38,967 nucleotides of DNA from a virus (IMGVR_UViG_3300025635_000008:1-38967), one strand, 5' to 3'; numbered from the stretch's first letter, positions 1-38,967 are shown. Notes: generated by a model from the sequence alone, not told the origin. Program-made: numbers and translations.

Positions 1-88
1 TGAAATGATTTCAAATCAACTCTCTCAATCAAGCTCCCCTCCGTACGGGTGGGGGCCTCTTTCCATGCAATCTTCTTGCCAATCGCCC
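1..88. repeat. Terminal direct repeat, copy 1 (identical to 38880-38967); circular assembly overlap
   Basis: The 88-nt sequence tgaaatgatt...aatcgccc occurs at both ends, and an ORF reads through the join. Confidence 0.95.
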
Positions 89-152
89 TCTCAAACTCTT
101 CCACGATCATTCTATCATATCTCTCTGCTAATCTTTCGCGCTCACTATTCAT
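1..152 (-). CDS. 5' part of a 93-aa hypothetical protein spanning the circular junction (152->1, then 38879->38750)
   Basis: Manual translation MNSERERLAE...LKSF|QSTSGEENQILLKNGSIIQF...GKYR*; its stop overlaps the TerS start (ATGA). Confidence 0.7.
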   Translation of the reverse strand, partial: MNSERERLAERYDRMIVEEFERAIGKKIAWKEAPTRTEGSLIERVDLKSF

Positions 153-333
153 ATTGATATCTATTCCAGCTTCTGATAATATCAATTATGTTATGTAAAT
201 CCAATCTCTCTTACTATCTTATTTATCATTCATTTTGATATGATTTGTATTACTGATAATCGTCTCACCATGAATTGGTATAACTCTAACTACCTTACCA
301 TTAGAATCATATTCAACCATTTTATACTTTACC

Positions 334-570
334 TTACTTATCTCTGAATATCTCATTGAGCTTAGGCAAGATTATATCTTTAAATACCTTCTTTTCTACC
401 ATCATTCTATTCTTAGACGGATGAAACTGTTGATCCGTTGACCATTTAACCCATGTTCCCAATTCTATCATCTCCGTCCCTCGTGATAACTTATCTTGAT
501 ATATGAAACGATAAGAATCGCCGAACCTAGTCAATTCAATAGGGTCACTCAATTCGGAAATGATATTCAT
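334..570 (-). CDS. Hypothetical protein, possibly PC4/YdbC-like ssDNA-binding
   Basis: 78 aa; IELGTWVKW...FHPSKNRMMV loosely resembles the PC4 fold pattern. Confidence 0.45.
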   Translation of the reverse strand: MNIISELSDPIELTRFGDSYRFIYQDKLSRGTEMIELGTWVKWSTDQQFHPSKNRMMVEKKVFKDIILPKLNEIFRDK

Positions 571-1134
571 ATATATCTATTATATAGTTAAGAAGTTAAA
601 GTGATACATTAAGATATTGATATTCTGCATGATCTAATCCTTTGATTTACTTTCCTTTACGATCTGATTGACTATAATTACTTAAAAACGATAGAGACAA
701 TCATAAAAACTTTTGAATCTATAGCCCTTTTTAATCCGTCCATGAATATTAAAAACATCGAATATCTTCAATTTGATACGGTTATTTTTATATGCCCGTC
801 GTTAGATGAGAATGGGCGCACTCAGAGCTAACACTATTTTTATGACATTTACCAAGTCTCAAACTATTATTTTTTAATTTCTAATCTTTTATAGGTGAAT
901 AGTTTCGATATAAAACCTATATTTAATTCTATTATTCTTTTATTATCTTAACAACATAAACTAGAGAGGCAATCAGGATCTAATACTATATTTTAATTGC
1001 TTTAATAGTTTATGGTGCTTACTTATTATGGTTAGAACTCTGCGTCCTCGGTCTTGGCTCGGTTTCCCAGCTCAGGGGCGTCACGGTCTCAAGAGCGTGC
1101 AGAAGTCTTCTTCTAACTTTATTTTGCTAACTAA

Positions 1135-1575
1135 CTAAAATTGTAATGATGCGTATTCTAAAGATACGCTATCTGATGCGTAATTCTTTGAAAGTTTATC
1201 AGCTTCCGTATTTCTTTCTCTAGGAATCCACTTGAATATAATTGATTTGAAATTCTTGACTAAATTTAAAGCTTTTAGAGAATTTTCAGCACAAATGCCC
1301 TTTGAAGGCTTTTTTTTGTTGATTGCATTTATGACTATTTCAGAATCGCCATAAATTAAAATACTCTCATCTTTGAGATTGTTGTCTAAAAGATACTCCA
1401 TCACGGAATTGGCGGCCTCATACTCAGCTACGTTATTTGAAATTAGCGTTTCATCTTGTATAGGCATTGATATTTTCTTCAAAAGCTTATCGTTCTTAAA
1501 AATAATCGCTCCAATCCCGCCCGTATAACCAGGGTTTGTAGGCATACACGAACCGTCAAAATAGGCCGTTATCAT
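1135..1575 (-). CDS. rnhA: Ribonuclease HI-family protein
   Basis: YFDGS, SNNVAEY, YGDSE and WIPRERNTEAD catalytic motifs. Confidence 0.9.
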   Translation of the reverse strand: MITAYFDGSCMPTNPGYTGGIGAIIFKNDKLLKKISMPIQDETLISNNVAEYEAANSVMEYLLDNNLKDESILIYGDSEIVINAINKKKPSKGICAENSLKALNLVKNFKSIIFKWIPRERNTEADKLSKNYASDSVSLEYASLQF

Positions 1576-1576
1576 A

Positions 1577-1894
1577 TCAATTTATTGAATTCCAGATTGC
1601 GCTTATGCCTTTGTGATAATAGGTGCTCTCGAATGAATGGCTGAAAGAATAGCCCGCGTCTTTGAAACGTTTATGATCTTTGTCCTGATCTCTAATGGTT
1701 TTGCTTGATGGATAAACGACTGGTAATTTTTCAATCTCTTCAATCGAAAGAATCTCCGATCCGCCTATCTTATAATGAGCCATTAAAAAGAAAACCATGC
1801 CTTCGGGTTTAAATCCGTTGACATGGCTCCGCGTTGATCGGACGCTGATATTTTCATTCCATACAAGTATACCATGAGTTAGATATCTTGTCAA
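1577..1894 (-). CDS. Hypothetical protein
   Basis: 105-aa ORF directly upstream of and co-oriented with RNase H. Confidence 0.5.
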   Translation of the reverse strand: MTRYLTHGILVWNENISVRSTRSHVNGFKPEGMVFFLMAHYKIGGSEILSIEEIEKLPVVYPSSKTIRDQDKDHKRFKDAGYSFSHSFESTYYHKGISAIWNSIN

Positions 1895-1920
1895 TATGGA
1901 TGAAACAATTTAACACCATC

Positions 1921-1955
1921 ATTTCAGTTGTCGCCATTTTGTCGATGACTGAAAT
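1921..1955. promoter_or_regulatory. Imperfect inverted repeat in the divergent control region (operator or terminator)
   Basis: atttcagttgtcg / cgatgactgaaat, followed by a T run. Confidence 0.45.
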
Positions 1956-1965
1956 TTTTATGCCC

Positions 1966-1994
1966 TTGACTTACTACCTTATATATACTATCAT
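1966..1994 (+). promoter_or_regulatory. Sigma70-type promoter for a near-leaderless micro-ORF
   Basis: TTGACT-17-TATCAT, with ATG 8 nt downstream. Confidence 0.65.
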
Positions 1995-2002
1995 CGTACT
2001 CT

Positions 2003-2164
2003 ATGAAAGAAAAGTTGTGTTCCTGTGGTAAAAAATTCGTTCCACTTCATCCCGCAATTAAGTTTCTGCATGAAGCTTGCCGACGTTCTTTGCGTCTTGC
2101 TCAATGGTCAAAATATAATAAATCCCGCACTCTCCGACGGAAAAGCAATATAAAAAATAAATAA
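2003..2164 (+). CDS. 53-aa Zn-finger/basic micro-protein (not in the ORF track)
   Basis: MKEKLCSCGKKFVPLHPAIKFLHEACRRSLR...; paralogous to 5355..5507. Confidence 0.65.
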   Translation: MKEKLCSCGKKFVPLHPAIKFLHEACRRSLRLAQWSKYNKSRTLRRKSNIKNK

Positions 2165-2172
2165 AATAACCC

Positions 2173-2201
2173 TTGACATTATAAAGATTATGTACTACAA
2201 T
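2173..2201 (+). promoter_or_regulatory. Strong sigma70-type early promoter
   Basis: TTGACA-17-TACAAT with an AT-rich upstream tract. Confidence 0.75.
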
Positions 2202-2241
2202 ATACTTAGTGGTAAGCAAAACAATAAAAGGAGATATTAAA

Positions 2242-2469
2242 ATGAAAGCATTTATACAAAGCGACATGAGCGGAAATTACTTTGTAAAAGCGGAGTCCGA
2301 AGAAAAGCTAGTAGATGCCATCCTTACAGATATTTTCGATGACGCCGAAGAAAAAAGCATGGGTGAAGTCAGAGAAGAAATTGAAGATAGCATCCAAGAG
2401 ATAAAAAGTTTTGGAAATCTTTTATCTTTTTGTCGTGAGTACGGAATTCCAAAAAAGAGGGGAAAATAA
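2242..2469 (+). CDS. Small acidic early protein
   Basis: AAGGAG SD before ATG 2242; D/E-rich middle. Confidence 0.7.
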   Translation: MKAFIQSDMSGNYFVKAESEEKLVDAILTDIFDDAEEKSMGEVREEIEDSIQEIKSFGNLLSFCREYGIPKKRGK

Positions 2470-2490
2470 TCATATTAAGGAGACGACAAA

Positions 2491-2808
2491 ATGAACGCAA
2501 CGCATGAATTAAAATCAGTTTGGAAGGGTTCAATCAATACCCTGTCAATGGTAGCGCGTGAAATTGCAGAGCGTTGGGGTGATGAAGCTGTCAAAATATA
2601 TGATCCGCAAGTAAATTGTTTTACTTTCAATAGGTGGCAACAAATGGGATATAAGGTAAATCGTGGCGAGAAGGCAATACGTTCTGTAACCTTTATAGGA
2701 GGAAGTGAGACTATCGGCGATAATGGCGAGAAGAAAATGACGGGCGGTTCAGAAATACTTTGTGCCACTTGTATGACGGACTCTCTATCTGAAGGGCGTG
2801 ACGCATGA
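2491..2808 (+). CDS. ArdC-like N-terminal ssDNA-binding (anti-restriction) domain protein; C-terminus may be rearranged
   Basis: TFNRWQQMGYKVNRGEKAI matches the ArdC-N TFxQW-G-V-KGEK motif; good SD. Confidence 0.7.
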   Translation: MNATHELKSVWKGSINTLSMVAREIAERWGDEAVKIYDPQVNCFTFNRWQQMGYKVNRGEKAIRSVTFIGGSETIGDNGEKKMTGGSEILCATCMTDSLSEGRDA

Positions 2809-2967
2809 ACGGGCGCGTGATGTCCGCCTTGTGGCTTATCTCTAGGCATTGGCCATTATCCCAAGTGCATGACGGGACGGCGTCTCGTATCGTGCTGGAG
2901 GCGGTTAAGAATCTTTCAGCAGTGGAGTTTCGAGACTTACTTACAATATATAAAGGAGATTAATAAA

Positions 2968-3915
2968 ATGGATATCAAAATGTATGAAATGGACGGGAAT
3001 GGGAAAATGGTTCTTTTGGATGTTCCTAACAATAGTGTTAAAAATAATCTTGCCATTGGTTCGGTTTTGCTTTGGGGAGGAAATCAGGCCTGGCCGTCTC
3101 AAGAATATGCGATTGTGGGCCGTACTTCAAACGATTGGGGCGTCAATTATTCGCTCATATCCTTAAAAAACTATGGTCAGACTTCAACGGAAGCGCATGG
3201 TCTGAAATATAAGAATGATAAAAACGTTTGGCATAGTCAGCATTTTTTCATTCTAGATAAGAGCGTCTCCACTGATGAAGTCTTAGACTTGATTGAGAAA
3301 AACAAGATTAAGCAAAAGCATGAAATCGAAGCGAAGGAACTTGAATCCATGCGAAAGCAAACCCAGAGCCAAAAAGAGGTTGTGGCTAATCCTGACCTTG
3401 TGACCATTAAAAATGGCGGTTCAGCGACTAAGAACATAAAAAAAGAATTGAAAAAGGCATTTCCAAAAGTCTCCTTTTCCGTCAGGCACAAGTCATTTGC
3501 GGGTGGCGATTCTATTGACATTTCATGGAATGATGGGCCATTGAGTGAAGAAGTCAGCAAAATAACCGACAAGTATGAAGAGGGAAGTTTTGACGGCATG
3601 AATGACATTTACGAATATAATCATCGGGAAACATGGACAGATAATTTTGGTGGCGCAAAATATGTCCATGCTCAGCGTGACTTATCAGCAAAGGCGTATA
3701 TTTATGCCGCTTGGAAATATTGTAAAAGTGAAGGATATAAAATGCCCAAAATAACAGTCAGACGATCTTGGGATAAAAAATCCTATCATGCTTTTATCGA
3801 AGATTGTAACGATGTCAAATATACTGAGATGAGGGGCCGATCTAATTGGACGTTGTCGCAATCAATTAACCAATACGCCCATAGTTTAGACTATACGGAA
3901 ATATTTAAGTATTAA
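2968..3915 (+). CDS. LPD29 (large polyvalent protein-associated domain) protein
   Basis: KNIKKELKKAFPKVSFSVR...SIDISWNDGP...GSFDGMNDIYEY; AAGGAG SD before ATG 2968. Confidence 0.75.
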   Translation: MDIKMYEMDGNGKMVLLDVPNNSVKNNLAIGSVLLWGGNQAWPSQEYAIVGRTSNDWGVNYSLISLKNYGQTSTEAHGLKYKNDKNVWHSQHFFILDKSVSTDEVLDLIEKNKIKQKHEIEAKELESMRKQTQSQKEVVANPDLVTIKNGGSATKNIKKELKKAFPKVSFSVRHKSFAGGDSIDISWNDGPLSEEVSKITDKYEEGSFDGMNDIYEYNHRETWTDNFGGAKYVHAQRDLSAKAYIYAAWKYCKSEGYKMPKITVRRSWDKKSYHAFIEDCNDVKYTEMRGRSNWTLSQSINQYAHSLDYTEIFKY

Positions 3916-3921
3916 AAGGAG

Positions 3922-4059
3922 ATTGAGACGATAACTATTCAATGGCGCGACACTCTTGGAGATTGGCATAACTTAGTATGTCCCGATTGCAACGGGGTAG
4001 GAAGCGTTCCCAGCATCATAGACGGATATGATTTATGCGAAACGTGCGGAGGGAAATGA
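3922..4059 (+). CDS. Small DnaJ-type Zn-finger ORF lacking a canonical start codon
   Basis: CPDCNGVG...CETCGGK*; SD AAGGAG is present but only ATT/ATA codons follow in frame. Confidence 0.45.
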   Translation: METITIQWRDTLGDWHNLVCPDCNGVGSVPSIIDGYDLCETCGGK

Positions 4060-4211
4060 ACTTTACATTCGGGCGGACATTTCATAAGTGCGAATTATGC
4101 TCAAGGGCGTTTTATGCTCACAAGTGGCGAAAGCAAAAATTTTGCTCGAAGTCGTGTAAGACTAAAAATCAATGGAGGAAATCAAAATGGAAAAATACGA
4201 TACAGTGTTAA
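4056..4211 (+). CDS. 51-aa Zn-finger micro-protein
   Basis: CELCSRAFYAHKWRKQKFCSKSC; ATGA overlap with the upstream ORF. Confidence 0.6.
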   Translation: MNFTFGRTFHKCELCSRAFYAHKWRKQKFCSKSCKTKNQWRKSKWKNTIQC

Positions 4212-4669
4212 AAACAAAAGATGAAACATTAGAGGCTTTAAAACAGTTAAGGGGTAACGATTGGTTAAAAAACTTTTCTGAATGGGTGCTTATAGAATAT
4301 GAGGAGTTTATTAAAACTGGAGAATATCCGTATTTAAGGCAAGTTTGTAAATTCATAAATGAGCGGAATGGCCTAAACTATGATTTAGAAAACTCCACAT
4401 TATCCGGTCTTGTTTATAATGCGGCGTGTGTTTATAGGGAAAGAAAAGAAATATCCGAAGGATGGATGGAAAGCACTCCTGAAAACTTGGAACCATTTAT
4501 AAATAAATTTGTAGAAAAGAAATTTGACTCGATTATAGGATTGGGTATTTCTAAAAGAAAGGTTGTAAAGGTTGGAGATAGGTTTTACTTTATGAAACCT
4601 CGCGCGCGTACTCGTGGGTGTTTTGCTACATGGGATCAAAAATTTCGCCCTTTAAGAGAGGGAGTATAA
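4187..4669 (+). CDS. Hypothetical protein
   Basis: GGAGG SD before ATG 4187. Confidence 0.7.
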   Translation: MEKYDTVLKTKDETLEALKQLRGNDWLKNFSEWVLIEYEEFIKTGEYPYLRQVCKFINERNGLNYDLENSTLSGLVYNAACVYRERKEISEGWMESTPENLEPFINKFVEKKFDSIIGLGISKRKVVKVGDRFYFMKPRARTRGCFATWDQKFRPLREGV

Positions 4670-4670
4670 C

Positions 4671-5315
4671 ATGAAATATCTAATCCTAATATATTTCTAT
4701 CTTGCTATCGGGCTATTTATTTTTTCCTCTGCTATGGCTCACGCTCAATTCCGTCCTTTTATTGGTTTAGGCATGGGGCGAATGAACGAAACGCCAGAAA
4801 TCTATCAAGCAAGTCCACAGATTGCGTTTGGCGGGCTTGAAATTGGGCGTCTAGGGGCATCAATGTCCTTTTGCCACTTGGACCAGTCCAATAAGCCACA
4901 AACCATGTTTCCGGGCCAAATTGACGTGACGCCGGTATCTTTATCAGGATATCTCAAAATCCCCATAACAAAGCGATTAATATTCAATGCCGGCGGTGGC
5001 GGTTCCTACATAATGGCAAAGCATTATCTGGACTCGTCCATCACCGAGGCGTCCGGCACTCAGGGCGTTAGGATATCGGACGAAATTAAAAGCGGGTTCG
5101 GTTTCAATGCCATCGGCGGGCTCGACTACCGCGTCACTCGAAACTGTTCAATCGGCGCAAACGTCGTGCAGATTTTTTATGACACAAAAATAATCACGAC
5201 AGAGAAAACCGTAGAATATAATACTAAGAGAGATTACCTAAAAGATTTTGTAACAGAGAATCCATTAAACCTCGACATGACCATGATTTTTATGACGGCG
5301 AAGGTTTATTTTTAA
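4671..5315 (+). CDS. Outer-membrane beta-barrel protein (OmpW/Lom-like)
   Basis: Signal peptide ending AHA, alternating amphipathic strands, GGLDYRV, C-terminal aromatic motif KVYF. Confidence 0.8.
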   Translation: MKYLILIYFYLAIGLFIFSSAMAHAQFRPFIGLGMGRMNETPEIYQASPQIAFGGLEIGRLGASMSFCHLDQSNKPQTMFPGQIDVTPVSLSGYLKIPITKRLIFNAGGGGSYIMAKHYLDSSITEASGTQGVRISDEIKSGFGFNAIGGLDYRVTRNCSIGANVVQIFYDTKIITTEKTVEYNTKRDYLKDFVTENPLNLDMTMIFMTAKVYF

Positions 5316-5318
5316 TTG

Positions 5319-5347
5319 TTGTAATATATATTTATATATGCTATCAT
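5319..5347 (+). promoter_or_regulatory. Extended -10 promoter for a near-leaderless micro-ORF
   Basis: TTGTAA-17-TATCAT with a TG extension; ATG 7 nt downstream. Confidence 0.6.
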
Positions 5348-5354
5348 CATCCAT

Positions 5355-5507
5355 ATGAGAAATATTGATTGCAAAATTTGCGGTAAAGAATTCACGCCCG
5401 ATCATCCTCGGAGGTTGTACCATTTCCCGAAATGTCGCACGATCAGGAATAATCAGTTGGTTCAAGAGTTCCGAAGCCGTCGCAAACAATTAACACGGAT
5501 TGCGTGA
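5355..5507 (+). CDS. 50-aa Zn-finger/basic micro-protein (not in the ORF track)
   Basis: MRNIDCKICGKEFTPDHPRRLYHFPKCRTIR...; paralogous to 2003..2164. Confidence 0.65.
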   Translation: MRNIDCKICGKEFTPDHPRRLYHFPKCRTIRNNQLVQEFRSRRKQLTRIA

Positions 5508-5550
5508 TGAATAAATGTATTGCGAGCAAAAAAATAGAAATAATATATAT

Positions 5551-5631
5551 GAGTAGCCGTGTAACCGATCGGGCTAACGCTCGTAAAATCGTCCACGGGT
5601 CTGGTGTTTATCGGAGTTCGCCAGCCCACTC
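5551..5631 (+). ncRNA. Candidate structured intergenic RNA
   Basis: Closing stem gagt/actc, stems ccgtg/cacgg and ggtctggtg/cgccagcc; GC-rich island in an AT-rich spacer. Confidence 0.4.
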
Positions 5632-5638
5632 AATTTCC

Positions 5639-5663
5639 AACTGTTAAGTAATCCTTAACAGTT
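5639..5663. promoter_or_regulatory. Perfect 10-bp inverted repeat (operator or hairpin)
   Basis: aactgttaag-taatc-cttaacagtt. Confidence 0.5.
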
Positions 5664-5685
5664 AAAATAATAAGGAGGGATAAAA

Positions 5686-5994
5686 ATGATATTCGGCCCT
5701 AATCTTGATAATTATAGTTTTAAAAATGGTGATTCTGCTATAGGAGACAATAAAATGAGACAGTCGGATCTTGGTAAATGGGCACGGGAACATGATTCGG
5801 AGCCATTCAAAATAGACGACGGCATGAAACATTTAGAAATTAGAATCTATCGGAGCCATATCGGTATCGTGGATGATAGGGGTTGTACCCTTGCGAGTAT
5901 TTCTGGCGGAATATCAGATCAATCCCTTGAGACTGCTACCAAGATTGTATGCGGATATAATTATTTTATAGATCACCTAGCTAAAAATGATTGA
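5686..5994 (+). CDS. Hypothetical protein
   Basis: AAGGAGG SD; possible internal start near 5755. Confidence 0.6.
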   Translation: MIFGPNLDNYSFKNGDSAIGDNKMRQSDLGKWAREHDSEPFKIDDGMKHLEIRIYRSHIGIVDDRGCTLASISGGISDQSLETATKIVCGYNYFIDHLAKND

Positions 5995-6172
5995 ATCAAC
6001 ATCATTCCAAAATATAATGCTTTGCATATGCGCAGGGCTTACAATAATTGTTGCAACGCTAGCAATTTGTGCGTATATTTTTCTAGGTGTGGATCATAAA
6101 ATATCAGAATCAAAACCCTGCATATGTGGCGGAGTTCACTCGAAGAAATCAAAGCTGAAAGAATTAAAATAA
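5987..6172 (+). CDS. Small single-TM membrane protein
   Basis: Hydrophobic stretch; overlaps the upstream stop. Confidence 0.55.
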   Translation: MIESTSFQNIMLCICAGLTIIVATLAICAYIFLGVDHKISESKPCICGGVHSKKSKLKELK

Positions 6173-6175
6173 TGA

Positions 6176-6204
6176 TTGACATTAAATCAGTAATAATATA
6201 CACT
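6176..6204 (+). promoter_or_regulatory. Sigma70-type promoter of the recombination operon
   Basis: TTGACA-17-TACACT. Confidence 0.7.
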
Positions 6205-6247
6205 ATATCTACAGTAAGCAATTATTCTAATATTGGAGGATAAAAAT

Positions 6248-6412
6248 ATGACATTCCAGATTGACCCTGATGACATCCGTGATCCGCAACCGCCGACGGC
6301 GTTGGAGGAGATGACCGAGGAAGAAATTGAGCAAGCGGAGGCGGATGAGTATGACGAGGCCGACACAAAAAATGATGAGGATTATTACAGGAATTGGGAC
6401 GCTAAAGGATAA
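6248..6412 (+). CDS. 54-aa highly acidic micro-protein (not in the ORF track)
   Basis: GGAGG SD; MTFQIDPDDIRDPQPPTALEEMTEEEIEQAEADEYDEADTKNDEDYYRNWDAKG. Confidence 0.7.
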   Translation: MTFQIDPDDIRDPQPPTALEEMTEEEIEQAEADEYDEADTKNDEDYYRNWDAKG

Positions 6413-6414
6413 AT

Positions 6415-6579
6415 ATGAATATCAATCAATTTATTAAGATACTCGAAGAGATACAATGCAGGATAGCCGATGTAAGAATCGCTTGCACGGATGCCGAAGC
6501 GGCTATTCTTGAAGCGAAAATAGAAATTACAAGAGAAGTTAAGCGGATGAACAAAAATTTGAAGGGAGGATCAAAATGA
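6415..6579 (+). CDS. 54-aa helical micro-protein
   Basis: MNINQFIKILEEIQCR...; ATGA overlap with ERF. Confidence 0.6.
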   Translation: MNINQFIKILEEIQCRIADVRIACTDAEAAILEAKIEITREVKRMNKNLKGGSK

Positions 6580-7295
6580 AGACGAAGTTGATCGAGGAAT
6601 TGGTTGTCGCTGATCCCGTGAATGTGTCTATCTCACCGCTGGAAACTATCCAGAAGGCCATTGCGGGTGGTGCTGATCTTGAGAAACTTGAGAAGCTATT
6701 AACACTTCAAGAGCGTTGGGAAGCGAGTGAAGCGAAGAAGGCCTATCATAGAGCCATGACCGCTTTTAAGGCCAACCCGCCTGAAATTGAGAAGGACAAA
6801 ACTGTAGCATTTGGGAATACAAAGTATAATCATGCCTCACTTGCCAACGTGACGGCGAAGATAAACGGAGCATTGAGTCTGCACGGCTTGTCCGCCTCTT
6901 GGATCGTAAATCAGAACGGGGCTGTATCGGTAACGTGCAAAATCACACACGAGCAGGGACATAGCGAGGAAACGACATTGACGGCCCCCATCGATGTCTC
7001 AGGCTCAAAGAACGCTATCCAGGCCATCGGCTCGACCATTAGCTATTTATCCAGATATTCACTCCTTTGCATAACAGGGCTTGCGACACAGGACATGGAT
7101 GACGACGGACAGGCCGTTACAGAGAAGGTCAACGAGGAAGACGTGCAGAAAATCAATGTCTTGCTATCCGAAGTCGATATCAATATCGCCAAATTCCTCG
7201 AATATATGAAGATTGAGCGATTGGAGGATATGACTAAATCGGACATGAGGAAGGCACTCAATGCGATTGAGGCCAAGCGGACGGTGAAGAAGTGA
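6576..7295 (+). CDS. erf: ERF-family single-strand annealing protein
   Basis: KYNHASLANV, HEQGHSE and QAIGSTISYLSRYSL...DDDG ERF signature. Confidence 0.9.
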   Translation: MKTKLIEELVVADPVNVSISPLETIQKAIAGGADLEKLEKLLTLQERWEASEAKKAYHRAMTAFKANPPEIEKDKTVAFGNTKYNHASLANVTAKINGALSLHGLSASWIVNQNGAVSVTCKITHEQGHSEETTLTAPIDVSGSKNAIQAIGSTISYLSRYSLLCITGLATQDMDDDGQAVTEKVNEEDVQKINVLLSEVDINIAKFLEYMKIERLEDMTKSDMRKALNAIEAKRTVKK

Positions 7296-7897
7296 AGATT
7301 ATAAACGTCGTCCAGGGATCGGAAGAGTGGCTATCAGCCAGATGCGGTATTCCTACGGCTTCAAATTTTGACAAGCTTGTGACCACTAAAGGCGAGCCGT
7401 CTAAGCAATGGCGCAAATATCTATTGCAATTAGCGGGAGAGAGCGTTGCGGGCAAGCAAGAGGAAACGTACAAAAACGCCGCTATGATTAGAGGCAATGA
7501 AATGGAGGCCGAGGCCCGTTCATTTTACGAATTGACGACGGGTAAAACGGTTGAGCTTGTCGGGTTTTGCGAATCAGAAGGCAAGGCAAGATATGGCGCC
7601 TCTCCTGATGGCTTTGTCGGCGACGACGGTATTATCGAGATTAAGTGCCCAATGATGGCTACCCATGTTTCCTACCTTGTAGATGGCGGGTTGGATATGG
7701 AATACTTTCAGCAAGTACAAGGGGAATTGCTTGTAACAGGCCGTAAATGGTGCGATATAATTTCATATTATCCAGCTATCAGACCTCTGGTAGTTCGGGT
7801 CGAGCCGATAAAAGACTTTCAGGACAAATTGAGTGAACACTTGGTTACGTTTTGTAACCAACTTACTGATCTTATCAAACAAATAAAAGGAGAATAA
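7292..7897 (+). CDS. YqaJ/lambda-exonuclease family protein
   Basis: QGSEEWLSARCG, GASPDG, IEIKCP, QVQG motifs. Confidence 0.92.
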   Translation: MKIINVVQGSEEWLSARCGIPTASNFDKLVTTKGEPSKQWRKYLLQLAGESVAGKQEETYKNAAMIRGNEMEAEARSFYELTTGKTVELVGFCESEGKARYGASPDGFVGDDGIIEIKCPMMATHVSYLVDGGLDMEYFQQVQGELLVTGRKWCDIISYYPAIRPLVVRVEPIKDFQDKLSEHLVTFCNQLTDLIKQIKGE

Positions 7898-7900
7898 AAT

Positions 7901-8251
7901 ATGAAAGAGATTATTACAGGTAATGGGCCGTTAGAAGAAGGGCCGTATGAGTTTACGGTTATTGGCGTACCAGAGAAGCATATGCTCCCTAACAATGGAT
8001 TTAAGCGAATCTGGAATTTAGGTTATATTGGTAAGAATGGTGAAACTACAAAGAAATTTCACCTGTTTGGGAATCAATATAATTCTATTGTCTTGGCTAT
8101 CGGAGGAAAGAAAGTGGGGAATGATGTCGAGTGGGATGACGAACAGGTGGAAGGAAGGACATTTTCATGCACTCTCAAGGTTACGAAGTCGAAGGATGGA
8201 AAGTTTGATAACTACTATTTTGAGAACTGTCAGCCTATTGTACCCTTTTGA
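7901..8251 (+). CDS. Putative phage ssDNA-binding protein (OB-fold-like)
   Basis: Position after SSAP and exonuclease; PLEEGPYEFTV start and C-terminal VPF. Confidence 0.55.
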   Translation: MKEIITGNGPLEEGPYEFTVIGVPEKHMLPNNGFKRIWNLGYIGKNGETTKKFHLFGNQYNSIVLAIGGKKVGNDVEWDDEQVEGRTFSCTLKVTKSKDGKFDNYYFENCQPIVPF

Positions 8252-8368
8252 ACCATTCTAGTCTATGATCGTCAGCGCATCCATCTGCATCCTATGTTTC
8301 AGCGTGATTGTCGTAAAGTGTATCAAGGCGAAGAAGAAAGTTTATAAAAGGAGCGTGAAGATAATACT

Positions 8369-8605
8369 GTGAACAAAACCGATAGTTTTTTAGGTGTAAT
8401 TCAATTCCGAGGGAATCAGATAACATTGAAAGAGATTATGGACTTAGAAGATTATCGCGTCGAATATCGAAGGATGTTTACAGAATTAAGGAAAAGAGGG
8501 TACACGGTGGACTGTCAGCGTGACAGTAAGTATCCATCGAATAATCGTTATATACTAAAATCGCCGATAGTATACGAGGCTAATGGGCAAGGGGTGATGA
8601 TCTAA
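8369..8605 (+). CDS. Small winged-HTH-like protein
   Basis: ITLKEI...RRMFTELRKRGYTV...RYIL pattern. Confidence 0.5.
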   Translation: MNKTDSFLGVIQFRGNQITLKEIMDLEDYRVEYRRMFTELRKRGYTVDCQRDSKYPSNNRYILKSPIVYEANGQGVMI

Positions 8606-8889
8606 TGGCCTTTCATTTCATCTGCGCCAACCATGACCGAGAGTATCTTGCAAAGCGTTCTATCGTTAAAAATGCACAAGGTGAGATAATCTCCGATAAT
8701 GACCCGATGGCGCAAAGAACCTGTTGCCATTGCTTGCCGAGCGATGATTGCGGAGATAAGCGATCCAGAATCGAGGATGATCTTAAAAAGGTTAAATATG
8801 AGCAAGGACAAATTACCGAGATGATGAAGAAGCGATATCCTGAACTTTACGGAATCGGACAACAGGAATTAGGATTGGAGGAGAAATGA
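8605..8889 (+). CDS. Hypothetical Cys/His-containing protein
   Basis: Translationally coupled on both sides. Confidence 0.6.
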   Translation: MAFHFICANHDREYLAKRSIVKNAQGEIISDNDPMAQRTCCHCLPSDDCGDKRSRIEDDLKKVKYEQGQITEMMKKRYPELYGIGQQELGLEEK

Positions 8890-9326
8890 AGAAATCTCGC
8901 AAATTGAGTCTTTGGAAAGCCGATGCTTGGAAACTATGCTCTGAATATATCCGTCGTAAGTATTCTAATCCTGATGGCTTTGCAAGTTGCGTTTGCTGTG
9001 GAGTATCAAAACATTGGAAGAAATTACAGGCAGGGCATCTTGTCCCTTCGAGGCGGTTAGGAATACTTTTTGATGAGCGAGGCATTTTCCCGTGCTGTTA
9101 TGGGTGCAATATAATGAAGGGTGGGAACATCCACGAATATGTGGCCTATATGCGCACAGAGTTTGGCAAAGAATATACCGATAATTTGATCGAGGAATTA
9201 AGACACAATGCCAAACAGGTGGTGAAATTCACAGTAGAGGACTATAAGAAATTGATAGAAGAGTATGAGCGTAAAATACAAGAGGAAATTATTGATCGTG
9301 AGGTTATAGAATTATTACCTGCATAA
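8886..9326 (+). CDS. ninG: NinG/Rap-family recombination endonuclease
   Basis: SEYIRR, CVCCG, LQAGHLV, FDERGIFPCCYGCN. Confidence 0.85.
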   Translation: MKKSRKLSLWKADAWKLCSEYIRRKYSNPDGFASCVCCGVSKHWKKLQAGHLVPSRRLGILFDERGIFPCCYGCNIMKGGNIHEYVAYMRTEFGKEYTDNLIEELRHNAKQVVKFTVEDYKKLIEEYERKIQEEIIDREVIELLPA

Positions 9327-9331
9327 AGTGT

Positions 9332-9517
9332 TTGAAGGACTTGATAATGTGTCAATGCGAATTAGACGAAAACACAAAGTTATTGCGCTATAAGCTGGAG
9401 AAAGCTGATAATACGCTAATAGAAATTTATCACTTTCTGATGAACATTAAAGACAGGAAAGGTTTACATGATTTGCGTCAAAAGGTATTCAATACTATTG
9501 AGGACATACGGAAATGA
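9332..9517 (+). CDS. Hypothetical protein
   Basis: In-operon ORF. Confidence 0.5.
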   Translation: MKDLIMCQCELDENTKLLRYKLEKADNTLIEIYHFLMNIKDRKGLHDLRQKVFNTIEDIRK

Positions 9518-9749
9518 TAACCAAGGGCTACGTTTATGAATCACGCTATGCCAATGAAAGATGCACGGTGGTTTATAAATCAATTCAGGAACTTAGATTG
9601 AATTGCGGAGAAATTCCTGAAAAAGAGATTGTTGAAGTCGATATTGTAAAAATTTGTCATGACAAGACGACAAGGCGCGTCCGCTAGCTACGGTGTAATA
9701 GGTTGGATCCATGCCAATCCGCGCACAATATTAAAAGGATGGTGAACGT

Positions 9750-9968
9750 ATGACGAGAATGCAAGCGTACTTACTTACTAGGATGGACTATGTGCAGGGA
9801 TTTTTTATTACTACCGGAATTGCTGTATTTACAATAGGCACATTTATTTACATTGCTCCGAAGATTGCAAACTCTCAATTCATTAAAGAAATTCCCGAAG
9901 ATATGCAGGAGATTAAAAATCTGGCTATGAGCTATGTGCGTGATAGCTTGTCGAAGGAAAAAAAGTAA
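9750..9968 (+). CDS. Small membrane protein
   Basis: SD and one TM segment. Confidence 0.55.
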   Translation: MTRMQAYLLTRMDYVQGFFITTGIAVFTIGTFIYIAPKIANSQFIKEIPEDMQEIKNLAMSYVRDSLSKEKK

Positions 9969-9969
9969 A

Positions 9970-10155
9970 GTAAGTTTTCAGGGCATGAGGGTATGGATTG
10001 ATGTCCATGTTAAAAGACCGAAAGCCAAGTGCCGTAAAATCGATTTTTACGGTTTGTTGCCATGTTTCAAGAGGCCGGATGTAGATAATTTTGCAAAAAG
10101 CGTGATGGATGCGCTGACTGGTATTGCTTGGGGTGATGATGGCTATGGCTATTAA
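9970..10155 (+). pseudogene. RusA resolvase internal fragment
   Basis: KRPDVDNFAKSVMDALTGIAWGDD is present but both the N- and C-terminal parts are missing. Confidence 0.75.
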
Positions 10156-10168
10156 AAAAATGATTTAC

Positions 10169-10328
10169 GAAGTGGTGGCGGTGTTTATCTCTGTGGACGG
10201 ACTGGCTTATGAATGCTCATGTTAAGCGGACGACGACTAATCGAACGTGTCAAATGAGACTAGTGATAGAGCCACACAGAGGTAGTTGGCGGGCCCTAGT
10301 AAGGTTCGTCACCATCGTCCACCACTTC
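10169..10328 (+). ncRNA. Candidate structured intergenic RNA
   Basis: Perfect 10-bp closing stem gaagtggtgg/ccaccacttc, nested stems atctctgtg/cacagaggt and ctcat/atgag, and a 3' hairpin. Confidence 0.55.
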
Positions 10329-10351
10329 AACTTTGAAGGATCGGAGGGAAT

Positions 10352-10759
10352 ATGAGTGAATTGCATAGGTTAATTAAAATAAAACACTCTGATGACGGAG
10401 AAGACTGGGTTGGAGAATGTAGCTGTGGGGAATGGCGGAGATGTTACCCACGAAGATGTTTTGTCATAAGCGCATATAAAGAACAACACGGAGGTGTATA
10501 CCCATTTCCGCGATCCAAGTTGCCAATTTCTAAAACCAAATCTCTCACCGCCCGCGTGAAGGAGCTGGAAGAGGCTCTATGCGCGCTCTATCGTAGAAAT
10601 AAAATTATGCGTGAAGGTCCCCGTAGATGGGAATGGACAGACCATGCTTGCCGATTATGCCCTGAGGCAACAATGATAAAGGATAATTCCCTATGTGAAT
10701 TTCATTCAGCGGAACAAGCCCTCGCGCCAGTAGAAAGAGAAAAAGGGAGGATGGGATAA
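10352..10759 (+). CDS. Hypothetical Cys-rich protein
   Basis: GGAGG SD; CSCG and CRLC motifs. Confidence 0.65.
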   Translation: MSELHRLIKIKHSDDGEDWVGECSCGEWRRCYPRRCFVISAYKEQHGGVYPFPRSKLPISKTKSLTARVKELEEALCALYRRNKIMREGPRRWEWTDHACRLCPEATMIKDNSLCEFHSAEQALAPVEREKGRMG

Positions 10760-11049
10760 TGCTTGATGCAAATATTACACAGTTGACTTGCAGAGTACAT
10801 CCTGGGAACAGGGTTGATATATGGGCGTGTGATTGTGGTTATAAAAAAGAAATCGACCGCCTCGAAGCTGAGAATGTGCGGTATTTATCTATCTTGAAAA
10901 CTGCATTAAATCAGGTTAATGCCGAAGGAAAGTTTACAGGTTGGGCAGATCAGGCGGCTGTGGAAGATCATTATTATAGACAGATGAAAGCAATCCGTAA
11001 CATACTTAACGAAGCCCTCGCGCCCGCCAAGGATGAGGGGAAGGTATGA
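10759..11049 (+). CDS. Hypothetical protein
   Basis: TAATG coupling with the upstream gene. Confidence 0.65.
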   Translation: MLDANITQLTCRVHPGNRVDIWACDCGYKKEIDRLEAENVRYLSILKTALNQVNAEGKFTGWADQAAVEDHYYRQMKAIRNILNEALAPAKDEGKV

Positions 11050-11113
11050 TTACTTGCGAACATTGCTTTTGTCAGACTGTCTTTGTGGGTGCAGATAAAG
11101 TTCCTCACGATCA

Positions 11114-11320
11114 ATGTTGCATGTGCGAAACTCGTCGAGTGAGACGCGGAGGGAAGCCCTGATGGCTCGGAGAGTGTGTAGATGTTCGCATCCAAGATCG
11201 GAACACTATTTTATAAAAGGCGATAGTGGATGTAGTCATTGTGACGAGATAGACACCATGTACGATACCGGAGTCTGCTTAAAATACGAACCCATCCCAA
11301 AGCGGAGGAGAGTGAAATGA
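11114..11320 (+). CDS. Small Cys/His-rich protein (true start probably 11162)
   Basis: CRCSHPRSEH...CSHC...C. Confidence 0.55.
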   Translation: MLHVRNSSSETRREALMARRVCRCSHPRSEHYFIKGDSGCSHCDEIDTMYDTGVCLKYEPIPKRRRVK

Positions 11321-11592
11321 GCCATTGCAAGCACCTTAATTTAACCAATGCGAATTGTATCGAGTGTGTCCATGCGGAAAAAATCGCCTTTCTCAAATTC
11401 GAGCTTGCAGAGGCGCGGCGGCTCTTGGATGAGGCAAAGACTGTTCTAAAAAATGCTTGTGATAGAAATTGGGAAGACGAAGATTTTATGCAAGTCGTTA
11501 CAATAACGGCGAATGGGTTATATTGGGCACACAAAACAATTGAAGAATTGCAATCCAAGCTCCGCGCCGATCGGGAGGGGATGAAGTCATGA
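11317..11592 (+). CDS. Hypothetical protein
   Basis: ATGA coupling and SD. Confidence 0.65.
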   Translation: MSHCKHLNLTNANCIECVHAEKIAFLKFELAEARRLLDEAKTVLKNACDRNWEDEDFMQVVTITANGLYWAHKTIEELQSKLRADREGMKS

Positions 11593-11813
11593 AACTTAGA
11601 ACTCGGTGCGCTATCTGCCACGATGAGATTGAATCAACTCACAGGCATCACATGGATATTTGCAAGTGCGGACATTCATTCGTAGATGGCGGGAACGATT
11701 ATTTGAGAGCAGGCGGGGACATTGAAATATTCAAAGATGGCCGATGGGTGAACAGTCTCAAAGAAGATCAAAGCAAAAAGGAAGTCGAGGATAGAGGATT
11801 GATGACATTATGA
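11589..11813 (+). CDS. Conserved phage Zn-binding protein
   Basis: RCAICHDEIESTHRH...CKCG...VDGGNDYLR, a common phage family pattern. Confidence 0.7.
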   Translation: MKLRTRCAICHDEIESTHRHHMDICKCGHSFVDGGNDYLRAGGDIEIFKDGRWVNSLKEDQSKKEVEDRGLMTL

Positions 11814-11819
11814 CAAACT

Positions 11820-11945
11820 GGCGGCTTCATGCGAAAAACGTACAGCGAACCGGTGACGAAGCGTCGGACTATAAATCCGCCGTGTCCGTCGGTAAATCCG
11901 AATCATGGGGAAGAGACGCGGATTAAAGGCTTCCCTGCCGCCGCC
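11820..11945 (+). ncRNA. Candidate structured intergenic RNA with a kissing loop
   Basis: Closing stem ggcggc/gccgcc; hairpins cggac/gtccg and gggaag/cttccc whose loops aatccgc and gcggatt are complementary. Confidence 0.55.
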
Positions 11946-11958
11946 ACCCACAATTTGA

Positions 11959-12087
11959 GGAGGATGCGGATTCAATGTTTCCGCTTCATACATTGATGAT
12001 GGTGGTGGTGATTGCGCTCCAGAAATTGTTGAGAATATTTATGAAGTCATCGGCAACATTTACGAGAACCCAGAGCTAAGGAGATAA
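11959..12087 (+). pseudogene. YopX-family C-terminal remnant
   Basis: Frame reads ...YEVIGNIYENPELRR* but begins right after an in-frame TGA with no start codon. Confidence 0.7.
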
Positions 12088-12216
12088 ACAATGTGTTCAT
12101 GTTGGAATGAGAAAAATCACGATGATGGAAAATGCGAGTGTCCGTGTCATATCCCCAAGAGTCAAACTTTATAGGTTGGCTCCATGTCGATCCGCTGGAA
12201 GCGAAAGGAGAACAGT

Positions 12217-12435
12217 ATGGATATAAAAGCAATAAAATCACAAGCTGAAAAAGAAATAGAGGAGGACTTGATGACTAAGACGAAGAGGTATTTTGCATGG
12301 GTTGCTTTCAAAAGAGGGAGACCAATTGGAGGATTTTGGCCTAGTAAGAAATCTATCTATAACGATGGATGGGAAGGCAGGGATGCAAGATTTTGCGAAA
12401 TAATTGAGCGCAACCCAAGGAGAATTTCAAAATGA
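12217..12435 (+). CDS. Hypothetical protein, possibly chimeric
   Basis: AAGGAG SD; a second SD plus ATG lies inside the ORF at about 12271. Confidence 0.55.
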   Translation: MDIKAIKSQAEKEIEEDLMTKTKRYFAWVAFKRGRPIGGFWPSKKSIYNDGWEGRDARFCEIIERNPRRISK

Positions 12436-12749
12436 TCGACGAGAAAAAAGATTGTGAGTATAAAATAGTTGAATGTGCAATACCAGGACAATCTTTATTT
12501 GTAGAAAATAATTCTTCTAGAAAGTTTTCAACATTCTCTGTGCAAATGGAAACTTGGAGGGCTAATGATTTGGCAAATCTAAAATCGGATAATATTCGGC
12601 TGAGAGCGGCTTTGGAGAAGTATGGGCAACATATTACAGACGGATTGCCTTTTTTTGTAACCGGACATACAGACGGAGCTTGTCCTGCGAGTGTGAATCG
12701 TGGCGATTGTGTCTGTGGATTTAACAAAGCCCCTCGCGGAAGGGAATGA
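12432..12749 (+). CDS. Hypothetical protein
   Basis: ATGA coupling; C-terminal H..C....CxCG. Confidence 0.6.
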   Translation: MIDEKKDCEYKIVECAIPGQSLFVENNSSRKFSTFSVQMETWRANDLANLKSDNIRLRAALEKYGQHITDGLPFFVTGHTDGACPASVNRGDCVCGFNKAPRGRE

Positions 12750-12985
12750 AAATTAAATCCGCAGTTCTGATCCTTCTTTTCTTTTCGGGTATTGTGTTGG
12801 CATCGCCCAAAAGAGATACCCCGATTATCGCTGAAATTACATGGATAGCCACCTATAACGAAACTTTACTGAGCCGAGATATGGAAGGGGACTTCGATGT
12901 CCATCTATCAACTTCGTTAATATTTATGGCCTATTATCGTTTATCCCCTAAAAATATGCCCCTGAACAGGAAGGGGGCGAAGTGA
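12746..12985 (+). CDS. Small secreted hypothetical protein
   Basis: Signal peptide MKIKSAVLILLFFSGIVLA. Confidence 0.55.
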   Translation: MKIKSAVLILLFFSGIVLASPKRDTPIIAEITWIATYNETLLSRDMEGDFDVHLSTSLIFMAYYRLSPKNMPLNRKGAK

Positions 12986-13380
12986 GGGGCGGTGATAATC
13001 GAATGATTGTGTTTGAGCTTAAAGGACAAATTCGAGGTGGTAAAAACCACGTGCAGATCACGCGCACCGGGCACAGATACCCAAATCCAGCGTTTGTGGA
13101 ATGGAGGGACGGCGCGATTGCACAGATCAGACAACAACACGTTTTTAACCATTATGGGGTGGATCGAACAATTAAAACTCCTGCTCACGTAACCGTTCGG
13201 TATTGGTCTGGCGATAAGCGTCGGCGCGACGTGCCCGCTATGATTGACGCGCTTTGGCACGTTCTTGAGCGTGGCGGATTCGTGGAGGATGATGCTCTCC
13301 TCGAGAATGTATTTTGGACACACATGGGTTATGACAAAACAAACCCGCGAATACAGGTTGTGATGGAGGTTCTCGCGTGA
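12982..13380 (+). CDS. rusA: RusA-like Holliday junction resolvase
   Basis: GGKN, RRRDVPAMIDAL, VEDD and DKTNPRIQV motifs. Confidence 0.8.
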   Translation: MRGGDNRMIVFELKGQIRGGKNHVQITRTGHRYPNPAFVEWRDGAIAQIRQQHVFNHYGVDRTIKTPAHVTVRYWSGDKRRRDVPAMIDALWHVLERGGFVEDDALLENVFWTHMGYDKTNPRIQVVMEVLA

Positions 13381-14711
13381 ACATTGCATTTATCAACCCA
13401 CCAGGAAATCGTTTCCTTTATCGAGGAACAATCTGCACTTACATATCCAAATCCCGATACGTGTGGAAGCCGAAGGACTTCATCCTACTGTCGAGCATGG
13501 TGCCGCCTGATTGGAAAATTCATTTTCTCGATTCGAGCATAAACGGCAAGTCTGCTGAATATTCCCTCGAATGGATTAAGGATAAATCGCCTGACATAAT
13601 CGTTATGGCAGCGTCGTCAATTTCATGGGAGGATGACAGCAATTTTCTAATCAAACTTCGCCAAGAATTCCCTCTCAAAACAATTTACACGTTCGGAGAA
13701 GTTTACTTTGAACCGAAAGCGGCGGAATTTGCCACGAAATATGTGGACGCAATTATTCGGGACCCGCTCCGTTTTGATTTTACGACAGGGAAAAGTACTC
13801 ATATTTCTGGAAAAAAGGACACGAAACAAATCCGCACACAATATCCGAGACATTGGCTTTTTAATAACTGGAAATACCGCTGGCCTTTTATTCGGCATTT
13901 CAAATTTGCGAGCGTTTACACTCAATTTGGATGTCCTTTCTCCTGTTCGTACTGCACAGAATCTTTAACTAATGTCACCTATAGGCCCGCCGTGGATGTC
14001 CTGAGCGAAATGAGAATATTAAAAGAATCAGGATACAAAGAAATACTTATTGGAGATGCAACATTCGGAACTCCAAGAGACAACGCAATCGAAATCCTTC
14101 AAGGTATGATTGAGGAAAGATTTAATTTCTCGTGGTCAAGTTACACGCACCCGTCTGTTATGACGGAGGAGATGATGGACATGTCCGCAAGATCGGGATG
14201 TCATACATTCGTGATCGGTATAGACTCGGCTGACACTAATATGCTCTCAACTTACGGGCGATATGTCTCAAGGCCCGTAATTGAGAATTTCATTCGTGAG
14301 GCCCATCGGCGTGGGATATCGGTTTGCGGGGACTTCATCATCGGATTTAATGGTGAAAGTGAGAAATCCTGCAAGGAAACAATTCAAATGGCGTTAGACA
14401 TCGGCGTTGATTATGCATCGTTCAATATTGCAACTCCATTGTTGGGATCATCACTTAGGCAAGAGGGTACGGAGCTGGGCTTTGACACGGCAGGCAATAA
14501 TGTCATGGGCACGGATACTATGTCGCCGGCGACCTTAGTGGGCCTCCGTAACCACGCGGTGCGTCGATTCTATCTCCGTCCGTCCTACATTTGGAAGCGG
14601 ATGACTGGTATAAAAACTTGGCAACAACTTCTTTTGCAGGCGAATGAGGGACTTGGCGTGGGCATAAATCTATTAAAGGCGAGGCGTAAGCTGACGGACG
14701 GGCATCTGTGA
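13377..14711 (+). CDS. Cobalamin (B12)-binding radical SAM enzyme
   Basis: N-terminal FINPP B12-binding-type domain; GCPFSCSYC (CxxxCxxC); GDATF, GIDS, DFIIG, ATPLLGS; RRFYLRP. Confidence 0.9.
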   Translation: MNIAFINPPGNRFLYRGTICTYISKSRYVWKPKDFILLSSMVPPDWKIHFLDSSINGKSAEYSLEWIKDKSPDIIVMAASSISWEDDSNFLIKLRQEFPLKTIYTFGEVYFEPKAAEFATKYVDAIIRDPLRFDFTTGKSTHISGKKDTKQIRTQYPRHWLFNNWKYRWPFIRHFKFASVYTQFGCPFSCSYCTESLTNVTYRPAVDVLSEMRILKESGYKEILIGDATFGTPRDNAIEILQGMIEERFNFSWSSYTHPSVMTEEMMDMSARSGCHTFVIGIDSADTNMLSTYGRYVSRPVIENFIREAHRRGISVCGDFIIGFNGESEKSCKETIQMALDIGVDYASFNIATPLLGSSLRQEGTELGFDTAGNNVMGTDTMSPATLVGLRNHAVRRFYLRPSYIWKRMTGIKTWQQLLLQANEGLGVGINLLKARRKLTDGHL

Positions 14712-16342
14712 AAAAAGCGTTTTTAGTTATTGGCTTGGCGGTAACTCTTTTCGCTTTCCATTCATTCGAGTATTTCTACGCGGATTATTTGAGAGCACAA
14801 GCCAAGTCAAACGGCGGAACAACATGGACGGAGACTGTTACAAATGGGCAGACGACCTTCGCAGTACCGTGGCTATCAAACATTGATTACATAACCAAGA
14901 TCAACGCAATCAGGCAGACAGGCGTTCCAGGGGACCCTTATTCTGGTGACACTCGATTAAAATCATGGCTTCTGGACTCTGCGATGCACTATATCATTTA
15001 TGGTTGGTGCAGATTATTTAAGCGGCTGGACATCGGATTTACTTTCTTTGCTTTCCTCTGCCCGTCTCTATGGTTCATCTGGGCGATGCTTTATTTTCGG
15101 AAATTGTTGCCTGAATCGGACTTCTGGGAAAGGGTGTTTTATTCCCTGCTCATGTCTGAATTTCTGCAAGCGTTCATCGCTCTATCTGGCGGGTTCAGCG
15201 TTGGCAAGGCACTTTATCATGCAATCAATTTCGGCGTCATGTACCGTGGCGCGGTTTCATGTCTACCGTCGCCTCTATTTTCGTCCCTCTTTGCCGTGGC
15301 TTGGTGGGGATGGTTTTCTTTGTCGAGGGGAAAGTCAATTCTGACAAACATTCTTCTGGGTTTATGTGCCGGCCTCATGCCGTTAGTTCATCCTCCGGAA
15401 TATATTTTCTGCCTCGGAGTGATCGGGATGACATATATTTTGTCCGCCGAAAATAGGGCAAGGACTATGATTATTCTATGTTTGGCTCTCGTTGTCGGTA
15501 TCATATGCCTATCTTTTGGCGGAACTTTTGACAGAGCAGAGAAAATGCAGTCGATTGCGACACAAGGCCGATGGGCCACGATCCCGTATCTCGTTGCGGG
15601 AGTGGTTTGCATCTGGAGGTCTGCCAAAGCGGACAAGCTATTTTGGTCTGCCGTCGGATCAACTCTGATTATGGTCGCAATTGCGGTGAACCTTGATCTT
15701 GTCATAAATGTCCCTCTCGAAATGTCCGTGTTGGAGAGGTTCCTCAAGCCCGTCATCCTCATCGCTTTAATAAAGCTGGCGCATGATTATGTTGGACCGC
15801 AGATCAGAGCCGTGGCCCGTGTCGCTGTCGGTGTCATGCTTTGCGTGGTCTTTTTCAATGCCAAATCCTCCGCCGAAAAGCATTATCTTTTTGCTGGGCT
15901 ACCAATTGAGTGGGAAGAACATATAGACTGGCTGAATAATAAAACCGACAAAGGATCAATCGTTTTAACTATGAGCCCATTGCTAAGCAAACTAATAGCT
16001 ACTCATACCCATAACCGCCAAATCATCGGAGATGGACATCCGACTATCGGATCAACGCCGAGAGATGAAAACTTAAAAAATACTGGTATTTTGGCGAATA
16101 CTTTAGGCATTGGCGAGGAGGAGTTCGTCTGGAGATATTATACGCCGACTAATGGCGATCTGAACAAAAACCTATATTACAATCAGGGCGACATTTCGGA
16201 ATTTATGTTCTGCCTGGACGGTTTTGTAAATGTTAGCCAATATCCACGTCAGCCATTTCTTGATCCGATATTGAAGTCTATGCGTGAAAATAAAAAGTTT
16301 TCAAAAAACTATACGGTTTGGATGTCTCCTGAAAACAATTAA
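14708..16342 (+). CDS. Polytopic membrane protein, possibly a GT-C-fold glycosyltransferase
   Basis: About 11-13 hydrophobic segments, a first extracytoplasmic loop with DY..K and GDPY, and a C-terminal WLNNKTDKGSIVLT soluble domain. Confidence 0.6.
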   Translation: MKKAFLVIGLAVTLFAFHSFEYFYADYLRAQAKSNGGTTWTETVTNGQTTFAVPWLSNIDYITKINAIRQTGVPGDPYSGDTRLKSWLLDSAMHYIIYGWCRLFKRLDIGFTFFAFLCPSLWFIWAMLYFRKLLPESDFWERVFYSLLMSEFLQAFIALSGGFSVGKALYHAINFGVMYRGAVSCLPSPLFSSLFAVAWWGWFSLSRGKSILTNILLGLCAGLMPLVHPPEYIFCLGVIGMTYILSAENRARTMIILCLALVVGIICLSFGGTFDRAEKMQSIATQGRWATIPYLVAGVVCIWRSAKADKLFWSAVGSTLIMVAIAVNLDLVINVPLEMSVLERFLKPVILIALIKLAHDYVGPQIRAVARVAVGVMLCVVFFNAKSSAEKHYLFAGLPIEWEEHIDWLNNKTDKGSIVLTMSPLLSKLIATHTHNRQIIGDGHPTIGSTPRDENLKNTGILANTLGIGEEEFVWRYYTPTNGDLNKNLYYNQGDISEFMFCLDGFVNVSQYPRQPFLDPILKSMRENKKFSKNYTVWMSPENN

Positions 16343-16673
16343 AGGCATTCTAATCATTTTTCCCTTAACCATTTTGTCGGTTCCGCCGATATGGTCCGCC
16401 GTCCGCCCTTATATCGGGCTGGGCATGGGGCGGGTCAATGAAACCCAAGAAGTCTATCAAGCAAGCCCACAGATTGCAATCGCCCGCGCTAGAATGGGCC
16501 GTATAAGGCCCCATGACCTTCGGCATACTTGGGCCTCGGCTTACCTCAAATCCGGCGGAACCTTGGCCGATTTAAGGGTTCTTGGCGGGTGGGGAACGCT
16601 TTCAATGGTTCAAAGGTATGCTCACTTCCAGCCCCACTATCTTGCGGAAAGAATGATCCGAGTACGGCTATGA
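16284..16673 (+). pseudogene. In-frame fusion of an OMP N-terminus to a tyrosine integrase C-terminus
   Basis: RPYIGLGMGRVNETQEVYQASPQIA joined to RPHDLRHTWAS...LGGW...MVQRYAH; the first catalytic Arg/Lys and the DNA-binding domains are absent. Confidence 0.85.
16403..16477 (+). repeat. Diverged copy of 4751-4825 (5' part of the OMP gene)
   Basis: 61/75 identical by manual alignment; differences are mostly synonymous. Confidence 0.9.
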
Positions 16674-16675
16674 TT

Positions 16676-16884
16676 TTATTGGGTAAAATTTGGGTTTTCA
16701 AAGTTTTCAAGACCAAACAATGGCCTACGTTGTCACGATTGACCCAAATTTACCCAATAATCCGCCTGTGGATAAGTCTTGATTTACCGTCGATGAGGAG
16801 GGGTGCGTGAGTGGCTTAAACGGCTCGCCTGGAAAGCGTGTTTCATCGACGGAGAATATATTGTTTTTGGGTTATAATTGGGTT
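16676..16884. mobile_element. attP-like region with integrase arm-type repeats around a tRNA fragment
   Basis: TTGGGT pairs at 16679/16690 and 16867/16878, an inverted pair at 16742/16752; immediately downstream of the integrase remnant. Confidence 0.7.
16797..16841 (+). tRNA. 5' half of tRNA-Ser(GGA), incomplete; likely att core
   Basis: GGAGGGG-TG-CGT GAGTGGCTTAA ACG-G-CTCGC CT GGA AA GCGTG; no variable arm, T arm or 3' acceptor strand. Confidence 0.8.
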
Positions 16885-16896
16885 TTTTTATTGAAA

Positions 16897-17583
16897 TCAA
16901 GCCAAAGACTGAATAATTTTAGCAATCTTTTCATGGACAAATTTACTCTTCCAATAGATACCGTGACTCCGAAGCATGAATTGATTTAGAGGATTGAAGG
17001 ATTTAACCTCATAGTCATGCACCATCTTAAAGTTTGGATTCTTTGAAATAATCGTAGAAACAGGATCACGCCCACGCCAGAAGTTATGAAATTGCGGAAG
17101 GTCTGGGTTCATCTCACCAAAGTTTTTATATCTGACAGAAAAGTAACAAAAAGGGCTTCCCATTACAATTAAGCAATCAGTCTTGAAATCAAATGTTGCG
17201 CCGTAGCCCACGATTGAGCCGAGGGAATGGCCTATAATGACACGCTTTGAATTGTCCCTACACTTAGCGAACTCTTGGCCCAGAAGTTTGTTGAGGTCAT
17301 GTATAAAATCACCTTCTTCGGGTGGCCTCTTGGGATATCCATAGGCCAAGACATCTCCAATAAAATCACAAGCAAACCGCCTAACCTTGGGCCACGGCAA
17401 GTGTTTCATCCATGAGTAAATCTTTGCCTCTCTTGGAGCCAACAGGGAGCTATAATCAATCGGATGCCATACAATGTCCGAATCAAGGGGTAGGTACTTC
17501 CTGATTCCATTTACAAAGTCATCGTAGGATGACGGATCGAATTTCTGGCCTATTCCGTGAATTAAAAAAATGTCCAGACTCAT
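16897..17583 (-). CDS. Alpha/beta-hydrolase (lipase/esterase-like)
   Basis: IHGIG, GHSLG nucleophile elbow, MGSP, RDPVS and SHGIYW. Confidence 0.85.
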   Translation of the reverse strand: MSLDIFLIHGIGQKFDPSSYDDFVNGIRKYLPLDSDIVWHPIDYSSLLAPREAKIYSWMKHLPWPKVRRFACDFIGDVLAYGYPKRPPEEGDFIHDLNKLLGQEFAKCRDNSKRVIIGHSLGSIVGYGATFDFKTDCLIVMGSPFCYFSVRYKNFGEMNPDLPQFHNFWRGRDPVSTIISKNPNFKMVHDYEVKSFNPLNQFMLRSHGIYWKSKFVHEKIAKIIQSLA

Positions 17584-17670
17584 CTCACCACCTCCACTTA
17601 AAGAGAGTCACAAAGAATCGCCCGTCCTTGTAATGATCCTTGAGCCATAGAGCCAAACGCTTTAATTTCC

Positions 17671-17937
17671 TCAAAATATAGCCACGCAGTCATTAACATA
17701 ATGTATATGATGGCGTCCAGCATGACCACGTTCCCGATTGCATCTTAGCGTTTTGTCGTCTTTCCACATAGTCCAACAAAGTTTTTTCTTCCCTTCTCTC
17801 TTCACTTCGACAAGGTTCCATAGATAGCAGGGGCCAGTTAAAGGGTAATTCTTAGGCTCCGGCTTCTTAGCGCACCCGATTATGGCTAAACCGATTAATG
17901 CAATTTTAATGTAACTCAAATGTATTTTTTTACGCAT
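17671..17937 (-). CDS. Putative lipoprotein (o-spanin candidate)
   Basis: IALIGLAIIG-C lipobox followed by Pro-rich sequence, located in the lysis region. Confidence 0.55.
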   Translation of the reverse strand: MRKKIHLSYIKIALIGLAIIGCAKKPEPKNYPLTGPCYLWNLVEVKREGKKKLCWTMWKDDKTLRCNRERGHAGRHHIHYVNDCVAIF

Positions 17938-18066
17938 ATATGTAAAATCGTCGACGGTAACTATATGTAACTAGTATGTAACTAATGTATTTATTGTGTA
18001 AACAGAATGCATACAATTAAAGGTAGCAGGTTAATCATGCATCCCCAGAACCAGACTCCGGCACCG

Positions 18067-18177
18067 TCAATGTCCATTGATTATTACCTCGATTAAAATT
18101 AAAAGCCCAATAAGCGGAAGTAGACAGATTATAATTGGGATTCCAAAAAGCATGAGAACGTCAATTAGTTTTCGCAT
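18067..18177 (-). CDS. 36-aa membrane peptide (not in the ORF track)
   Basis: MRKLIDVLMLFGIPIIICLLPLIGLLILIEVIINGH. Confidence 0.45.
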   Translation of the reverse strand: MRKLIDVLMLFGIPIIICLLPLIGLLILIEVIINGH

Positions 18178-18265
18178 ATTGTTATTTTTTCGCATTTCTC
18201 GCAATAAGATAAAACATCACTCTCGTCTTTTTTAATAAACTGATATCCGCAATGATCACATCTAG

Positions 18266-18703
18266 CTAGCATTCTGTAATCACCAGTTTGAATTCGTCTT
18301 TTTTGTCCAGAAGCATCATAAATTCATGGTAAGCCACTCCGCTGGACTGAACGGAAGTTACGGGTTTATCCGACTTCGATGTCATCACGTCCTGATAGTT
18401 CTCTCCAAGAATAATGCACCCCTCGCTATCCCATACAAAATTCCCCTTGTGAATCAGGATATCAGTCCTGTTAGGGACATTCGTGACCTCAAAGCATGAT
18501 CCGTGTTTTGGCTTCACAACACGCTTGCAGGTATATTCCCCTTTAGGTATGCAAGAAACAGACTTTTGATTATTGAGCCACGGCCTTTCCATTGTGAGCG
18601 CAAATGGAATTTTCCCTTCCGATAAAATAACCCCTAGCGTCCAATCTTGGCTAAGGGCTATTCTTTTAATTACCATCAACGGTATCGGCGTGCTATTCTC
18701 CAT
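18266..18703 (-). CDS. DUF5675-type protein, putative endolysin
   Basis: TMERPWLNN...SCIPKGEY...ILIHKGN...SEGCIILG. Confidence 0.8.
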   Translation of the reverse strand: MENSTPIPLMVIKRIALSQDWTLGVILSEGKIPFALTMERPWLNNQKSVSCIPKGEYTCKRVVKPKHGSCFEVTNVPNRTDILIHKGNFVWDSEGCIILGENYQDVMTSKSDKPVTSVQSSGVAYHEFMMLLDKKDEFKLVITEC

Positions 18704-18705
18704 AT

Positions 18706-19008
18706 TTACCCCTTTTTGCCCGTCTCGACAAGCAAAGCATGAATCTCTCTCAAGACATTGCTCAAGTCGCCTCGAATGTCATTCATGGATTTTGTCGTCA
18801 ATGATTGATTGGCTTCGATCAATAGAAACTTGGAATAATTCCGATCCTCGATTTTCTTAAGCTCTGATAGCGTCTTAAAGATATTTTCTAGCTTCCTATC
18901 AATAGCCGTCTGCTTCATGCCGATGATGGTTTGTTTCCATTCAGACAAATTTTGCTTTGATATGTCCCTCACAAAGAAACTCTTAAATTCCCGATATAGA
19001 CGTTTCAT
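18706..19008 (-). CDS. Coiled-coil hypothetical protein
   Basis: Start at MKRLY by ATGA coupling. Confidence 0.6.
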   Translation of the reverse strand: MKRLYREFKSFFVRDISKQNLSEWKQTIIGMKQTAIDRKLENIFKTLSELKKIEDRNYSKFLLIEANQSLTTKSMNDIRGDLSNVLREIHALLVETGKKG

Positions 19009-19310
19009 TTTTTGAGAATCACCAGCCCCAAAAGAGCGGTAATGACTGATCCGACAACGATCCTCGATATCCATTTCTTAGAATCACGATAATCCTCAAT
19101 GCCACATTTTAGGTCGGGCATTATAATTGAATGTTGCATGAGGACTTTCTCAATCTCATCAATTCTTTTCCCCATCCCCTGATTAAATTGAGTAAAGCTC
19201 TTATCAAGCGATGCAATGGTCGCATTGAGAGAATCAATTTTAGAAATCATGTTGACGCGAAACTCAACCTGATCCGTGGCTTTTTTTATTTCTTCTTCCG
19301 ATGGTGTCAT
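19005..19310 (-). CDS. Holin-like protein (coiled coil plus C-terminal TM)
   Basis: WISRIVVGSVITALLGLVILKK C-terminal TM; upstream of the putative endolysin. Confidence 0.55.
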   Translation of the reverse strand: MTPSEEEIKKATDQVEFRVNMISKIDSLNATIASLDKSFTQFNQGMGKRIDEIEKVLMQHSIIMPDLKCGIEDYRDSKKWISRIVVGSVITALLGLVILKK

Positions 19311-19334
19311 TGATTATCTCCCCAATTATATTTT

Positions 19335-19379
19335 TTACCACTCACCCGTCCTGATTGCGTCAGCCTCCGATGGTGTCAG
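19335..19379 (-). pseudogene. Relic 3' end of a paralog of the 19376..19720 gene
   Basis: Reads LTPSEADAIRTGEW* versus FTDSEVDAISSGSW; ctgattgcgtca is repeated at 19351 and 19401. Confidence 0.65.
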
Positions 19380-19720
19380 TCATATCTCCAACTGCCCGAA
19401 CTGATTGCGTCAACCTCTGAATCAGTAAATCCAAGTCCGATAAACTTTGCTTTTATTCCGTCGGAGAATGATTTCTTGGCGTTCTCTGCGTCAATCTTTT
19501 CTTGCTCTTTGGCGTCCTTTTCTTCTTGGGGAATCTCATAAAGAAAGTGATCCTTCAAATCCACCTTAACATGATCGCGCGGAACCGTTTTAAGAATCGA
19601 CATATCGATATCAATCAGAACGTCTGGGCGCCCTTTATAATCGGGTACGCTGAATCCTCCTTCGGGATAAACCTCTAAAATCTCTCCGTCGTTTGTGTTG
19701 AAAATCACCATGTTCGACAT
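19376..19720 (-). CDS. Tail-fibre-associated protein (chaperone-like)
   Basis: Position after the fibre genes; C-terminal LGFTDSEVDAI. Confidence 0.55.
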   Translation of the reverse strand: MSNMVIFNTNDGEILEVYPEGGFSVPDYKGRPDVLIDIDMSILKTVPRDHVKVDLKDHFLYEIPQEEKDAKEQEKIDAENAKKSFSDGIKAKFIGLGFTDSEVDAISSGSWRYD

Positions 19721-20481
19721 TATCTATTCCCTCCAAAAAATGTTAAAGGCGGGCCGTTGCTTGATCCTACGGTTCCAGCTGCAACCCCAATACTGCCATT
19801 GCCAGTTAAATCCTGCACAAGTGCCGTGTCACTCGATCCGCGCCCATAATAGGCAGAGAAAACCAGCATCGTTGACGATGGGACTATAAACTGTTCAGCC
19901 ATCTCCGCTGGTGTCAGAGCACCTTTATAAATTCCAACCCAAGCAATTTGACCAGGAAATGCACCAACCGAGCCGTCGCGGTTCCCGACGGTTAGCGGGT
20001 TCGGCGCGTCTGAATCAATCGCACCTGCGCCGTCAGTAATGCCCTGATACGTTGCCTCTCGAATAGGGGCCGTTGACCCTATTGCGTAATAGATATTTGC
20101 GATGTTATTAACGGAACCCTGACTATTAAACACAAGTCCGACTCTCCACCAGTTATTGAGAGAAATAATTTGATTTGTCGTGTAATCCGTGTCGGTTGTG
20201 ACCCTGTCAACATTGACCTGCAATTGACCGAGGCTCGTGTTCATGAATATAACTTTTCTGCCAGTGACCGCCGCCCCTTTTCTGATCAGAATTCTATTCA
20301 CGGCCCAAGATGTTGGATAAATCCATGCCAGCCATGTAAATGGGTCGAGATCATCAACGACTGACTGAGAGCCGTGATTAACAACGTCGGTTGTGGCTGT
20401 GCCGAAGGTTAAACTCGAAGCTGACCAAGCAATTCGATTGGCTAAAATAATCGCAAGAATAACAGTCAATATTTTCGTCAT
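19720..20481 (-). CDS. LamG/concanavalin A-like domain protein with a signal peptide
   Basis: FTWLAWIYP, NNWWRVGLVF, LTVGNR, FPGQIAWVGIYKGALT; hydrophobic N-terminus ending AWS. Confidence 0.8.
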   Translation of the reverse strand: MTKILTVILAIILANRIAWSASSLTFGTATTDVVNHGSQSVVDDLDPFTWLAWIYPTSWAVNRILIRKGAAVTGRKVIFMNTSLGQLQVNVDRVTTDTDYTTNQIISLNNWWRVGLVFNSQGSVNNIANIYYAIGSTAPIREATYQGITDGAGAIDSDAPNPLTVGNRDGSVGAFPGQIAWVGIYKGALTPAEMAEQFIVPSSTMLVFSAYYGRGSSDTALVQDLTGNGSIGVAAGTVGSSNGPPLTFFGGNR

Positions 20482-22451
20482 GGTTCCTTCTTGTAAACCA
20501 TCGGAATCTGGATCATCAGATTCATCATGTACAAATCTCCGCTTAAATTTGTAGTTCCTAAAATTGCCGTGTCATTTCCTCTGCCAATTTCAAAAAATAC
20601 CTGCTCGTATGCTTGCCAGTTTAGGGCTGACATTGATTGAGTCCAAGAACAGGTATTGAATGTTCCTGTCGATCCTATAAGTAAGCACGTCTGCGCTCCT
20701 GTAGAATTTGCGTAATTGTAAACGCCGGCTCCATTCGCAAACGTGGCTGTGGAATTAAATAAAATGGTCACATTTTTATTCGGACCAGCCGTCTTCGGGA
20801 TAACCGTCGTCATAAAGAGCACATTTGAGCTGACATCCACGTCCTCGGGGAGTATAAATTTCCCATGAACCGTTTCAGTCAAAGTCCCGTCAAATGCCCT
20901 CACAAGCATTGGCACAAGGGAAAGCCCATATGGAGAGGCATAGGATGCCGTTGATTCTATCGTCGCAAATCCAGTTGATAACGCATGAAGTGACGCCATA
21001 TCAAAATTAAGGGCGTAGACACCTGAATACGTGGAGAAACGGATAACGCTTGTCAGCGCGTCTGTGGTGGATCTAAAGTTTTGGAATGTGGTAATTTGTG
21101 AATCCGTCGTTGACCTGAAATTTACAAATGTATTGCCTCTTGCGTCCGATGTAGAGGTGAATCCGGCGTAGAAGTTTTGAATATTTGTCGTAGATGTTTT
21201 GATCGCCGTGATCGTTGAATTGATATGGTTGAACGTCGTGTCAGTTGTGGAGCGGAAATTCACAAAAGTGTTCCCGCGCGCATCTGAAGTGGAAGTGAAG
21301 CCAGCATAAAACGCCTGAATGTTTGATGTCGATGTCCCAACGGCTTGAGTGGTTGACGTGAAGTTTGTAAACGCTGTCCATGTTGACGAGATTAGAGCAT
21401 TCGCCTGATCTGTAGTTATCCCACTCCCAGACGCTGACACGGCTTTCCCAAAACCAATGATGACATTCGATCCATTAACTTGAGTCGCTATTAATCTATC
21501 GCCAACGGATGCTCCACCAGTTGCAAAGACAGCTGTGTAATTCTGGAACGTAATCGAACTTTGCCTAACCTCAATCCCACTCGCAGATATAGATGAAACT
21601 CCTGCCATGTAAAGTCCGGCGTTATTCCCGCGCACCGTTATAGAACCGCCAACAACATCAATCATAGATGTGGGGTTTGTGCTACCTATGACCATCCCAG
21701 GGGAAGGGCTAAAGGTAGGACTTTGTACCGAGTTTAATAAAAAGAAATCCCCAGCTTTTATGTAATAACCATTTCTCCCAGTTGTCACACTATTAAGCTC
21801 CAATAGTGAATATTGTTGATTTACTCTTCCTTCCTTTATGTAAAGCATCGGTGCATAATCAGTATTAGATTCAAAATTGTTATAAATTCTGACGTTGCTT
21901 GATATGCCAACGTGCTTGTCAAATATAGCATCACCCAAAAAAGTCGTTGAACTTGCAAACGTCGGGCTTCCCGTCACAGTCCATGTCGCTTCCCTCTGAA
22001 TGTAAGAGGTGTCACCATTTGGTAATGGAATTCCAGATGATCCTCCAGTTACAAGTCCCTGAGCCGTAATAGAGGAATAATCAATATCAATATAGGCCGT
22101 AGCATTATTTACAAGATTAACCTTAAAAGGGCCATTTGCAAAACTGATAATAGAAGTCGGACTAGATATGATTGTAACTGACTGCAATGTCCCTGTGCCT
22201 ACCGCTAAAGATGAAGCCCCTCCTCCACCCAAAGCCAAGGCGGCTGTAGCTTGTGCAATATTATTTACCTGAGATTTAAGAGAAGTAAAGGATGAATCAA
22301 TAATGTCAAAGTTAGAATTGAGCTTGTCACCAGCAGGACGAGAACTGACTTGTCCTGTCGTAGGTTTAAGCAATCCTAATGCCCCTGTCGTAATAGTATC
22401 AGACCAAACATTCGTAGGTAGAAGAAGTAGAGCTAGGAGCCATTTTTTCAT
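20478..22451 (-). CDS. Tail fibre/spike protein with a signal peptide
   Basis: TTGALGLLKPTTG...LNSNFDIID fibre anchor motif, IGSTNPTSMIDVVGG repeat, Ser/Thr repeats; leader MKKWLLALLLLPTNVWS. Confidence 0.75.
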   Translation of the reverse strand: MKKWLLALLLLPTNVWSDTITTGALGLLKPTTGQVSSRPAGDKLNSNFDIIDSSFTSLKSQVNNIAQATAALALGGGGASSLAVGTGTLQSVTIISSPTSIISFANGPFKVNLVNNATAYIDIDYSSITAQGLVTGGSSGIPLPNGDTSYIQREATWTVTGSPTFASSTTFLGDAIFDKHVGISSNVRIYNNFESNTDYAPMLYIKEGRVNQQYSLLELNSVTTGRNGYYIKAGDFFLLNSVQSPTFSPSPGMVIGSTNPTSMIDVVGGSITVRGNNAGLYMAGVSSISASGIEVRQSSITFQNYTAVFATGGASVGDRLIATQVNGSNVIIGFGKAVSASGSGITTDQANALISSTWTAFTNFTSTTQAVGTSTSNIQAFYAGFTSTSDARGNTFVNFRSTTDTTFNHINSTITAIKTSTTNIQNFYAGFTSTSDARGNTFVNFRSTTDSQITTFQNFRSTTDALTSVIRFSTYSGVYALNFDMASLHALSTGFATIESTASYASPYGLSLVPMLVRAFDGTLTETVHGKFILPEDVDVSSNVLFMTTVIPKTAGPNKNVTILFNSTATFANGAGVYNYANSTGAQTCLLIGSTGTFNTCSWTQSMSALNWQAYEQVFFEIGRGNDTAILGTTNLSGDLYMMNLMIQIPMVYKKEP

Positions 22452-23923
22452 TGTTTTTTGCCTTTGTTACGCATATTGTCAATAGTTTCAGATAATTTTA
22501 GTCTTGTTGCTTGTTTAATTACTGGACTTACCACATTAGTTGTTTGCTCAACAACAGGAGATCGTAAACCTCTTGCTGCACCTAGAGTAAATCTATTCCC
22601 AAGAAGAAACCGGACAGCAGCATTTTTAACATTCCCAAATTTTGCACCAGTATCAGACACTTGCGGTAAAAGTGATGTTTGTACACTTTGAAGAAAATGA
22701 TTACGATTAATAAGTTTGGAAACTTCAGGAGCAGTTTCACTCAACATTTGTCTAAGACCATTCGCAAAAGCTGCCCTAGCTTCGGTTCCAGGAGCTATAT
22801 CGTTCGTTGCTTTTAGATAATTTTTATTAACCTCGGCATCTAGTTGTCCTAATAGATCATAGGCATCCGATTTACTGATAACACTCCTACCTGGAGCAAT
22901 ATCGGACATTAACCGTCTAATTGTTCTGGCTTGACTTTTTTGACCAATAGAGGACTGTTCTTTAGCTAAAGGAGCTAAGTTATTTCTTATTTTGTCTAAA
23001 TCAATCCCTGAACCTTCTTGTAACTGTGAAATTCTAATAGGTTCTCCAAGTTTTCCTGTCCTATAAGTTCCAACATCCCCAACCATAGCGCTTTCGTCAG
23101 CTTGTTGAAGTTTACTTCTAATAACAAATCTGTTTTGTTCAAGTTCTTTGCTAATATCGTCATAAACTTGATTTTTGCTTTGTCCCGCTCCATACTTTGT
23201 CCTTTCAAGAAATTGCTCACTAAGAGATGTTTTCCCATCTCTACGAAGATTCTCGGAAATAGAAGAAGGGGTATTAAGATAATCAGTAGCTATGGCTTTA
23301 GGTAAATCTTTTGTTAATGCTTCACCAACTTTCCCTGCTCCATATCCAATAGCTCCAAGAACTCCACCACCCATAGCCCCAGATGCCATATTTGAAGCTG
23401 TCTCTAATGGCGGCTTATTCTCTACTCCACCTTTAGCCGCTTCATATGTTGCCATTGTCAATCCAGCTTTTGCCATTGCCGCTTTAACTGCTCCAAGTCC
23501 AAATCTTGAAACCAATAAACTAGCAGGAGTACCAGAAACCATTTCAGATATTACAAGAGGAACTACTGATCCTGCCATCTCTCCAATTTTTTCTGGAGCT
23601 AAGTATTTATCTGCAAAAGTCTTTTCCTTACCCTGCTCATTGAAAATGCTCCCTTCCATTGCCTGTTCTTCAGGAGTCTTTTTCTCAAGCAGTCCCATAG
23701 TAGCTCCACGAACAATTCCTCTCCCAAGTTTTTGATTAGTATCAAGCATTTGAGAACCTACTGCTTTCATAGAAGGAAGAACTGCCTTTGCATAAGAAGA
23801 CAATGACGGTTCTTGACTCGGAGTTAAATCTAATCCTAAGCCCCTCTTTGGTTCTGTTTGTGTAGGACTTGAATTAGACGAAGAATTTGTGTTAATGTCT
23901 GATAAGTCTAATCCAAGACTCAT
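22448..23923 (-). CDS. Putative DNA ejection (internal virion) protein
   Basis: Helical, with Gly/Ala-rich hydrophobic segments; third of three genes after the nozzle. Confidence 0.6.
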   Translation of the reverse strand: MSLGLDLSDINTNSSSNSSPTQTEPKRGLGLDLTPSQEPSLSSYAKAVLPSMKAVGSQMLDTNQKLGRGIVRGATMGLLEKKTPEEQAMEGSIFNEQGKEKTFADKYLAPEKIGEMAGSVVPLVISEMVSGTPASLLVSRFGLGAVKAAMAKAGLTMATYEAAKGGVENKPPLETASNMASGAMGGGVLGAIGYGAGKVGEALTKDLPKAIATDYLNTPSSISENLRRDGKTSLSEQFLERTKYGAGQSKNQVYDDISKELEQNRFVIRSKLQQADESAMVGDVGTYRTGKLGEPIRISQLQEGSGIDLDKIRNNLAPLAKEQSSIGQKSQARTIRRLMSDIAPGRSVISKSDAYDLLGQLDAEVNKNYLKATNDIAPGTEARAAFANGLRQMLSETAPEVSKLINRNHFLQSVQTSLLPQVSDTGAKFGNVKNAAVRFLLGNRFTLGAARGLRSPVVEQTTNVVSPVIKQATRLKLSETIDNMRNKGKKQ

Positions 23924-25068
23924 TGTTTCATCCTTCTTTTAATTTCAGCCAATTTCTGATCTGGGGTTCCCTGTAACGAGTCTATAAAGTTCAACTCTTC
24001 AGGAGATGATTGGCTTCTTAATTTATCTAATTCTTTTTGACCTTCATTCTCATATTGATATGGATTAAATGGCTTTAAGGTTCCAGTTATAAGAGATGGA
24101 TCAATTTGATATTTTGTCGAAAGAGTTTCATATTCATTCCGTAGATTGTTGAATGTATTACCTCTTTCATTTCCAATAATTTTTGCTCCCGTAACTAATG
24201 CTAAACGGTCTTCATTGGTCATACCAGCACCACCTTGACCTACCTTTTCAAGTGCGCCAGCAATTCTATTTACCATCGGAAGATTCTCTGGGGTTCTAGC
24301 ATATTCGGATTCCCTAACAACAGATTGAGGATCAGTCAATTTATTAAACATTGTTATCAATGCCTGATCCAAAGCAAGTTGATTCTGTTTGTTTCCTTGT
24401 AATGCATTCTTAAGCAAAGAATCCATTGATTTAATTGATGTGTTCACAGTCACAAAATCTTTAACTTCAGGACGATTTATAAATTCTTGTCTAAGCCTGC
24501 TGGCAACAGTAACATCTCCGCCACCTGATCCTTCTCCAATCAAAGTAGTCGTATCACCTGTTCCAGGAGTTGAAGGAATTTCTTGTAAAATCTTCCCAGT
24601 CTTCCTATCAACAAATCTATGTACTCCGGATTTCATTGGATTTAACTGTCTTTCTCTCAAATTCTTCTCAATCTCGGACATCTCTTTAGCTTGATCCAAA
24701 GTTCCTGTCCCCATAGCTTCACGAGCGGCATAAATCTTATCCTGCTCGGCTCTTTGTTCAGGAGTAGTGTTCTCGTCAATTCTCATTGTCTGAGGATTCA
24801 AAGGCATCGTTAAATCACGCATAGGCGTCTGCCCTTGAAGCTTTTCATTTATGTCTGCCTTTAACTTTTGTCTTTCTAAATTAGCCTTCTTGATCGCTAG
24901 GACATTATTGATGGTATTGCTTACAATATCTCCAACTCCACCAATTAATTTAACACCTTGATTAAATCTATCAGCAGTAGTTGTCCCTGGTTCTTCTCCA
25001 CCACTATTATAAAAAGACTGTTTTCTAATAAGTTCAGAAAGTGTATCTACATTTGGATAATTAGGCAT
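23920..25068 (-). CDS. Putative DNA ejection protein
   Basis: Synteny; DQALITMFNKLTDPQSVVRESEY motif. Confidence 0.6.
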   Translation of the reverse strand: MPNYPNVDTLSELIRKQSFYNSGGEEPGTTTADRFNQGVKLIGGVGDIVSNTINNVLAIKKANLERQKLKADINEKLQGQTPMRDLTMPLNPQTMRIDENTTPEQRAEQDKIYAAREAMGTGTLDQAKEMSEIEKNLRERQLNPMKSGVHRFVDRKTGKILQEIPSTPGTGDTTTLIGEGSGGGDVTVASRLRQEFINRPEVKDFVTVNTSIKSMDSLLKNALQGNKQNQLALDQALITMFNKLTDPQSVVRESEYARTPENLPMVNRIAGALEKVGQGGAGMTNEDRLALVTGAKIIGNERGNTFNNLRNEYETLSTKYQIDPSLITGTLKPFNPYQYENEGQKELDKLRSQSSPEELNFIDSLQGTPDQKLAEIKRRMKQ

Positions 25069-25077
25069 ATATTCTCC

Positions 25078-26040
25078 TTAATCAGCACTCCCGAAATATC
25101 CGCCAAGGCCACCTACCAATGCACCGCCAGCGGCTCCGATCCCTGTCCCGATCCCTGGGACAATACTTCCTAATAATGCTCCGCTAGCTGCCCCTGATAA
25201 TGCTCCTCCAGATGCTCCTGCTATCCCATTATTCTTTCTTCTGCTTCCCTGCAATCTTCCAAGTAATGCAGATAAAGATAACTGCCTCTGTGCCAAATCC
25301 ATCTGATCGGAATAGGCGTTTTTATTGAAAGCCAGATTTTGATTGAATTGATTCCTAGCGTCAGCGGCATTTTGCTTAGAAAAATCAAGGCTCTGATTGA
25401 ATTTATTCAAATCCAAAGTCCCTGAAGCTTTTTGACCCAGTATATTTCCTATTACAGAACTTAACGAGTTTGCTTCATTAACGTCTACCTGTCCGATTGT
25501 AGAAGAAGGATCAGCGGATACTCCTGACCGTAACCGACCCAATGCCGCTTCCTCCTCAACAGCCCTAGCTCTTAATGGAGCGAAGTTGCGGGAATTCGCC
25601 TCAATAGCGTTCTTTTGAAGCGGATCAAAAAGAGCATTGATTTGCTCAGCTGTAGCTCCCAAGTCAGTCGGTTGAGAATTAGCGGCAACTATCTCTGGAT
25701 TGCTCTCAATATACATATTCGACAAAGCATTCATTTTGTCAGCATTTAGTGTTCCAGTAATAAATTGTTTTGCATTGGAAGTATCTGCATTGAAAGCCAC
25801 AAATTGTTTAACTTGATCAACAGTTGGGACTTTTCCTGTTTTCTTGTAATAATTATCTACAAAAGAAGAACTTAACCCTCTGATAAAATCTTGAGTGGTT
25901 TCATACCTACCGTTATCATTAGCGGGTTGACCAAGACCAACATAAGCTTGATTGATAAGACCTTCATAATCTTGCGGTGACGCAATATCCACCCCAAGAC
26001 CGTAATTTGGAATTAAACTACTTAAAGGTTGTTCTGCCAT
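25078..26040 (-). CDS. Putative DNA ejection/pilot protein with a glycine zipper
   Basis: Q/N-rich helices and C-terminal GGALSGAASGALLGS...GLGG. Confidence 0.65.
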   Translation of the reverse strand: MAEQPLSSLIPNYGLGVDIASPQDYEGLINQAYVGLGQPANDNGRYETTQDFIRGLSSSFVDNYYKKTGKVPTVDQVKQFVAFNADTSNAKQFITGTLNADKMNALSNMYIESNPEIVAANSQPTDLGATAEQINALFDPLQKNAIEANSRNFAPLRARAVEEEAALGRLRSGVSADPSSTIGQVDVNEANSLSSVIGNILGQKASGTLDLNKFNQSLDFSKQNAADARNQFNQNLAFNKNAYSDQMDLAQRQLSLSALLGRLQGSRRKNNGIAGASGGALSGAASGALLGSIVPGIGTGIGAAGGALVGGLGGYFGSAD

Positions 26041-26052
26041 AAATTATCTCCT

Positions 26053-26331
26053 CTACCTTCTAATGGTCACGCAAGACCCGCTAACTGCATAAATTTCCTG
26101 ATTATATCGCCATCCAAAAGAATTGTATGTTCCTGAACTAATCAAAAATATCTGCTTATCTTTAACATCTGATAAGTTTGGCGTGGAAACAAATACAATG
26201 TTCTCCTGATCTTGAACTGTGTTTTCTAAATTTGAAAACTCGTCCTGAGTATTCCTAGGATCAATATAATCAGTATGAATACGAGTAAATCCAAATAAAG
26301 GCAAAACTAAAAATATCCATATCTTTCTCAC
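26053..26331 (-). CDS. Small tail-associated protein with a hydrophobic leader
   Basis: MRKIWIFLVLPLFGF; coupled to the nozzle gene. Confidence 0.6.
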   Translation of the reverse strand: MRKIWIFLVLPLFGFTRIHTDYIDPRNTQDEFSNLENTVQDQENIVFVSTPNLSDVKDKQIFLISSGTYNSFGWRYNQEIYAVSGSCVTIRR

Positions 26332-28667
26332 TTCGGCTCCAATATCGCTGTAGGACTATAAAGAACAGATAAATTGTTAATAACAAATGGTTGATCCAAA
26401 AGAGAATGAGAAAGTCTTATCCTTAAAGTCTTTGCAGGAGCTGTCACACCCTTAATAGAATTTAATGATCTGCCGGAACCAATCAAAGGTATGCTCTTAT
26501 TTGAGAATGAACCAAAATCTATGGAACTTCCAACATTTAGAGTTAAAGCGGACCCCTTATCTGCATCCAATAAATAGGACTGAATATTCTTTGATGTGAA
26601 ATTGCTTCCTAGTATCATGTCAGGAGTTTCATATATAAATGGAATAGCGGCTCCATCGAAGTTCGTCCCATAATCCAATCTATAGACTGATCCAGTACTT
26701 GAAGATCCGCCATAAAGAACATTCCCATCCTTTGCAAAAGATCGGATATTTATCCCCTCAATAGGCATAAAAGCATTAGGGTTTTCATTCGTAACCTTTG
26801 ACTTAACATAAATAAGACTAAATATATTCCCGCCATCAGTAGAAGTCGCAAGCCAATACCTGTTTTTCCAGTCTATGCCAAAAGCTCTACTAAAAGAACC
26901 TGCTCCTTCAACGTGATTTATAGTTAAATAGTCAATGTTAGAAACGCTTTGAGTCATAGAAGATACGGACGTTATTGTGGTAGTCCATTGAATATAATTA
27001 TTTATTATAGGAGCATTGATTATGGCCCCTGGGCCAATAGCATTCCATGTCTGAGTTGCAATATTAACTGCACTAGTTGATGTTCGATAAAAATAAGATA
27101 TTTCACCACCATTTGTACTATTTAAAGAATCCAGACTAGACCATGAAGTAATATTTGATGAAACTGTTGTTATTTCAGAAATAAATGATCCCGTAGTCGT
27201 TGGCTTAAAGAACCAATTTCCTAAATCTTCCTGTAAAGAAGCGGCTCTCCCACATGAAATTACATCACCTATATTTTTTAATGCCCACCTGAATCCTAAA
27301 CTTCCACCATCAACAACAAAATGATCAAATAATATCTTTGCTTCATAAGGTTTTACACTTTCCAAATCTATAATAGCCTCTTCCCCTGTATAGAAATTTT
27401 TAATACTCATATTGATTGCTGTCCCGTTACAAGGCAAAGCTAAATCACTAATAAACATTTTATCTCCTGGAGCAAACACATCATCCGTCGGAATATAATC
27501 AGGAGGAGTAACGGCAATACGAATATAAGTCGAAGCATCATTTGTTATGCTTGTAGATGGGGTGGATGGATAAACTGAGCTAAGTACAGCTGAAAATGGT
27601 TGAGATGCTCCACCTTGGAATTTTCTGACATTATTGAAGAACTTCCCCTTACTTAGAGGCTTTAAAAATCCAGATGCTGTCGCAGTCGTCCCAAATAATT
27701 GACCTTTTGTAAAATCTGATTGTGTGTCCCAAATATTTTGCACATTCTTCTGAACTCCTCGGCTAATATTCTCAATATCATCTTCAATTAAATCAGATAT
27801 CCTTTGCTCATCCTTGTATATCCCGTCATAACTTAAATAATATGTACTGTCATCAAGATTAACAACAGAATCATTTGAAATCACGCCAACGGAATTAGAT
27901 ATATCTTTACGAGCGAAATAGTTAGAAACATTCGTTCCATAGATCGTGTACTTTGACCGTTCTTTTCCTGCCTTCAATTGACCATTTCTAACCCATAATG
28001 CTGTCCCAATCTCACCGTCTCCTTGACCTATTTTCAATGAATTAGTTACAGGCCAAGCTCTTGAATCAGTAGGATCAATAATTACAGCATCTGTGGTAAC
28101 AACTGAACTGAACGCTAGTTCTGAAGCGAGTGAAGGGTTGTTAAATCCCCATACACGCTCCTGCCAATATTGTGCATACTTGAACTTTGGGACATTTGGA
28201 GTATTATCATTCCCATTAAGAATAGATCTATTTATCCCGTCCCATGTCTTAACAAAATCCAATCCATTATATCCCCACATTTTGTTCCTAACCTGAATCC
28301 AATTTAATGGGCTTCCAGTATTTGAGTTTGAACTTACTAAAACCCATGTTTGAAAATCAGATGTTTCAAGTGTAACGCTTGAATCTGTAACTAAAAAAGT
28401 TGTATTCCCATTTTCACGCCTAAATGGAAAAATTCCAGTAACCTTACTTAGTGTTAAAGTTGTGCCAACTGTCTGATATCCATTTATGCCTTCAATTCTG
28501 CCTTGATCAATAAATACATTCCTCATATAAGGAGAGTATTTTGAGCTTATCCTCCATGTCGGGTCCGCCGTATTCAATCCTCCCAACGGAGTCTGAATCT
28601 CTTCTACTGCTAGAGGATCAGCATGAGCCGTACCGACAAGGAATAGAAGAAGCAATAGTTTTTTCAT
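26328..28667 (-). CDS. Tail nozzle / DNA stabilisation protein (P22 gp10 / T7 gp12-like) with a signal peptide
   Basis: GGLNT...SPYMRNV start, beta-propeller-like body, YETPD near the C-terminus, synteny; leader MKKLLLLLFLVGTAHA-DP. Confidence 0.75.
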   Translation of the reverse strand: MKKLLLLLFLVGTAHADPLAVEEIQTPLGGLNTADPTWRISSKYSPYMRNVFIDQGRIEGINGYQTVGTTLTLSKVTGIFPFRRENGNTTFLVTDSSVTLETSDFQTWVLVSSNSNTGSPLNWIQVRNKMWGYNGLDFVKTWDGINRSILNGNDNTPNVPKFKYAQYWQERVWGFNNPSLASELAFSSVVTTDAVIIDPTDSRAWPVTNSLKIGQGDGEIGTALWVRNGQLKAGKERSKYTIYGTNVSNYFARKDISNSVGVISNDSVVNLDDSTYYLSYDGIYKDEQRISDLIEDDIENISRGVQKNVQNIWDTQSDFTKGQLFGTTATASGFLKPLSKGKFFNNVRKFQGGASQPFSAVLSSVYPSTPSTSITNDASTYIRIAVTPPDYIPTDDVFAPGDKMFISDLALPCNGTAINMSIKNFYTGEEAIIDLESVKPYEAKILFDHFVVDGGSLGFRWALKNIGDVISCGRAASLQEDLGNWFFKPTTTGSFISEITTVSSNITSWSSLDSLNSTNGGEISYFYRTSTSAVNIATQTWNAIGPGAIINAPIINNYIQWTTTITSVSSMTQSVSNIDYLTINHVEGAGSFSRAFGIDWKNRYWLATSTDGGNIFSLIYVKSKVTNENPNAFMPIEGINIRSFAKDGNVLYGGSSSTGSVYRLDYGTNFDGAAIPFIYETPDMILGSNFTSKNIQSYLLDADKGSALTLNVGSSIDFGSFSNKSIPLIGSGRSLNSIKGVTAPAKTLRIRLSHSLLDQPFVINNLSVLYSPTAILEPK

Positions 28668-28930
28668 TAGTGAGACAAATCGTAAAATTGACGCAAACGG
28701 AAATGACTCATTCCCCCATAGGGGGTTGTCCCGTACGTGCTATCTACTCCTCCGTATATATCATCCACGCCATAAGCTGATTCAGCAGTATTATCTCCAC
28801 CCCAAACATTCGTCCCCTTATTGAAAGCTTTTTTAGAAAAAGAATTAGAACAAGTATTAAAGGACTGGTCAGTAAATCCTGTCCCTTTGTTAAAATTCTT
28901 CTTAGAAAACTGATTAGATGATATTTTCAA
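28667..28930 (-). CDS. Small virion-associated protein with an internal repeat
   Basis: SNxFSKKxFNKGT twice and YG repeats. Confidence 0.55.
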   Translation of the reverse strand: MKISSNQFSKKNFNKGTGFTDQSFNTCSNSFSKKAFNKGTNVWGGDNTAESAYGVDDIYGGVDSTYGTTPYGGMSHFRLRQFYDLSH

Positions 28931-29640
28931 AACGAAAACCTCAATCCGCTGCCATTATCGTCGTTTGGATCAAAACCGCCACCCCAAGAAAAACCAAAAG
29001 AATTAGTTTCCTTTATAATTAACGGCTCCAATTTCTTAGCCTTATCCATCATTTGAGATAGGATTGCCGTGGCTAATTCTGGTTTATTTAATTTTGAAAG
29101 ACAGCACATATAGTGTCCATAATCAGCCAATAAATCATGGTAAACAATAGGCAAATCGGGAGTGTCCGAGTCATTTGTAAGGATTGCGGGCTGATAAACA
29201 TATCCAATATGGAGTTTCTTTCCACTAGCACCTTCCGCAGCGTTGGGTCTAGGAGAAATTAAAACAGTAACTCGGTCAATCAGCACAATCCTAGTTGGTC
29301 GCCCTTGAGAATTAGTAGTTTCATCCATCCAATTAGGATTAGCCTCTTTCAATGCCTCTTCGGTCGTGATTGTCAATGGTCGAACATCACCATTGATTGA
29401 GACATCTCCGAAATAGGCTGTATTAAGGAGAATTGTGTCATTTGGCAGGGTATATGCCGGATAATCCTGTTGAACTTGTATCTCAACATGGTCAATAGGC
29501 TTCTTAACCAATGCGCCCAAGAATCTTTGGCCCTCATTTACAAATCCAGTAAGCTCCTGATCGGTAAAATCAGTATTAGTCGTATCAGTTTGTGATATTT
29601 TTACTCTAATCAGGCTCTTTATCTGGCCTAGGTTTGACAT
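28927..29640 (-). CDS. Head-tail adaptor (tail tubular protein A-like)
   Basis: FTDQELTGFVNEGQR, YTLPND, GRP, DTPDLPIVYHDLL. Confidence 0.75.
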   Translation of the reverse strand: MSNLGQIKSLIRVKISQTDTTNTDFTDQELTGFVNEGQRFLGALVKKPIDHVEIQVQQDYPAYTLPNDTILLNTAYFGDVSINGDVRPLTITTEEALKEANPNWMDETTNSQGRPTRIVLIDRVTVLISPRPNAAEGASGKKLHIGYVYQPAILTNDSDTPDLPIVYHDLLADYGHYMCCLSKLNKPELATAILSQMMDKAKKLEPLIIKETNSFGFSWGGGFDPNDDNGSGLRFSF

Positions 29641-30014
29641 TAGGCCACCGCCTCCAACTCCTTCAATTCATTCTTTAACCTTTTCTTATCCGCCTCTTCT
29701 AAATGACGTTCAAATTCCTTATATTTGGCATGAGCTTTAGAATAAAGGACAAGCGCATCTGCCCTTTTACGCTGTTCAAACTCCATAGCGTCAGCCTTAA
29801 TCTTCTCCATAGCTGAAACTGTCTGATTCAAAAGTTCCTCGGCCTTACGATTCTTTTCCTCCAACTCAAGATTAGCCGCTTTAAGTTGTCCCCTTTGTGT
29901 TTTCCACATATTGACGGAAAGATGTCCGCTCTCAAACATCTTATTGAAGTCGTCCATAAACTCCTTAAATTTCCTAATCTTTAAATCCATCGTTTGCATT
30001 GTGATTTCTTCCAT
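29640..30014 (-). CDS. Coiled-coil hypothetical protein
   Basis: K/E-rich heptads; AAGGAG SD. Confidence 0.65.
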   Translation of the reverse strand: MEEITMQTMDLKIRKFKEFMDDFNKMFESGHLSVNMWKTQRGQLKAANLELEEKNRKAEELLNQTVSAMEKIKADAMEFEQRKRADALVLYSKAHAKYKEFERHLEEADKKRLKNELKELEAVA

Positions 30015-30025
30015 ATTTTCTCCTT

Positions 30026-30310
30026 TTAAGACTGATATTGAGGCCAGCGTTCCTGAATCTTCCCATTATCTCCACGGCGGCCTACATAATATCCGCCGTC
30101 AGGTTTACTGTAAGGTAGAATGACTCGCCTTTCCATCTCGTTCAACTGTCTTTCAGTCGCCCAAGTCTTTCCAATTTTTACTTTTTTGTTTAACAAAACG
30201 CCATGAACATTATGCTCCTGATAGGATCGGCAATTTGAACATAACCAAAGACCCTTCTCACATCGAAGCTTGTAATGTTTGTCTGTCTTGCAGTTATCGC
30301 AAATCAACAT
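30026..30310 (-). CDS. Zn-ribbon protein
   Basis: CDNC...CSNC. Confidence 0.6.
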   Translation of the reverse strand: MLICDNCKTDKHYKLRCEKGLWLCSNCRSYQEHNVHGVLLNKKVKIGKTWATERQLNEMERRVILPYSKPDGGYYVGRRGDNGKIQERWPQYQS

Positions 30311-30339
30311 AAAATCGTGAGGGGCTTTTCACCCCTCCC
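30311..30339 (-). terminator. Probable intrinsic terminator after the capsid genes
   Basis: gagggg-tgaaaag-cccctc followed by a short T run. Confidence 0.55.
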
Positions 30340-30346
30340 GAAACCT

Positions 30347-30814
30347 TTAACGCTCTTGGTTATAAAGAGTCATAATGCTATTGTAACCACCAACACTTGG
30401 ACGGGTAATCAAGCCTTCACTAAACCGAATAGGTTTAGGGGGACCAGAAAAACCTGCCGCAAACTGAGAAGTTCCAGCAGAGGAGATTTGCACGTTATAC
30501 AAACGCATAATCGCTCCCTGGAGCTTGCCAGTATCCGCACTAGTGCTGTCAAACACATCAACAAAGTCAACGGTGTTACCAGAGCTGAAAAAAACTCCGT
30601 AAAACACTCCGCGACAAGTGAAGTTTGCAGAATTAATGCAAGCGGTCGAAAAAGAACCCGCCAATGGGAAGTTGTTGGTCGAATAAGTAACGCCGCCATA
30701 ATCAGCCGTAGCTAACGCTCGGTCAGGGCCAACGGGAATGTCCCGAAGGGAACCTGCATGAGAAACAAGCGTCATAGAGAGCATAACCAAGGCGGTCAAA
30801 AGAAACTTCTTCAT
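30347..30814 (-). CDS. Putative capsid decoration protein with a signal peptide
   Basis: AAGGAGG SD before ATG 30814; leader MKKFLLTALVMLSMTLVSHA; directly after the capsid gene. Confidence 0.7.
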   Translation of the reverse strand: MKKFLLTALVMLSMTLVSHAGSLRDIPVGPDRALATADYGGVTYSTNNFPLAGSFSTACINSANFTCRGVFYGVFFSSGNTVDFVDVFDSTSADTGKLQGAIMRLYNVQISSAGTSQFAAGFSGPPKPIRFSEGLITRPSVGGYNSIMTLYNQER

Positions 30815-30827
30815 TTTACGCCTCCTT

Positions 30828-31691
30828 TTATGCAGCACTATTTGCAACTACGAAATGATCAGAACGAATCACCGACAGACCATAAAGGCTCTGCGCGTTG
30901 AAAATCGTTCCCAGAACAAGTCCAGCCAATCCGTCCGCTTTCTTGATTTCCGCGTCTTTCTGCCATGCAATCGCAATCGCACTCTTGTGAACCAAGAGGT
31001 TCTTGTAAACTGCAGGAGATCCGACACGAACAATGTTAGTGGACTGATAAACAGGAACGCCAAACAACGGGAACTGATATCCCGTAGTCAAGACGTTTTT
31101 ATTTTGGCCTGAATCTTGCGCCGCTGTCAGCTGTCCTTCGTTAGTCAATCCCTTGAGATACGCCCTGGGATGAATAATCCAGGACAAGTCTTCCAAAGGA
31201 ACATTTGCATTAGCGAGATCCAACATAGCCTCTTGGAATAGAGCTTTGCTAAATTCCTCAGGATTGTTAGGATCGCCAACGGTATTACCAGCCGCCACGC
31301 CCGTATAAAGCGCAGCCAACTGAGCATCGTAACGAGAACCAAAGGCTTCACCAACTTTCCTAGGGAAGATCGAATCGGGAGTCCAAAAAGACTGAGCAAC
31401 GGCTCTGTCCAACTCCACGATCGTAATTTGTTCCCATTGGTTCAATGTGATCGGAACAGAAGTAGGAGTATAGTTCTGCGCGGCAACAACGCCAGCAGCA
31501 GAAACTGTCCCAACGGTATACTTCTGGTCAACGGTCACATTGATAATGTCACCCTTTTTCTGAGCGAGACCTGATTTATTAGAAACGCGATTGCCAATAA
31601 CCATCTTGGCATAACGTGCCTCTTCAACCTTCTCGTCCCAAAGTTCTCTAACAGTAGCGTTTAAGGCTGTATTATCGAATTCATTTGCCAT
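30828..31691 (-). CDS. Major capsid protein (HK97 fold)
   Basis: ELWDEKV, KKGDIINV, ITLNQW, IIHP, LFGVPVYQS, HKSAIAIA, SLYG; follows the scaffold gene. Confidence 0.88.
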   Translation of the reverse strand: MANEFDNTALNATVRELWDEKVEEARYAKMVIGNRVSNKSGLAQKKGDIINVTVDQKYTVGTVSAAGVVAAQNYTPTSVPITLNQWEQITIVELDRAVAQSFWTPDSIFPRKVGEAFGSRYDAQLAALYTGVAAGNTVGDPNNPEEFSKALFQEAMLDLANANVPLEDLSWIIHPRAYLKGLTNEGQLTAAQDSGQNKNVLTTGYQFPLFGVPVYQSTNIVRVGSPAVYKNLLVHKSAIAIAWQKDAEIKKADGLAGLVLGTIFNAQSLYGLSVIRSDHFVVANSAA

Positions 31692-31719
31692 AAAATTTCC
31701 TTAACTTATTGCTATTCCC

Positions 31720-32583
31720 TTATTCTTTTGCAAGCGAGTCCATTTGCCTCATAAGAGATTCTCTGCGCTCTTTGTGTTTAGCATCGAAACGCAAAGCAGG
31801 ATTCCTATCAATCTCTGCTGTAAGCTTTTTATAATCGGACATCAGATTTTCAAAAGACACTTTACCTGCGCCTGGATTTCCTCTCGCCGTGGAACCCATC
31901 AATGCTTTAGGAATCACATTGGGACTCGACTGAGGTTTGATTTTGTTAATTTTCTCCAAAAGGAACTCTGCGGCTGCTTTTGGATCAATTGACGAAAACC
32001 TATCCAAACTTGGATTCTCTCTCAATACTTGCTGAATTAAATCAGCACGTTCTTGATTTTTAATCCTTTCTTCAAGCGTTTCTTTTGAATCTGGGCTTGA
32101 TTTTGGGAATAACACTTCCAACGCCTCTCGCTCTAATTTCGTACGCTCAGCGTTCACTTCTTTGGACTTTAACTGATTAAGTTCTTCTTTAAGAGAGTTA
32201 AACTCTTGTAAGAGTCTTTGCTCTCTCGATTGAAAAACTTTCTCAGGGTCATTTAAAAGTTCTTCCGCTGTGAGTTTCTGAATATTTGAAACATCAGGCT
32301 TAGGATTCTTAAGTTCCTGATATAGCCGACGCATTTCCGCAAGTTCTTGAGCTTGTCTTTGAGAATTTTCTTCAATCCTTCGGACACGCTCTCTTTCCTT
32401 GTAGAAACTTGACACCTTCGGCCTCTGTGTTTCAACTGCTTGAGGTGGGTTGACATTCGCCTCGACCTGGGGAACGACGGACGATTGAGTCTCAGCGGGG
32501 GCTTGCGCCTGTGGCTGAGAATCCTGCGGCGCGATTTCATTCGCGTTACCCACTTCCGTAGGGGCAGTTAGTATTTCTTCCAT
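31720..32583 (-). CDS. Capsid scaffolding protein
   Basis: Disordered P/Q/E-rich N-terminus and coiled coil, directly upstream of the capsid gene. Confidence 0.7.
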   Translation of the reverse strand: MEEILTAPTEVGNANEIAPQDSQPQAQAPAETQSSVVPQVEANVNPPQAVETQRPKVSSFYKERERVRRIEENSQRQAQELAEMRRLYQELKNPKPDVSNIQKLTAEELLNDPEKVFQSREQRLLQEFNSLKEELNQLKSKEVNAERTKLEREALEVLFPKSSPDSKETLEERIKNQERADLIQQVLRENPSLDRFSSIDPKAAAEFLLEKINKIKPQSSPNVIPKALMGSTARGNPGAGKVSFENLMSDYKKLTAEIDRNPALRFDAKHKERRESLMRQMDSLAKE

Positions 32584-32585
32584 GA

Positions 32586-33359
32586 TTACTCCTTTGAGCC
32601 TATTAGGGCCTCGTTCCCGTTAAGAACAGGAACGGTATTTTTTCCAAATTTGAATAAAACATTTTCTGTTTTCTGATGCTTCTTAAAATTAGGGATATCA
32701 TGAACCGTATACTCATAATTGCCGATATGTCCCAAAATAATAGTCGTATCAGCGTAAATCTCATATCCTAATTGCATTGCGTTCCTGCAAAAAAACCAAT
32801 CTTCGGAAGTATCATTCCATTGACCAGTAAAAACGTCTCTCTGCTGGAAATAACTCCAATATTTATAGTCTCCATGAACACAATCATGAATACCGATTGA
32901 TTCCGAATTTGCTTTCATCTTTTCAAATACTTCTCTTCTGATAGCCATGCAACCTGTAGAAAGATTTTTCATCTTAACTATTCCGCCATTCTTACCAAAA
33001 ATAATCTCTCCATTATCTTGAAACGGCTGAGCGGCTAATCCTGGGTTAGATTGACTTTTGGTAGCGTAAATACCGCCTATGATTGGATATTCCTTGTAAC
33101 ATAGCCAAGCTAACTTTGTAGCATCTACACTAGAAATAATAATATCGTCGTCTAAGAAAAGAAGCACATCTGCATCTGTTTTGTCCGTAAAGTAAGTCGC
33201 AACCCGACTTCTCGACCTAGAAATAAGACCGTCTTGATCAACAGAGATTTCGCTAATTTCAGGGTTAGGGCATTTATAGAGCATCCGAAGGTTCTGGTGA
33301 ACCCTCATTCGGATTTCTCTATGCGTGCAAATTCCTAATCCGACCTTGAAATCAGGCAT
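32586..33359 (-). CDS. GT-A fold (family 2-like) glycosyltransferase
   Basis: LLFLDDD, TGCMAIRREVFEK, SEDWFFC, ADTTIILGHIG. Confidence 0.85.
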   Translation of the reverse strand: MPDFKVGLGICTHREIRMRVHQNLRMLYKCPNPEISEISVDQDGLISRSRSRVATYFTDKTDADVLLFLDDDIIISSVDATKLAWLCYKEYPIIGGIYATKSQSNPGLAAQPFQDNGEIIFGKNGGIVKMKNLSTGCMAIRREVFEKMKANSESIGIHDCVHGDYKYWSYFQQRDVFTGQWNDTSEDWFFCRNAMQLGYEIYADTTIILGHIGNYEYTVHDIPNFKKHQKTENVLFKFGKNTVPVLNGNEALIGSKE

Positions 33360-33790
33360 TATCTATTTTGTCCTGAAGATTTAAGACCAGGGCAAGCTCC
33401 AACGTTATTGTTATTGGGGCATCGAATCCAATAGATCAACTTTGAAGGCCCAACCTTATTGATATAGGTATAAGAAGTGTTCAACATATCATAGAGTGGA
33501 ATATAGTTTGTAGTCATTATTGATTGGGCATCTGTGGCAATAGCTATTTGAGTCGTAATGTCCGCAGTGAATGTCGCGGACGTTGACCTAAAAATTGCAA
33601 CATAAGAATTAGCAGAAGCAGAAGATACTGTTATAGCAACAAATTGAATAGGGCCAGAAGAAAACAGTACAGCCCCTCCAGACGCTACTTCCGTATAAGA
33701 TGATCTTGGTATATAATTCCATTCAGGGAGTCCGCTTGCATGAAGAACTCCTCCCATTAAAAAACTTAAAGCAAAAATAATCTTCTTCAT
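33359..33790 (-). CDS. Signal-peptide protein, distant paralog of 30347..30814
   Basis: Leader MKKIIFALSFLMGGVLHA; VSSASANSYVAIFRSTSA versus FSSGNTVDFVDVFDSTSA. Confidence 0.7.
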   Translation of the reverse strand: MKKIIFALSFLMGGVLHASGLPEWNYIPRSSYTEVASGGAVLFSSGPIQFVAITVSSASANSYVAIFRSTSATFTADITTQIAIATDAQSIMTTNYIPLYDMLNTSYTYINKVGPSKLIYWIRCPNNNNVGACPGLKSSGQNR

Positions 33791-34041
33791 TGCATCCCTC
33801 CATGTTTCTTAATCATCTCAGCCATAGGCGAAGGTTCTGACTCTGACTCCATAGGTTCCTGAGTCTCTTCACCATCAAGATAAGACTTCAAATCCATTAA
33901 GTCGGATTTAAGCTGTTCTAAAGTCTGCGGAGTGATAAGTTTAGGGTCGAGGATATAAGAATCAACTGTGGAAATGATTGAATCAATCCCTCCGCCCTCT
34001 GATTCCTGTTCTTCAGTCCCCGTAGGGGTTTGGTTCATCAT
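33787..34041 (-). CDS. Acidic hypothetical protein
   Basis: Coupled ORF in the head operon. Confidence 0.6.
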   Translation of the reverse strand: MMNQTPTGTEEQESEGGGIDSIISTVDSYILDPKLITPQTLEQLKSDLMDLKSYLDGEETQEPMESESEPSPMAEMIKKHGGMQ

Positions 34042-34390
34042 TTTTATTCTCCTTTGGTACTTCTCTTAGTTTTTCAAGTTTAAGTTTAATCTTGTTTTCC
34101 AATTCTAAAAAATGGTCAAATCCAACCAACTTCGCCACTTCTACTTTCGTCTGAATATCATCTACCTTATTGATTGATACGCTTAACTTCATAAATGCTT
34201 CTAACTTAATACGCTCAGACTCTAAATACTTCTTAAATATCTCCCATCCGCCATTCTCATAAGGAATTCCGCATTTATTACAATGAAATTTCCCAGAAAA
34301 CATCTCCTCAACTCTGGCTAAATCAGAAATATCGTTTTTCTCAAAAACAATATTGGGAAGTCCGTTCTTTAGGTTTCTATCAATCTTCAT
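34013..34390 (-). CDS. Hypothetical protein after the portal
   Basis: ATGA coupling; CNKC insert and GWEIFKKYL. Confidence 0.65.
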   Translation of the reverse strand: MKIDRNLKNGLPNIVFEKNDISDLARVEEMFSGKFHCNKCGIPYENGGWEIFKKYLESERIKLEAFMKLSVSINKVDDIQTKVEVAKLVGFDHFLELENKIKLKLEKLREVPKENKNDEPNPYGD

Positions 34391-36282
34391 GCGCTTGTAT
34401 CAGGCATCTGTACGCTTGATGTCGGCACTTGTCCTACGGGTGTCGGCATCATGTTCGTAGCTCCTGATCCTCCCATTTCTTCAGACATTTCTCCCGCGTT
34501 CTGATTAGCCAAACCAGGCTGATTCTGATTTTGTCTCATATTTCTTTCCATAACATCCATTACACTTGGCGGAGTATTAATTAAACGTGGATTCATTCCG
34601 AAATTTCTCATTATCTCTTCTGTTGTAGGTTTAACAGCATTAATCGAAGAAGGTAGGAATTGTCGAATAGAAGTCAAAATCTGTAAGAACTGCAATAGGT
34701 TTCTCTGTCTCTCCGGCCTAAAATCTTTATCTGTTACAACCTTAATGATAAATCCAACAGAAATAGGCAACATATCTCTTGTAACGTACAAGGGCTTTTT
34801 TTCTCCTGTCATCCCAACCCAAATACCCTCATCAAGATGGTTCAAATTGTTGATATGAGCTGTATCAAGATGCTCACGCAATACCTCACCAATAATCTCT
34901 GCATGAACTCCGGCACTTCTAATAGCTTCTGTCTGTGAGATAGCCGCTTCCGTAGCAGAATTAGCAGAATTGGCCTGGGCCTGAAGATTGGTTTGCGCTC
35001 CTACAATGTTTCTAAAATCTTCACGCCTCATATTAATCATTGCAATTGCCTGCTGTAATACTCTTGGATCGCCAACAATAGGAGCCAACTGATTAATATC
35101 TTCAAGCTCGACCATCTTCAATGGTTCAGCAACAAACTGTTTCTGATCATATCCTGAATATTTACCTACTTTCATCATGTTCAATACGTCGAACATCAAC
35201 TTGTCGTCAGCCATGCTCTCCAAAACGTCCATGTTTCTTTGAAGTTTCCGGCCCAACGCGCCAACTCCATACCCGTACGGCTCATTTTCAAATTCTTTAT
35301 AAGTACAAGCCTTAAATCTTGTCCGCCAATCGCCATACTGTGTCATGTGAAACTTCGCAACGTCAGTCCCATCCAAAATACCTACAGACCAATCAACAAA
35401 TTTAGGATCTCTATCAAGTCCCATAGATTCGGCATAGGCATTTATCACGGAATTGTCTTCTAACCGTCCATGATAGTTAAGGTTCTCAAAAACATTCGCA
35501 TTGTTGTCGTAATATCCTGCACGAGCGCGGCTCTGCTGTAACCTTGTATAAGTCTGACCGCTGCCATGTCCTACTCCGAACTCCTGAATATGTTTTTCAA
35601 CCAAATCTACGTCCCAAAACTCTGTCGATTGGCTAGAAAGATTACGCAACATCCATTTGCTAACAAAATCAATCGTGAATATAAAATCAGAATCGTAAAT
35701 GTCGCAAACAGCAGTATCAAATCCAGTAAGCAACAAAGATCGCGGAACAAAATCAGTAAACTCTATGTTCTTTCTTCCAAATCCATGAGGCAAAGAAACA
35801 AAAGGCTCCTCGGCTATCCCTGTTCCATACAAAGAAATAGAACGTAAGAACTTTAAAAGCTTCTTCTTAAACTTGGAAACCCTTTGCTGTTCACGAAGTA
35901 TGCCTTCTGTCGCATAAATCTCAGTCTCGCTTACAGGTTGACCCATTGAACCAAGTCCCATAGCTACAGCCTCAAAATAGGGATCAGAAGCAGTCAGCAT
36001 CCTTTGCCAAACTGTCGCCAATGTCTCAGTTCCTCTGTGCGTCTCTCCACTCTTAGAGTCAAATAAAGTTTTTGTTTCCTTCTTTTTCCCAGACTTCGGC
36101 CTAATTCTCCATGAATCAGCCGTTGTAAACATCTCTTCAAATTTACTTGAACTCCTAGTTTCCCAAGTCGTTACCTTGTCCATAATCTCAGACTGTATCT
36201 TCTCAAGATCAGCCTTGTTCTGCTCAGCCAATACAAATGGTTTCGGAATGATTATGTTAAAACTAGGATTCACAGGCATCAA
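34387..36282 (-). CDS. Portal protein
   Basis: 631 aa after TerL; LYGTGIA, PYGYGVG..LQRNMD, SATEA, Q/P/G-rich tail. Confidence 0.85.
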   Translation of the reverse strand: MMPVNPSFNIIIPKPFVLAEQNKADLEKIQSEIMDKVTTWETRSSSKFEEMFTTADSWRIRPKSGKKKETKTLFDSKSGETHRGTETLATVWQRMLTASDPYFEAVAMGLGSMGQPVSETEIYATEGILREQQRVSKFKKKLLKFLRSISLYGTGIAEEPFVSLPHGFGRKNIEFTDFVPRSLLLTGFDTAVCDIYDSDFIFTIDFVSKWMLRNLSSQSTEFWDVDLVEKHIQEFGVGHGSGQTYTRLQQSRARAGYYDNNANVFENLNYHGRLEDNSVINAYAESMGLDRDPKFVDWSVGILDGTDVAKFHMTQYGDWRTRFKACTYKEFENEPYGYGVGALGRKLQRNMDVLESMADDKLMFDVLNMMKVGKYSGYDQKQFVAEPLKMVELEDINQLAPIVGDPRVLQQAIAMINMRREDFRNIVGAQTNLQAQANSANSATEAAISQTEAIRSAGVHAEIIGEVLREHLDTAHINNLNHLDEGIWVGMTGEKKPLYVTRDMLPISVGFIIKVVTDKDFRPERQRNLLQFLQILTSIRQFLPSSINAVKPTTEEIMRNFGMNPRLINTPPSVMDVMERNMRQNQNQPGLANQNAGEMSEEMGGSGATNMMPTPVGQVPTSSVQMPDTSA

Positions 36283-37625
36283 TAACTCCTTACCGCTTCC
36301 ATATATTTGTTCCTGTACGCTTCCTTCTGATTGAACATCGCGCTGTTAAGATTAAACGTCAATGGATTTTTCTTAACTTCAATAGAACTCTCATTCAAAT
36401 CCTTAAACTTAAACATCAAATCATGTACACGCACAGCCATATACCTTAAAACGTCAGGACAATCGTCGTCTGTCTTGTCCGTCCATTGCAATTCTTTCAA
36501 CTGTTTAATCAAAATTCGGCATTTGGGATTAATCACAATCACATCCTTCTTTAAAAACATCTTCAAAATGTTATATCCACGCTTATTGTTATCCCCAGCT
36601 ATGCACGGAACCCCATTCTTGTTAAACTCCTGAATGTCAGGCACTAATGTCACAGAATTCCTCTTGTGAAGCGAAGGATCACATACCGTCCACTCCACCC
36701 TCTTATCCATCGTCTTGCGCTTAATCACATCACAACTCTCTTCAATCGTATGGTCACTCTTCACATACTCGTCTTCGATATAAATCTTCTTGTTCTTGTC
36801 ATCTACATACCCAAATAAGCATACCGTCGGATGACTTATCCCCCAGTCAATACCACGCACATATAAAGATGAAGGATCAGGAATATACTCCTTAACTTGC
36901 CGCTCATAAGAAAACTCACCGTAAACATTCCCAGCAAACGCGCTCTCGTTCGCCAAATACTCCACTCCCCAAGCATCGTCCGTGTTATCTTTCCTGATCT
37001 CCTCAATCTGATCTCGGCTCAGCGTCGGATTATCATAAATCGTGAAATGCCATGCGTCCCACTCTTTATTCCCACTATCTCTCTTCCGCAACGCTTCCTG
37101 ATAAAATTCAGGATACCAGTCTTCAATGTTCTTTCCCATTGTCTCAACGGGATTGATTGGGGACGAAATGAACCACGCAAATCCTGGCTTTTCTCCATTG
37201 CTACCCAAAAGTTGTCCACGCAAAATGTTGTTCCAAATATATTTATTTATATATGCGCACTCATCTAAAACTACTCCATCCAATTTAGGACCACGTAGAG
37301 AATCCTCGTTGTCCGCACCAATCAACTGAATACTTGCATCGTTAATCAAAGTAATTAAAAGCTCATTCTCAACCATTCTCTTTATATATTGATGTGGAAT
37401 TAACTTCTTAAATTCCCTCCATGCAATATTCTTACATTGGCGGTACGTGGGAGAAATATACCAGAAGACACCACCAGGCTTGAGTCCAGCCGCTTGCGTT
37501 AAGGAAAATATAGCCCATCGACTTTTTCCAAAACGCTTACCACATTTCGCAACTTTGTAAAGTGCGGGGCTGTCATGTATCCTCCTCTGATTTTCATGCA
37601 AAACAAAATCTAGTTTAACTTCCAT
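36279..37625 (-). CDS. terL: Terminase large subunit
   Basis: CGKRFGKS Walker A, SLRGPKLDGVVLDE Walker B, GIDWG and DDCPDVLRY nuclease motifs; start by TGATG coupling. Confidence 0.95.
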   Translation of the reverse strand: MEVKLDFVLHENQRRIHDSPALYKVAKCGKRFGKSRWAIFSLTQAAGLKPGGVFWYISPTYRQCKNIAWREFKKLIPHQYIKRMVENELLITLINDASIQLIGADNEDSLRGPKLDGVVLDECAYINKYIWNNILRGQLLGSNGEKPGFAWFISSPINPVETMGKNIEDWYPEFYQEALRKRDSGNKEWDAWHFTIYDNPTLSRDQIEEIRKDNTDDAWGVEYLANESAFAGNVYGEFSYERQVKEYIPDPSSLYVRGIDWGISHPTVCLFGYVDDKNKKIYIEDEYVKSDHTIEESCDVIKRKTMDKRVEWTVCDPSLHKRNSVTLVPDIQEFNKNGVPCIAGDNNKRGYNILKMFLKKDVIVINPKCRILIKQLKELQWTDKTDDDCPDVLRYMAVRVHDLMFKFKDLNESSIEVKKNPLTFNLNSAMFNQKEAYRNKYMEAVRSY

Positions 37626-38086
37626 CAGATTGCCTTTAGCATCTCCATTTTGTGTGGGCAACTACCATACTTGCCTTTAGCAAAATTACAGTTCATGCAA
37701 AGAAGCTGGAACCTATTTTGGGGATATCCATTCCTCTTTAACCATTGATAAATACTCGACTGCCCAATTTCTTTCCTATGCTTATTCCCATTCTCACTAA
37801 TGTGATCTATTGTCAAAAACTCGAATTTGTTCTCACCACAACAGATACACTTCCCGCCGTAATTGAAAATAACTTCATTTTTTAATGATCTCACATAATT
37901 ATCGTTATATATCTTTACGTGTTCACTATGATCTTTATTCCAAACATCTCTACGAATAGAATCACAACTTTTACAAAACGAATGGAATCCGTTATATCTT
38001 GATCCCCTGTGAAAATTAGAAATATCTAGGTGCTGTCGGCATATAGAACACCAAGAATATCCAATAGGGCTTGTAATCTTTTTCAT
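37625..38086 (-). CDS. HNH endonuclease with an N-terminal Zn finger
   Basis: CSIC...CKSC, CICCG..LTIDHI...LLCMNCN. Confidence 0.85.
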   Translation of the reverse strand: MKKITSPIGYSWCSICRQHLDISNFHRGSRYNGFHSFCKSCDSIRRDVWNKDHSEHVKIYNDNYVRSLKNEVIFNYGGKCICCGENKFEFLTIDHISENGNKHRKEIGQSSIYQWLKRNGYPQNRFQLLCMNCNFAKGKYGSCPHKMEMLKAI

Positions 38087-38161
38087 ATAAATTGTGGGGC
38101 AAAGCACCAGACCTTAGATTAGTTTAAGTTGCTTCTAGTCTCTGCCCCTTACAAAAGGAAA

Positions 38162-38220
38162 CCGCCACCACAGCTAAGTTCCCCAAATTTGTATTCAGGA
38201 ACCTGATTCCGTGGTGGCGG
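38162..38220. other. Long stem-loop between TerS and HNH
   Basis: Perfect ccgccaccac/gtggtggcgg plus inner gttcc/ggaac. Confidence 0.6.
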
Positions 38221-38273
38221 ATTTTTTATACTTCTAAAATATACTTCTTACTTACATGGCTTCTTCGGCTTCA

Positions 38274-38753
38274 TTATCCCCTCTCCGTAAAATTAATCTG
38301 CAAATTAGTATTAAATTGACTCGGCTGCTCCCATCCCTTATACTTCGCTATCAAATTCATACCGTACAAATCCCCATCCTTCAATCGACACCCTTCCTTC
38401 CCCTGCAAATGATCCGTCATCACCTTAAACCACCTCTCCTTCGTCCACCCTGCATATACCCCACTCTCCTCCACCTTCTCCATCAACCACTCCTGTATAT
38501 GCCCCTTCATTAACCACCGCCGGCAACTCTGCCATGTGAAATTAAACCCTTCCTTCCTCAACATCCTCTCACATTCACGATAATTCCTAGTCCTCAAATA
38601 CGTGTCCGCCACAATCCATTCCTTCTTACTCAAATAAAATGTCTTACCCGTCCTCCATATATACGCCGTAGTAACCGATCTGTCTACTTCCTTTCCCTTA
38701 ACCTCTGATATACTCCTACCAGAACCATTCACCTCTATATTCGTATCACTCAT
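38274..38753 (-). CDS. Probable terminase small subunit
   Basis: Position upstream of TerL, HTH-like middle, C-terminal NLIAKYKGW...LQINF. Confidence 0.65.
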   Translation of the reverse strand: MSDTNIEVNGSGRSISEVKGKEVDRSVTTAYIWRTGKTFYLSKKEWIVADTYLRTRNYRECERMLRKEGFNFTWQSCRRWLMKGHIQEWLMEKVEESGVYAGWTKERWFKVMTDHLQGKEGCRLKDGDLYGMNLIAKYKGWEQPSQFNTNLQINFTERG

Positions 38754-38879
38754 CTATATTTACCTATCTCCACTATTCCATATCCCAGACTCTTTAATGT
38801 AGATATGGCATCAATATCCTCAAATTGAATGATTGAACCATTCTTCAATAAAATCTGATTTTCCTCTCCGCTAGTGGAT

Positions 38880-38967
38880 TGAAATGATTTCAAATCAACT
38901 CTCTCAATCAAGCTCCCCTCCGTACGGGTGGGGGCCTCTTTCCATGCAATCTTCTTGCCAATCGCCC
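38880..38967. repeat. Terminal direct repeat, copy 2
   Basis: Identical to 1-88. Confidence 0.95.

What the first reader, a model, noticed from the sequence alone, without database searches (positions are those of the whole stretch)
19720..33790. Virion morphogenesis proteins carry Sec-type signal peptides, suggesting export and extracytoplasmic assembly of tail and decoration parts
Seen: N-terminal leaders with a basic n-region, hydrophobic h-region and small-residue cleavage site on the tail nozzle (26328-28667, MKKLLLLLFLVGTAHA-D), tail fibre (20478-22451, MKKWLLALLLLPTNVWS-D), LamG protein (19720-20481), the gene right after the capsid (30347-30814, ...VSHA-G) and 33359-33790 (...VLHA-S), with a weaker case at 26053-26331. 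Portal, capsid, scaffold, adaptor and ejection proteins have none. In the nozzle and fibre, the usual structural N-terminal motifs (GGLN; TT..LGL.KP) start just after the predicted cleavage site. Established: P22 gp10 and T7 gp12 nozzles and fibres assemble in the cytoplasm without leaders. Inference: outer virion parts are exported to the periplasm and joined to filled heads at the membrane, at lysis or during an unusual egress, or are held apart until lysis.
Basis: partly seen in the sequence, partly recalled or inferred. Interest (0 to 1): 0.9.

Follow-up and report, generated by a model that had tools for sequence, protein, structure and literature searches.

The report
Phage tail built from exported parts
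This uncultured short-tailed phage and its relatives start the tail nozzle and other predicted outer virion proteins with secretion-type leader sequences that the capsid, portal and adaptor lack, so the outer tail is likely made outside the cytoplasm and would join the DNA-filled head at lysis, a route I found described for no tailed phage.

Summary
Confirmed. The window is a complete podovirus. Six late genes carry Sec-type leaders; terminase, portal, scaffold, capsid, adaptor and ejection proteins do not. 26328-28667 is a nozzle: Z 32 to Pa223, and residue 2 of the Pa223, P22, T7 and SU10 nozzles aligns to its residues 18-20, just after the predicted cut. 119 of 176 homologues keep a full leader; eight leaderless ones form one clade and start where the cut falls. 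Relatives form an outside-in series: no leaders; post-capsid gene and fibres only; plus nozzle and next gene (this phage); plus adaptor. Exported proteins have even cysteine counts (63 of 86, against 42 of 128) and excess hydrophobic-Ser-Ser/Thr motifs. Cultured phi18:3 has three MS-annotated virion proteins with leaders. Likely mechanism: Sec export, periplasmic folding, joining to heads after the holin opens the membrane (inferred). No SignalP run, no wet evidence; host uncertain (possibly Elusimicrobiota). The scan found this before on other DNA (22 findings).

The parts
36279..37661 (-). Terminase large subunit, no leader
   Evidence: Pfam Terminase_6N E 1.9e-8
34387..36282 (-). Portal, no leader
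   Evidence: PHROG 332 E 1.4e-15 and PHROG 156 portal E 0.003; position
33359..33790 (-). 143-aa protein with leader (predicted cut VLHA|S), Cys124/Cys133; presumed outer virion protein, fold not tested
   Evidence: 50% identical leader-bearing homologue in L033; a leader-bearing gene lies between portal and scaffold in 17 of 17 relatives tabulated, picked by position
32586..33359 (-). Glycosyltransferase-like protein, cytoplasmic, inside the head module
   Evidence: PHROG 34859 E 0.0013, Pfam Glycos_transf_2 E 0.083; homologues in L005, L006, L007, L031, L033, L037, L067, L068
31720..32583 (-). Probable scaffold, no leader
   Evidence: position and conservation
30828..31691 (-). Major capsid protein, no leader
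   Evidence: PHROG 267 E 2.3e-16
30347..30814 (-). 155-aa post-capsid protein with leader (VSHA|G), Cys59/Cys67; predicted jelly roll, candidate cement or decoration protein
   Evidence: KHP40 cement Z 7.0, rmsd 4.4, 104 aligned: inconclusive; leader in 17 of 17 relatives tabulated
28927..29640 (-). Head-tail adaptor, no leader
   Evidence: Pfam SU10_adaptor E 1e-15
28667..28930 (-). 87-aa leaderless gene between adaptor and nozzle, its stop overlapping the nozzle start; function unknown
   Evidence: homologues or same-position genes
26328..28667 (-). Tail nozzle with 16-residue leader (TAHA|D), Cys413/Cys472 in an inserted domain
   Evidence: Pa223 Z 32.0, rmsd 2.5, 446 aligned; leaders in homologues
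26053..26331 (-). 92-aa post-nozzle protein with leader, at the position of the P22 needle gene (gene order recalled); leader state follows the nozzle's
22448..26040 (-). Three probable ejection proteins (320, 382, 491 aa), no leaders
   Evidence: position, Gly-zipper hit
20478..22451 (-). 657-aa probable tail fibre with leader (NVWS|D), Cys589/Cys601
   Evidence: N-terminal motif shared with 10 related leader-bearing proteins; no family hit
19720..20481 (-). LamG/concanavalin-like protein with leader; probable receptor-binding part
   Evidence: Pfam Laminin_G_3 E 3.5e-9, residues 30-193
19005..19310 (-). Holin-like protein, one C-terminal transmembrane segment
   Evidence: PHROG 689 holin E 0.0048, Pfam XhlA E 0.0003, both weak
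18266..18703 (-). DUF5675 protein, putative leaderless endolysin (function recalled)
   Evidence: Pfam DUF5675 E 1e-23
17671..17937 (-). Lipoprotein with lipobox, candidate spanin (untested)
14708..16342 (+). GT-C-fold membrane glycosyltransferase-like protein; accessory, not found in five relatives

Best explanation
This podovirus carries secretion-type leaders on its nozzle and five other predicted outer virion proteins, which are likely exported by Sec, cleaved by signal peptidase I and folded in the periplasm, and would join the cytoplasmic DNA-filled head only once the holin opens the inner membrane at lysis.

Shown from sequence and models: the leaders; their absence from head, adaptor and ejection proteins; nozzle identity; the cut site's match to the natural start of leaderless nozzles; co-variation of nozzle and post-nozzle leaders; the outside-in series across relatives.

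Inferred strongly (about 0.85): export, cleavage and disulfide formation.

Inferred moderately: an O-linked modification at hydrophobic-Ser-Ser/Thr sites by a host periplasmic enzyme.

Inferred weakly: where and when the parts join, and how the head holds its DNA until then. The likely gain is access to periplasmic folding chemistry (disulfides, glycans). Hiding nozzle and adaptor from cytoplasmic sensors is a possible second gain.
For: (1) Nozzle fold. The top 26 VIA matches are all podophage or crAss tail chains. Residue 2 of the Pa223, P22 gp10, T7 gp12, SU10 and crAss001 chains aligns to model residues 18-20 (Foldseek).

(2) Conservation. Of 176 homologues of 700 aa or more with an aligned N-terminus, 119 have a full leader, 28 a hydrophobic partial one, 21 are short gene calls and 8 are truly leaderless (5 of 181 lacked the N-terminus). 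In 5 of 5 truncated calls whose DNA I could read (L068, L035, L029, L028, L034) a leader lies upstream in frame.

(3) Cut site. Anchored on the GGLN motif, with no cut-site prediction, position -17 is A/G/S in 87% of 97 rule-flagged clade-A leaders, leaving 16 residues. All 8 leaderless sisters have Met exactly 16 residues before the motif.

(4) Series. In 17 tabulated relatives, portal 0 of 16, scaffold, capsid and adaptor 0 of 17 each, post-capsid gene 17 of 17, nozzle 6 of 17; the post-nozzle gene is leaderless in all 11 with leaderless nozzles. L015, L024 (two copies) and L041 add leaders to SU10_adaptor domains starting at residues 20-25.

(5) Cysteines. Even counts in 63 of 86 cysteine-bearing flagged proteins, against 42 of 128 unflagged; 30 of 32 in leaderless-nozzle phages, against 4 of 8 for their own nozzles. 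Nozzle columns 123/132 co-occur 28 of 28 and 67/105 29 of 29; the eight leaderless nozzles have no Cys there.

(6) The [VILFA]-S-[ST] motif follows export. Ratio to shuffles: 1.42, 1.47 and 1.74 in leader nozzles; 0.95, 1.15 and 1.19 in leaderless ones; 2.59 against 1.04 in adaptors; 0.99 in T7/SU10 tails.

(7) Cultured phi18:3 gp085-087 are annotated as structural by MS/MS and carry leaders; 9 other MS-annotated proteins do not.

(8) A holin-like gene and a leaderless putative endolysin are present. Lambda holin makes micron-scale holes, with depolarisation about 19 s before lysis (10.1101/2023.09.08.556860, passages).
Against: No export, cleavage or virion content was measured, and SignalP was not run.

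[quoted passage not shown] A 10-20 s window is short for multi-step tail assembly.

Whole-protein cysteine parity is not significant in clade-A nozzles (72 even, 58 odd, p 0.13). The window's own motif excess is small (nozzle 7 against 5.5; LamG 1 against 1.3), and the motif is not enriched in phi18:3 (0.75). Homologues are related, so p values are inflated.

N-glycosylation sequons are not enriched (0.92), and the phage's GT-C gene is missing from 5 of 5 relatives searched, three of them under 90% complete. Fibre and decoration identities are inconclusive. Holin hits are below curated cut-offs. The host is not established.
Confidence: 0.6

Rival explanations
1. Parts are exported, but the tail is built on the periplasmic face and the filled head docks across the intact inner membrane before lysis, or leaves by a non-lytic route.
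For: It would solve the timing and DNA-sealing problems. The boundary moves ring by ring, as a membrane-spanning interface might.
Against: Nozzle, adaptor and the small module genes have no transmembrane segment beyond the leaders (adaptor N-terminus). No secretin or extrusion ATPase was recognised among 29 ORFs scanned. The boundary lies at three different interfaces in different relatives, which one fixed channel would not easily allow. Lysis-type genes are present.
Confidence: 0.13
2. Parts are exported, and final joining happens outside the cell after lysis, in the lysate or on released heads.
For: Same sequence evidence as the best explanation; no time limit.
Against: Dilution after burst should make multi-step assembly inefficient (inference), and unsealed heads would have to last longer.
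Confidence: 0.1
3. The leaders are uncleaved or phage-cleaved membrane tethers or pro-peptides that hold parts on the cytoplasmic face, with assembly otherwise ordinary.
For: It avoids the sealing problem. No cleavage was measured.
Against: The conserved -3/-1 small-residue pattern, the acidic early mature region (net charge of the first 18 residues at most 0 in 115 of 119) and the paired cysteines all point to translocation. Signal peptidase I acts on the periplasmic side (established knowledge).
Confidence: 0.09
4. The leader-bearing proteins are no longer virion parts but secreted decoys or superinfection-exclusion factors.
For: Fibre, LamG and the two small proteins lack firm structural annotation.
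Against: The genome has one nozzle match, full-length and in the canonical slot, so the virion has no other. phi18:3 leader-bearing proteins are MS-annotated as structural.
Confidence: 0.05
5. Start-call artefact or chance hydrophobic N-termini.
For: The nozzle start has no Shine-Dalgarno; my rule gave 2 false calls in 47 phage controls.
Against: Conserved across 119 homologues down to under 30% identity; overlap with upstream stops; no alternative start in four relatives.
Confidence: 0.03

Closest known systems
Podophage tails: Pa223 (9nwi), P22 gp4/gp10/gp26, T7 gp11/gp12, SU10 gp11/gp17, crAss001 muzzle
   Same: Nozzle fold (Z 22-32), SU10-type adaptor, gene order adaptor-nozzle-small gene-ejection genes.
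   Different: Their nozzles are resolved from residue 2-3 in virions and have no leader; here a 16-residue leader precedes the same start.
Cellulophaga phage phi18:3 (Pachyviridae) gp085-gp087
   Same: Cultured phage whose record annotates three leader-bearing proteins as structural by MS/MS.
   Different: No convincing sequence relation to this phage (two weak low-coverage blastp hits); its other nine MS-annotated proteins are leaderless. I found no paper noting the leaders and did not read the original proteomics paper.
Filamentous phages (Ff pIII, pVIII), recalled
   Same: Virion proteins made with Sec-type leaders.
   Different: They stay membrane-anchored and assemble during non-lytic extrusion of ssDNA; here there is a capsid, portal, terminase and lysis-type genes.
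Signal-peptide and SAR endolysins of tailed phages, recalled
   Same: Tailed phages using host Sec late in infection.
   Different: Those are lysis enzymes, not virion parts; this phage's putative endolysin is leaderless.
STAND sensors Avs12 (portal adaptor) and Avs13 (tail nozzle), PMC13581612, passages
   Same: Nozzle and adaptor are intracellular immune triggers, so export would hide them.
   Different: Capsid and portal are also sensed and stay cytoplasmic here; evasion is untested.

Membership tests
Podophage tail nozzle (P22 gp10 / T7 gp12 / SU10 gp17) | Beta-propeller plus terminal beta-sandwich fold over the full length | tested here: met
   pLDDT 86 model; Pa223 Z 32.0, rmsd 2.5, 446 aligned, model range 18-777
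Podophage tail nozzle (P22 gp10 / T7 gp12 / SU10 gp17) | Single copy, encoded after the adaptor and before ejection genes | tested here: met
Podophage tail nozzle (P22 gp10 / T7 gp12 / SU10 gp17) | Hexamer on the adaptor in the mature virion | not testable with these tools
   needs particles
Canonical cytoplasmic podophage assembly pathway | All virion proteins made without export leaders | tested here: not met
   six late proteins flagged; T7 0 of 13
Sec/SPase I signal peptide | Basic n-region and uncharged h-region | tested here: met
   own rule, calibrated; SignalP not available
Sec/SPase I signal peptide | Small residues at -3/-1 at a conserved distance from the mature domain | tested here: met
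   nozzle: 87% A/G/S at one motif-anchored position in 97 sequences; other genes by inspection
Sec/SPase I signal peptide | Translocation and cleavage in vivo | not testable with these tools
   needs fusions or N-terminomics
Lipoprotein (SPase II) or Tat leader | Lipobox Cys or twin-arginine motif | tested here: not met
   no lipobox in the six; no RR motif in their printed N-termini
Capsid cement/decoration protein (30347-30814) | Fold match to a solved cement protein | tested here: inconclusive
   jelly roll; KHP40 cement Z 7.0 tied with nucleoplasmins and XepA, no match at Z 8 or more
Tail fibre (20478-22451) | Particle-binding N-terminal domain of a known fibre family | tested here: inconclusive
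   motif shared among relatives; no PHROG, Pfam or phage-record hit at useful E; not folded
Filamentous-phage-type extrusion | Assembly ATPase or secretin, membrane-anchored coat proteins, no capsid or portal | tested here: not met
   terminase, portal and capsid present; no anchors beyond the leaders

The most novel reading that the evidence does not exclude
A broad group of tailed phages splits virion assembly across the inner membrane. The export boundary slides inward in evolution from fibres and decoration, to nozzle and plug, to the adaptor. The exported parts are disulfide-bonded and glycosylated in the periplasm, hidden from cytoplasmic nozzle and adaptor sensors, and the virion is completed only at or across the membrane, so lysis or egress is itself the last step of morphogenesis.
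Probability: 0.45. Interest if true: 0.95.

Novelty: categorically new. Interest (0 to 1): 0.85.

Why it matters
Tailed phages are taken to finish their virions in the cytoplasm before lysis. A nozzle made in the periplasm means infectious particles cannot exist until the membrane barrier falls or is crossed. That ties maturation to lysis and implies an unknown way of sealing a filled head. It would give phages disulfide-bonded and possibly glycosylated tails, and could remove nozzle and adaptor from the view of sensors such as Avs12 and Avs13. The graded series gives a comparative handle on how it evolved, and cultured phi18:3 makes the first step testable now.

Tried and rejected
Complex prediction of mature nozzle with adaptor: no verdict, score 0.00, controls not folded; not used either way.

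Sequence searches of the nozzle against PDB and cultured phages: nothing useful.

Host by prophage. The nozzle scan of GTDB genomes gave no confirmed relative among 58 pattern matches. The portal scan gave 1 of 26, a 13.5-kb contig whose recognised genes are all phage genes, in a Nitrososphaerota MAG; I take it as probably misbinned, given the putative endolysin and lipoprotein genes in this group. Atlas taxa for the nozzle were uninformative. The beta-barrel gene had one relative, unnamed.

Glycosylation motifs. N-x-S/T and the Bacteroidetes D-S/T motif (recalled) are not enriched. Phage GT-C as the core reason for export was rejected: 0 of 5 relatives, though a divergent copy could be missed.

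Direction of change is unresolved. The leaderless clade groups with leader clade B at only 68% and the adaptor-leader phages fall outside, so there were at least two gains or a gain and a loss.

Promoter and terminator scan: at chance level. A dual-start model giving a cytoplasmic form found no conserved internal start.

Literature. Six searches for a precedent (listings and abstract starts only) showed none. Keyword passages of 10.64898/2026.10.24.761521 and PMC12014285 do not describe it. The library lacks most subscription journals. I opened no supplements, and SignalP tables in phage genome papers could hold unremarked cases.


Full report
Context. The window is a whole virus record of 38,967 bases with direct terminal repeats. 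Its late operon runs on the minus strand: terminase, portal, scaffold, capsid, SU10-type adaptor, a 779-aa gene, three probable ejection genes, a 657-aa probable fibre, a LamG protein, then a holin-like gene, DUF5675 and a lipoprotein.

The observation. With no SignalP, I wrote an n/h/c rule and calibrated it. It flagged 18 of 19 exported and 0 of 30 cytoplasmic E. coli proteins, 2 of 7 inner-membrane proteins, and 2 of 47 virion-module proteins of T7, SU10 and HTVC111P, both at threshold. Outside that module it also flags the lipoprotein and three non-structural ORFs (4671, 12746, 14708). Starts are backed by ribosome-binding sites or by overlap with the upstream stop, and no conserved internal start exists.

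The nozzle. An AlphaFold model from 64 sequences (pLDDT 86) matches podophage nozzles by Foldseek and VIA: Pa223 Z 32.0, SU10 29.3, crAss001 28.4, P22 gp10 27.1, T7 gp12 22. Residue 2 of those solved chains aligns to residues 18-20, so the 16-residue leader is an addition in front of an otherwise normal start.

Conservation. Two searches gave 200 proteins. I kept the 181 of 700 aa or more and dropped 5 lacking the N-terminus. Of the 176 left, 119 have a full leader, 28 a hydrophobic partial one, 21 are short gene calls and 8 are leaderless. Where DNA was at hand for truncated calls, 5 of 5 had a leader upstream. Counting back from the GGLN motif in 97 flagged clade-A leaders, position -17 is small in 87%, -19 is mostly A/L/V and the h-region lies at -30 to -23. 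The mature protein thus keeps 16 residues before the motif. The eight leaderless proteins form one clade (support 0.999) and all have Met 16 residues before it. Other leaderless nozzles start 10-16 residues before it.

A graded series. In 17 relatives chosen because their loci covered the module, portal (0 of 16), scaffold, capsid and adaptor (0 of 17 each) are never flagged, while the post-capsid gene and a gene between portal and scaffold always are. The latter was picked by position and by having a leader, so that column is partly circular and its members were not shown to be homologous. Six have nozzle leaders, five of them with a flagged post-nozzle gene and the sixth hydrophobic; eleven lack both. 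Fibre-like genes in the leaderless-nozzle phages keep leaders. Loci left out as partial or duplicate agree where readable, except L075, which has no gene in the post-capsid slot, and L031, whose portal-scaffold candidate was missed at the start I picked. More distant phages L015, L024 and L041 put leaders on the adaptor too, with Pfam SU10_adaptor starting at residues 20-25. L004, L021, L025, L058, L060 and L061 have leaderless nozzles and no flagged gene in the module as far as fetched. I saw no phage with an inner part flagged and the parts outside it unflagged. The rooted tree does not fix the direction.

Marks of an oxidising, modifying compartment. Among cysteine-bearing proteins, flagged ones have even counts in 63 of 86 and unflagged ones in 42 of 128 (window plus 22 loci). 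In eight leaderless-nozzle phages it is 30 of 32 for flagged proteins against 4 of 8 for their nozzles. Nozzle columns 123/132, on the two strands of a hairpin in the model, co-occur 28 of 28; 67/105 co-occur 29 of 29; leaderless nozzles have none of these. Whole-protein parity in clade-A nozzles is not significant. Four of the six window proteins have exactly two cysteines. A hydrophobic-Ser-Ser/Thr motif is 1.6-fold over shuffles in flagged proteins and 1.1-fold in others. It follows leader state within nozzles and within adaptors (median 1.38 against 0.83, p 0.008) and is absent from T7/SU10 tails, E. coli exported proteins and phi18:3. I read it as a possible host O-glycosylation site; that is a guess, and the window alone shows only a slight excess. 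Relatedness inflates all these p values.

Host. A leader-bearing barrel-like gene (weak OmpW hit), a lipoprotein and a putative endolysin suggest a diderm bacterium. The closest named relative of the radical SAM gene is from an Elusimicrobia MAG at 52%, behind six unnamed hits; Omnitrophota and Planctomycetes follow at about 36-42%. This is weak.

Mechanism. I commit to Sec export and SPase I cleavage, periplasmic folding, and joining to cytoplasmic filled heads after holin triggering (0.6 for the whole; about 0.85 for export alone). Lambda holin makes micron-scale holes some 10-20 s before lysis (10.1101/2023.09.08.556860, passages), and a leaderless endolysin needs such a hole. Two gaps remain. 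The window is short, and in P22 the needle is the plug for the capsid contents (10.64898/2026.09.03.749273, passage), so another seal is needed; the 87-aa gene at 28667-28930 is a candidate only by position, and it is also present where the nozzle is cytoplasmic. As to why, the outside-in order and the cysteines fit folding chemistry best. Escape from Avs12 and Avs13, which sense adaptor and nozzle (PMC13581612, passages), is possible but leaves capsid and portal exposed.

Known and new. The parts are ordinary podophage parts; the route is not. Six literature searches showed no description (listings only, subscription journals largely missing, no supplements opened). The nearest real precedent is phi18:3: three of twelve proteins annotated as structural by MS/MS carry leaders, a lead from an earlier scan note that I checked. 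The scan itself has noted nozzle leaders in at least 22 other genomes; these are unchecked notes and not counted as support. What I tested here beyond those notes is the match of the cut site to natural leaderless starts, the leaderless sister clade as an internal control, and the adaptor-level extension.

Verdict: real, conserved and surprising; export is strongly inferred and the place of joining is open. Interest 0.85.

Noticed in passing
window 16284-16673 (+): Chimeric remnant: a short copy of part of the barrel-like gene at 4671-5315 fused to the C-terminal part of a tyrosine integrase (Pfam Phage_integrase E 3e-10); suggests a lost integration module.
   Followed up: partly
window 13377-16342 (+): Radical SAM gene plus GT-C-fold membrane protein: a host-like surface-modification pair; the GT-C gene was not found in five relatives.
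   Followed up: partly
window 32586-33359 (-); L048:16267, L054:15890, L055:15198: A cytoplasmic glycosyltransferase-like gene sits in the head module in close relatives; similar-looking Cys-rich genes lie before the fibres in leaderless-nozzle phages (only L055 matched by blastp). Possible capsid glycosylation.
   Followed up: no
window 4671-5315 (+) and 12746-12985 (+): Non-structural genes with leaders; the first has weak OmpW/barrel hits (E 0.03-0.04) and one relative at 78%. Candidate superinfection-exclusion proteins.
   Followed up: partly
window 28667-28930 (-): Small F/S/N-rich gene with Tyr-Gly repeats and an internal repeat, between adaptor and nozzle in both leader and leaderless clades; weak HET-s hit (E 0.006), probably chance.
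   Followed up: partly
L068:8851-9028: The nozzle frame has a full leader but no ATG/GTG/TTG before it; an ATT codon is the likely start, which would explain some truncated gene calls.
   Followed up: partly
L024:8436-9841: Two tandem SU10_adaptor genes, both with leaders.
   Followed up: partly
L015:130-1746: Chaperonin (Cpn60) gene just upstream of the head module of an adaptor-leader phage.
   Followed up: no
L005:3462-3761, L006:160-459, L031:1909-2208, L033:3076-3372: A conserved leaderless 98-99-aa gene lies next to leader-bearing fibre-like genes between portal and scaffold; absent from the window's ORFs at that place.
   Followed up: no
L094:8892-14584 (phi18:3 gp085-087): The leader-bearing virion proteins are depleted in the Bacteroidetes O-glycosylation motif (3 against 9.4, z -2.2; motif recalled), as if avoiding modification in the periplasm.
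   Followed up: partly
window 1135-1575 (-), 2869-3915 (+), 37625-38107 (-): RNase H, an LPD29 polyvalent-domain protein and a weak endonuclease VII-like gene.
   Followed up: no
window 16897-17583 (-): Alpha/beta hydrolase-like gene after the lysis genes (Pfam E 1e-4).
   Followed up: no
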